The notes under the pieces: model-generated
Told to the model about the DNA's origin: nothing
What the model saw: the letters and a program-made list of their open reading frames with translations, nothing else
Database searches by the model: none
Origin: Amoebophrya sp. A120
Lineage: Eukaryota > Protista > Dinoflagellata
NCBI GenBank assembly: GCA_905178155.1
Contig: CAJINV010000004.1
Span: 6,364,828-6,428,827 of the forward strand
DNA: 64,000 nt
Direction of reading: 5' to 3'
Program-made: the position numbers and the translations under genes
Shown: piece after piece, positions 1 through 64,000 of the stretch
How positions within the stretch are numbered: position 1 is the first letter of the stretch
Layout: every line of letters begins with the position of its first letter

Positions 1-1591
1 GCTGCAAGGAACGAAGAGGAGCAGGGTGCGTGTGTCTGTTATTTTCACCCGCGGCCCGAGTTGCAGCTGCGTTGTTCCCGATGTCGCTCCTGCTGCTTCG
101 TCTCGCTGACTCATCAAACCTGTAATTCTGGTTGAACCAGGGATGCCTGCGTCCAAACCGCACCTGGACGAAAGATCTATGGTGGTACAGATGATCGTGG
201 TGACTGCTTCTCTTCCTCGTGCTGCTTCGCAGGTTGTAAAGAACCAGCGGATTGTGGTTAGGCCGGTAGCGGTAGTGGCGAACACCCCGTCTGGAACCAC
301 GCGCGCGCGCATTTCTACCGCCGCGATGAAACCAGGAATGCGGCCGACGAAGCGGAAATCTTGTGTCGTCGTACGAAGAAAGCAGTGCGCGGCGGCTATT
401 TCCGTGTCGTACCGGAAATGTTGACCGGTGAAGATGGAAAGATCGCCCTCTATTTCTCCTTCCGCGGCGATGAAAAAGGCTTGCGAAGCTGGTTCTTTTT
501 CTGTGGGAAAAACGCCGCCGATTTTTCCCACGCGGGCGGAGCGCCGGGTGGTAAATGTCTTCGTTTTCCGCAGTACCCTCGCCCAGCTTCTCGACGACGT
601 CGATGTCGTCTTTGAAAGGAAAGTGCTCCTTTTCGCGACCAACGTCCTTGCGACGCGGGAAGGTTTTTGTTGTACTTGCGGCTGTAGTTTTCTCTACAAC
701 TACACCTTCGTGACCGTTTCCTTGCAACAGAAGTTTTTGTTTTCTTTCTGGGGTAGAAGTGGTGCCGTTGACATCGGGGGAATGATCCCTCGACTTTGAA
801 CGACGTTTTAAAGATGACTTTCTCGTCCTTTTCGATGAACCTTCCGTCGAAGAAGCAGTTTTTCTGCACTTTTTCACCGCCACGTGAAGTTGCTGCAATG
901 CCGCAGAATCCGTCTTCGCCACCGGCAGCCCCAGTTTCTCTGGACAGGACGCCTTCAGCACCTCCGTGGTCATTTCCGCCTCCTGTTCAGCGTCTTTCAG
1001 TTCCTTCCGCAATTCCTCGCTCTTCTTGCTGCATTCCACTCTTCCCCTCGCGGCTTCGTCCTCGGTGCGCGCGAGCTCGCGCTCCTTTTGGGCCTTGTCC
1101 CCCTGCGTTTCGAGCAGCGACGCGGTGGCGCGGGCAAGTTTGGTCTGTGTGTCCTGCACGACTACGTCCAGCTGTCGCAGCTTCTCCGCGGTCTGTTGCG
1201 CGTTCTGTTTGCAATCCGTTTTGCGCGCGGTGAATTCCTCCCAACTATTCGATAACATCTTGTTCAACGAGTTGAGCCCGGACAAATCGACCGCTTGGTT
1301 TTCTTGCTCCATGCTGCTATTCTCCCCTTGGAGATAGTTCAATTTGTTGCGCTTGTGGTGCCTGTGCTGGTGGTCATGGTGAAACCGGAGCTTCGCGGGG
1401 AAGCCAGTTACTACTACACAACGACTTTGAAGCAGGGAGAGAAGCAGTCCCGTAGTTGCTGGACGAGCACGGGAGAAGGACCACCTCATCTGTCGCGAGG
1501 TCATGCTGTTCAACGCATCCATGTTACGTGCGGTCCCAGTGGCAAGGCCCGGACCCGGCAAATCGCCGCTCGCGGTGCCTCCACCCAGCAT
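1..1591 (-). CDS. Hypothetical protein, 5' part, runs off the window edge; coiled-coil region followed by an Arg/His-rich region
   Basis: Hand translation gives a stop-free minus frame from about 1591 to 1 (MRWSFSRARPATTGLLLSLL..., EQENQAVDLSG..., AEKLRQLDVVVQDTQTKLARATASLLETQGDK). It is absent from the ORF track, presumably because it has no stop in the window. Start codon uncertain. Confidence 0.6.
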   Translation of the reverse strand, partial: MLGGGTASGDLPGPGLATGTARNMDALNSMTSRQMRWSFSRARPATTGLLLSLLQSRCVVVTGFPAKLRFHHDHQHRHHKRNKLNYLQGENSSMEQENQAVDLSGLNSLNKMLSNSWEEFTARKTDCKQNAQQTAEKLRQLDVVVQDTQTKLARATASLLETQGDKAQKERELARTEDEAARGRVECSKKSEELRKELKDAEQEAEMTTEVLKASCPEKLGLPVAKTDSAALQQLHVAVKKCRKTASSTEGSSKRTRKSSLKRRSKSRDHSPDVNGTTSTPERKQKLLLQGNGHEGVVVEKTTAASTTKTFPRRKDVGREKEHFPFKDDIDVVEKLGEGTAENEDIYHPALRPRGKNRRRFSHRKRTSFASLFHRRGRRNRGRSFHLHRSTFPVRHGNSRRALLSSYDDTRFPLRRPHSWFHRGGRNARARGSRRGVRHYRYRPNHNPLVLYNLRSSTRKRSSHHDHLYHHRSFVQVRFGRRHPWFNQNYRFDESARRSSRSDIGNNAAATRAAGENNRHTHPAPLRSLQ

Positions 1592-2063
1592 GCTGGTGAG
1601 CGCGACCACCGCGCGCTCGAAATTTCGGTTGACTTCTCACATGCAGTGACGGTGTTCTCGGGCGGTCGACTCTTCCATGGTGAAAACGTACCTCTATTAT
1701 TTTCCCTAAATAGGTGGCATTGTGCTTTGATACATCCTTTCGTCCAGTGATCCCAGATGACGAAGACAACCTTTCACAAGATGTTTTGAACAAAGGCAGG
1801 CCTCTCATCAGTTGCACCATTCTCGCTCCTCGTGCCTGCAGTACAGAGACACTCAAGAACAAAACAGCGTCTGCACACCGAGCGCAGAGGCTGCACACGA
1901 GGACGTGGCCGAAGAAAATTATGCTGAAGTTCGTTTTCATCTTCTAGAAGTCGTGTGATTCTTTGCTATCTCGATCGTCCGGGGCTCTTTCTAGTATTGT
2001 ACGCTAGCATCATGAATGTCGCATGTGGAAACGTGGTGCGCTGTACCTGCGTACATCAGATCT

Positions 2064-4821
2064 TCATGCCATTGCCACCACCTCAAGCATCCGCTCATTA
2101 AAATCGGCTCCATTCGGAATGTACTCAAGAAAAGAGGACCGACATGTTCCTGCGCCGTTCTCCGCCTCAGAAGCGGAGGAAGCGCTGCTACAGGAAGCGT
2201 GCAACGCTGGCGGGGGGAGCGCAGCTTCTCTCGAGGACGTCGCTCCTCTTTCGAAGTACTTGCGCAGCACGGAAAAAATCGAGTCGTGGGCCAAGACCAG
2301 CACCGGCCGCATTTCCTGTTCGATCTCAATCAGCGTCGTGGTGAGCAGCTGGGCCGTATTGTTCGTAGTTATCTGGTATTTATTTTCCGAAGATCTTTGT
2401 CGCGTCAGTTGCGGACTGGACGGTTGTTCTGTTGACGGATTTGTCTTTATCGCTGACGCTGTTGTAGTTGTTCCAGCACTGCTGTAGTAGTAGCCCAACG
2501 CCGGGCGGATCCGCACACCAAAATCCTCGTAAAAACACGATCCTGAACTAAATTCTAGTGCAGTAGAAGCGGAGAGGGATAAGCTTTGCATCTGGTCTTT
2601 TGCTGTTGTTTCCGCGGACGAAAGGGTAGCAGCTTCCTCGTGGTCTTTAGCACCGCCACTTGTTTCCTGTTCTACAACCTCCTCAGAACCGCTTGTCAGA
2701 CCGTCCAGCATGATCTGCAGCACCATCTCCTGGTCCGAGTTTAACAAGGGGCTGAAAATGACTAGATCTTCCGCGGACAACACCTCTTGGTCGTCAACAG
2801 CGTCTTCAGTATAAAAATCAAGCCCCTGCCTCGCAGAGCAGAACGCCGTACTTCCCCGGACGAACCTGCACAGTGCTTCCGCCCGCGCAACGGTCGAGCA
2901 CGCATCTACAGACGCTAGAAAGACCGGCCGCCGGGACACGTGTATGGAAGCGTCGGAATTGAAATCGTCAAAGTTAAAATAGTTTGTGATGCATAAAATG
3001 CTAGACGCAAAGTGCCTGTCTTGCAGAGCAGCCAACTGAAGCCGATTATAATCCTGTTTGGGGTGTGAGACAGAGCTGCTAAAATAGCATGGCAAAAGCT
3101 GTTTTCCCTGCCCAAACAGCGTGACAAACTGGATTTCCATGCTGCCTAAATTTGTCATGCGCCACTTGCAAACTGGGCTCCAGCTGGTATCGCTTTTTTG
3201 CATTACAGATTCTTTCAACTTTGACGATTTCGATCCTGACATCCACATAACGTGCAAGGCCATCAGATACGGGAGAATGGTAACGGCCGCGCGGCCGAAG
3301 ATGTTGTGTGCCGTAACGTGGGAGGAGAGATTCAGCAGTTTTATGTAGGACACCGCGACATGCTCGTAGTTCGGGGAACTGCTCGTGCGGTGCAGCGACC
3401 GGCGGAAAGAACCTCCGGGCTTGGCAGAAGCTGGTGTTGTACCAATTGCAGCGTCCGTAGTAGTTGGACAAAAACTTGTTATACTCTCCTCGCTACTTTT
3501 CGATACTGCTCCAGAAGTTCTTTCTAATGTTGCGCACGAGTCCTCACCAGTCCTATGATCCGCTGTTCCTTGTTCTAGTACCTGTGGTAGTTGTATCTCT
3601 TCCTTTCCGATTTCTGTTCTCCACACAAATGACCTCCTCTTCAAGCGGCTCGTACACTTGTTCGTAGTGGAGGATCCGTTGCACCAGATCTTCGCGCGCC
3701 TTCCCCCGGTCCAAGCCCGCGTAGTCCGGGCTTTTCTCCAGTTTGATGTTCAGATTCGCGTTCAAGACCTCCGGCTCGTTGCACGTCGACTCCAGAAACA
3801 CAACCCCCACGTGGGCGCCCAAGCGGTCGTACAGCTTTTGCGCGACGCGTTTCCGCCGGTCGCGGGTCGTATTGGTCGCGTCGAAAATCGCACATTTTAA
3901 CCTCTGATATTGCAGCTCCTCAGGGATTTCATGGGGCTGTTGAACTGCACCCGAAGTAGTTGCGCGTTGTGGAGATGATGAGCCTGTGTTTGGAGTCGTG
4001 CTGCCTCCTGGTGCTCCTGTTGGTGTAAGTACACAGGTGGAACTTCTGGGCTTTGACCTGGTTCTCCTCCTAACATGATCCTGCGAGGTCGTAGCAGATG
4101 AAAGCCAGTCCGCGACGTGGTCTAGGACTAGCATGGCCAGCTCCTCGCGTCGGTTTTTCCGCGACGTGTTGGCAGAATCGAAATAGCTGCTGTCCTGCAC
4201 CCCGGTTTCCGTTTCCCGGCGGAAATTCCCCACGTTGAACACCTTTGTTTCGATGTTCAGCCAGTTCAGAAACCGCTGCAGCCGCAACGCGATGAAGCTT
4301 TTCCCGCGCGCGGGCAGGCCGACCATCACGAACACCAATTTTTCCGCGTCCGGGGTGTGGGAGAACCGCGCGACCAGGGAGCGCACGCGGGCCAACTCGG
4401 TGGGAACCGCCGGAACGCTGTCTCGCCGCTCCTGTTTGAGAAGGTTCGGATCTTCGACTCCGGCTTGCAGGTGCGGTGGTCTCAGGGTGGGCGAGGGCGA
4501 GGCCGCGGAGGCTGGATTTGGCTCAACACCCGTAGCGGCCGTCTCGGTGGTTGTGCAACCCCGATGCCCGACCTCCGGGGAGGAACCTCGACTGGGCGGC
4601 GCGGTCATAATTTCAGGCACGATTTCTTGTGCTACAGATAAGTTGCAACAGGTCTCCGGATACAGGTTTCTTTTCTTGCAAGAGCAGGAGTTTAGACGAG
4701 GAAATAAAACCGATCGAAGAAAACAAGAGGGTGCAGCCTGTGGATCAGAAAGAACTGCTGGATCTTCTTGAACTTCGATGCGGTGGGAATGGCCCAACAT
4801 AGGCCCTGCCTTTTGTCTCAT
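2064..4821 (-). CDS. PFKFB: 6-phosphofructo-2-kinase/fructose-2,6-bisphosphatase family protein; phosphatase half degenerate
   Basis: Kinase motifs VMVGLPARGKS, VFNVGNFRR, AIFDATNTTRDRR, FLESTC, KSPDY and SYIKL. ORFs 3553..4839 and 2064..3644 join through a plausible GT-AG intron at 3582-3633, plus the introner at 2946-3246. Confidence 0.85.
2946..3246. mobile_element. Introner family B (non-canonical intron with terminal inverted repeats)
   Basis: IR ggaagcgtcggaattgaaatcgtcaaagtt / aactttgacgatttcgatcctgacatccac, flanked tAT...ATa. Homologous along its length to 12231-12533. Excision gives LHVIHVSRRPVFL. Confidence 0.85.
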
Positions 4822-5049
4822 GATCAATTCCCTCAACAAGAAAAAGTCCGGAGAGCCGGTGGAGCCAGGACACGGGTAGGTAGGAGCAAAGCCAAAGGCT
4901 CACTCGCACTCGTACGTGCCAAAAGTAAAAAAACCGTTAAATAAACCTAAGACACTCCTGCATGAGCGAACCTATTCTTGTGCGGGCCAGCAAGTCACAT
5001 AACCCGTAAAAAGCTTCTGTAAGAGGGCAGCAACCTGTTCGACTGTATT

Positions 5050-7330
5050 CCCATTTCGCAACACTAGGAACGCCTGTAGAAGTTCGCTATTGTCGCTCAG
5101 GGAAACGCAACGCGGCTGCTGTCGTGTGGTCATGATGGTATCTATAGATATACACAGTCGCGCCAGCCCCCAAGCTGCGCGATTTGGTCAGCCTCCCATG
5201 CTACCGGCCCCGCGCGACATGCCCCTAGCCGGGGTTGCGCGCCCGGTGAATTTCTTGCAACATTCCCGCAACAAGAGCGCGCCCCTATTGCAGAACAGCC
5301 CGCGGCGCCGCCGGGCGATGCACTCCGGCCGGCGCCGGCCGCTGAAGCCAATTCACCGGGGCGGGCGCCCCGCGGGATGCGGGGCCGCCCGAGGCGCGCG
5401 CGCCCCGCCGCGCTGCGGGTTCGGGAGCCCAGTACGCGGGCCCGGCCAACAATGCGGGGCCGGCCTGGCGCGCGGCGCAATTAGCCAGGCCGCAGCGCGC
5501 GCCGCACCCGCGCGGGCAACCACCCTAAGGGCGGGCGGAGGCGCCGGCGGCCGGGCGGGGCCAGGCCAAACCAAAGGGGCCGGCCCGACGCCAGCCGGTG
5601 GCGTCGTGCTTCCTCGCTGGGCGTGCTGCGCTGCGTTGTAAGGCTGGCCCGGGGCTGGGTTTCAACAAGAGGCGCGCCACTTCGTTTGTTTTGCGTCCTG
5701 CCTTCTCAAAATTATACTTTTCTGCTTCTCTGGCACTTGGTTTGATTTCGGGGCGATGGCCTTCGGCGGGCTTGGCAGCGGGCCGGCCTGGCCACCGGCT
5801 GGCGGGGCGAACCCCGCACGGCCCCTCCCGCCTTGGTCGTCTAGGTTGCGAGCTTTCCGGAGTCGCGGCAAATTTGCCGCGATGCTGCTGCGACGTTTCC
5901 GGGGGGGGCCTTCGCCCGCAAGCGTTTGGAATTTGGCGGCCGTGCTTGCCCCCTGGAAGTGCCCGGCAACCGCCCCCCCCCGCCCCGGCGCCTTCCTGCT
6001 AAATCCCCCCGGAAGCACAGCGGCCCGCGCGGTTTTTTTTTGTCCAGCAGGAGCGGGCCGAAGTGCCGCGCGGCCGTGTTTTTCGCCGCTGCTAGCAGCC
6101 CGGGGCCGCGCAGCCCTTTTCGCTCCCGCGCGGCTCGCTTGGCCTCCTTCGCCAAGTCTGCCCGCCGTCCTGGGGCCGGCAAACAGTTGCCGCGGCCTCT
6201 GCTACCCTCCAGCGCAACAACGAACATGTGAGAACAGCGGGACGCCCGTATCGAGCGCGCTCCCCAGAATTGAGTAAATCGGGCCGCAGACGCAAAGCCC
6301 GGACGCAAGGCCCGCGGCGTACAAATAGATAGGCCCCCGCCATCTGGACAGAGGCAAACGGCCCCCGGAGTCCGGCAGGGCTACCGCCAGGAAAGAGGCG
6401 CCGCAAACCCACGGCCGCCGCGCGTCCCGTAGCCGCGCACAGCAGCGCACACGCCCCGCCATTGAGGCACGCCCCTCCCCTTGCGCGGGTTCCGCGGGAG
6501 ACGGCAGCCATCCCCCCCGGGGGGAGATGCCTATGCTGGGGCCCATGCCTATGCTGGCTGCCTTGCTAGTTTCGCCATTTGTTCATAGGGCAGAGCGCTT
6601 TCCAAGACAGCGCAACTCAGAAAACTAATGGGCCCCAGGTCCGCCGTGTGCGCGCCCCGGGTATAAGGGTGGTCGGCGCACTTCCCACGCAACCACGCGG
6701 CGCACACATGCGTCCTCTGCTTCTTAGGCTTCGGAACCTTGGGGGCCGGGGCCGGGGTGGGTCGCAGCCGGACGCGGCGCCACCGGTTCCCGGGGGGCCG
6801 CCGCGGGGCGCTTGTTTGAACCTTGCTACCTAGCCTATACCTTTTTCAGCTCCACCGCCAAATCATGGAAGCCCTTCGCCACCTCGTTGCGGGCCTGTTT
6901 GGTTTGGCTGGCGCCTTGAACCGCAGTGGCAAAGAGACCGGGCAAATTGACTACCGCTGCGGCCTTCTTGAACCGAGCCTGTCCTGCGCCGATTCTGGGA
7001 GGCCCCCGGAATCGGCCTTGGTCAAACTCCAGACCCGGCCGGGCGTCTTGCCGCCCGCGGCAGGGCAAGGGCTTCCGGTAAGGCCAGGCGGCCAGGCTTC
7101 TCACCCAACAGCGCCCGAAACATTCGCCCGACCTGCCCGCGTTGCCTTGCACCAGCGCCGCCCCGCCACTTCCGGCAAAATCTCTGCGGGCCCTTGGAGC
7201 ACAGGCACGGGACGCGCCTGCGCGGCGTTTGAACGGGGCACGCCACCCCCCAGACAATGCATGGGCTGCGGGGCCTACATTTTGTGAGCCCCGTGGTCAC
7301 CACTGAATCTCTCGAAGCAATGCAGTGTAG
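5050..7330. other. Very GC-rich island without a convincing gene; possible decayed repeat or TE relic
   Basis: Abrupt compositional shift. Only Ala/Arg/Gly/Pro-rich overlapping ORFs on both strands. Boundaries approximate. Confidence 0.45.
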
Positions 7331-7479
7331 CACTTCATACGAACATCATCAGCATGCAGCTGCCAAAACTCAGCAGCATCAGAGCGAGAGCTGGCGCCTA
7401 CAATGTATAAAATTCTCGTCGCGCTTAGACCATGAGACCCTCATTTCACTTTGACAACAGCAGGGAAGCAAAAGCATCT

Positions 7480-9066
7480 TTACGACTGCGAAGTCACAAC
7501 AACATGGAGATATTGGTCAAGGTAACTGCAATGGAGCGCCAACCAATGTAGGGGCGTGTCGAGCGACACATCAAGACCTTGAACCAGGAAGCGACAAGCA
7601 GCATTGTACGCCCTGCGCTGGAAGTAGTGTCTGTGTTGTGCCGCCTCTGTGGAAAAAAGTCCTTCGTTGCTACTTCCTACACCTGCTCTGCTTTCCGTTT
7701 GCAAAATACTTGTTCCGTCTCCGTTGTCACCTTTCTCATCTTCGCGTGACTGTGACACGACCGACATCACTTTTCTTCTTTCGTAACAAAGGAAAGGCAG
7801 CTTCTCGCAGACCACGTCTCCTAGCAAAATCGGTTCGTTCGTATCTTCGGAAAACACCTCGGAGGAAGTGAGCAGCGCCGGGCAACTGGAGCTCGTTTTC
7901 GCCAGCGGAAGGTCGTTGGGATCGGTGTAGGAGTTTCTATTTGCAGTTTGCCTCCCTGGAGGAGATGAGCCCGCACCCTCCACCTGTGCCGAAAGCTCCT
8001 GCTGTGACCGGACGACGAAATGAAACTTGATCGCGATTCTCCTCCAGTCTCTCCAGGTCTTGGGGTACTGCAGCTGCGTTTGCAGCAAAAACGCGTACTG
8101 CGCAAAATTGGGGAGGCCGGGGTTCGTGACCGTATCTAACAAATCCAGCTGCGACTTCATCGGCAGTCGCATGAACGCGTTGGCGCTGCCGTACCACAGA
8201 AAGACCGCTTTGCGCAGCGCATTCAGGTAGCAGGTGTGGAACCGCTTCTCATCCGTCAGCGCCACGTCGGCAAACGACTCCTGCACCTCCTGCGACGCCA
8301 GCATTACCTCGCTCGGAGCGCGGAAGTGCACCGTAAGTTCCCAGATCGTGTCGCCCGTTGCGGCGGAATTTTCGACGAAGTCTAAGACGGATGATGCCTC
8401 TTCTCCTGTTTCCTTTTCATCTTGTGCGGTGTCTGCAGTTTTTCTCTCTTCACTGCAGAAAAGCTGCCGGCGCATTTTCAATTCGCGCGGATGGGAGGTG
8501 GAGGTTGTAGCTTCGAATGTCGTGGTATTTCCACCGCGTGCTGCAGCTTTATTTGTGGAGGTCTTCACGACACCCGAGTCGCCAGCACGGGCTGAAACCG
8601 TACTTCGACCCAGCTCCGTCAGCGAGTTAGTACCACCACGGGAATAAACATCACGCGGTTGACCTCCCGGGCTGTTGATGCCTTGCGTCGCAGAGAGACC
8701 ACACGTCGACGTCCCGCTGGTACCGAACAGAATGTCCCGGGTTACGCCGACCGGCAACCGCCAGTCGAGCACCGCGCCGCTGCTGTGGCTGGACTCGAGC
8801 CAAACTTCCGCTAACGGCGAGGCCTGGCTGCCGAACCGGGGTGCGAGAAACGCACGAAACCGCGCGTGCAGGGATGGGTACAGCGACGGCCAGTAACTGA
8901 GACGGGAGACGAGGGCGTAGTACGGTGATGGGACCGACGAGTCCGCCACCTCATCGGACGATACCCGGAAGCAACACAAAATGCACGAGGTTCCAAACAA
9001 GCGCCCACGGAAATCCTCTTCGAGAAGCTCGCGGGGAGCGCAACCCGCTGCGTCGAAACCTCCCAT
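7480..9066 (-). CDS. ATG5: Autophagy protein 5
   Basis: Motifs SRLSYWP, VWLE, LDWRLPVGVTRDIL, WELTVHF, YLNALRKAVFLWYGS and VQGLDVSLDTPLHWLALHCSYLDQYLHVVV. First in-frame ATG is at 9066; the ORF stays open to 9132. Confidence 0.9.
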   Translation of the reverse strand: MGGFDAAGCAPRELLEEDFRGRLFGTSCILCCFRVSSDEVADSSVPSPYYALVSRLSYWPSLYPSLHARFRAFLAPRFGSQASPLAEVWLESSHSSGAVLDWRLPVGVTRDILFGTSGTSTCGLSATQGINSPGGQPRDVYSRGGTNSLTELGRSTVSARAGDSGVVKTSTNKAAARGGNTTTFEATTSTSHPRELKMRRQLFCSEERKTADTAQDEKETGEEASSVLDFVENSAATGDTIWELTVHFRAPSEVMLASQEVQESFADVALTDEKRFHTCYLNALRKAVFLWYGSANAFMRLPMKSQLDLLDTVTNPGLPNFAQYAFLLQTQLQYPKTWRDWRRIAIKFHFVVRSQQELSAQVEGAGSSPPGRQTANRNSYTDPNDLPLAKTSSSCPALLTSSEVFSEDTNEPILLGDVVCEKLPFLCYERRKVMSVVSQSREDEKGDNGDGTSILQTESRAGVGSSNEGLFSTEAAQHRHYFQRRAYNAACRFLVQGLDVSLDTPLHWLALHCSYLDQYLHVVVTSQS

Positions 9067-9565
9067 GATAATGGCACTGCTGGATGTTGCGACTAGTGAT
9101 CCCCAAATGGAATTCAAAAAGTGTGTTTTCACGACCCACGGCGGCTTTTATTTCATGATAGCTCGTAGTTGTATCCGCGGCTTTCGGTCCTTTGCGCATT
9201 TGACTGTGGCAACTGACCGCCTCGACTCAACATCTCCAGACACAGTAATATCAGAGCAGATCACTCCCGCCGCACCCATGTAGTAAACGAAGAGACGCAA
9301 AATGCGAACGATACAGCGGAACACCAAATGTATATTGCAATTTAGTGTGCTTCTGCACGACTACTTACTGCTGCATTCACAGCAATATTAGAGGTGGTTT
9401 TTGTCGCTTGTAGGTGTCGCTGGTAGGGTGATTTTCACAGTACAACTTCTGCTGACCAAATAATCGTCAACATCAGTTGAGTCTTCACATTTTTACACTG
9501 GATGAATATGCTGGTGTTGTAAGTAGTCTTCGTCCTTCCCAACAAGAAGAAGAAAATGACCTTCA

Positions 9566-10656
9566 TCACGACAAGTCCACCGCCCCGTCGTCTTCTTCCC
9601 CACCCAGATCTTCCTGGCCCGGCAGCGGATGTCTCGCGTGCTTGCCAATGCCGAAAAAGTTTTCCTTCACGGTCGTTAAATGGGTGACGAACCAGGGCTC
9701 CAGCGGTTTTGTGTCGTTGTAATCGCCTAAGACTTCTGTGAAGTCGTCCTCTTTGTCCGCTTCGAGCGCATCCACTATTTTCGCGAACAACTGCCCCTCC
9801 ATGGACTTCTCAAACCGGGGGTCCTCCTGGCAGTAGCGGTCGCGGGCAATCTTGATGGTCACCATGTCGCCCATTACAAGGTGGAGGACGCCGGCCTGAT
9901 AAAATTTATCTTGCATGTCAGATCCCGATCTTGTGGATGAAAAATTCATAAACCTCAGAATTTAAGATGAACTTCTCACTACTGTCCGCTAATAAAACCA
10001 GGCACATGCAAGAAACCTTGCCAACAAGTAAAGTTTAAGTTTTCCTATACCTGCCAGAAGTAGTCCTTTGCGCTGTACTGCCTCAGATTGTTGCTCAAAC
10101 ATGCTCTCGCCTCCGATTCAAAAACGTCGATCGCCTTTTTATGTTCCCCATTCGCCGCGGCGTACTCCGCGAGCTTCAGTCGGCACGCGGACAGTTGCGC
10201 CTTCCCGTAATCGTCCATTTCGAACATGTCGCACGCTCGGCTGTAGTACTTCTCGATGAGTTGCGTGTTGTCGGACCCGAGAGACTCCTCGCTCAACTGC
10301 TCGGCGATCGACTTCATCAGCTTGCCCGCCTGCATGTATTTCCCGTCCTGCCCCCACAGCGTAATGGCGTCCTCGAACGCCTGCAACGCCGCGAGCGTGC
10401 CGGTTAGTTTCTGCAGGCACTTCCCCCCCTCGACAAAGTAGTTCGCGCGCTGGAACCGCGGGGCGGAGTTCTTCTCGGCGACGTAGGGAAGCTTCTGCAG
10501 GTACACTTCCGCGGCGACCTGGAAATTCTTCTCCATCTTCAGCTGGTTACAAGCCTGCTCGTACAGGTCCTGGATTTCGTCGTACGGGGGGCCGCTAAAG
10601 AAACTCATCAGACCGCCCCCCTGGAGCTTCTTGTCCGCTTTCAGGATCAGGTCCAT
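9566..10656 (-). CDS. SEC17: Alpha-soluble NSF attachment protein (alpha-SNAP/Sec17), 2 exons
   Basis: Motifs KADKKL, DLYEQACNQLKM, AGKLMKSIAE, LRQYSAKDYFWQ|AGVLHL and RYCQEDPRF. GT-AG intron 9896-10050 joins the two ORFs in frame. Confidence 0.9.
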
Positions 10657-12090
10657 GGCTACTCGATCAGGATTTATTTTTCAAGATGTCTCGTGAAACA
10701 GAAGTTGTTCATCCGGCAAATCGACGTTAATATAGTGCAGTGGTTTCGAAAGAAATCACCTTGATGGCAACATGTTGTTGGAGAGGGTCGTGGCCAGAGA
10801 ATTCGAGACCAAAGTGAAGGCAAAGAGCGAGACCAAAGTGAAGACTAAGAAAAATTAAACAGTTACTTTTAGTGAGTATTGAAAGCGAAAGAGGCACTTA
10901 TTGTTTCTCTAAAAGATTACCTAGACGTTGCTGCCAGCTCTCTCCTGATATCGAAAAAATAACTCGTAACTTTGATAAAACCTTCGCCAAACATCCATTT
11001 CAAGGATGAATCGGGATCCATTTTTTTTTTCTCTTCTATTTCTTTCGTCTTGATCCTTTTTTTTCTGATGAGAGCGGAACACGCACACAGCCATGCGAAA
11101 CGGGCTATCATTTATTTCCCAAACGGCATTACAAGCAGGAGCGCTAGCGCGGTCCAGATGTGTCAGCACTTCTTCAGTTTTTTGCATGTACTTCCTCGGA
11201 GAGGTTCCTGCGCTAGTGCGCAGAAACCATCTTCCCGGCCAGAATACTTAAACCCGGTAGTGCAAATCTACTTTTCGTTTTTCTTTCTGGCAATAAAGTT
11301 TCATGATCCCGACCGCATCAGATCGATGAATCCGACGCGATTTGAATCCATTAGTCACTTTCCGCCTTCCAGAGTTAGTCAGTAACTTGGTGGCGCTAGT
11401 AGGCACGTAGTAGCTGCGACCGCGGACGACCCGCAGGCGCAGACTACGTTGAAATAAAGAACCTGCTGTGCATCATGTCTTCCACAACGGGGGCTGCGGC
11501 TGTTACATTGATGTTCATGAAGTAGACTTCGATAGGCTATAGGGTCTTCAATAAAAGCTCTTATCACCATCTTCGTCGTGCATGCCCGAACTATTGTACA
11601 CGGCCCAGAGTGTAGTTGTCTGTTCGTGCACACACGACGAACATGCTCCACTTTTTATAATCAGTCCGAATTGCGTCTTTACTTACACTTGCAAGCCTGC
11701 GTCGTACGGACTGGTTTAGGGTCATTTCGAAGACGAGAGAAATTAATATCTTCGGAAGGTTCTTTTCACAGAGGCAGTAAAGAACTACAAGGGTAGAAAT
11801 ATACTGAGGAGGTAGACTAGCTGCAGCAAACCAAGACATAAAACGCCAGAGGTTTTCTTGCAGGTACTAGAATTATTATACCAGGGGGTACAACTTACTT
11901 CTCGTGTGCACCATACATGTGTACATCAGCAGGGGAATAGTTTAAGTTTTGGTACAATCTTGGGTCCAAAATAATAATAAAGCCCAACCGGTTGTGAATA
12001 AAATTGTACATGAGCCGCGCCCGTTTAACAAGCTACAAGAGTCTGTCGATCCTCGATTACATATTCAACACTGATCAATCAATCTGAAAC

Positions 12091-15000
12091 TCACGGCGAC
12101 TTCGGATTCGAGGCCCAGTCGAAGACCGCGAAGAAGAAGCTGACGCGGCCCTTCCGCAAAAACTCCTCCGTCTTCCAGGGTCCTTGGTGGATGGCCGCGC
12201 GGCACAGCGATCCCGGCCGCTCGTGTTTATGGAAGCGTCAGGATCGAAATTGACAAAATCGAAAAATTTGTGATGCATGAAATGAATGACGCGAAATACG
12301 TGTGTTGCAGAGCAGGCAAGTGAGGCCGATTGTGAGCCTGTTTGGGGTTCTAGCTAGAGCTGCTAAAGCAGCATGAGAGAATCAGTCCTCTTTGCCTAAA
12401 CAGCATTACAAACTGGATTTAGCAGGCACCACCAGAATTTGTGATGCGCCACTTAGAAACTGGGTTCGAACTGGAATCCATTTTATGCATGACAAATTAT
12501 TTCGATTTTGTCAATTTCGATTCTGACACTTCCATAGTGCTCCCCGCCAAAGTACATCGCGAAGTCGCGCCCCGTATCAAATGCAAAAATGTCTGGGTCT
12601 GGAAGATTGGAAGACTTGTCATGCACATTTTGCACGACCCATGACGCCTGTAATGCATGATCCAGCATCACAGATTTTGTGACGGCTTTTTGATGCCTAT
12701 ACCGCATGAGGAATACCCCCTCCGCGTAGCAGAAACTGGACTCCTCTCGCTGCTTACGCAGTACAGATTTTCTTCGAATCCAAAGACAGCATGACAAGTT
12801 GCATCCTTCCAGACCCAGACATTTTTGCATTTGATACCCCGGCCGCGGGGCGATCACGCGCTTCGCCTCGGTTTGCTGCAGTTTCGGGTACTTCGAAAAC
12901 CGTTTCTCCGTGAGTTCCCTCGGCCTGCCGATGGTGTGCTCCTTGACCGCGAACTTTCGAATCGGCGCCCACCGGTCGTATCGCGGGTCTAGCGTAGCGG
13001 GTTCTACTACTACGTCCTCGCGTGTCTCGTTTTTCATCGGCACAGTAGTGGAATCATTTGTTGCAGTTCCCTGAAGATGTTCCTCCTCGACAAAAGCAGC
13101 AGCGGCAGGAACAGCAGCTCCACCTGTAGTACCCGGAGCTGGGACGCCGCTGATGAACTCCATCCCCTCGAGCAGGCGGCCGTCTCCCGCAGATGGACGG
13201 GGGGAGGCGGAGGGCGGAAGGTTTATTTGCTCTTCTCCCTCCTTTTCCCCGTCCGCACAAACTTCATTGTCCGGGTGCTGGTGCTCGGGCGGCACGACGT
13301 GATCCGCGAACTTTTCTTCTGCGAGAACTGCTCCGCCCTGGCACTCCCGCACCTCGTCGCGGATGTCCACGAGTTCAGTCGTGCAGGAAAGAAAAGAGAT
13401 CACGCCGTGCAGGTAGTAGAAGTGCTCGTCGATGTGCCACGGCGGCCCGTCCGAGCACTTCTCGTCGTCCGGGGACCGGACGATGCACTGCGCCATCCAC
13501 ACCAGCCGGTTCTCGTCCCGTTCCGGGCGGAGCATCTCCTTCGCGCACTCCGGCACCAGCAGCCACTGCTCCGCCAGGTACTTCGCCAAGTCGCACAGCC
13601 CCTTCGACAGCGTTTGGGCGAGGTCCAGGGAGATGCTCGGCTCCTCCTCCTGCTCGGAGGTTTCTTCATCATCATGCATCTTCTCTGGAGCTGCTTCTTG
13701 TACAACTTTTGGTCCATCTTCTTGAAGAACCGTCGCTGTTGGCCTACTTGTACCAGAACCTCCTTCATCTTCATCAGCCTGAACAATTTCTTCCTGGCTC
13801 TGCTCCGCTTCCTCCACGACATCTAAAAGGCGACTTTTAGCAACAAGTCCTGCTGGAGTAGACGCGGGGGCTCCACCAGAACCATTCTTGCTGTCAGTGT
13901 CATCATGATCCTCCTTCTTCTCGTCGTCCTCCTCGCCCAGTGGTTCTTGTGTGAAGAACCCGTTACTATTTCCACCCGGTGCTGCGCTAAAGGAAAAGGT
14001 CTTCATCTTGCGCAGCTGCTTATCGGTGGAGAACTTCCGGGGTGGAGGTCGGGAAGAAGCTGAAGCTGGTGCTGGAAGTTGTACAACTTCTTCTACTCCT
14101 GGAGCTTCCTTTTTCTCGTCCGCCCATGTTGAACGTGCTTCTGCTCCTTCGTGCAAAGTCGTCGCAATTGCGGTACGCAGTGGAGGAACGACCTTCGTGC
14201 CTTCGCTGTTCTTCTGCGTTTCAACATAATTATTCCCTGCTCCTTGTTCCAAAGAGCCGCCAACTACGGCCGGTGATGTTGAGGAGGCGCTAGTACTACT
14301 ACAGGGGTTATTTCTACCGCCAGAAGCAGCGCTGCACGTCTTTTGTTGACAAGAACTACTGCCAACAAAAGCAGCCTCCTGCTTGTTCTTCACACCCCGC
14401 GTCAAACTGCAGCGCAGACTTTCCGCGATCTCCTTTTCCGCGTTCTCCCACTCCTTATCGCTTAATTTCTCGTGATATGGATTGCAAAAATGTCTGGGTC
14501 TGGAAGGAAGTAACTTGTGATGCTGCATTTGGATTCCAAAAAAATCTGTATTGCATGAGCAGCAAGAGAAGTCCAGTTTGGTTTACGCGGAGAGGGGATT
14601 TCTCATGCGGAATAGGCATCAGGAAGGCCTCTAAAAATATGTGATGCTAGATCATGCATTGCAGGCCTCATGGGTCATGGAAAACCTGCATGACAAATCT
14701 CGCAGTCTTCCAGACCCAGACATATTTGCAATTCATACGTGAAGCTTTCGGCAATCAAACACCGAGGACAGCGGGAAGCTGTCGCCCGTCTTCCCGCCGC
14801 TGGCCGCGATCCGGTTGGCGCGCTTTTTCACACGCAGTAAGTCGTCGTTGTTGAACGCGTCCAGCATTTTTCGCACCGTGTCCGGCAACTGCCATTTCCC
14901 CGTACTTTGCTCCAGCTCAAAAAAGTCCTGCGCCACAACGGTCGCCGGGTAGGAGTAAGGGGACAGCGGCTTCGAATTTGCGTTTGACTGTTGTTGTATC

Positions 15001-18000
15001 CGGTTGTTCGGGGTGGCTGCACCGTTGTTACTGTAAAGAGTCGCGCTGCTTTTGTTCCTCCCCCGGGTGGTTGATGATGTAGCACAACCATGATGCTGCT
15101 GCTGTAGTTGGAGCATCTTGTGTAGCTGACTGTACTGCTGGGATGAGAACAAAGCCGCGTTATTTGGTGTAGCCGACGAGGAGTTTGGTCGGGTACAACT
15201 ACTACTAGCGTTGGTTGGCGTGGCCACCTGCTGCTCCGTGAGCCCGGAAAACCCGGGCTGCAGCGGCTGCAGTCGCGCCATGTAGTGCTGGTCAGCACCG
15301 TTGGACGTTGTCAAGAGGTTATGTGTCACCGATGGATAGTACCCGCTGCACGGCCGGGAGGGATACATCTGCACCTGGCTGTTAATCATCTCGGGAAACG
15401 CACTCACCCGCCCGGGCCGGGCCGGCGTCAAGTCGTCCGGCGAGGTGAACTGCGAAATGCGAGGGAGCGTACTAGAATTCATCGGTTGATGCGCGGCCAG
15501 CGCAGCAGTGGTCCCCGCAGCCGGGTATTGAAGACCATATTGATTATGACTGTGCCCGCTGTTGCTGTTGTTCAGGTTGTTCCCGATCTTGTTCTCTCTA
15601 TTTGTTCCCGTATAATAATTTGCGTTGCTGATTATATTTGTTCCGGCCGTAGGTGTCTCTGAGCTGAAGCTTTCCGCCCCCGCACTCTGCGGGCCGAGCG
15701 AATTCAGCGCGGATGGCGCCGGGGAGTAAGCCGGGATGGGCAGAAGCCCGGGGGTCGTCATCGAAAGAACGGTTTGGTGCGAATTGCTAGTTAACAGCTG
15801 GTTGCCGCCAGGAGCTGCATTCGAAGGATAAGAATTGCTGTTGTAGAAGAGATGCGAAGAGAACTTCCGTTCTAAAGACGTCGGGTTTAGTATTGCTGTG
15901 CCACTAGTACTGCTATTGACCTGCAGGTTCGAGGAGGACAGGTTCGAGGTGCAGCTCTGTTGATTCATGATTTGAACCCGGGGGGCAGCTGCTACAACTC
16001 CCGGTTGTTGTACTACTGCCCCAAATTCTCTACTTCTGGTCCGCCGGATAGCGTCACGGAAGAACGTCGTGCCGGAACTGCTGTAGTTCTCTACTTCGTC
16101 GCGCAGCTGGTGGCTCGAGCTGGTTCTCCTGCCCATTGTCGATGTTGTCGCTGCAGTATTTGTTCCACCTCCAAGGTGCAGAGACCGCAACACACTCTCG
16201 TCAAATTTCAAACTCGGAATGGTCCGCGTACGCGCCAGAGGAGGTTCTTGAACGTGGACGACATGCTGCACCTGGCAGTAGGAACTGTCGGATTCGCACG
16301 ACTGCCGCCGGTGGTCCTCCTCTTCGTCGTCGTGATAGTTGTATTGACTATTACTAGCATAATTCTCAACATCAACATCTTCATTCGGCTTACTATTTGT
16401 GCTGCTTTTCTGATGTTCTTGACCGGGTGGGGGAACTGCGCCTACTCCAACGCTCGAGCAACTGGACGACGGGGGCTGGTGATCGAAAAAGGCAGGAGCT
16501 GCTTTGGAAAAACTAGCCATCCTGGAACTGGTAGTACGGGTTTTAGTATTGCGATTGTCGTCTTCTACCAGCAAAACCGACGACCTCCCGCGATCCAGCT
16601 CGTGCGCCAACACCGGCACAACCGGCGCTGGTGGCATTTCTTGAAGATGATGCTGCTGCACTTGTTCCCTCGAATCGACATTGATGCTCATGCTATCGTA
16701 GTGCGCCGGCGGTGTTTCTGCGGAGTCGTAATTCACGGCCGTGGAGTTGCAGTTGTTGGAATTGTTCGTGGCTGCACCACCGTAGACAGGCGCATTTTTA
16801 CCATAGACCACATCAGCTCGACTGCTCACGTTGATCTGGGTTCTTGTCACATCACATCCACTGCTGGTGTACACCGGCTCTGCAGAGGACTGTTGCTGCT
16901 CTAGCGAAGTTATTGTTGTACTGCCCCCGAGAACCGCTCCGGTTTGCAGCGCGGCCTTATTTGTGGTCCGAAAGTTGTTTGTTGCAGGAACGACGCCTGC
17001 CTGCCCGGTGGTTGTTATGGTCGCGCCGATATGATTCGATTGATTGTTATTCGCGACCCCGGAGGAGGTTGAGGACAGGAAGCCCAAGCCCCCATCTCCG
17101 ACTGGTCGATTCGCATAGGAAAAATTCGACGGTTGGTTGTTGAAAAAGAAACCCTGGGACGACGAGGACAGACCCTCGTCGCGGTGGCCGGCCCAGGCTG
17201 CAGCAACATCTTCTACCGCTTCCTTTTTTTCGACATAATCCACCTCGGCTACCTCTCCATCCTCCCCCACCGGCACTACCTGCTCCACCCAGTTGCCGCA
17301 GGCGTCAAACGTGAACTGCCGCACGTGCCGGCCGCCCGGCGTCAACCCCACATCTTCCGAGACTTCTGTGCGACTGGTCCTGGCACTTCTAGGGGATTCA
17401 TTTGGCGCGCCCGCTTGTCCCGTTTGTTCCCCCCCGGGGAGCAGATCACCTCCTTCACTCGGGAAGAACGGCACCACCGTGCTGCTCGCCCCCGTGGTCT
17501 GCCGATACTGCTGCATGGGCGTGGTTGTCGTGTTCGTCAGGAAGCGGACCGAGGGCAGACTGCCCGTGTGCATACTGGCCGTGTGCGTCACGTTGCCGGG
17601 AATCTGCATCGCGGTCCCGCCCGCCGTAAGGAAGCTCCGAACCGACCGGGAATCTTCCGCATCGTGATGTCCTTCCGCGATTACATTCTCCGGAATGTGG
17701 AGAAAGCAATTTGGCTGCGCCTGATGATGATCTAGTGCAAGAACAGCTCCTGGATGGTTTTCGTGATTTTTGACGTTGTTGTAGTTCACAGCGATGCTAT
17801 TTGCCCCTTCCATTGTACCACGACGAGTAACAGCACCTTGAGTAGTTGTACAACTAGAGTTCGTCACGCAGCTAGCCTCCACGTCGATGAGGCATAAATT
17901 TGTTTCCCCCTCGCGGTCCAGCAGGCCGCGCAGCGCCCGGGCTCCGGTGGCCCGCTCAAACCGCAGCATCTTCGCTGCGCACGAGCTAAAGGTCATCAGA

Positions 18001-19040
18001 TCGGAGGGTAAAGGGTGCATCACCGGGGCCTCGTGTTCTTGAGGCTGTGATCTACTTGCGGGAGAAGAGGACGAGGACGAAGGAGGCTGGAGCAATTCGC
18101 CGCCGTGGTTCATCTGCTGTGGCGAAACAAAGTCGCTGTTACCCAACTCCAACTTTTCTTCGGCGGAGACCAAAAATTCCTTGCCGGTTTGTCGGTCTTG
18201 CACTTGCTTTTGCTCGTCCAGCGGATTAGGATTTTTGCCATTGTAGTTCTCTTCGGAATCGTTCAGCTGTGAATAATTCGGCTCGTCTCCATTTTGTTCC
18301 CCCTCGTCGAAAAAGCTGTTGCGAGGGCGGTCACGCCCAACATCCGCATGGTCGTCTTCACCAGCATTGTTATCGCTTTCTATTTTCTCTTCTGGCGACT
18401 TTCTTTCCGATAGTAGTAAAATTTGCTGAATATTATCCCCTTCCGGGTCGTTCGTGGCTGAGAGGTTCGGGCTGGTCGATTCTTGTATCAAATGTAAAAA
18501 TGTCTGGGTCTGGAAGAATGCGCGATTTGTCATGCAGCTTTTCCATGACCCATGAGGTCTGGAATGCAGGACCTAGCATGACAGATTCTGCGCGATCTCT
18601 CTCATGCCTATCCTGCATGAGAAACTCCCTCGCGACTTGGTCAAAACTGGACGACTTTTGGTAATCATGCAAAACAGATTTTTGCATGCTTCAGATTTAG
18701 CATGACAAGTTGCATTTTTCCAGACCCAGACATTTTTACATTTGATATCTTGGCTGGGTGTCGTGGGCAAAACGGTTTCTTGGTTATCGGAAATCGAGTT
18801 CTCGCTGCCTTTCCGCTGCGTTTTTGCATCTTCGGGAGTGCTTGTTGACGACGTCCTGGGTAGTAGTTCTTGTAGCTGGGCGGGACGAGTGTCTTGATTT
18901 TTGCAAAGAATAATGTTGTCATTCATTTTGCAGGACAGATTTTCACTGTGTTCTCCGCCGGTCTGTTCTTGGGGGTCCCCGCTATTTTTCCCCGGGTTTG
19001 GGATCGCGGCCGAGTTTGGAGACGCAGTAGACTTTGGCAT
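12091..19040 (-). CDS. ~1956-aa protein: long low-complexity region plus C-terminal putative 2OG-Fe(II) oxygenase/cupin-like domain
   Basis: Removing 4 introners joins exons 19040-18745, 18486-14735, 14476-12834, 12575-12534 and 12228-12091 (5871 nt) with no stop. The C-terminus has PWHIDE...AIHQGP...GRVSFFF (HxD...H...R pattern). Confidence 0.7.
12231..12533. mobile_element. Introner family B
   Basis: IR ggaagcgtcaggatcgaaattgacaaaatcgaaa / tttcgattttgtcaatttcgattctgacacttcc, flanked tAT...ATa. Excision gives GEHYKHERP. Confidence 0.9.
12578..12833. mobile_element. Introner family A (256 bp)
   Basis: Perfect IR caaatgcaaaaatgtctgggtctggaag / cttccagacccagacatttttgcatttg, flanked tAT...ATa. 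Excision gives RPGYTGRDF. Confidence 0.92.
14479..14734. mobile_element. Introner family A (256 bp), opposite orientation to 12578
   Basis: IR ggattgcaaaaatgtctgggtctggaag / cttccagacccagacatatttgcaattc. Excision gives KLHVYHEKL. Confidence 0.92.
18489..18744. mobile_element. Introner family A (256 bp)
   Basis: IR caaatgtaaaaatgtctgggtctggaa / ttccagacccagacatttttacatttg. Excision gives SQDIQEST. Confidence 0.92.
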
Positions 19041-19685
19041 TTTTTCGGTTTGGGGAATCTACTCGCAAGCGAGTAGTAATAGCTTTTCTGTTCCTTTTAC
19101 ACTACTTTATCATACTCTACGCTGCAATTTGGGAGTCAGTGGGTATCTCTTTTTAGAGTATGTTGGAAACATAGAGCAAGGTTATAGAGGTAATATTTGT
19201 GCTCTTGCTAACGCGAAAATGGTAAACATAAAACTTCAACAAAACAACCAGATTCACACTGTGATTTGAAAAAAAAAATGAACGTGCTCACAATTCGTCC
19301 TCGTATTGGAACTTCCACTAGATTTTGCGAAGATCTTCAAGAAACTCGAGACAGTTCGAGTACTTTTTTCTTTCAGACCGTCTCTCCTGTTGAGGACATT
19401 GCGATCGTATTTTCGTGCGGCTTCATTTAGTTTTTCAAACACGTATTTGGATTTGCTTGTGCGTTCAAACGCTGATCCATGATTCCAAATTGACGTTGAT
19501 CTCAGTCATTTTCACATCATACGGAGCGCGCTCGGTGCGGAACAAACCGGAGCTATGACTAACAAACTTGGTGTCCTCCAGCTCTCGTGAATTTGTGCTG
19601 CTATAATTTTTGTCACTATATCCTTATTTCCTTTGGCTTCGATTCGATTTGCTCAACTCATTTCGATTTCGTATCATCATACATT

Positions 19686-19835
19686 TGTATCGTTACGTCA
19701 GAAGTAGTATATTGCCTGGAGCCCGCACGTCAAACTAGCCCCCAACTACAGCCGATATGCTCGTGAAGGATCGCGGGCGAAAATGTTGATCTTTTGCCGG
19801 ATCTTACGAGAGTCGAGAGCGCAGAGCTTTGCCAT
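19686..19835 (-). repeat. Split direct repeat B2 (3' terminus of the element)
   Basis: 19686-19820 is identical to 20246-20380 (135 bp); homology extends to tttgccat after a 7-nt insertion. Confidence 0.95.
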
Positions 19836-20009
19836 AGAGAGAAGGGGGCTAGGTGACGCCTGGGAGTGTGAGTGAAGTTGGAGTGAACTCTAACAAATGA
19901 TCACGAAGTTGAAATGAACAGGGCAAACCACGCACTTGTATCCCGCCCGAGGAGGCGGCGGATGAGTACGTGGGCCTGTGGCCTGGAATGAGAAGGGTGA
20001 GGAGGGTGG

Positions 20010-20245
20010 GAAAGGAAAAACAGATCGTTCTCCGTCCGCTAGGTCTGAGAATGAGGTGAATGGAGTGAGAGTGAAGTGATGGAATGAAGCGGATCACGTT
20101 TCGTTTAGCGTGGATGCGTGTCCATACCCCACGGAATGCAAACGAGCTGCCACGAGCGGCTTTACAGCCAATAACCTACTTCCGACTTCGCTCACACAAA
20201 TTGGATTCCAGACGTACTACTTCGTACTACTAAGGATCCATAATC
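20010..20245 (-). repeat. Split direct repeat A2
   Basis: 236 bp matching 33113-33348 with one mismatch seen (gtttAgcg vs gtttCgcg). Confidence 0.95.
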
Positions 20246-20388
20246 TGTATCGTTACGTCAGAAGTAGTATATTGCCTGGAGCCCGCACGTCAAACTAGCC
20301 CCCAACTACAGCCGATATGCTCGTGAAGGATCGCGGGCGAAAATGTTGATCTTTTGCCGGATCTTACGAGAGTCGAGAGCTTTGCCAT
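20246..20388 (-). repeat. Split direct repeat B1, directly abutting A2
   Basis: Copy of 19686-19835. The junction ...cataatc|tgtatcg... equals the two element termini joined together. Confidence 0.95.
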
Positions 20389-20494
20389 TTTACCACAATA
20401 GAACAGGCGGGGCGAGACGCGAGCGAGGCCGGCTATGAGAGCGCGAGCGTCTCGCAACGGGAACCAGGAATTTGTATGAAGTGTAAACTCATGC

Positions 20495-23400
20495 TCATCG
20501 GGTGACAGGTGGAAGATACAGGCTTACTTTGACACTCATTTTTTTGCATTTCGTTTTGAAATCATACACAGCACGACCGTAATCGAACTTGCACCCGCCC
20601 GCGGAGCCAGTGCCGATGTTCATCGGTATGGCGATTGTGCGGCACTTTGGTGTGAGTGACTTTTTGTTCTCTTCCTTGATGTAATTGTAGATGTTGTTCA
20701 TGTTGTGACGAAACAGGGATAGACGCGCTTCTTTCCCATCATCGGTTGCGTGGCCGTCCCAAATTGTCTTGAACGAATTTGGTTCAGCAGCCGGTGGGTT
20801 TCCCTTGCGAAACATTGTGTAAATGTTGCAAACACGTCCTGAAATCTCAAATGAACCGCATGGCTTGTCTTTGGCTGGTAAATGATATTTCGAAGCGGAA
20901 GGGAAGATAGCATACAAATCCTTTGCGATGCCCTTTGCTTGGGTGATCGGGGATGTGCATGCAATGTGCAAAAACAAATCTTCGTTGCCATGACCAAACT
21001 GACCTCTTGTGGCGCCGTGTAGAAGGTCTAGCTGAAACTTGAACTTCGCGCCCTCTTTCAGCTTCGTCACCTGCGGGCGCAGGTCCAACTTCGGGAATCT
21101 TTCCTGGGACCACATGCTGATCGGGACGGAAGAGTAGATGATGTAATCGTCGTCGGCGGTCAAGTCTTGCCCGTTGGGGAGTGCGAAGCACTGCGACCCG
21201 AACTGAAACTTGGACACCTGGTGCAGGGGTTGCAACAACTGAGCGAATTTGCCGCCGAGGCTCTGTACCACTACCGCGATTCTTGGTCTCGCGGTTTCCG
21301 GCGTCCCTCGTAGCAGCTTGTGGAGGTACTTGAGCGCTGGGAACAGCACCGTGGTGGGCGGGAGCCACCAACTGCGCTTTTCCACGAACTCGTCGTAGTT
21401 GACGAAGATTTGATCCGAGTGGTGAAACTTCTTTCCCAGTCTGGCGAAGTTGTCGGAGCTACTACTACAGAAAGCCTCTACTGATAATCCGGGCAGCCTG
21501 TTGGAGATGATGCCCCATGATCTTTTGTTGAAACGCTTTTCGGGGTTGTTGTCGTACAGGCTGCAAAGCTTGTCACGAAACCCCTCCTTGAGATCGTTGA
21601 AGTTTACTGCTTTTTTCTTGCAGAACCGCTGATCGCGCTGCTTTTTTTCGTCGGAACGCACATCGGGGCTGTCGCGTGAGTGTACGTCAGCGACTGTGTT
21701 TTCATCACCGTAGCACTTTGCCGCCACGAGTTCTATGCGCAGTTTGTCGATCATGTCGGCAATGTTGAGTGACGCAGCATGTAAATCCGGTGAGGCGCAG
21801 CTGCCTTTGTTGCACAGCCGCTTCGCGCACGGGTTGTCGGTGTAGTACAACACGAGTTTATCAGTGAAGTCGACATCACCGCACCCGCTGGCTTCGTGGA
21901 TGATGAAGAACGGCGCCAGTGATTCCAGGCCGTTGATGTCGCAGTCGCGAAACTGCTCGGGCCACGTGCCCTTGTACGCGATGCCGTTGACCGTCCCGCC
22001 CCAGCCCGCCGTGGTGGCGGCATCACCGTAGACGACCACGAGGATGTCAGGGTCGATCGACCTGATGAATACATCCCCGAACTCGAGTACTTCGGCGCGC
22101 CAAAGAAACGAAGCGTGGCCATTGTAGTAAACTTTCGCGTACGGTTTTCGGGCGAGAACGTCGCGCCACCACCGCACTTCCTCGAATGAAGCCCAGCTGA
22201 CTTCGATCCAGGGGTTGTGCTTCGGGTTGTTCTGCCACACCTTGTACACCCCACTGCTGTTAAGGTCGTACTGAATGGCGTGCAGTGGGCCGCGATTCAC
22301 TACGAAAGTGATGCTCTGCAGCTTGCCAGCGCATTTTGCGAGGTCTTTTGCCTTGCAGCGGTAGTTGGATTCGGGGGACTTGAGGTAGTCCATGAATTCG
22401 CACAAGTAATCGTGGTACTTCACCCGTCGTTCCTCTTCGACGTACAGCCGCATGGTGTCGGTGTGGAGTTCGAACCCCAGCCACGGCATGTGTCGGGTTG
22501 GTTTGATGAGTTTCCCCGCGACGACATGTAGATCGAAGCCAAGATTAGACAGGAAGTAGAACTGCCGGCTCAAATCGTCCTCAGCGGCTTGGAAGGACAA
22601 CGGGTCGGATGTGACTATGTTTCTTATGTCATCGACATAATCGAAACGCTTCGCCAGAATTCCCGACTGTACTCCCAGTTCCAAGGCGTGTTTGACCATA
22701 CTGCGGGGTGGAGTTTGTGAGGTGATTACAAAGATGACTTGCATGAATTTTGAAAGATGATGCGAGGTATGAATCGAGTTTGTCATGCTAACGAAAATCA
22801 AAACTGTACCGATCATTGATGCCCGGGGCAGGGCCTACGCCAAACGGAACATATAAGTGTGTTCCGATTTCGCCCGTCGTGTCGTCGCCTGTGTAGCAGC
22901 CCAACAGTCGTCGGCACGATGCGGCAATCATGTAGTGGCTGAAACAATCTTTCAGGTCGATTCCCGTGAGGTAGCAGTTGGGAGTGACGTGCTCGAGCAG
23001 CTGCCACCAGCCGCTGTAGTCCACTGGCTCGCTGTAAATGGACTGACTCACGCGCGAGACTTTGTTCGACCAGTCGGTGACTAACCGTGCTTTCGTGCCG
23101 CCCTTCTGCATGAGTACGGTGGACGGTGCCCGCGTGAGATCCGCTGGGTAGATGACTTGTTGTTTTTTGAAGTCCCAGACTAGATTCTTCTGGTCCTGCC
23201 GTAGCTCGTTGTAGTCGTACAACACCAGCTTATTCGCAGTTTTGAACCGATAGATTTCGTTCAAAAACTGTTCGCGGTTATCTTCCGCACCGGAGTAATT
23301 GTTTTGCTGCGTCGGTTGAAATTCCGTGTCGGTGAAAGTGAAAGACACGCCCGAGAACCACTCCCGGACCACATCTGGGCTTACACCCCAGCGGATAGCG

Positions 23401-23642
23401 TTGTAGATGTTGAATGTTAAACCATCAAGCGCATGCTGGTCTTCTTGTTCGCGCCACGGGTCGGTTGGGCCGGGCTGGGACTTGAGGAACCCTGGGAGGT
23501 CCTCCGGACATGTCGGGAGGCCTGCTGCAAGGTAATCTTCAAAGGTGTACCTTGGTGCGGGTGTCAAGCCTAACCTCTTCTCATGCGCTGTGTGCTCGAG
23601 GTGCGCCGGAAGCGCCCGCGTCAGGCATGAGCGGAATGGCAT
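20495..23642 (-). CDS. Pol: reverse transcriptase, RNase H, degenerate adenine-methyltransferase-like domain and Macro domain; 2 exons
   Basis: RT: ARLVTDWS, IDLKDCFSH, VPFGVGPAP, YVDD, WLG. RNase H: YGDAA..GWG, INGLE, YTDN, NTVADVHSR. MT-like: VEAFCS..SWWLPP..IAVVV. Macro: AKGIAKDLYAIFP..IAIPMNIGTGSAGG. GT-AG intron 22701-22809 joins INDR|MVKH. Confidence 0.92.
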
Positions 23643-23938
23643 TCTGAGATCTTTTTGCTGTGAGTTTCACAAATGAAGATGAGGGATTGGCGCGGTGGGT
23701 TTTGATGGGAGTACTCGTTGTTTTTTCCCGACCTACACTCGAAACGCTCGCTGAATTGAGGTCGCTCAGATGCGGCTGTTGAAAAGACGTCACTCAGAGA
23801 AAGCGCTCGGCCGTTGACGTGGCAACAACAGAGAGAACAGGTTAAACGACGACGACGCCGGTAACTACTGTCCTCCGAGCAGTGGCATGACCACGGTGAA
23901 TCGTTTTCATTTGAAAAAAGGATACGAAGAAATAATGT

Positions 23939-26900
23939 TCACTTGCGCACCGCAGATGGATTCAGTCCGAGTTTCTTTGCAACGCGAGGAAATGCGAAGA
24001 AATTGACTTCGCCCGTGTTCAACTGGTTTGCGAGTTTCGGTGCGTACTTCAGAATGTCGTTGCTAGTGAAGTATTCTTCTTGCAGACTGTTATGTAGCTG
24101 AGTAGGCTGCTTAATTTTCTCGCGAGCATCGCGGGGTAGCGCCCACACCCGCTCAAGCTGTTGTAGCGTGGTGATTGCTCTGGCGTGTTGTACTTCTTTT
24201 TCGACGAAGCTGTCCACGATTTTGTGGAGCTGCAACGGTTCGATGGGAGCATATCTCTGATCGAGCATGTCCGCATTTCTCCAGCCACCCTGGAGATATG
24301 CTATTTTCCCGATAGCATCATGCTGTCGATAGAAAGTGGCGCCGCCGTGACGCAGCGACACTGAACCTTCGAAATTAGCTTTCCGGTGATTCACGAAGGC
24401 GCTTTTCGTGTCCAGTCGCACGCGGTCCTTCCCAAGCCTCTCGCCGCGGGTCGGGATTCTGTTCAAGCCGATGGTCACGAAGAACGGATGACTTTCGGCG
24501 TACGCGGTCGATTTGTGATGCAGAATGAGCGCCGTACTGAATTTCGTCCACTTCTGTATGAGCGACGCCATGCTCTTCGGCACGACGCAAAAACTACCCC
24601 GACCGTACTTGTCGTTTTTTGCGAACCTGAACAAAATGATAGTGGTATTGTGAATTTCAGTGCGCAGTACGATGAGGATGCGTTATGAATTTTTGCATGA
24701 TAAATGACAAAGTTGCACCTGATGTGGAAGGTTGGTATCCCGTCTTTCATAGAGAAGTCGTTCCGGTTGAACTGGCGGAGTTCGTCGTTTCTTCTCACGC
24801 CGAAATAACCGACGCAAATGATGACGGCTACTTGCAACTTGATCGCCGCTGCAAGAAAGTTGCGTTTGTCAAAATGCTGATGACAGATCCACTTGGGGTT
24901 GTCCCAATTGTCGACTTCCCCCGCGAATGCAGCGTCGAACTCCTTCTGCAGGTTTCTGATGATTACTGAAATCTCGAAGAAATCCGGGATCACCTTCTTT
25001 GCTGCGACAGCGTGATAAGCGTTCAGCTTCAATCCCCGCCATGCGCGATAGAAAAATTTTGATTTGTCAGAACAACTGTACGACGACAAGTGCGGGCGGC
25101 TACTGTTGAAAATGTTTATCGCTGCGGATAACGTGAGGCACGCGCCCCATCGCACTTTGCCGTCCGTTTCTTTGATGGCCGGGCTGTTTTCTTCTTTCTT
25201 CATGATTTTGGTGAAAGCGCAGAAGAAGGTGATGCACTCCATCTCGTTCTGCACCGGCCACAACACGCGACCAACGAAGTCGCAAATTAGTGGTACGTAG
25301 CGGCTCAGCGCCTGCTGATATGATTTCGCGGTTGACGCTGCGATTGACGAGTTGTTCACCATGACCAACTCTTCTGCTAGCTCATCGCGCACCTTGTTGT
25401 CCACTGGTAGCGAGTCGAAGAAGTCGGAGGCAGCGGGAAATAGTACCAAATCTAGGGATGATGAATCACCTGAGTATTTGTCCCATTTGTCTGCCTTTCG
25501 GTGAAGTTTAATTTGGTTGGCGGTCGACAGGGATGAATTCCCGAGAATTTCCTGCACCGTTTTTTGAATGTCGTCTGTGTCGGAGTTCTCCGCGGACGAA
25601 TGAAATTCCGATCCGACGGCACTGTCAGAAGTGAAGCCGTCGTCGCTTCCATCGCTGTGGTCGCTGAGAGCGATGACACCACGACTGACGTACTCGTCCA
25701 CGTCGACGAGATCGTCGCCATCATCGTGAGCCTCCTCGTCATGCGCTGCGTCGCGGCGGTAGTGCATGATTTCAATTTGCGAGCGGACCGCTTGCCTTTC
25801 TTCGAGTTGCTTCTTGTTCAGCTCGACGAGAGCGGAGTCAAGAGCGGCCTCCAGAATCTCGTCGTCGGACGTTCGTGCAAACGAAGATGAAGAGGACTGC
25901 GCGCCTGCTTCGCGCTTGGACTTCTTTGCGGCTGGTGAGGCAGCAGCGGCTTTCTTCCTAGCATCTGCTTTGCCCTTCAGGTAGGCTTCCCTCGCGACCG
26001 CCTCGACGTCTACGAACGGTTGTTGTTGCTTTGGCTCCTCTGCCGCACTGCTTTGGTTCAAGAAATCGAACATGTCACTCTGAACCGGCTGCTTCGCGGT
26101 TTGTGAAGCGACAGCAGCGGCCAGCTTTGCGTCTGAGCGCTGCGCCGCTGGTAGATCCTGACGGAGTCGATCCTTCAACTCCGGCCTGCGGAAGAACATG
26201 CTAGGATCGAACATCTCTCTTCGATCGTTTTGATGATGGTTCGGACTGCTCGCTGTTAGTTTCGCGAATTCGTCGCTGTTCAGCCAGGTTGCATACAGCC
26301 CGGTGGACCACTTGTAGCTGATCGGCCTGAGAGAGGGTGGGGAGTCCGTTGCACTGGTTGTTTCCCCCGGTGGTGCCCAGTACGATGGTGGCGGGATTGC
26401 CGAGGACGGGGTCTCTTGGTCCCAGCAGCTGTGGCGCAGCACCAGCAGTGCTGCTGCTAGCTGAGCTTGACGAAGCACCCGCACTTTGTCTTGCGCTGCG
26501 TGAAGATGATGAAGCAGCTGACGATGACGCAGAATTTAATGATGATGAGTTTGTGATTATGAGGTCGTGTGTGAAGTGTAGTTGATTCACTTCCTGCAAC
26601 GAATTCGCAGTCGATTCCACGAGTGCGATGTTGGCGGCCTGTCGCAGCGGGGCTGCAGCTTCCGCTGCCGCGTGCGCACGCCGCTGCTCTTCTTCCGCCC
26701 GCTGTAACACGCGAGCTTCGAAGGCCTCTGCGTCGCGGCGAATCCGATCGAGATCTGGCCCTACAACGACACTGGGCGAAAAGCTGGAAGTTGTTTTTGC
26801 GAGCTGGATACTTTCTGCTCGCGCTCGGTGTTGTAGTCGCGATTATTCCTGACGAGGTACTCGCGATAAACACCGTTGCGGAGATACCACCTCTCGACTC

Positions 26901-27248
26901 TGAGTGTGCCCCGGAGTGCGTTGAGCTTGGCGATGCTCCGCACTTCGTATCGCGATGTCGAAGGAGTTTCACCCGTGCCGCCGCTGGCGTCGTACGTGCC
27001 GGCTACCAAGGATTTGGCTACTTGGAAGCTGCCGCAGCTGACTAATTTTTGTTGTCCGGGCAGCACTCTGTCCACACTGTGACGCCGCGCTCAGCGGCAG
27101 ACGAGCCGGTGTCTGGCTGTATTGTGACACTAGCAACGGTGGCTTCTCTGCATGGGGTATAATTGAAAACAGCCTTCACGAAATCGTAAGTTTTGCTTGA
27201 TAGCTTATGCTTTCTTTCGCTCAAGAATTGCTCCACATTCTCGCTCAT
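23939..27248 (-). CDS. Tyrosine recombinase with a long N-terminal extension, multi-exon
   Basis: Motifs STAKSYQ, GYFGVRRNDEL (R), HIR|FAKND (K), VSLRHGGAT (R) and GGWRNADMLDQRY (W, Y). GT-AG intron 24627-24718. Exons upstream of 26484 (ORFs 26201, 26761, 27042) are unresolved, so the start is tentative. Confidence 0.85.
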
Positions 27249-27796
27249 TTTGCATTTTGCTATGGCAAGAATAGGAGCGGAAACACGACGACCAGTGCGT
27301 ACGAGACACGTTTGTACGAATGAAAAAGAAACATGACAACGAATGAAAATGAAAACATGAAGACGGCAGAACATCCGGATGAAATGACGGCACGACGCGT
27401 TCAAGAAACTGACAAAAGTTTCAAGGCGCGAAGGTACTAAAGTGATGCTTTCCGAGGCGTTTTAAAATGGGACGCACTGTGCATTTCTTTCTTCAAAGAC
27501 AGTGTTAAAGTAAATTGCTATTTTTGTCGACTAAGAAACTGCTCATGCATTTCATCGTCGACCGTGCGACGTGAAATCGAGACGCAGCTTGCAGCTGCGA
27601 AACACGTGTTCACTCAAATCTGTGATGCTGTACAGCTGGGTAAAATGAAGGCGAGGCTTGTTATTGAGCTGTTGTAAATTTTTTCTGTAATCTCTGATAA
27701 TAATCCCTTGACTTTAGTGCAAGTTTTTTGATTCAGATGATGAAGCCAAATGAAGCTTATTGTCTGAAAATGTCATAAGATTTCGTGTAAATTTGT

Positions 27797-30284
27797 TTAC
27801 GTGCGGGGCCGCTTGTTGGTGCGGTAGTTTGAGTCTTTGAACTCACACTGCTCGCGCCAGTGGTATTGTCCTGAACGACCACGCTCCTTACAAATTTCAC
27901 ACTCCACAACACGTTCATTCTTCGCGGCGATACAGTGACTGTAACCACTTTGATGCGTAGCGTATCCTCTGCCAGCTAAAAAACAGCTCTTACACTTGTT
28001 CGCTCCCCCCGCAAGCCATTTGCTGGTCGCTTTTTCGTCTTTGTTGTAGCACTGCTGCAGCGCTGCTTGCGCAGCCTGGGCATCTTGTTTTAAGATTGCC
28101 GTGGTGAGGATCGAATCGATTTCCTTGTTCGTGTGGCGGTCCACACCGACGTACGACGGAGCCTGTGCGGCGCCACCTTGGTGGCCACCCTTTCCGCCCT
28201 GGTGCGTGTTCGCGATGCCGCCACCGCCGCCTCCACCCTTGTTCTTGCTACCTGAGGGCGGTTGCAATGACAAGACTTTGCGGCGCAAGGCGAGATGTAT
28301 CAGAATGAAGAGCGTGTTTTGCATGACAAACATGACGGCGCGTTTCGCCTGAAAATATGAATTTGTGACGCAAGCAAGAATGAAAGTGATTCGAAGGTGG
28401 TTGATAGTGATACCCTTGTTGGTCTTTTCGCCATGCGAAGACGCGCCGCCGCTGCCGGAATTGGCGGTCTTGTTGGGTTTGTCGTTCTTGTTTTCGTGGA
28501 ACACCATGGATTTTAACTGCCTGGCTGTGGCGATATTGCTCGCCGCGCACATGAGATAGCGCGGGGCAAACTCTAAATTCCAGAGCGCACGCTTGGCCGG
28601 AGTTATGGTGCCCCTGAATTTCACCTCCTTACAAAAACTCCTGTATTGTGAGGCGAAATGAATTTGAGTGAAGAACTTTTATGCGAAATGAAATGAAATG
28701 AGAATCATGAGTACGCATTACAAATTGCATAACTTATCAACCAGAAAACTACCTGATTGTCGAGTAGCAGGCGAAGCTGATGTTTGCCGGTAAGGTGATC
28801 ATGGTGGTCTTCCCGTGGAGTTTTTCGGATTTGGGTGCAGCCATATTATGGCACTCTAATAAGTACTCAATGGCAAATTTAAATTTTGCCGCGAGCAAAC
28901 TGCACGCTTCGTCCTCCCCGTAGCACAAAATGACTTTGTCCAGGTAGTCCTTGCAGGTCTGCAGCGAGCCACCGTTGGTCGGCAAAATCAGACTCTACAA
29001 CAATTTTTGCATGAAGATTTTCATGTTGAATTCCCGATGAAATTTGACATGCACCTCGAAAAAATTGATAGCAGACATCCTGACGATTACCGAAATGGAG
29101 GTAAGCAAATGCTGTACCTTCCATTTGTAATGGGTATTCGCTTTCCGTTGCAAGTCCGAGATCGCGATGCGGGTCGACGCGGACACCGTACCCGACGCTT
29201 CGACCTGCGCCGCCGCGAGCACCGTCTGTGGGTCCATCCGGGTGGTGTGATCGGTGTTTTCAAAATTCGGCCGCTTCAAAACCTGAAACAAGGGTTGAAA
29301 ACGACGAATGGATAAATGAGGTGAGTTTGTGATGTGTGTGAACATGCATCAGTGATGAAAGTGAAAATGAAGGGCACAGCTTTACCTTCAATCCCGCCAC
29401 TAGTTCTTTGGGGTCGAGCGCGGACAGTTTGGCGCACCACTTCACTTCGGACACGATCAACGGGATCACGCTTGCATCACCGCTGCTTTCCGCCAAATTC
29501 TTTTTGACTACCCCCGCGAGGTCCTGGGCGTCCTGAACGTTACACACCGCGCAAATGTTCTGGGTCTCGTCGAGGCTGTGGTGAAGTTTTACACGTGTTT
29601 GAAACTTGTGATGCGTATTTCCGTGGTGCAAAAATGAAAAGCACTGTCATGGTGTGGGGTGAAAATGACATGATTTTAATCGGAGTACATGTTGAATTTT
29701 GACATCCAGGACGAAAAGGCTCCCACTCCGCTTTTCTTCACGCAGTCGTAGCAGGCCGCCGCGGTGCACCCTTGGCGCCGCAGGCAGCAGAACTGAATGC
29801 CCTTCTCCGGTTTTTCGGTCCGGCAAAAAGCGCATGGGTAGTCGGCCAACCGCGTGTTGGCTGCGGCGGGACCCCCTACTGCGGCTGCCATCTTGTCTAC
29901 TTCCGGGTAATCGATACCAAGCAGATCGAAGAACTCTTTACAAATGCGTTGGTGATTGTGCAGCTCTAAAACGAAATGGATGTGGTGTAAGATGATTTCG
30001 AGTTTGTCTTCCAGATAGTGCAACAACCAAATACTGATGTGGTCACGCGAGAACTGGCCGATCGGATTGATCAGCAGGTCGATGAATGGATTGCGGTCCG
30101 AGTGCTGGTGGAAGAAAGCAAGCGACTCAGGCGTGATATAGCGACTGTGGTACGGATTATTGGTTTCTTGAACATCAGTGCTCACCCACACAATTTCTTC
30201 TACTTCTTCTTCTCCAATGCTGTTTATTGTAGAATCCGTATCGCTAACCACAGTGACATCAAAGTTTTTCTTAACCCAAGACAT
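27797..30284 (-). CDS. Gag-like protein, ~624 aa: N-terminal RING/PHD-like Cys cluster and two C-terminal CxxC..H..C fingers; 6 exons
   Basis: GT-AG introns 29576-29688, 29283-29385, 28995-29117, 28641-28752 and 28252-28413 give one 1875-nt ORF. Cys motifs CAFC..CC..C..CYDC..CAVC, CKSC-x8-H-x6-C and CEIC-x9-H-x4-C. Confidence 0.75.
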
Positions 30285-30444
30285 GTTGAAGCACAACTTC
30301 AGATAATTGGTCGCTGTTAGAATCGAATTTTTTTCGTACTGAAATGATTGCTTTTTCCTTTTCAAAACTGCTCCTTCGAATTGAAATGAGTACGGAGCTG
30401 AAGTGTTCTAATGGTGAATGGAGAGTGACAACCGTCTAGCAGTT

Positions 30445-31136
30445 TCAGTTCAACGCCACGCGTGGCGCAGTCGCGATCACTGCTTGCGTCTGCGGCATTC
30501 CGTCGATTGTGTGGCCGATCAAGGTGGTCCACCCTGTCGGCAGTCCCAGACCGATGGCCGTGACATCGGTCATGCTCCGCACGAAGAACTTGAAACTCGC
30601 GCACGGGGGCATGAGGATCACGTTGAACTCCATCAACATGTGCCGCATCCGCAAATTCGCCGGGGCTCCTTGCAGCGTGTGTTGGATGAACCCATCCAAC
30701 TGCTCGCTCATGAGATTGAACGCTTCGATGCGGATGTGCGGCTCCACGCGGGAGCGCACGAACTGCTCGCAGACGTCCCCGATATTCACCAACGTGGCCG
30801 CTCCGAACACTAAAGCGCTGCACACCTGGCGTGAGTTGGTGTTTGGTACATGCTTGAAGTGTTGAGCTGTGTGAATATTTGACCATGCATGAATCTTTTT
30901 TGAAAATGATAAGAAAACGAGACCTTGAAATCCATCTGATTGGTAATTCCCGACAAAGTTTTGATTTTTTGCAGCAGCAGCAACTCGCTCGAAGTGCACT
31001 TCGTATCATACTCCAAAACTGCATAGCGCAAACCCGCGGGTAACTCGGGCATGATGACCTCGTTTTCCTTCGGGCAGCGCGGGCAGCGTGCGGGGGCCGT
31101 TGTAACGCCACGCACAGCCACCGAGTTTTCAGTCAT
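30445..31136 (-). CDS. Retroelement accessory gene (hypothetical, N-terminal CxxC), probably 2 exons
   Basis: Exon MTENSV..CPRC plus exon VCSALVFG..RVALN after a cag acceptor; donor site unresolved. Confidence 0.45.
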
Positions 31137-31138
31137 TT

Positions 31139-31513
31139 TTACTTGTGTTCGCCTTCGAAAATTTTCTTGTGATCTTTGCACGAAGACGCGGAAGCTGAGC
31201 TAGAAGAAGAAGAGGGTGCCTGCTTGTCGCGCAATTTTTTGATCTTGTTCAACTCTTTGACATGATTCAACCAGCAGGGCAGTGTGCTCACACACTCCTT
31301 CCTCGGGTACGCGGACAAAAAGCAGTTCTTGCACGGAGTCTCGTGCTTTTTGAAGAACTCTTCGCGCGCTTTTTTCTTCTCCAGCGTGTCTTTGTCGGAC
31401 GCATTGATAGCATTAAGAAGGAGAGAAGCTCTGTTGTCGACATCGGAAATGTGACACAGGCGGCCCAGCATGTTGGCCATTTCTTTATCAACTTTCTCGC
31501 TTTGTTGTGACAT
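31139..31513 (-). CDS. Retroelement accessory gene, 124 aa, putative Zn-binding (CKNC..C..C..H)
   Basis: ATG-initiated ORF with PCKNCFLSAYPRKECVSTLPCWLNH, which resembles the Gag-like CKSCFLAG finger. Confidence 0.55.
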   Translation of the reverse strand: MSQQSEKVDKEMANMLGRLCHISDVDNRASLLLNAINASDKDTLEKKKAREEFFKKHETPCKNCFLSAYPRKECVSTLPCWLNHVKELNKIKKLRDKQAPSSSSSSASASSCKDHKKIFEGEHK

Positions 31514-31690
31514 TTTGATCTGAAACTGCAGGTGAAAGTGAGTAGGTAGTCTAAAGAATTGCTAAGCTGATAGGCGAGCAATAAATTTAGAACGCATAAT
31601 GATAGTGAAGTGAAAACCATGAAAGAAATGATAATTGTAGATTGAAGATCATGAGCACTTTGGCGCTAGCGAATGAAAGCACCCGACGCC

Positions 31691-32519
31691 TTAGTAGAAC
31701 AATTTTTCTTGTTCGGTGGTGTTCCGCGTGGTGACAGCTGTCACACCATCTTCGGTGATTTCTTCCGTCACGGTGTTGCGGTCACGCGAGAAAATTTTCT
31801 TCATGGTACGCGTGCGACCATCCGCCGACTTTTCGCCCGAGCACCTCACCAAGGACTGCTGGACCTTTTGAAGTGAATGTTTTTTAATCGCATGAAAATT
31901 CTTCTAGCGCAGTGGTGTCATGTTCGATCCACGGGTTCGTGTGCAACACAATTCCCAACAGACGACACTGATTATACACCTTGCGTTCGTACACTTCTCC
32001 GATGACTTTCGCCGTGTCTGCGATGACCTTCGCCGGCTGTAACAGCTTCGTGAACAGCTCGACGATCGAGCGCAGCTGCACGAAAATCTTTTTTGTGTTG
32101 CTCATTCCCCCTTGGGCGCGCCTGTTGCTCTCCGCTCCCTGCATGAGCGCGTAAAAAGCGAACCCGGTGAGCAGGGCCTCGCACCAGGTCAACTGGAACG
32201 TGAAGCGAAAGATGCAGGGGAAGGTGAAGATCCTGCGATTAATTTTTGAGATGAATCTGTGTGAAGTGACAATGAATGAAAACATGATCACTGTGAATGA
32301 CATGAAGTGAAGTCTGAAAGTATGATACCGATACGCCGAGGACGCGTAGAAAACGCAGATTCCCACATAGTGTTCGCGTTCCACGAAAACGCGCTTCACC
32401 CATCCAGAGAGCACCAGAATGGTGGCTAGCCCCACGAGAAATGGGGTGAGGATTTCGTCCTGCAGCATGAACAAGATCAACTTGTCCGCTGGGGCAAGGT
32501 CCGGCGTCGGTGGTGACAT
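31691..32519 (-). CDS. Retroelement accessory gene: small multi-pass membrane protein, 3 exons
   Basis: GT-AG introns 32233-32334 and 31865-31979 give a clean ORF. Hydrophobic segments ILTPFLVGLATILVLSGWV, YVGICVFYASSAIFTFPCIF and WCEALLTGFAFYALM. Confidence 0.6.
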
Positions 32520-32558
32520 TTTGATGTGAGACAATGAAATGAGAACAGGAAGTCGAAG

Positions 32559-32861
32559 CTAATTTTTCTTTTGCTTCTTCGGCGCGGGCTCGGTCTCCAC
32601 CTCGTCTTTTGGAATAGCCAGCTGTTGATGTTCGTCGCTGAAAATCAGAAAGCCGCTCGGCATGGGTCTAACTTTCTTTCCCAGAACTGTTATGTCATTG
32701 CTGTGCGTTCCAAAATACAAAGGATAAGCGGAGACAAACGGCTCAGTGGTGCCGTCCCATTTCGTTAGAGTGAAATGCGTTTGGCCCGGGCCAAATTGAA
32801 AATATACCGCCCGCAAGTCAGCAGGCATTTTGTTAGTTGACGAAGCTACAGGTGAATTCAT
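32559..32861 (-). CDS. Retroelement accessory gene, 100 aa, with C-terminal NLS-like PAPKKQKK
   Basis: ATG-initiated ORF of normal complexity; first gene after repeat A1. Confidence 0.55.
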   Translation of the reverse strand: MNSPVASSTNKMPADLRAVYFQFGPGQTHFTLTKWDGTTEPFVSAYPLYFGTHSNDITVLGKKVRPMPSGFLIFSDEHQQLAIPKDEVETEPAPKKQKKN

Positions 32862-33112
32862 TGAGGTTGAATTCGTAAGCTTGATCGCAGCATGTAACCG
32901 TACTCAAAGATCAGATTCCAGGTTCTTGAGTGCTCCTGATTGACGCTGCTCCCACTCTCTGTCTCAGTACTCCAGAACAACAACGAAAAACTGTTTCTAT
33001 CCATCCTGATCAGCGGTCAGCGTTCTAAACAGCATCTTTTTATCTGTGTTCAAGTTCAAGCGTTCACGATTACGAAAATGAGATGTTGAGTGACATCGGT
33101 ACAGACGAGCAA

Positions 33113-33348
33113 GAAAGGAAAAACAGATCGTTCTCCGTCCGCTAGGTCTGAGAATGAGGTGAATGGAGTGAGAGTGAAGTGATGGAATGAAGCGGATCAC
33201 GTTTCGTTTCGCGTGGATGCGTGTCCATACCCCACGGAATGCAAACGAGCTGCCACGAGCGGCTTTACAGCCAATAACCTACTTCCGACTTCGCTCACAC
33301 AAATTGGATTCCAGACGTACTACTTCGTACTACTAAGGATCCATAATC
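33113..33348 (-). repeat. Split direct repeat A1 (5' terminus of the element)
   Basis: Near-identical to 20010-20245. Confidence 0.95.
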
Positions 33349-33478
33349 GCATCGGGCCGAAATCGAGCCAACTGCGAAGAAAATAAACATCATCAGGTCG
33401 ACATCACAGCGACACAAAGTAGAAGCAATCCATTTTTCTACCTTCAGAACGCAACATGGCAACGAAGGTACATCCCCT

Positions 33479-34885
33479 TTAAGGCATCGCCAACGCTGAG
33501 CTAGTGCGGAATGTTACTAGGCACTGATACGTGTTCCAAAACAGCCCGACTCCGGCGTCCCAAGTGGCGCGAAAATGCGGGGAAAACAGACGCTGAATGA
33601 GCGTGAAGTTTAAAAAATCCGAGATCGGCCAGACCCACCAGCTGGTAAGGTAGATCTCCCAAAAATTCTCCCGAAAACGGAACTGGGACAGCCAAAAAAC
33701 TGTGCGAACCGCCTCTGCGAAAGAAATCTGGTGTCCTTGTGCTGCAAGGTGTGAATCAACAGAAGCATCGACTGCGGTCTTGTGAATTGTACTCCGACTG
33801 CTCTTACCGCCTTCGAGGTTCTGCGCTGCGGCAAGCGCTGCACAAACAGAAACAGTGACTACAACCTCCTCTCCGGCTGAGGCCCTCGAGCGTACTAGCG
33901 CAGCCTCGTCGTCGTCACCTTCTGCTAAAGATCTGGACGTCGTTTCGCCCGACATCGATGGCCTTGCGCGACAGACTGGGGTCGCGGCACCAAACAGTTT
34001 CGCCAAGTCAGCCTCTAGCCGTGAAAGCTCGCGGGCGTTCATGAAGGTGGCTACTTGCGGTTGCAGTTGCAGACCCACATGATCGTACGGGTCGTCGTCC
34101 ACTGGGGCGCCGCGCGGAATGTGGCCACTGGTTCTCTTGCCATCAACATCCTCCTCGCCGTCCTCTTGGTCCACACCTCGTTCTTCAACCCCAAAGCCAG
34201 AAGTTGCATGAACTTTCTGTAAACACGCCGGCGTTCTTGCCGCGGGCGTGACAGCGTTTCGCAGTGCCGCGCGTCCAGCCGAGCTTGTGGGAAAAAGCGC
34301 GAGGTATTTGGGCCACAAAAACCTCTCCCAGATCACCTCCCAGGTGAGGTGCGCGGTCGTGCTACAGGTCACGAACAGCCAAATGCTCAAAGGAGTCCAC
34401 GCGAGCTGCATAAACAAAACCTTCTTTCCCAGAACACGAAAGTCCACGGATTTTGCACTTGATCTTACACGACGGCTGCTGGTGCTGCTCCCGGCCGCCG
34501 CGTCCGTCGCTGAAGTAGATGCCGCAGGCGGTGCCGTGACGTGTTTATTTGTGTTCATCCCATGTAGAAGTTGTTCTTGAGGCGTATTGCGTGCAACAGC
34601 CGTCGCGCCCATCGTGCGACGGTCTTGCAGGCCACTTGTGACGTCGAATAGGCGATCGGCTAGTCGGTAGGCCTGCACGAGACATCCCGTGCAAACAGGC
34701 GCGGCGCTCATCACGCCAAGGGTGCGGCACGGGTTCCAAGGCTTGTCGTGCATGAACAGGTGCTCGAGACGGTTGGCCGCGACGTCCGTAACACCGTATA
34801 ACCCCACACCCAAGAGCAGCGGCGCACCATTTGGGTGGTTCTCGTAGAAAGACGCGACGCGCGCACGAAAAGCAGACAGCCGCAT
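33479..34885 (-). CDS. Mpv17/PMP22 family membrane protein
   Basis: Motifs GLYGVTDVAAN, WNPCRT, KKVLFMQLAWTP, FWEIYLTSWWVWPISDFLNF and VGLFWNTY. Confidence 0.85.
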   Translation of the reverse strand: MRLSAFRARVASFYENHPNGAPLLLGVGLYGVTDVAANRLEHLFMHDKPWNPCRTLGVMSAAPVCTGCLVQAYRLADRLFDVTSGLQDRRTMGATAVARNTPQEQLLHGMNTNKHVTAPPAASTSATDAAAGSSTSSRRVRSSAKSVDFRVLGKKVLFMQLAWTPLSIWLFVTCSTTAHLTWEVIWERFLWPKYLALFPTSSAGRAALRNAVTPAARTPACLQKVHATSGFGVEERGVDQEDGEEDVDGKRTSGHIPRGAPVDDDPYDHVGLQLQPQVATFMNARELSRLEADLAKLFGAATPVCRARPSMSGETTSRSLAEGDDDEAALVRSRASAGEEVVVTVSVCAALAAAQNLEGGKSSRSTIHKTAVDASVDSHLAAQGHQISFAEAVRTVFWLSQFRFRENFWEIYLTSWWVWPISDFLNFTLIQRLFSPHFRATWDAGVGLFWNTYQCLVTFRTSSALAMP

Positions 34886-35099
34886 GTTGGGAGGTAGTAT
34901 TTAGTGCGGAGTAAGAACTTGACACGGGCAGGCAGTTTTTCATGTAAAAAAGCAAGGACGCCCCCGCCCATGCGTTTTGTATCAAAGACAACAACTATTG
35001 GAGTTGTAAGCTCCAGGGGAGCATAGCTACGATGAGGGCGATTCGGGTCAGTCGCTTTTGCCTTCGCCCTAATCATGCGGCCTGGGGAAGCACTGGAAA

Positions 35100-37000
35100 A
35101 ACGGATGCGGAGCCCTGCCACCAAACAGTCGCAGCTCGTCTGAAATGTGCAAAACCGTTTTCCTAATGAACACTTGAGGCCCGCGCAATGCAGGCTGGCC
35201 GTGGTGCCCCGGGCTAATATTTGACGCGCCTAGATTATTTATGAACTGAGCTTCTTAAGAAGGCGAAGGCCCATCGCATATTACTACGAAGCCGCGGCAC
35301 GCGTGCAAGGCCGGCCCGAAACACGGGGGGCGGCCTCACGCTGCAACGGCAGCCCGGCGCACGGGGCAGCCTGCCCAAGCCCAGCCTAGGGAATGCAGCG
35401 GGCCTGTACCTGTTAGAGCGCGCACCCGCAGGCGCCCCGCCCCAAGGGCTAAGGCGGGCGCGCGGGCCGGGCGGGCGCGGACGGGCGAAACCGCGAGCCC
35501 GCCGCGCACGTGGGCAAATGACTATCCGTAGCCGCCCGCCGCGAAGGGCCTGCGAAGGGATGATCTGGGCGGGCGCGCGGCCATAAGGCTGGCTGCCCGC
35601 GGCGCTGCGGCCCGAAGGCGCGGCCGGCCCGGTCAGTCTCCCAACGTTCCGCGGCCCCCGTTTCCCCTGTATCCCCTTCCCTTTCGCCGCGCTCCTGCCT
35701 TGGCTGTGGCTCTCGGCCCCACCGGATTCCCGACCGCTCCACCGATTTTCGGCCCCAGGCCCGGGGCTGCCCCGGCCGCGCGCTGCGTCGCCGCCGTCTG
35801 TTGCCGCGGCGACCTGTTCACGCCCGTACTGGGCTACTAACTCCCACGACTCGCGGGCGGGCTAGTCTGCTAAGCGTAGCCCGTGCTCTTCGATCGTGCG
35901 CGCAATAAATCCGCGAGCATTACCGCCGCCCCAGCTGTGGCAAGTGGTGGCCGGTTCCCCACGCCGCCCGTCTTCCTTCTCTACTATTCTCGTCACAGGA
36001 ACGCACTGAGTGGGAACGGACGAAAAAGCACGACGCGCGCGACCTTTTTGGCGAGCATTTCTGGAAGCCCCTGGCGGGTCTGCAGCCTGCGCGCCGCGCC
36101 AAGCAGGGGCGCGGCCAAGCGGCGCCCGCGCGGGCCCCCGCCTGGGCGGCCCAAAGTGGGGCGCCGCTGGCCATGTTCTTCGCGCCCGTCGCGCAACGCG
36201 AGCCAGGCGCCGCTCGGCCTTCGCGTTTAGCCCAAGCGAGTTGCATCCGAGAGCTGCACGAGCACGGCACTGGCCCAGTATTATTGCGACAGTGCGACTC
36301 CTGCACGGAGGCCACTCCTCTGGGGGGCTCTTGATAAGAGCACTTCCGACAAAGGTGACAACGCCGACGCCCCCGCATTCCCTTTCGCAGTTGAAATGAT
36401 ACCACCCCGCACGCTCGTAGTCGGTTAGAGTAAAGAAAAAGCCAGCACTTTCTGGCGGTGTTCTACTTTCTGGAAAAAACCGCCGATCCGGCGCGGCTGC
36501 GCAAGCCGGTGCCGCCGGCCTGCCACCCCAGCGGCGCGCGGCCGCGCGCTTCGCCTAATGCGAAAAACACACAGCAGCAGCGATACCCTGGAACTCCGCG
36601 CACGCTGTCTGCCGTCGTTTGTACAGCTGCAACCGAGAAAAGGGCGCGGGGGCTTCCAGGTTTGTCAAGTTGCTGGCGCCAGGCGAAACGCGCGGCCCTC
36701 GACATGCGCGCGAACCTTCGCGAGCCCGGCCCCGCCGAAGCTCGCCGCCTCTTTCCAATCATAGCCGCAGGCGGTCGCGCGGCGCTGCTGCGCGCTGTCC
36801 GGCATGATGGCAGTAATTCCGCACGACGAGGAGGCAGCGGGGCCGCAGCGCTTTGAAACGCGCGCGCGCAGAATAGTGGCGCGCTCTGTGTTGCACTTGC
36901 AGCTGACTAGGAGGCATTGTTGTGGTCTGCGCAAGATTCCCGGCAGGGCCGCAAAGGCTACAAGACCATCGCGAACACATTCTTCGTGCCTTCATCAATG
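35100..37000. other. Second very GC-rich island without a convincing gene
   Basis: Same compositional character as 5050-7330. Boundaries approximate. Confidence 0.45.
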
Positions 37001-37487
37001 TTGCACTTTATTTTCATAGCAGCAAACGCCACAGCTAGGACATAGCGGCTGTGGTACTATCGCAAGCGATCCTCTATGTTGCGACAGCCTGACAACTGCA
37101 ACCTCAGCGATTCTCCTTTTTCTCAATCAACAATGGATCCAGGGATTTGTGCCAGGTTAAATGTACAAGTCGTGGCAGAAGTTGTTGCAGAACGTCCGCT
37201 TTCAAATGTCACACCTAGCTGTCTGCGTTAATTTCTTGGTGCAACAGCACAAATTCAACTTGATAGAGATGAAGTGTAGTGCACAGTAAAAAACTAATCA
37301 AATTGAAACTTCGCTTTCGCTTTCCTCAAAAATCAAATACAACGTCAACAAAAGCAGGTGGCAGATAGATAAAAACCTTGTACAGCAACACACTATTAAG
37401 CGAAACAATCTTTATCCGTAAAAAACGCACTTGTTTATTCCTCTTCGCACCCACGTTCTGGTTCTTCTCCTCCCCAACGGCCCAGAT

Positions 37488-38658
37488 CTACGCACTGCCC
37501 TCCGGCCTCACACGCCCGTTCCTCTCCTCGCCCGTCTTCTCCTCCGCCTTCGTCTCGGTCTCCCCGTCCGTCTTCACCTCGGTAGAAGCGGGTGTCGTGG
37601 TGGTCGTGATTGTCGCGTCTTCATCCGCAACCGTATGCATTCCAAATATGTCTGGGTCTGGAAAGATGCAAGGTTTGTCATGTTTGGCTAACACGACTCT
37701 TTAGTCTGTTATGCGCGTGACCCAAGCCCCCTCACTTTTCTCTCATGCGGAAGCTCACTTTATCATGCATAATAGACAAGACTGTAGCAACCCCAAAGCT
37801 TGTCATGCTTGGCAGTAAAGTGAGGTTTTCTCGTCTTTCTCAACCAGCATCACAAGTTTCCAGACCCAGACATTTTTGCATTTGATAATCCGCCGTGGTC
37901 GTGGTTGTCGTGACAGTGGAGTTTGTCGTTTCCTCCGGGACCTCAAAGCTGTGCGGGTCGCAAGCGCCGCAAGAAATTCCGGCCGAGTATGAAGGGAAAA
38001 AAACAATAAACGCACCAGCAGCTTTGTCGTGGTGCTTGTTCATCGTCGTTTTGGTTTTCATCGTTTATGATTCTGGTGTAATTACAAGCTGTGGAATTCA
38101 TGCAGATAAGTCCCGGAAGCTGTTGCTGTATGAGCTGCCTACACATGTCACTTGAATGCATGGTGAAAAAATGCATTGCCCATGCTTGTGAAACCGCGAA
38201 CGACCACGGACTAGGCGCTATGCCGAAGTGGAAAGTATGTATCTCATACACCGAACTGGTTGGCCATCGCTTTTTGGAACCCGTTGCGCGAGTCTGTGTG
38301 CTCCGGGGCAGCTGAAGAGGATGGTGGGCAATAAGTAGAACATGGTTAGAGGAGATTCAGATTATAGAGGTGTTTTCTATGAATAAAGCATCAAGGTTGT
38401 TAACTTCATTATTTTTCATGTGTGAAGATTCCAAAAAAAAACTTCTATACCGTCGTAGCTGAACCACTTGTTGTCTTCAGAGCTTTTCAAGTTTTCGCCG
38501 GATGCCTTTGCCATGTCTTCCTCAAACGCCGCCTTCTCCGAGCGCCAGTCGTCGTCGTCCTTCACCTTCTTGCTGTTACGCAGGTGCTTCGCCTCGTCAA
38601 TCACGACCTGCGTGACAAAGACAGCCAAGCACAAGGATCTACTCGAGCAGGAACGCAT
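37488..38658 (-). CDS. Hypothetical, probably secreted protein with a Thr-rich C-terminus; internal exons unresolved
   Basis: First exon has a hydrophobic N-terminus. The last two exons join across an introner (TTTADY|TVADEDAT). Confidence 0.45.
37637..37884. mobile_element. Introner family A (248 bp)
   Basis: IR caaatatgtctgggtctggaaa / tttccagacccagacatttttg, flanked tAT...ATa. Excision restores the frame. Confidence 0.88.
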
Positions 38659-39543
38659 TTTTCAAGTTGCTCCCGATTTTTTTTTGTCCAGAGAAGACTG
38701 TAGAAGCGGAAGCAGGTTTGGTTTTGCGATTCGTTGCTTATGCTTTGCTGCAATAATGCGTTTCGAAAAAAAAAACTCTTGTGAAGATTATTCTTGTGTG
38801 TGATACAGAAATATTAAAGGCAGCAAGCATTGTTTTTGACTGTAAAGACACCGAGCCCGAAAAAGATATTTCAGTGACAGACGATCCAAGCAATAAGTTT
38901 TTTGACGACACCAGTGTTTACGTCACGATAGCTGCACGAAACTATGGTTAGAGCGGGGTGTAGTTGCTTATGCATCAGCTTCTCAGCACTACCAGCAGTA
39001 GAGCATAACGACACACAACGATCTTCGCGGGCCCACGATTATCAGACGAGTTGTTGAGAAAGGACCGAACGATTTCATCTAAGACACAAGTTTACAATTT
39101 TTCTTTCTCGATTGAAAACCATGGCAGATTCACCCCCTGCCACTGTTTCGGCCGGTAGCGGTACTAGAAACGATAACTTCTTGTACCCAGTACATTCTGC
39201 GTCGCTCGTCGCTTTTCTGAAAATCAAATGAAATGGGTTTGCTAATACTTACTCGTCGTCGAATTACTAACTTACTTCAAACATGAAGATTTTTCCGGGG
39301 CTATTTACTGACTCTTTAGTTTATCTTCTTCGAAGTTTCTGTCCCAGCTAAATACAGTATGTGTCGAAGAAGTGCTTCTTTGTATGATGATGTAAATCTA
39401 TTCGAGGTAGTCCCCTTAGATTATCCTCTTCCATCCCCTTAGATTATCCTCTTCAGTGCTTCTTTGCATATATTGAAGTATTGTTTTTTCCTTCTCTATC
39501 CTATTATTTTGGTCTGCGTGGGAGGACCAGAGGTTTCCTCTTC

Positions 39544-40507
39544 TCAGGCCTTCACAAACTCATACACCCCGTTCTCCTCGTCAATGTCCAGGTCGCAGTC
39601 GAACGCCTTGCACATTTCGAACAGCAATTGCCGCGAGCCTTTCTTCTCCACGTCGTCCGTGAACACGGAGTAAGCCTTATCCCGTGTAAAACCGTCCCCA
39701 ACCCAGAGTTATTGGATGCCTAAAATGTTTCTCATGCGCAAACCCATGAGGAGCGTTTTCTAGTCGTGTTTTGAGATTTGTCATGCTCGAATCAGCATGA
39801 TAAGCCCGAGCTGTGATGCTGCTTCACTAGCTAAAGTTACGACTGCATTAAATGCTGAAATTTGTCATGCGCAGCACCCAAAGCTTTTTGATTTGTCTAG
39901 CAGATTTCCCACATTGACTCTGGGGAAGTGGGCACGTTTTTACTCAGCATACGTCTCCCCTTCCACAAGCGAGGCCAGGTTCATTTCCAGGTCCAGTTTC
40001 CAATCCTCGCGGATTTGCTTGTCAGGGTCAAGTATCAACGGTAAATATCCCTGGATGTCTGGCAGACTGTAAACTTGTCATGCAGGTTTTCCATGACCCC
40101 TGAGTTCTGGAATGCGGGGACTAGCATGCCAGACTCTGCTTGGTCTCTATCATGCCTATCCTGCATGAGAAACTCCCTCCCAACGTGGTCGAAAGTGGAC
40201 ACCAGCTTTTGGCACTCATGCAACACAGATTTTTGCATGATTCGAATTTAGCATGACAAGTTGCGATCTTCCAGACCCAGACATATTTGCAATCCATATC
40301 GAGCGACTTGCTGTCGAAATTCGCCTTCGCATCGTACGCGAAGTCGTATTCCTCCTCCCGATCTGTATTCGTACTGCCTGCTGCAGCTGCTCCGAGGGGC
40401 GGATTTGTTTGCTGTGGGAGGAGGAATTGCTGGGTGGAGGTGGTCATCTGTCGCTGATTTACATGACTTTCAGGTTGTACTATATGTCCAGAAGTCGCCC
40501 CGCCCAC
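39544..40507 (-). CDS. Hypothetical protein, 3 exons
   Basis: Exons ..YDFAYDAKANFDSKSLD / LPDIQGYLPLILDPDK..GETY / KAYSVFTDD..YEFVKA*, separated by two introners. Confidence 0.55.
39681..39948. mobile_element. Introner family C
   Basis: Imperfect IR gtaaaaccgtccccaacccagagttattg / cattgactctggggaagtgggcacgtttttac, flanked tAT...ATa. Excision gives GETY|KAYS. Confidence 0.75.
40049..40295. mobile_element. Introner family A with one decayed IR
   Basis: Interior is closely similar to 18489-18744. Right IR intact, left IR degenerate. Confidence 0.8.
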
Positions 40508-40704
40508 TTGCTGCGGATAATTTGGTGCAAATTTGCTCGTCTGTGGCTGCGCAGGTGGCGGCTCTGTTTTTGATTTTATTTTACTAATTATGCGGAGTGT
40601 GGAATAATTCTCAGTACAAGAATGCGCCCTCTACGCAGCTTCGCAAGCCTACGCTACCGCGACAAAATCACAGAATCAACATGAAAAGACTCAGAGTCGG
40701 TGTA

Positions 40705-43700
40705 TCAAAATTCAGTACGTGCTGCCGTCTCCCTCTTATTCAAAAACGCACTTGTGCCGGTCAACACCAGCTCCTGAATCGCGGTGGCGCACTCTAACCG
40801 CGCCTCCTCCGTCCCCCCCGAGATTTCGCAGGTCTGCTGCTTCTCGCGCAGCTTGATCTCGGTCACTTGGAAGTGCTGCTTCAACTGCTTCATCATTTTG
40901 CCCTGCTTGCCAATAATCACCGCATGCTTGTCCTTCGGACAATCGATCTTCAACTTGTTATTTGTTGTGCTATTACTTGTCGTCGCTTGCTGCTGACCCA
41001 GGACATGATCGACGCTATGATCTCCGAAAAGCTGTGCCGGCAACTGACTGTTCCTAGAGGGTAATGTTGTCGTAGTGCCACCTGCCGCGGGGGCCACTGC
41101 GGACGAGGACGGTCTGCTATTTGTTCTACCGTTGTGAAGTAGAGAAGAGGATTTTGATGCGCGGCTACTGTTTTCCTGCTGCATCGCAATCCTCTGCTGT
41201 TGTAGCACTTCCTGCCGACGCCGCTCCTCCTCCTCCTGCTGCTGCCGCAAGATCTCCGCGCTTTCAATTCGGTGTCTTTCATGATCTTCTCGTTCTCTTT
41301 GTCTTTCACGATCTTCTCTCCTTCGCCTTTCCTCCTCCTCCCTCTCTAGTTGCTCCTGCTCTCTCCGCAATTTTTCCTGGCGTTCCACTTCCTGGAGCTC
41401 TTCCCGCAACTTCCTTTCTACCTCTGACTGCCGCTCTTTCCTCTCGGCGCTTTCCCGCCGCTTCTGCAGTATTTCCGCTTCCCGCATTTTACGTTCCTCC
41501 TCGTCGGCGAGCGCGTTGTCAATCACCTGCTCGATGTACATCTGACACTGTTGCCGGTCCTTCAGGCAATTCCCGCCGATTACGGTGATCACGCCGCTCT
41601 CGTCCACTTTCAAATCCTCTAAATGAAAATCCTCCACAATCTGCCGGGCCGTGGCGCCCCCGCGCCCGAGCACGGTGTTGCGCAGCGAGGGCGGAATTTC
41701 AAACTGCAGAATCTCCACGTTCTGGTGTTGCTGCTGGTTCATCATGGAATTGTTGAAAAATGTTGACATGTTTCTGCTTTTTGAGGAGCTGCTGTTCTTG
41801 TGCTTGTTCAGAAGATGGACACTTGCAGCTCCTGGCTGATTCTCGTCCACCTCCATGTCCACATTTCTAGTTCCCTGCTGCTCGTTATAATTTTCATCAA
41901 CTACCACTGCCTGCCCTAAAGAAGCTCTACCACCGCCGGGGGGCAACAAGCCCCCGCCTTTAATCATACTCGCAGTCGGCGATCGCACAGTTGTGCCACG
42001 GAGTAGAGACTCCTGCAAGGACTGCTGCTTTTGCAAGTAGTCCCGGTGACCGCCGATGGTTTGGATCCGGGCATTCGGCACGTCGTCCTGGTCATGAAAG
42101 TGTTGGTGTTGCCCTCCTTGCAGATGTTGCTGTTGGTCCCCACCACCGCCTCTCTCGTTCACGCTGTCCACGTTCGCCGAGCGACAGGCGTCTAAAATCA
42201 CCAATTTCGCCGTCTCCACCATCTCCTCGCTTCTTCCCAAAATTTCCACATTGATGACCTCCGCATTCTGGTCCATGAAATTCAGCGTGATCAAATCAAA
42301 CTCCTGCTCCAGTTTCCGCAAGTTGCTACCCCCAGGGCCGATCACGCGCCCCTTGCACTCCGCGGGAATCTTGAACCGAATCAGTTTCGGCACGTGGTCA
42401 GCTAAAGTGCCGGCGGGAGGGGCCTGGTCGGTTATCGCAATCGACATCTCGTCTAACAAGTGCAGCCGGGCGGCCTTCGCTTGAAACAACGCGGCGGACA
42501 AACAGTTGATGTCCACACCTGTGGTAAGGAATTTTTTCAGTTTGGATCGTATATCGATGTATGGCTCGTATGGCTACAAATCAATGTAGTTGAAAATGAA
42601 AATCATGATCGAAGCGATTCAAGAAAGAACTCCATGAAAACAAGAAACCTTCACTTAAATCACCGCGACAACTACAGCAAATGCAAGTCATAATCTTCCG
42701 CATCAAAATATAATACTTCAGTATCTGTACCAGAGTTCTTTGCGTCCAGTTGCACCGCGGAGATTCCGGTTCTGCTCCCGGCGACTTTCAGATCCATCAG
42801 TCCGAGATACTTTTCCAAGTCCGTCACGTCTGTTAGAATGATCTGCGCTTCCTCCCCGACAAAATACGCCGGAAGCGGAAATTCCGGATTAAACAGACTC
42901 GGGGATAAGGAGCTGGAGTTGTAGTTCGCTCTGTCCATCTCTACTAACTTCGCAAAATCAATCTTCCCGGCGTCCAGGAGCCCGAGCTTCACGGAGGCGA
43001 TCGGGGTCTTGACCGGGACGCCCGCGTCCGCCAGGGCGAGCGAACCGCCGCAGACAGACGCCATGCTCGTCCCCCCGCAGTTCTCCGTGATAAACGACTC
43101 CACCCGGATGGTGTAGGGGAATTCTTCTTCGTCTGGAAGAGAAGGCTTCAGGGCCCGCTCCGCGAAGTTCCCGTGCCCGATCTCCCGCTTCTGGTTTTTT
43201 TGTTTTGTTTCCCGGGTTGTGGTACTGTTCAACATCCGTTTCGCCGCGTCGGAAGAGGAGATCATTGCCGGGTAAGAGCACTGCATGTAGAACCGCCGGG
43301 CTGTTGATGATGAGCTACTAGAAGAAGAAGAAGAAGAGCCACCAAATTGCTGCTGCGCTGTTGCATTCGGATTTGCGTTGTTCACGCCCCCGCCGTCTTG
43401 CAAAGGTCCGTTTTCAATTCTTAGCATGCCACTGCTGTCCGCTAGAGTCGTCGTGGCGAACGTCTGCGTATCGCCGTTCGTGAAGACCGCGCTGCCGTGC
43501 GGGCCGGGTAGATATTTTAAATCCATGGAAACCTCCCGCACCTCGTGGATCTGCCGTCCGCAAATCCGCTTCCGCGTCAGTTTCACGTAGGCCGCCATCG
43601 CCTCGCCGCAAACCAACTCAAACGCCTTTTGGATCAGGGATTCCGGAAACGCGTGCAGCCACGCCGGACGGATGTGGAGCTTGAAGAGTTCGTCGAGTAA

Positions 43701-45864
43701 CGCCAGATGTTTTGTCGGCTTGTGCTTCGACAAGTGGTTCAGAAAGTAGTGCTCGGTGATCACTTTCAAATTCTTCAATCGCATCTGTCCTACCAACGTA
43801 TCCTGTGCAAAAGTATCGTACTCGTAGCCGTAGTAATTGCAATCATGCATCACATTTTTTTTTCTCAAGCTAAATCCGCATTACAAATTTCATTTCTCAT
43901 GCTAAAAAAATTTGTAATGCATTTATACGAGTACGATACTTTTGCGGTTCATACAACGTCTGCAACAGCATCTCGTCGCTGTCCATCGTGAGGGCGGAGA
44001 TCGACGGTTGCTCTTGCTTCTTTTTCCCCTTCCGCTCGCCGAGTTTCAGGAAGCTGTGGCAGAGAAAGGTGATGGAGTTTTGCGCCAACGTCATGGCGTA
44101 CACGAGTTCCGCCTCTGTGCAAAAGTCCGCGTTCACCTCCAAGACCTGCAGAGCCGTTTTCGTTCCCACACAATAGACCACCAAATCAGCATTTTTCTTC
44201 TCTTCGTAACTCGGGAACAGAATGAACTCCATCTTCATATTTTGTTCCCACTTTCCCATACTCTGTTTCTCGATATCCGACAAGGTTTCCAACTCGCCCT
44301 CAACCATCGGGCGGTAGAAGCCCGCGACCAGACAGCCCGCCACCGGCTCGTCCATGGGGATGTCTGAAAGCCACAGCGCGCACGCCCCGGCGTTCAAGGC
44401 CAAGGGTTGCGGTAGGTGATCCTTATCCGCGGACAGACAGGTCAGCAGCACCTGCGTTTCCTGCTTCCACCAGAGCGCCAACCGTTGGCGAAACGGGGAC
44501 TCCGTGAGCCGGGACACCAACAGCTCGTGGTTTTCCAAAAACTGCGCGTTTCGGTTCCCCGCGCGGTCTTTCACCAGGGTTTTCCCTAGAGCGGAGGAGC
44601 GTTCCTTGTATTCCACTGTGAGGTTGGAAAAATTCGAATCGCCGGCACCCGACGTCGCTCCTGACGCGGTCGCGGTGCCGAGCACAAAGGTGCCGCCCAT
44701 CCCGCAAAACGCCGCCCCGTTGGCCTGTCGGGCGATGTGCCCGGTCTCGAAAACCAGCACGCGGTCAGCCGCGACCCGGCACTTCATAATCGTTTTCTCC
44801 GGGTATTTGGGGTCCTGCGACATCCGGATCTCGTGGTAAAACTGCACCGGGGCCAGACCGGCGGACACTTCCTCCTCGCTCGGTTGATAATTGGGCATCA
44901 CATTCATCGGCTGCGATGGGTGTAGCTGCGTAGTTCCCCCTGCTCCCGGTGGACTACCGGTAGTTAACCCCGGAGTGACCAGACGGTGACTGACTGCCCT
45001 CGAGACCACCTCTGGTTGCAGCTGTTGCGCCAGAACACCTTCTTGCTGGTGTCCAGCTCCGGCGGAGTTGTTGTCAGTATTGTCATTCTGCGAAAAGGAC
45101 GGGGATATGATGTTGTCCTCGTCGTCATCCGCCTGCGGCCCCTTTATTCCGTGACCACTGTCACTGACACTCATGCGCTGTTCTTGTTGGTCCTCATTCT
45201 TCTGCCGGTCGTGCTCTACCAGTTGTACTTCTCGTCGGCCCTGTCCAACATCCTGTCGCGCCGCGCTCCTCCGCTTGGAGGAGGACGCTGCTTGTTCTAT
45301 TTGTGCGTTTAAATCCACAACATTCTCGTCTTCGTCCACCGAAATCAGGTCGTCATCGTCCTCGTCCTCCGGATTAGAAATATCTACTTGTTCATTCCCA
45401 TTTCGGTTTTCCTCGCCTGGACCTGGAGCTCCACCGCTGCGGGGAGACGATAACACCTTACTTCCGCCACGTGGTCTACTGCTGCTCCGAACTTCTTCTG
45501 CTACTACCCGGGGAGAGGAGGGCGCGGCTGCTCTCTTAAAAACTCCTCGCCGCGCCTCTTCCCTCGCAGGCTGACTACCGCCACGCAGAGGTTCTTGTCC
45601 CGCCGCCAGCTCTTGCGCACCGCTTTTACTTGTGCCATTTCTGACCGGCGTTCCGGGCGTTCGGTCCTCGGAGAGAACCGGCCCGGCGCTACGACTTCCC
45701 TCATTTTCACCCGAATCAAAATCTTCCTCATCGTCCTCGCTGATCGGGTTCAGGGGGAGTTCTTGATCTACTAGTTGTGCCTCTTGATCAACTGCTGCGG
45801 GGCCCTGTTGTTGTTGGCCATGGCCGCCCGGCTGCCGCAGCGTTATGTGTTGGTCCTGCGCCAC
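40705..45864 (-). CDS. pnp: Polynucleotide phosphorylase-like protein (two RNase PH domains plus three KH domains, no S1 seen)
   Basis: Motifs FETGHIARQANGA, LTVEYKER, RICGRQIHEVR, HGSAVFTNGDTQ, REIGHGNFAERAL, FPYTIRV, SMASVCGGSLALADAGVP and MDLKVAGS. GxxG KH loops GPGG, GRGG and GKQG. Introner 43802-43950 and GT-AG intron 42519-42730. 5' end unclear; possibly fused to the upstream gene. Confidence 0.88.
43802..43950. mobile_element. Introner family D (149 bp)
   Basis: IR gcaaaagtatcgtactcgta / tacgagtacgatacttttgc, flanked tAT...ATa. Excision gives QTLY|TLVG. Confidence 0.9.
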
Positions 45865-45931
45865 CCGGCTGCCGTCACTGGAGACGCTCTCGTAAGATCC
45901 GGCCTCGCTTGGTCGGCTCTCCCCGGGTTAT

Positions 45932-46075
45932 GCATTGCAAAAGTATCGCACTAGTATGAATTGCAATACAAATTTCCTCAGCGTGACAAATAAAATTTGT
46001 AATGCGGATTTAACTTGAGAAAGAAATTTGTAATGCGTGAATGGGATTAGTACGAGTACGATACTTTTGCACAGG
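45932..46075. mobile_element. Introner family D (144 bp), opposite orientation to 43802
   Basis: IR tgcaaaagtatcgcactagta / tacgagtacgatacttttgca, flanked tAT...ATa. Confidence 0.88.
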
Positions 46076-48678
46076 ATACGGGTGGTGCAGCGATGTTGAT
46101 AGTGCTCGTCCCTGGCTCATTTTGGTCGGTAGAAAGGATTTCTGCATTCGCCAGATCCGCCTCGTTTTCATCTTGCTCGGCGAGGACAGATATTTCCTTG
46201 TCCTCATCTCCGCCCACAGAAAGCACCGGCTGTTGTATAATGTCCTCTTCGCCAAGAACCTCTTCTTCACCAGCATCTTCGGAACTACCGCTACTACTAC
46301 CCTGCTCCGACGCTTGGTCCTCGTCTTCCCCGCTGATATCCAGCTCTTCGTTCATGTCGTCCGTCACGTATTTCAGCATCTCCCGCCGCATCGTGCTGTC
46401 AAAGGGCACCCCGGTCTGCATACAAAACTCCTCGGGAAACCGGGGAAGACAAAACTCGTCCACAAAGGGGTTCTTCGTGGCGTCTTCTAACCCCTTTTGC
46501 AGGTGCGTCAGGGAGGCCTGTGGAGTTGTTTTCGACCGATTACGAATTTAGAAAAAGTAAAAGAATGAGAATCCGAAAGCGAAACATTTTCTAAAGTCTG
46601 CAAAAATCTTTATCCAAAAAGAGAAAACCTATCCATTACGTTCAGGACGGTGTCCTTGAGCTGTATTGCGTGCATCCCTTTGTAAGCCCCCTCTACGTTA
46701 TGCCGCCCCTTCTTCCCCCCGAACGCCAGCCCGACCGACTGGACGACGTGGCGGCCGTCGCTGGACATAAAGGGTTTCCGCCGGTAGCACTTGTCGGTGC
46801 CCGTGGCCCAAAAGTGCCACCGCGGTTTTAACGCCCGGATCAACTCGCTCACCGCGGGAGAGGCGTTGAATTCGTAATTTTGCGGCAAAAAGTCCCGGTC
46901 CCGATGCAACTCCTCGGCGGGAACCAGGCTGTTTTTTTATTTGGCTTTTGATGATGTTCTGGTGGTGGTGACCGACCAGCATGGTTCATGTGGTTGCAGC
47001 ACAAAGTAAAGATGTAGTAAGTTGCGCCAGCACTAATATGCTGTCCAAATTCGGACACTCCTGGTTGTACACTCCTGGTTGTAAAAACGTTGCATATATT
47101 TTCTTATGAGTACCTTGTCAGCCCGCAGGGTCCCTCGGAGGTCAAGAGCAAATCTACCGGTTTTCCGTCTGCCAACTCATATGGATTGCAACTATGTCTG
47201 GGTCTGGAAGGTCGCAACTTGTCATGCTGTTTTTGGTTTCTAGGGAAATTTGTATTGCATGACCAGCAAGAGGGGTCCAGTTTGTGCTGTGCAGACAATG
47301 GACTTCTCATGCGGAAGGCGCATCAGGAAGCCCTCTAAAAGTCTGTGATGCTCGGCCATGCACTACAGCCATCATGGGTCATAAGAAATATGCATGACAA
47401 GTCTTGCACTCTTCCAGACCCAGACATATTTGCATTTGATAACTCAATAATGTGTTCGATGATCGGGCGGTTGTAAGCCAGGCCCGGGCTGCCGTCGGCC
47501 TGCGCCCGAAAATTACACCGGCAAAATTGCAGCGTTTTGTCAACCTCCTCCAATGGCTGGCCCACCCCCCACCCGTTGAACGTGAACCAGTCGATCTGCC
47601 CGTGGCAGATGTTGTCCTTATCCGGGTGCACAATCCGCGGAATGGTTCCGGACAGGTAGGCCACGCGCATGCCCTGGATCTCCTTGATGCCGCACCCGCC
47701 AATGTAGTGCAGGTTGTCGGTCACCTTCATCCCGTCGCTGAAGCCCTTCTTGGACATGTGTGGCTTGTGAAACGCGGTGGAATCCTGGTCCAGGAAAAAC
47801 AGGGGGATGTCGCACTTAATGCTGCCGTTCTGTGGTATGTGATAAATCAAATTTTTCTTTCTTGTTCACAAAGAACAGCGAGCTTGTTGAGCTGCCAGAG
47901 AAAGTGAAGAAGCAGCCTTGAGGACAAAAGTCGCGCTTATCGAGATCCATGCAACGTGCACGCGCACGCGTGCAACAAAAAATGTTTTCCATGACGAATA
48001 CACTGCCCTATGAAAAAATAAACGAATACCGCCATGAAGGGGGCCATCCGCGCGGCATTGGTGTCCGACATGAACTTCCCAACGCAGAAACAAACATCCA
48101 GCGGCCCCTTGCTTTTGTGCACAGCCGCAATTCGAGTGTACAGCGGTTGCAGATCGCCGTCGCACGTTCCCGCGAACAGAAGGCGGCGAACAAACGGCTT
48201 CGGTTTCGGAGGTCCTCGCTGGTTGCTTGCAATTATAGTACTGCTTGACGTCGCTGGTTGATGTTCAACTTCGACTTTCTGTTTTTTCTGCAGCGGTGGC
48301 TGCGACACTGGCTCCTCACGGTCGAAGGGGTCGTCTATGCGAGTGCACAAACCCCCTTCCCCGTTATTTGTCATGCAAAATGCAAAATCCAGTTGCTGCC
48401 TTGTGGCACTGTTTGCATGACGAAATCATCTGGAGGCCCAAATACTACTAAAATCAACGCATGAGCTTGTCATGCACAGCCTTCACGCGTGCTGGTGTTT
48501 CTATCGCTGTTCACGCCGTACAATTTATTACAAATGAGGGGGAGAGGGAGTTGTGCACCACTCTCGTATCATCGCTCCGCCGCTTGGTCTTCCGGCTCGC
48601 TGCGGGATCGATACTGCTGTTTCCTGCCGACGCCATGTTGTCGCTGCTTGTGGGCGGGGGCGGCGGCGGTGGGGGCAT
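46076..48678 (-). CDS. CWF19L1: CWF19-like 1/Drn1 N-terminal metallophosphoesterase-like domain protein; CwfJ C-terminal domains not seen
   Basis: Motifs LLFAGTCDG, VHKSKGPLDVCFCVGKF, NLHYIGGCG, RVAYLSG, VDLLLTSE, VSELIRALKPRWHF and YRRKPF. GT-AG introns 47830-48029, 46929-47113 and 46518-46639, plus introners at 48339 and 47183. Confidence 0.8.
47183..47438. mobile_element. Introner family A (256 bp), same orientation as 14479
   Basis: IR atgtctgggtctggaag / cttccagacccagacat. Excision gives IIELYELADGK. Confidence 0.92.
48339..48565. mobile_element. Introner, E-like family
   Basis: IR gtgcacaaacccccttccccgttatttgt / acaaatgagggggagagggagttgtgcac, flanked tAT...GTa (one repeat diverged). 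Excision joins RRSDD to DDPF in frame. Confidence 0.75.
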
Positions 48679-51448
48679 TCGGCAAGGCTTGTACTTGTAG
48701 TACTGCTGGGAAAGCTGCCGCTCGTCTCAAAATCTTATTCACGTGCTCTTACCAAAGCATTCAGCGGGCCATTTTATTTTCATGATCATCGACGTGGTAC
48801 GATTTACGCACTATATTTCTTTCATCTGTTGATGTTTCTTCAACGTAGTTATAGAAGTACTGTTGTATCTATCTAAAATCCAGATCGTGGCGCGGTCACA
48901 GAGGACAAATGACTCCAGAAAAATTTGTACTCGGCAAACTGAAAAAAGAACTACGTCCACGATCCAAAAAATTGCACGTGGATCCCTTCCCTCCTCTTCC
49001 TTCGTGCCTGATGTAGGTGTTCGGTAAAAATCAAAAACTTAGAGTTGCGACGTGTACGTCGCGCTAACAAGAAGAAACGCCAACGATTCAGGTGGACGGC
49101 ACTCAACATAATTTACTTACACGCTTCTCTTTATTTGTGAACCAATCTATCGGCAAAACCGTGACTCACAATGAGATCTTGTGGCAGCACATTAGTATGA
49201 TTTTATGAGTATGGGATCATCAACAAATCGGGATCGTCACTCGCAAGCTTCTGTCGTACACCATCAGTTGCACCATGATCGTCCTCTTGAACACTGCGTG
49301 TGTGTGGTAGACACGACGGACACGAAAAAGCTTTGTCCGTTGTTCCCATTGCCTTGACATCGAGGACAGCACATGCGATAGATATTGGACGAAACCTCTA
49401 ATATGATTCAAACAACGAAGTCGAATATCTTATTGTGGTTAGTACCAAAGTGAGCTCCGTTCGGCTCTAGAAACCCACGGTGAAAATATTTCTTGCTGGA
49501 AAAATAAAAAATGACGAATTAAACTCGGAAAATTAACTGGTTAAAAACACGGAGACCGCACACTAAAGCTAAAAAAGTTTTCTTAAAAATTTCAGGTACA
49601 AAAAACCTAGGAGAAAGCAGTCCTTCTCCTTCCAAACCCTGCTACGCATTATTTCGCAGCGCAGAGCCAAAAATTCTTAAAATTTCAGAACGCCATAGTT
49701 CTTGTCGTCGTGCCTGTCTCTTTCAGTCGCCTTCTTTTTTTCTGTAAACACCAAAACCGTCGTGGTCCACAACATCCACCCTGGATGGCTCTTTTGTTGC
49801 TATGACGAGTGCTGGGAAGAATGGGCGGGTCCAAGATGATACATCAACTCCGTACCAGCTGCACTAGCTCCCCGCCGTGCAAAGCCACACGAGGACCCTG
49901 GCTTCCCTTCCTCCCGAAAGCCTCCTAACACGACCTCCGGAAGTAGGACCTGCACACGCTCCTCCGTGTCGTCCACCAGCTCTCGACCACGTATTCTGCT
50001 CGGCCAGGACATGATCCTGACGTGGTTGCGACCTGCACCGACCTTGTCGTGCTGCTGGGGTCGGTCCTTTGTTCACTCTGCTGCACAACGAGTGCCTCCG
50101 CAACAACTCCGGCCGTCGTGCGACCTTGATGTTCCGTTTGTCCTACTCCTGCTGGTCCTCGTCACACAAACTTCAGCTCAAAGAAGACGATGCAAAAAAT
50201 GATGACCGCAATGAGGAAGAAGGTGAAAATCAAATTCAGGTACAGTTCGTTCATCTTGAGGTAGAAGCTGGTGGCTGTTGTTGTAGAAACAAATTCACTT
50301 AAAAGTTCAAAGTCTGGCTGTCAACAAAATTCAAATTACTAGTGGGGCTAAATATGAAGAGGATGAGAGAATATATGAAGTCGTGCAAAAATGATGGGAA
50401 TTTCATGCGGTTCTGAGGGTGAGGTCCTGTTTGATGAAATATGGCAAAGGAGTTGTAGTACATGCGACTTTCATAGTACCTTCTTTTACACGCACAGATG
50501 AATACTAGTGGACGCTGCGCAGGCACAGCACATCTTTCTTTACGACGAATAAAAATCCTGTACGAGTGCGAGTCTAGGTTTCACGAACGAATTCAAATAG
50601 TTTGCAGTACGAGGTCGACGAGTGGCGCATTGATTTGGTGCCTCTTTTATCCGCCATTTTTATTTCCGATATGGCTTCTATTGCATAGCATTCATTGTTA
50701 TACCGATCTGTTCTATCAACGACAGACCGACCTCCTGAATACTGCGAAAAGAATACACGTGGACGAATCGTGAGACGTTCTTCCAGTGACCGAAGATTCC
50801 TGTTTGACTTTGCTGCCGGAGCAGTCAGAGGCTCATGTGAATGATAGGATCAAAACATGCCGGACAAAGACCTGAAACACAAAAAGTACATGCTGGACTC
50901 CATCATGCCCAGTGGCAGTGCCGCACAGCAGGGCCTGGGAAGATTGCGCGCTCTGTGTCGCACTCAATTTGCGTTTTCTTCTTTTCTTTTTACAGACAAC
51001 ACATTGTCTCTCCGAACATATACTTAGTTATACAGCTGCTTTATTCCTGGTGTTGAAGACGCGTTTTGCATTTTTAGCCTACCGCCTGTAACACAGCTAC
51101 CGGCGCGGTGAGCCTCTATACAGTCATTCTTGAATCAGACAAAAGCCACATTCATGCACGGCAAAGGGAAATCAAATGAAAAGCAAAAGCATTTATGCAA
51201 AAAAGAAACGACGCCTCTATTTCAAATATTCGCATTATGCAGGCAGAGCTGATTGGCAAATGCTCGCTTATGCTTGATTTCGTTCGGTTCCTTCGTGAAA
51301 CAGTTTTCGCCGCAATTTTTCGTACTTAATATCGGCAAAAGCTATCCATCTTTCTCGTTCGTTTCTCTCAACATCAAAATAAGTCGTGCATTGCTCTGCA
51401 AAAAAGAAACATGTAGAATAAAAGGTCCAAAAACAAAAAAAATCACTC

Positions 51449-54400
51449 TCACAGGGAAAAAATCAAACTGCCGTCCAGCCAGCGCATCGCCCGGAGGTCG
51501 TACATACCCCATGGCGGACAGACCACCAGCGCGTTCGCCCATGCATTCCGCGTCACGTGCTCCGCGTACTGGCGCATCCCACTTTCCGAAAGTAAATCAA
51601 AGGGATACCGCTCCGACACATCCTCGCAAACCCGCGCTAGCAGCGCCAACTGGTCTTCCCGCGAAGAAAGTTCGAGCTGCAGATGGTAAACACGCGCGCG
51701 CAACGTGGTCAAATTGGCGACTGTAGCCGGATCGATTGATGTGACAGCCGGAGATGTAGTTGTGGTTCCTCCGGAGGAGCTCCTGCGCGTCAAACCGGCA
51801 CGAAGAGGTGGTAGTGTGGGTGTCGATGCCGGATGAGCTGCTCCTGCACTGGTTGTCGATTGTCCCGGCTGCTGATCAAGTAACCCTGGGGACGACCTTT
51901 CTCTACTCGTTGTGCCAACATTTTGATGCTGCTGCAACAATCCGAGACGACGTTGCTGAGGCTGAAACGGGTGTTGTTCATTATGATGTTCGTTTTGAAG
52001 ATCATAATTTTCGAACCCACTAGAAGTCCTCCTCCCTCTGCTCCGGAGCCGCTGCAGCCACCCTTCGAGCTGGTTTGCAGCGTTCACAGACGGGAATGGT
52101 CCGAACAGAATTGGCATTCGTTCTCCTCCCGTTGAAGACGGAGATGATGGGTCGCGCGAGGTCATCGGAGACTCGAGCTGTGAAAAATTAATGATGACTG
52201 TCTTTTTTTTTCAAAACTTCACCGCAGCCGATATTTCATATTTTCAACATGTCAAACCAAAGACAAAAATACGTGATCCAAGACTCGCTGCTGTTCTGCT
52301 TGTTGCGGCCCGGCGGACCCTTGTTCCATCGCCGGAACTAGCCCCGGCCCGGCCATCACCTCGCGCAGTCCATTTGCTTCTGCTTGCGATGCGTAGGAGG
52401 ACGGCTGCCTTAGGAGCTGTGCCAAGCGCAACATCGAGCCGAAAGATGATCCCATTGCAGGAGCCCCTATTTCCCCTCCTCCCATGGGAACAAATGGCTG
52501 GAACTGCGGCTCTGTAACCTGCTCTTCAAAACCCGGTGCCGCCGCCATGCCTGATGGTGAAGATGCCGTCTCGTTGTTACAATACCGCAGGTTGAAGATG
52601 TGCGGCGGGTGCATAGCTAGACTGCAAGAACCTGAAGTAGACCACGAGGGTGGAGCTGCTGTGTCAGTGCCACTTATCTCTATTGGTGTTGTTCCTGTCG
52701 CACCACGATGACCCTCAAGAAAAGCTCTTCGATGTTCATTCTCTGGCGGCCAGCACGACACATGAACCGGAAGGTGCTCCGGGACCAGCCCCTGTTCAGC
52801 ATGATCATTATCCGTTCTGTCCTGCAACGTAGTAGCTGCCATACTCATCTCCTCGGACTGCATTCTCTCAAACCACGGCTCGGCATCCAGCCCCTGCTCT
52901 CGAAGCCGGTCTACTTGCACTGGAAGCAAGGCGTTAGGGATCGGCGGAGTGGGCGGCCGCCGGAACAAATCTTCTACTGCCTGCTGTTCTCTGGGAAAAC
53001 GAAAATTATTGACAGCAATATTATCCCTACTTCCATCAGTCGTGCTGCGAGCCGAAACGTTACCAAGCTGAAGTATTTGCCGGCAAAGCTCGGTGGCGGT
53101 TGGCTGTTGATACGGAGGACCATTAGGATGCCTCTCCTGCCGGAGATGATTCTGATTTGCGGCCCCGGAATAAGATGAGGATGGTGATGATGATAAAAAC
53201 GGTCCTTTCGTGGTCTCCCCTATACCGAACGAGTGTTCTTTACTCGTCCCCGGAGTTGTAGGAGGTCCCATTTTGATCAGTTTCCGGTTCTTCAACCTGG
53301 CGCGACCACTGCCCGTTGCTGCCGATGGTGCACTGCTGCAGTTGTTATCTACTACTTCGCAACCAACCTCTGTGTTTGTCGAAGCCTCGCAAGAGCTCGA
53401 ACTTGCAAGCGGAGTTGATGTCAACATTTGGGGAGCTGTTACAGTCGACGCTGGGCCACCAGCAGGAAGCAGTTCTTCTTCTTCGACAGCGACGGGACCG
53501 TTGCGGTTGTACAAGGGTCGGTAATATGATGTCTCATCTACAGACATTTCCCTATAATTCCCCTGCTCTGTCCGCTGGTTCTTGGCATGCGAACATGACG
53601 AGGAGCTACTCGTCGTCTCTGTCGCGCGACCCTTAGTACTTCTACACGATATTGCGCGGTGCTGAAGCTGCCGCTGCACAAACCAATCCGTCACGTTCAA
53701 AGTAGGCACTGTGTTTCTTGTAACACAACTTCCGCTGCTAAGGTGTGCAGGAAGTACATCTCCGGAACAACTAGGAAGCGAGGACTATGAGCGTGAGAAA
53801 GTATTCATTTCAAAAATATTCACAGGGCCGAAAAAAATTTTTTTTGCGCAATTAGTGAACGCCCAGAAAAAAGGCTCAGCGACATGCGCGCGCGAGAGCT
53901 TCGCTGCGGCGCTTCATGTAGAAATCCTGGGCCAGAAAGCGCACGAAACGCGTTCGGCGACTTGCAGGGCCGAGAGATATCAAGGCCTACGCCTCAAGTG
54001 TGGTCCTTCCTCTCTAAAGAAAACGATGTGGCGCGCGCTTTGGCGGATTGCTTGCTAGGTAGCTGGGCGCCCTCGCTCCTTTGCGGGGACCCCGCGAAGT
54101 TTTTCTGCAGAAGCTGGAAAGGCCCACTTCGCCCAGGCGCAAGCGCTACTCCTCTAAAGGCCAAGGCTGAACTGAAATGCGCCACAGCGCCGGCAATGGC
54201 TGTTTTGCACCAAGGCGGACACCTCTCGCCCGCTTCGCTTCTCAATATTCATTTTCGAATCACGACGACACTGCGTTTCCGTTTTTATTAGCAGAAGCTA
54301 CTCCCACTTGATTTATCTAATATTCATCTGCGCAATTTGCGACAGCGAAAAACGCCAAAAAAGTGCGCACTTTCTGGGAAAAACAGGCGTTTTTTGGGGA

Positions 54401-55674
54401 GGTGAATACTTTCGCGTATCCCACTGCTATGCTCCTTCCAGACCAGCCCAAAAAGTAAAAATATTCATACCTCCTCTGAGGACGTCAAAAAAGTGCTTCT
54501 TTTCTGCTTGCAACCTTTGCGGCTTTTGGCAGCACACAAAGTTGCCGAGCTTGTCTATAGACTTGGCCAGCAGAAGCATCCTGGTAAAGGCCAGGCGACC
54601 CCGTCTTTTGCAGGGGTTTGCGCCTCGGCAAAGTGTGGCCGTCTAGAGCAACTGCTCTAATGCCCGCCACTTACCAGGATGTGCTCGAGCCCAGTCGGGA
54701 TCGAGCAACGCCTGTAGGGGCAAGGCAGCGCAGAGTGGCAGCTTCTTCAAAGCTTTGAGACCGTGATCTGCCGCCTGAATGCTACGAATGCTGCCACTTG
54801 TGGAAGTTGGCTTTGCATGTCGCCGGCGTGCAGGCCGTCCCCTGTGTGTTTGAAGGATCTGACTCTCGAGCGCCATCGACCGACTGGGCTCAGCAAGCGA
54901 CTTCCAGGTAGTACCTGCGTCGGGGCATCGCAGGCGCGTTAGCGCTCTGCAATGCCTCACGCACTTCGCCCCGGCACACCGGCTAAGGTGTGCAGGAAGT
55001 ACATCTCCGGAACAACTAGGAAGCGAGGACTGCGGCCCTGGTTCCAGCGTCGAAACGCCACTTGCATAGAAGTTGCTAGTATCGCCTTGCTCTTCTCTCG
55101 CCGACCGAGTGAAAGGTCTACCGAGGTCGCCAGCTGGTGGATAAAAATTGTTCACTCCCATGTGGGTGGACGACGATGTTGTTGTTTCAGAAGAAGCCCT
55201 CTGTAGAAGTGGTGGTAGTGGTAGTCCTCCTGGCAGTACTAAACCCGGCGTCAGTGCGAATCTTGTCGCACCACCAGCAACTCCAGGGTTGTAGTGCGCA
55301 TGATATGCGCTCGAACTCGCATAATTTGAAGAAGATGCTCCTGCACCTCCCGCGTTTCTACTTCTCCTGTTTGGTCGATTACGATCTCGTGTTCTAGGAA
55401 CTAGGCCTTGCCGTCCAGCAGCGAGTGGAGAGGGACCCATATTAGAGGACTGAAACCCAGAGTTGTACCCTGTCGCTACTACACCTTCATTCCCATACTG
55501 TTGTAGATCATCTTCTACCCGGTTGCCCTGTCCTGCTGCCGCTGAGTCGCAGAAGAAAAGCAAGCAGGCGAAAGAAACTAGCACGGGGCGACGCCGGCAG
55601 CTCACTGAGTAGCTGCGACGCACCGGGATAAACTGAGGGAGCGACCCTGGTGCTCGTCCCAGCCCGCCCGCCAT
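51449..55674 (-). CDS. Hypothetical secreted low-complexity protein interrupted by a 1.2-kb insert (intron or disruption)
   Basis: Signal-like VLVSFACLLFFCDSAAAG. SSLPSCSGDVLPAHLS is encoded twice, and the second copy is in frame with ORF 52252..53709. GT-AG intron 52178-52272 joins LDH|LESPM. Confidence 0.55.
53737..55031. repeat. Identical 50-bp direct repeats (53737-53786 and 54982-55031) flanking a 1195-bp insert
   Basis: gctaaggtgtgcaggaagtacatctccggaacaactaggaagcgaggact occurs at both positions. Confidence 0.9.
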
Positions 55675-56402
55675 AATTTTCGAATCTTTTTTAATTCTAA
55701 TAGTGCAATTTCTCTACATAAAATTGATCACTTTCAAATTCAAAAACTAAAACATGCCTCAAGCCCTCGGCTACCAAAAAAATAAATGTCCTTGTCCTCG
55801 TGCCTTTGTCGTAAAACTAAATTAGTACCTATGGCCGCCGCACCCTCCAACAAAATCATGGCAGCCATATCTCATCAATTGAAATTGTGAGAGAAACAAC
55901 ACATCAAAGGCAAAGCTTGCGAAATGTAGTATTGCACGATGCACACAAACGAGTCGGAGTGAACATCCTGGCAAACATAGCCCTTCACAAAGTGTAAGCG
56001 CGCTCGCACCGCAGTTCATTCCCGAGCGAGAGATATTCATATTCCAAATTGAATCTGTCAACAGATAAACAAAAAATCCAGTGGATTTTCCCGCATGAAG
56101 AGAGGGCCCTGTCTCTCGCACCGTAATTTTTTCCCTCCCGCTTTGCAAATAATAGGAACTGTGTCCAGCACCTCTTGCCAAAATTTGAGCTGCTTCTATA
56201 TCGTGTGAGTAGTGCGATTGAGAATTTTTATTACGAGGATGTAACATAAGCATAACAACCATCCGCGAGCTCAAAATTAAGTATTCCAACGGGCGGACAG
56301 CAGCTGCAGGTGTCCGAAAAAAATTTCAAAGTCGCCAAAATTCGCAGTTTTTCATAGATGTTGGCACTGCCCACGTTTGTTCGTTTTATAAACCTTTGAC
56401 GT

Positions 56403-58519
56403 TCACACCGTCCAGCGGTAATCGTCGCGAAACCATTTCTCGTTGGTTCTCAAATCCACGGTCAGTGTGTAAAGGAAATCCGAGTCTGGCCGGGAGGTCG
56501 TGCCAGGAAGTAGATGAAGTCCGACCGGGAAACTAACCACCACCGTGTCCGCCGCATATCCAGAGTATTCCCCGGGCTGGAACTTCCGGCAGTCGATGTC
56601 CAAAAGCGGCTGCATGGCCATGAATTTATCAAATGCAAAAATGTCGGGGTCTAGAAGATTACCAGGTTTGTCATGCATATTTTGAATGACCCATGATGTC
56701 TGCGATGCATGCCCTAGCATCACAAATTTTTAGAGGACTTTGTGATGCCTCTGCCGCATGAGAAATGCCCTCTCCGCGTAGCACAAATTGGAGTTCTCCT
56801 GCTGGTCATGCTGCATGACTTGTATTGCGCATGTATTGCATTGCAATACAAATTTTTTCAGAATCCAGAGACAGCATATACAAGTTTAGAACCTTCCAGA
56901 CCCAGACATTTTTGAATTTGATAGAATTTAAACAGCCGCAACTCCAGCTTTGGGTTTTTCAAGTCGAGGGCAATTGATTTCAGGAGGATAAAATTCCGTT
57001 CATACTCCATTTCTGAAACGGTCGATTCGTAATTCGCCATTTTCCTGTCCAGCGCCTGCATTAAGGCCGGTTGCTTTTTGTACTCATCGACGAAATCCCG
57101 CAGCGCTATCAAAATGAAAAATCCCCCCTCCCCATATCAAAACGGAAATTTGTGATGCTGATTTGTGGTCACAAATCGTCTTTGTCTTGCCTGCAGGCTC
57201 ATAGGAGCCATTTGACGTCGCATTTCAGAGCGAGTCTGTCATGCGCTTTCGACTACTACAAACCTGTTTGCCATGCGCAATTGCTAGCCTTCTGCATACC
57301 CAAACAGGGTCAGAAAATGCCACCAAGCACTTTCTGCAAGACAGATCTGATATGTGTACGCAAATCCAGCATCAGAAACTTCGTTGCGATATGGGGAGGG
57401 GGAATTTTTCCTCTCAATAAGCGCCGCGCCCGCTTCTAGCGAGAGAACCGTGTCTCTGGCTTCGTCGCACTTCATTTTGGAGGGGCCACTAGAACTAGTA
57501 CCAGCGACGTCGCTGCGGCCAGCTGTACAAATAGTAGAATCGCCGCAACGGAATTTAGCATCACGGTTTAACTTGTTGTTGTTTCCGCGGAATTTATTAC
57601 CGCGACTCGGCCACTTCGGGCCTCGCGGCCCAGTGCTGTAGTGCTGGCACTCCTGTGGATCACGGTCACCGAACGACCCCTGTGGCCGATAGTGGTCGTG
57701 CTGGAACACATAATCGGGCAAGGCCGCGGCTTCCGCCGCCGGTGGCAAAGATGTTGATGCACCACTGCTTCCTCGTGTCTCCTGCCGAGGGAAGTTGTGC
57801 TGCGCGATTACTACAGGACCATCTGACGATGAAGGAGGAGGACCACGTGGCAAAAAAACAGGACGTGGCACGACACTGCTGCAGCTTCCGGCAGTTGTAG
57901 CAGTGACTCCCCCCGCGAAATACGCTGGCTGGTCCGGATCGAAGGCGTTGGAAGTAGAATGCGCACGGTGTTCTTGTACATCGTCCTCTTGGCACGTCGT
58001 GGTCATAATGTCCTCGTTGGAAAGATTGCAATACTCGCGGACCAGGCGGTCATACGTGGGTAATATTAAACCATGTTCATCTACTACTCCGTGGTCAACA
58101 TCTGCTGCTCCCAGGTCATCATGACCTGAGGAAAGTGAATGGTCATCTGGTTCCAACGCCGGCGTTGCGTGGGCCTCTAGTCGTGCTGCCGTAGTCGTTT
58201 CATCCCGAAGAAAAGCGTTCCGCACCCGCTCTCGTTGCGTCTGCCGCTCCAAGGTGTCCACGTAAGGCTCCCTGCTGCTGCTGGCATTGCTATCGTAATT
58301 GTACGGAACTGAACCACGGCTGTTGTACGTGTACCCTGGGATTTCAACATCTCGCGGATGATGTTCTGGGGGCTGCAAAAACGCCCTCAAACCTCTGCTC
58401 ATGTTATTATACCGAAACATCTGCATCTGCAGTGCCATCGTGTTTGTCACGCGCCAGGCAGCAAGCAGCAACAGGGCCGCTGCGAGAGGTGGCGTCTTCG
58501 TTGCTGTAGCCTTTGCCAT
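56403..58519 (-). CDS. Hypothetical secreted protein, 3 exons
   Basis: Signal-like LAAALLLLAAW. Introner excisions give AALI|ALRDF and FKFY|KFMAM. Confidence 0.7.
56630..56920. mobile_element. Introner family A (291 bp)
   Basis: IR caaatgcaaaaatgtcggggtctagaag / cttccagacccagacatttttgaatttg, flanked tAT...ATa. Confidence 0.9.
57110..57416. mobile_element. Introner family E
   Basis: IR gaaaaatcccccctccccatatc / gatatggggagggggaatttttc, flanked tAT...ATa. Confidence 0.88.
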
Positions 58520-59678
58520 TCTGACGATTAAAATTTTGCTTCTGGTGTGGTGTGTGTTTTTTTGCTACCTTTTTCTACCGTGCTGATAAGTGAGTAGCTG
58601 TTCAAACTGTTAAAAGCAAAACAACAGATTCTGACCTAGGACAGACATAAACAAGACAAAATGCTTCTCTTTTGCAGGACCTCCAGGAGCAGCTCCACAG
58701 TAAATGCAATTGTAACTCGATCTAAACCATTAAAAAATGCAAGAGTAATATCCTGTGCCACACATACTTATCTTGCGATAGATTGACTACCATGTACAGC
58801 ATTTTACGAATTCAAAAAAAAATGCGCGGAGCCACAAACGCAAGATCTGATTTCCGCCTACAAACGCTTGCTAGAGAGCATAGGCAGCTTCCGATCGGAC
58901 GCTGCAAAAGAAAAAAATAATACTTAATTGTGATCTTTTTTGCTTGCTGGTTGCAAAGCTGGCGGAGAAAACTCTTTCATGTCAAAAAAGCTGAGGAACG
59001 CCGCCTTGTGATAGGAACCAACGAACACGGCGGTTGGAGGTGCAATTGATTCGTGGCTTCAGGACTGTTTAGTTCTCGACGCAGCTGGTGTCCTCTTGCT
59101 ATCGTTTTGGAGGTTTTTGTTTTTCTCAATTTTCTTCACATAAAATAAGCGCCAATTTTGTCTTCTTGTTTTCCACATTCATTCTACACAAGCACATTTT
59201 CTCGTGTGGGAAACTGTCTTCGGTTTTTCGTTTTCTGCGAAGCGCTCTTGCAAAAATCACAATGCTCCGAGAGAAGAGAAAGACAGAGCTGAAACACAAA
59301 CATGCAATGCTACTTCTTATTTCCACCTCAGAAGTCGTCCGGCGTGAAAATTATGTGTATCAATAAACTTGTAGTTCAGAGTACAGAATTTTTCAAGTGC
59401 AATCTTTCTAATCAGGGCGTGCTTTGCGCGTCGACTAGTTGCTGACATTCTTCGATGAATGCTCCGGGTCTACAATACCAGACGACCGCAAGAGGCAGCA
59501 CTTATAGCAATACGTAGTGGGCCACTCTTATTCCAACAAATACAATTTCTCTCCTGTCGCCGCTGGCATGCCGGATCAGTTCTTCTCCACTGAATTCTAG
59601 TGCGTCTGAAGACGTACATCATACAAATGCAAAGAAACTAAAGAACTACGCTAGAAAATAAATAAATCGCACACCACG

Positions 59679-62600
59679 TTACGGACGAACCTCCCCATGG
59701 TCCTCGCGGAAAAAACCCCGCCTGGGGGTAAAGTGCCGTTTCCCGGTTTTGAAGTCTACCGTTAGCTCGTAGTGCGCTTTGCAGTTACCTCCCAGCGGAA
59801 GCTCGACGGGCACCGTGACCTTCTTCCCCTTGAGATCGACCGACTCGCCTTTGCCGAGGCTAATGCTGCAAGCGAGAAAATTAACCAGCTCGTGATACAA
59901 CTGGCGAATATTGTGACGAAAAATCCCCCCTCCCCGTACCAAAGCGGGATACTTCTGAAAATTTGTGGTGCTGATTGAGACCGCCAATCGTCTCTCGATA
60001 TTGCAAGAAGGCAAATCCAAAAACCTGGCCGCTTTATTCTGCAGGTAATTTGTCATGCTGCACGGCCTGCGGAGGACGTGCCTGCCTTGCTAGGCGCCTA
60101 CAGCAAAACGCCCCTACTCCCGCTTTGTACCTGCCTGCACTCCTCTACTGCAAGACAAAGCCGATTTGCGTACACAAATCCCGCATCACAGATTTTCATT
60201 TCGATATGGGGAGGGGGGATTTTTCCTTTTGATAGCGAAACTGGGAGGTTTTCTTGTCCTCGTACTCTCCCACGCGCACTCCATTCTCCCGTGCCCAACC
60301 GAGCAGCATTTTCTTCCAACTTTTAGCGCTGTCCGTTTCTATCTCCCCGCTCTTTGTTGCGCAGTTCAAGATGGTCGTGCATGGCTCCTCGTTGGGAGGA
60401 GATAAGGTGTCGGAGGTTTGTTCGCAAACTCGACTCGGACGCCTTGATTGGTGGGGCCGGACCACCTGCCGTAGTGCGCGCTCCAATTTACCATGCGGAA
60501 AGATCTCAGCCGCAGAGACAACGAACGGGGAAGAATCTTTACACTTTGCTGTCGCGCCGTGTGGTCCTGCACGATCTGAAGGGAAGTAGCTTTTCGTGTC
60601 CTGATCATGCCCGGTTGCAGCAAAAGTGGTCGTCGCACCACTCGATTTTTGCCACAGCATCTCTTTTGTTTTTTCCGGCAAATTATTGTTTTCCACTGTT
60701 AGCAGATACGGAACTGTTTGCGTGACCCCCCTGTCCTGGTCTACACTGAGCCGCAAGGGCACCAAAATCTGTAACCCGCGGGTGGTGTCCGATAGCAATT
60801 CTAGCGGCATATGCATCAGGGCCGAACTCCCGAGATCCTTCGTGAGCACAATGTAGTTCAACACGGCATTGAACTGAACATCAACCGGAGATGAACTACT
60901 TCTACTTCCCGTAAAAGAAGTTCCTACATGATCCGAGGTAGTTGTACTAAGCGTCTTTATTTCCACAGCTCGCGCGTTATACAGCCCGAGTTTTTCCGCC
61001 CACGCAGACAGTGCGTTTTTCTGCTCCCCAGCAATGGGCAGGCGGAAAAAGTCCGCTTTGTCGTATCCGTTCACCAGGTCGGCCAACGCTTGCTCCAATT
61101 GCTTCTGCGGCGCGCCGCAAAATTCTTTTTGATGTTTCCCAGTGTTGCAAAGATCTTCGACAAGGTGGCATTCCGCCGAGCTGGAGGCACTTGAACTACT
61201 ACGCTGTTGACCGCTGCACAGAGGTAGTTCTTGCGGAAAGAGCAATTCGTCCCCCCACTGCTCACTCGCTGCCGTAGTTTCAGGCTGAAGTAGTCCTTTA
61301 TCAAGGCTGGTACGAGGACAGCTTGATGCTGTACACTCCTGAGAGGCTCCTGCAGTAGAAGATGCAGAGGCCACGCTATACGGTGTGGGCAAAAGACCTG
61401 GGTGCAGCCAGGTAGAAGATTGGCACGAGTCGCACTTACAACCAGGATGATAGGTTTTTTTCCTATCGCACCCAAGAAGACCAGCGACATCGACGCCCCC
61501 AGGATATAGTAGTAGTTCTTCCCCACTTTCTTCGCTGATTTTAGCCAATTGACGATGTTGTGCAGCTGGTGCACCGCAGGTGTGCGAGGACGTGCTCCGG
61601 TTTTCGACGACACGGTGGAACTTGTAGAAAACCGCCTCCTGCTCTTCTTCGTCCTGGTCGGAAGTACAACTAGGACCGCGCACGCCAACATTTTGACCGC
61701 TCTTACTGCTGCTGCTGCCTCCCCGCCCGCGCGGCACGCGCGATGAGTCCCAATTTAGATTTTCCTGTCGTGGCAAAAAACGGATATCTCCCAAACCGAC
61801 ACCCGAATGGACGTCATAGTCCAGAAAAGTAGTCGGCGGTTCGGGGACGCCAAACTTCTCCTTAAGCCGAGCGATGGTGACGGAAGGCGGACTCTTGTTT
61901 CCCTTTTTTTCTTGCTCGGCACGTCGTTCCTTGTCGAGAATCCTTGCTAAAAGCTCTTGCTCTCGTAGAGATGGTGCGGTACTACCCTGTTGGTCCTCAA
62001 GCGGCACTGGTGCTCCTTCTTGCGTGCTGACGGCGCCCGCGGTACTAGCTGCGGCATCACCAGGTCGGCTCGCCCAGACCTCCGGACCGCTGGCCCGTCG
62101 GTCGCCGGCTTCCTGACGTGGTTTTTGTTGATAATGATAGGCGGCCTGGTGGCGGGGTTGGCTGTAATTATTGCTATACCCGTGTTGATGAAAATGAAAA
62201 TCCAGCCCGTGTGAAGGTTCAGGTTGTGTAGTTGTACTCTGCAGCCCGGAGGCATTGATGTGGTGCCATGGAACAGGTGCAACATCCTGTCCTCCTTGTT
62301 CCGGCCAGCCGTGGGCGGCGCCACTGGTGCTACCCGCATCATGGCCGCTCCAACTATGCCACCCCGCTGCCGCTGGCAAGGATCCCGTGCTTCCCGCATG
62401 AGCCGATGGTGCCGGGTGGTCATTTTGAAGATCCTCGCCTCTTTCAAATGCTCTTCTCCGACTCACATAATCATCATAGTGCCAGCCCCGCGGAGCCTCC
62501 TCGTGCCCGTGCGTCTGCCTGGTCTGCCTCTGCGGAAAGGTCGTCCAACTGTTGCTCGCGCTTCTGGGCGCCAGACTGGGGCGCCAGTTGCTCCCCCGAC

Positions 62601-62811
62601 TCGTCCTGGGCGCTTGTTCTCTCTTATCTACTGGGCGCCACCGCAAGACTAAATCCCTGCCTCTTCTACCAGCGCTCCCCGTTTGTTCACCCTGACGACC
62701 AGGTGGATTGTACACGGCTGCTCCTTCCCCTAAAAGGGTGCGTTGCAGTCCCACCAATGCCAAAAGTGCGCAACCTCGGGTTATAGAGGTTTTTCGTCGT
62801 GAAGAAAACAT
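59679..62811 (-). CDS. Hypothetical secreted protein, 2 exons; probable distant paralogue of 56403-58519
   Basis: Signal-like GCALLALVGL. Introner excision gives QFRY|IRQLY. C-terminal YELTVDFKTGKRHF resembles YTLTVDLRTNEKWF. Confidence 0.7.
59912..60231. mobile_element. Introner family E, opposite orientation to 57110
   Basis: IR gaaaaatcccccctcccc / ggggaggggggatttttc, flanked tAT...ATa. Confidence 0.88.
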
Positions 62812-64000
62812 TTTGAGTTTCGTTAGTGGTGCGTCAAGTACAGAAAATTACAAGTTTGCAAATCAAATTGGTACAGATTTGGAGATGTATACTCCTTGAA
62901 ATTCGGTGACAATACTTTATGAGAAAACGCAAAACACAGACCAAAAAAAGGTCATGCAGCCTGTGATTAAACCAATTTGTCAATAATCAAAGCGTCGTGG
63001 GTAACAAGAACAACTCCCACCTGATGTTGTATGGCCCTTCCTGTTTTACTCCTGAAACCTCCACTCATAAAGATCATCTCGCACAGAGCTCATCATCTCC
63101 CTCATGAACCAGACCCGGTGCGCTTGATTTGTAGCATTTATAAGAGCAGCAACACTCTGTTACTGAGCCGGAGGAGGATCCAATTGATCGAAGAAGTCTG
63201 TTCTGTCGTTTCATCTGATTTTTCCAGTGCACGGTTTTCGCTGTATTTCTCTCGATCTAATTCCGCCATCCGTCGTCCCTCATTTACATCTTCCAGATGA
63301 ACATAATCGCCGTCCTTTGACAGCACAAGTTGTAGCAGGTCTGCATTTGATCTCTGCACGGAGCCGCTAATTCGGCCGCTTAAAATCTTCTGTTTCGAAA
63401 ATAAATCTGAAGAAGAGTGCTGTCGCTAGATTTTCATCGTTTCATCTACCGGTGATTCATTCTGCCATCGTACAGGAAACCTGAATTGTGCTGAACGAAG
63501 TTGCTTTCATCTCGAGGACATGTCGTTCAAGAACGCTGTCGTGCTGTCGCTGTATGTTTTTTCTTCGCGGTGAGCATCCATCTGTCGGTTACAGGTCTGG
63601 TAACATGCATCAAGCAGAACGATTGTATTATCCTCCTACAGTTCCTTCCTACTTGTAGCGGTGCTCGTAAGGATCTTGCCAAGTCACACTGTATCTATAC
63701 TTGTTGTACCTAAAACTTTCGAACCACAACTACCAGATTCACTCGTAACTCGTCGTCGATTCGTTTTTACAACTGCCGATTTCAGGTGGTAGTCAGCCAA
63801 GATTTGAAGCTTTTTTGAAACCGTATCATTTGAGAAACTCAAGTTTTTCGAAAGTTATCTGAACCGCACGACTTTTACTTTTTCTACTGCCAGCACACAC
63901 CGTAGGCTTCGTTCCGCACACACGTCATAGGGTGTAGTCAATCGCTAGTACCGCGGCTCTACTACTACTTACAACGCTCTACTTACCGCATCTCACAGCT

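Follow-up and report, generated by a model that had tools for sequence, protein, structure and literature searches.

A CWF19L1-PNPase-KH fusion gene shared by Amoebophrya and Hematodinium, with a possible role in intron turnover

Eukaryotic PNPases are normally organellar enzymes. How a debranched intron is handed over to an exonuclease is an open question even in humans, and the tether between DBR1 and C19L1 has only recently been described. The pseudo-metallophosphoesterase (MPP) domain of human CWF19L1 (C19L1) binds a DBR1 peptide (peptide I) in vitro, and SYF1 carries a similar motif (PMC13736545); these two are the only partners of the domain recorded in the literature searched. In yeast Drn1, residues of CwfJ are needed for intron turnover, while two aspartates of the MPP domain are dispensable (PMC4105757). 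In the eukaryotes that have been studied, debranching and exonucleolytic decay are carried out by separate proteins (PMC12238851). The literature searched describes neither a physical fusion to a phosphorolytic nuclease in lariat turnover nor, more specifically, a fusion of the CWF19L1 domain with PNPase, and the text part of the supplement of PMC7789003 mentions no CWF19, DBR1 or gene ids.

Such a fusion is found in Amoebophrya sp. A120, within a window of 64,000 nucleotides (the whole stretch of DNA that was analysed; all coordinates are window positions). A 12-exon model on the minus strand, 48636-39544, gives a single open frame of 2282 aa, whose product consists of the CWF19L1 MPP domain, an acidic linker, the PNPase core and three KH domains, in that order. 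A preliminary description had proposed this fusion from the sequence, with CWF19L1-like exons upstream of PNPase and no intergenic gap between them. It was right on all of these points: matches to the PDB, to human CWF19L1 and to an MPP profile identify the upstream exons, domain search and alignment find two RNase PH domains followed by the three KH domains, and the fusion itself is borne out by an RNA junction and by four relatives from further organisms or samples. The gene has the following features:

48569-48636, minus strand: exon 1; predicted ATG at 48636, basic N-terminal extension (model; RNA contig 48573-49000)
48331-48568, minus strand: intron 1, introner-like; inverted ends and an imperfect 5-nt direct repeat, excision restores frame (predicted)
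48030-48330, minus strand: exon 2; MPP domain starts (aa 70, ~48190) (RNA contig 48036-48330)
47830-48029, minus strand: intron 2, GT-AG (predicted in model)
47442-47829, minus strand: exon 3; MPP domain (49 bits against a profile made without A120)
47175-47441, minus strand: intron 3, introner; element 47180-47441 plus one 5-nt direct repeat
47114-47174, minus strand: exon 4; MPP domain (model, MPP profile)
46929-47113, minus strand: intron 4, GT-AG (predicted in model)
46640-46928, minus strand: exon 5; MPP domain (MPP profile)
46518-46639, minus strand: intron 5, GT-AG; joins the MPP exons to the remainder (present in public model)
46079-46517, minus strand: exon 6; end of MPP domain (~46465), start of acidic linker (RNA, public model, profile)
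45924-46078, minus strand: intron 6, introner; 150-nt TAT...ATA element plus one ACCCG repeat (in-frame splicing in RNA)
43954-45923, minus strand: exon 7; remainder of linker, first RNase PH domain from ~44796 (RNA, domain matches)
43794-43953, minus strand: intron 7, introner; sister of the intron 6 element in opposite orientation, same excision rule (RNA)
42729-43793, minus strand: exon 8; helical region and second RNase PH domain (RNA)
42517-42728, minus strand: intron 8; GT-AG if moved two bases (RNA junction)
40719-42516, minus strand: exon 9; end of PNPase core, KH1 from 42384, KH2 from 41709, charged coil, KH3 from 40953 (RNA)
40564-40718, minus strand: intron 9, GT-AG (spliced in RNA)
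40298-40563, minus strand: exon 10; low-complexity (RNA, public model)
40027-40297, minus strand: intron 10, introner (public model, element search)
39949-40026, minus strand: exon 11; small C-terminal domain begins, R3H-like lead (public model)
39544-39669, minus strand: exon 12; contains the stop codon (public model)

The RNA contigs come from two runs, X1 and X2, of one sample, and the junctions 46079/45923, 43954/43793, 42729/42516 and 40719/40563 are present in both. From exon 6 onward the structure is seen in RNA; introns 1-5 are predicted. The last of these junctions moves the end of the gene, which had been placed at 40705: intron 9 is spliced, the reading frame extends to 39544, and the shorter gene was rejected. 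Raw RNA reads of a further run, X8, whose strain or species differs, gave 45 partial reads, none of which mapped outside repeats. Toward the 5' end contig depth drops from 17 to 8 and then to 3-5, which is compatible with 3' bias and also with an internal start. The public A120 gene model (CAD7946247.1), which has the 155-nt junction of intron 6 just as the RNA contigs do, lacks exons 1-4; its start, a Met within exon 5 (46768), is wrong. The missing exons and the stepwise depth could be taken to mean that two neighbouring genes were wrongly joined through annotation or read-through. This is hardly credible, since the fusion recurs in strain A25, in transcripts with complete ORFs and in an ORF free of introns, and since the MPP profile continues across intron 5, spanning it by 23 positions with a gain of 11 bits. 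This is one gene, and the fusion is real.

The MPP domain of the A120 protein scores 188 bits over 272 of 284 profile positions, and is full length and collinear with CWF19L1. Human CWF19L1 is also the best structural match of the N-domain (E 2.6e-12), and the CWF19L1 chain modelled in the matched human spliceosome structure is 275 residues long, which is what the MPP domain by itself would occupy. Single exons match less evenly: exon 2 matches human CWF19L1 residues 7-52 at E 2.8e-4, the best PDB match of exon 5 is C. elegans CWF19L1 172-224 at E 0.24, and exon 3 alone gave nothing in the word-index search (0/47 candidates) or in the PDB. Pfam has no model of the MPP domain and returned no matches on exons 2-6. 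Neither CwfJ_C_1 nor CwfJ_C_2 was matched by Pfam in the A120, A25 and Hematodinium proteins (P0001, P0002, P0003) or in P0166, a relative; the paralogues P0167 and P0176 score strongly for CwfJ domains. Eight of the 18 dinoflagellate N-domain matches carry CwfJ, two carry PNPase and eight carry neither. Core dinoflagellates join this N-domain to different C-terminal regions, so it may act more generally as an adaptor. In the N-domain tree the five fusions cluster weakly (36/7).

Outside A120 the fusion is present in Amoebophrya strain A25, in Hematodinium as a complete transcript, and in two sequences of environmental origin. In A25 (CAD7968231.1) the CWF19L1 N-domain (E 1.2e-9 to human), PNPase and KH domains lie within one protein. 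The same domain order is found in GEMP01002379.1 and GEMP01002440.1, both complete transcript ORFs with the accession prefix of Hematodinium (PMC6642578), in P0152 and in an intron-free ORF in L001. The linker is 40-54 aa long in the GEMP, P0152 and L001 copies and 504 aa (aa 387-891) in A120. In three relatives (Hematodinium and environmental) the MPP domain begins at residue 4-9, leaving no N-terminal extension. A word-index search for long PNPases found the A120 protein alone (1/2408), and the remaining fusions came from a profile search; an Atlas search with the whole Hematodinium fusion (P0003) gave no usable match, and the single match of a genome-contig scan was due to chance.

The preliminary description had further placed an introner at the domain junction and proposed that it acts as a switch. 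There is indeed an inverted-repeat element there, at 45924-46078 (arms 45929-45961 and 46046-46078; 33 nt, 79%), with TAT...ATA ends and flanked by the 5-nt direct repeat ACCCG, but its site at aa 515 lies inside the linker. Its DNA-run depth of 42,000-51,000, against ~25 in the flanks, indicates a sequence repeated in the genome; the bin of intron 1 likewise has a depth of 9233 against ~25. The window holds 12 elements of like anatomy (5-nt direct repeat, TAT...ATA ends), against 0 and 0 in two shuffles, and the sister copy at 43794-43953 is 81% identical to the junction element over 103 nt. Excising the element with one repeat (155 nt) restores the reading frame, and contigs of X1 and X2 drop exactly these 155 nt, in frame (both of the two spanning contigs among the pieces shown). 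The interval first proposed, 45932-46075, fares less well: removing its 144 nt causes a frameshift, so that the two ORFs are not in frame. The predicted GTA TAA stop does not arise from that cut (by inspection, one two bases further would yield it), and the first ATG of the downstream ORF (45927-43897) is codon 252 and not about 230. The overlapping GT-AG pair does exist, 46079..45919, and is in frame; among the RNA contig pieces shown, neither its junction nor the other one first proposed occurs. Both the stop junction and the GT-AG junction as main form were rejected, as the contigs shown use the 155-nt cut.

It is therefore very improbable that alternative excision of the introner selects between a truncated CWF19L1 N-terminal protein and the fusion. 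An in-frame GT-AG pair is available, contigs lose rare variants, and 421 joint rows and most contig pieces lie beyond those displayed, so minor forms are possible. The splice that is observed, however, is the in-frame cut precise to the direct repeat, the sister element follows the same rule, relatives have the fused form only, and the GT-AG form would read through as well (2 aa shorter), so that neither cut amounts to an on/off choice. The linker introner would be a later insertion that splicing removes constitutively.

In the PNPase core, the helical domain (PF03726) is matched weakly in Hematodinium (P0003; E 0.073) and not in A120 or A25, and this region aligns weakly to solved PNPases. 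Three GxxG motifs mark the KH domains in all five fusions. S1 (PF00575) is absent from the fusions; Pfam finds it in the comparison sequences P0011 and P0023. The C-terminal 60 aa have a predicted topology that fits R3H (helix-strand-helix-strand-strand, pLDDT 84) and an Atlas lead of 0.76 to a cluster with 44% R3H; the RxxxH motif is not conserved, and Foldseek gave no match at E 0.001. The metal ligands of E. coli PNPase are D486, D492 and K494 (PMC2723993), and all three are present in the four other fusions (P0002, P0003, P0152, P0166). A120 has a lysine at the D486 equivalent (codon 42810-42812), the only one among 43 sequences, the other 42 keeping Asp; RNA and DNA contigs agree on it (0 other letters, 42729-43793). 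Its phosphate loop is also altered, with no FFRR-type loop. Since a lysine stands at a metal-binding aspartate, the A120 copy may be weak or inactive, and on the alignment its phosphorolytic activity is likely to be reduced or absent. It is possible, though doubtful, that the A120 protein is an inactive RNA-binding scaffold made of two pseudo-enzyme parts, with the A25 and Hematodinium copies still nucleases. The unique lysine, its identity in RNA and DNA, the longest branch of the tree (1.67) and the grown linker speak for this; the equivalents of H403, D492 and K494 are retained, and the 2282-codon frame is unbroken and transcribed, which speaks against it. A scaffold in A120 can coexist with a debranch-and-degrade function of the fusion.

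Amoebophrya and Hematodinium have no plastid (PMC7789003, PMC6482013). In the PNPase tree the fusion PNPases form one group (100/98), nested (100/99) with diatom, haptophyte and chlorarachniophyte PNPases, and this algal group lies within a 100/100 group that includes the chickpea chloroplast and Galdieria enzymes. Grouping the fusions with 13 other bacterial-type rows was rejected (p-AU 0.019). The tree sample was picked by similarity to the query, and among its named PNPases none is mitochondrial, cyanobacterial, apicomplexan or from a core dinoflagellate. From this tree the core is likely to be of algal-plastid origin. An organellar, mitochondrial PNPase with an incidental N-domain would suit the usual location of such enzymes in eukaryotes, and Amoebophrya retains genes for mtDNA expression (PMC7789003). 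It is nevertheless improbable: no N-terminal targeting peptide was seen by inspection, an MPP domain starting at residue 4-9 in three relatives leaves no room for one, and the core groups with plastid-type enzymes.

The reading preferred here, with a probability of about 0.5, is that a single gene of Amoebophrya and Hematodinium combines the MPP domain, a plastid-type PNPase and three KH domains into an extra-organellar debranch-and-degrade unit. By analogy with the human protein, whose MPP domain binds a DBR1 peptide, the likely job is the passing of debranched introns to a 3'-5' nuclease. The MPP domain would bind DBR1, or the similar peptide of SYF1, and the PNPase core, probably as a trimer, would degrade debranched introns from their 3' ends. 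Candidate substrates are cis-intron lariats and possibly Y-branched molecules left over from spliced-leader trans-splicing. A nuclear location is suggested by the partner domain together with basic motifs. It counts against this reading that the fusion lacks CwfJ, whose residues are those that yeast Drn1 requires for intron turnover. The fusion might instead serve general nuclear or cytosolic RNA decay (quality control of mRNA, rRNA or spliced-leader RNA), with the MPP domain adapting a partner other than DBR1. This is rather unlikely, though the CwfJ domains are missing, the three KH domains and R3H-like tail suggest wide RNA capture, and the dinoflagellate paralogues combine MPP with unrelated C-terminal parts; against it, DBR1 and SYF1 are the sole partners found recorded.

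A role in intron turnover, as first suggested, is plausible for the fusion, helped by the finding of 2026 that the MPP domain of human CWF19L1 binds DBR1. Two observations weaken the further suggestion that it is a response to a genome rich in introners: Hematodinium has the fusion too, which dates it before the strain-specific introners, and the A120 copy is the most degenerate. An origin of the fusion in response to introners was rejected. More tentatively, with somewhat less than even odds, syndinian parasites may have re-employed the RNA-decay enzyme of a lost plastid as a nuclease coupled to the spliceosome. Introns and the by-products of trans-splicing would then be debranched and degraded by a phosphorolytic route that is undescribed in other eukaryotes; in A120, with its flood of introners, the nuclease site would be decaying, and excised hairpin introners might persist as a result. 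If true, these lineages, for which HemD is the only plastid remnant reported, would possess a second one, re-used in nuclear RNA processing. A natural fusion of tether and nuclease points to the hand-over step and offers a single protein for assay. For the genomes in which non-canonical introns reach their highest known share, it supplies a named candidate for the turnover of introns.

Compared with known systems, the fusion has the N-terminal MPP domain in common with CWF19L1/C19L1 of human and C. elegans and with yeast Drn1; unlike these it lacks CwfJ_C_1 and CwfJ_C_2 and has a nuclease core in their place. The task proposed is the same as that of DBR1 and exonucleases in lariat turnover. 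The chloroplast-type PNPase of plants and algae (chlamydia-like in PMC2394758) is the phylogenetic home of the core, with two RNase PH domains, KH and catalytic motifs that four of the five fusions keep; the fusions differ in having no targeting extension or S1, in having three KH domains, in adding the MPP domain and a small C-terminal domain, and in their plastid-less hosts. HemD of Amoebophrya and Hematodinium is likewise a plastid-derived gene retained and relocated after plastid loss (PMC6482013), but it is a lone metabolic enzyme, whereas the PNPase became joined to a domain of the spliceosome. The linker introner does not differ from the introners described in Amoebophrya (Farhat et al. 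2021; Gozashti et al. 2025), which likewise have inverted repeats, a 5-nt direct repeat spanning the splice boundary, multiple copies and non-canonical ends, and it is an ordinary member of that class.

The gene on the minus strand of the window can be read as one protein with a CWF19L1 pseudo-metallophosphoesterase (MPP) N-domain, a linker, a PNPase core of two RNase PH units and three KH domains.

48636 to 39544, minus strand: A120 fusion gene model, 12 exons, one 2282-aa frame, no internal stop

We put the probability that this fusion is real at about 95%. One search with the window's first RNase PH region matched a single protein, CAD7946247.1 (Amoebophrya sp. A120), at 100% identity. This public protein of 1956 aa is the suffix of the model from aa 327 and begins at a Met within the MPP domain. 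Exons 1–4 and part of exon 5 (window 46769-48636) are absent from the A120 annotation, so that the fusion is hidden in the proteome; the A25 model is whole, and both Amoebophrya fusion proteins are labelled 'unnamed protein product' at NCBI. Exon 2 has only two PDB matches, human and C. elegans CWF19L1, and the latter is also the top of four weak PDB matches for exon 5. An N-domain profile built from 13 relatives, with A120 left out, scores 188 bits over model aa 70-390, crossing intron 5 into exon 6 by 23 positions and reaching there a motif that the pattern used finds in 12 of the 13. Exons 2–6 are thus tied by homology, and exons 6–10 by RNA joins in assembled contigs. Among the contig pieces listed no RNA join spans introns 1–5, and contig depth drops toward the 5' end (17, then 8, then 3–5). 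The drop fits a 3' bias, and an extra internal start could also exist.

The preliminary description placed a possible splice-switching introner at the boundary between CWF19L1 and PNPase. This element is 150 nt long (46078-45929, minus strand), with TAT...ATA ends and ACCCG on each side, and cutting it together with one repeat removes 155 nt and restores the frame. Contigs of X1 and X2, two sequencing runs of one sample, join 46079 to 45923; further joins are 43954/43793, 42729/42516 and 40719/40563. Our guess is that both are RNA runs, as they are without introns present in the DNA-like run X5. The cut proposed earlier, 45932-46075, causes a frameshift rather than an in-frame join. The overlapping GT-AG option is sound as a frame, its 161-nt cut giving a product two codons shorter, but both element-spanning contigs among the matches listed take the 155-nt cut, a tally from which a minor splice variant could escape, since contigs lose rare forms. 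Nothing in the contigs listed supports a switch, which is very unlikely. Nor does the element mark a domain boundary: it sits at aa 515, within a linker of 504 aa (264 aa in A25, 40–54 aa in the other relatives), and is thus a late insertion.

A120 is a plastid-less syndinian parasite with more than 60% non-canonical introns, many of them introners that have inverted repeats and, spanning the splice site, direct repeats of 3–5 nt (PMC7789003). When the window was scanned for elements built like the one at the junction, with a 5-nt direct repeat and TAT...ATA ends, 12 turned up, against 0 and 0 in two shuffles; a sister introner at 43799-43953, in opposite orientation, is 81% identical to the junction element over 103 nt. 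The 12, at 12228-60234, share one anatomy and fall into at least three internal sequence types. Repeats are perfect or near-perfect in ten, which gives a simple rule to predict their splice points. Elsewhere in the window, 14 of the 17 long ORFs scanned matched no Pfam family; minus-strand matches were ATG5 (7483-9147), 6-phosphofructo-2-kinase (3556-4899) and Mpv17/PMP22 (33482-34900).

The search in related genomes proposed earlier bore out the fusion: besides the in-frame RNA junction of A120, the same order occurs in A25 (CAD7968231.1), the transcript GEMP01002379.1 and two environmental sequences, P0152 and contig L001. When 1.84 billion representatives were searched with phmmer, the entries ranked next after A120 itself were CAD7968231.1 (2043 aa; CWF19L1-N at 85-325, E 1.2e-9), GEMP01002379.1 and a JGI protein. 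GEMP01 is a prefix used for Hematodinium (PMC6642578); GEMP01002379.1 has a 1249-aa transcript ORF labelled complete, and GEMP01002440.1 is a second full-length variant in the same cluster. P0152 has 1268 aa and L001 an unbroken ORF of 1254 codons. An N-domain profile matched five of 165 collected proteins, all five also with PNPase. Each of the five fusions carries three KH motifs of the GxxG type, and their C-terminal tails are related; CwfJ and S1 were absent from the four scanned. A small C-terminal domain takes the S1 position in all fusions (window 39544-40026; L001:3627-3824); it is predicted as helix-strand-helix-strand-strand (pLDDT 84), and its possible R3H likeness is a lead only. 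Ahead of the likely start Met, P0152 reads LAQG (residues 1-4), which would fit a dinoflagellate spliced leader translated in frame; if so, it would indicate a full-length fused mRNA. In L001 (6220 bases) the intron-free ORF is followed by 2.4 kb (3828-6220) without a 100-aa ORF from ATG, either a long 3' untranslated region or intron-free genomic DNA.

In these non-exhaustive sequence searches the fusion looks confined to syndinian-like organisms. Among proteins of 518–2000 aa, 18 matched the N-domain: two fusions, eight with CwfJ and eight with neither CwfJ nor PNPase, one cluster of the latter containing a Prorocentrum protein. A second group of proteins, P0170-P0175 and P0183-P0185 (550–610 aa; one cluster contains a Prorocentrum cordatum protein) carry the CWF19L1 MPP and a C-terminal half without CwfJ, with one weak PDZ match and one zinc knuckle. 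Within dinoflagellates the MPP domain seems to have been put to new use at least twice.

The PNPase tree has 31 rows (35 matches that span 500 or more of the 580 core residues and one bacterial gene, minus 5 near-duplicates). The five fusions form one group (100/98) inside a group shared with the PNPases of Thalassionema, Scyphosphaera and Bigelowiella (100/99), itself within one including chickpea chloroplast PNPase and Galdieria (100/100). With the two long Amoebophrya rows removed the placement was kept (99), and a grouping of fusions with the 13 outgroup rows was rejected (p-AU 0.019). A plastid-type ancestry is therefore likely on this tree. As the tree is without named mitochondrial, cyanobacterial, apicomplexan and core-dinoflagellate enzymes, it does not tell ancestral-plastid inheritance from later algal transfer. 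PNPase is counted with the chlamydia-like genes that occur in red and green plastid lineages (PMC2394758), and HemD is described as the only plastid-derived protein in Amoebophrya AT5 (PMC6482013).

E. coli PNPase holds its metal by D486, D492 and K494, with H403 at the transition state (PMC2723993). The A120 core keeps the equivalents of H403, D492 and K494 and has Lys at position 486, alone among 43 motif-bearing sequences; RNA and DNA contigs match the window at this site, and the other fusions keep Asp. The N-domain fold resembles CWF19L1 and Dbr1, and its family is described as catalytically dead (PMC4105757).

Literature pairing PNPase with CWF19L1 or with Syndiniales, Hematodinium, Amoebophrya or Perkinsus yielded, among the papers listed, no account of the fusion, most subscription journals lying outside the search. 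A review from 2026 on RNA-binding proteins in dinoflagellates mentions neither PNPase nor CWF19 (PMC12787238), and PMC12130899 concerns A120 introners, not the fusion gene.

For the task of the fusion, the simplest reading is intron decay, to which we give about even odds; the main rival is general RNA decay. Yeast Drn1 needs its CwfJ part (PMC4105757), whereas the fusion is without it, which counts against intron decay. The model for intron decay is the human intron-lariat spliceosome, where DBR1 is held close to the extracted branch point by the MPP domain of C19L1, which binds a conserved peptide of DBR1, and where SYF1 bears a similar motif (PMC13736545). By analogy, the MPP part of the fusion would bring the PNPase, as a processive 3'-5' nuclease loaded via its three KH domains, to the site at which lariats and perhaps also Y-branched by-products of trans-splicing are opened.
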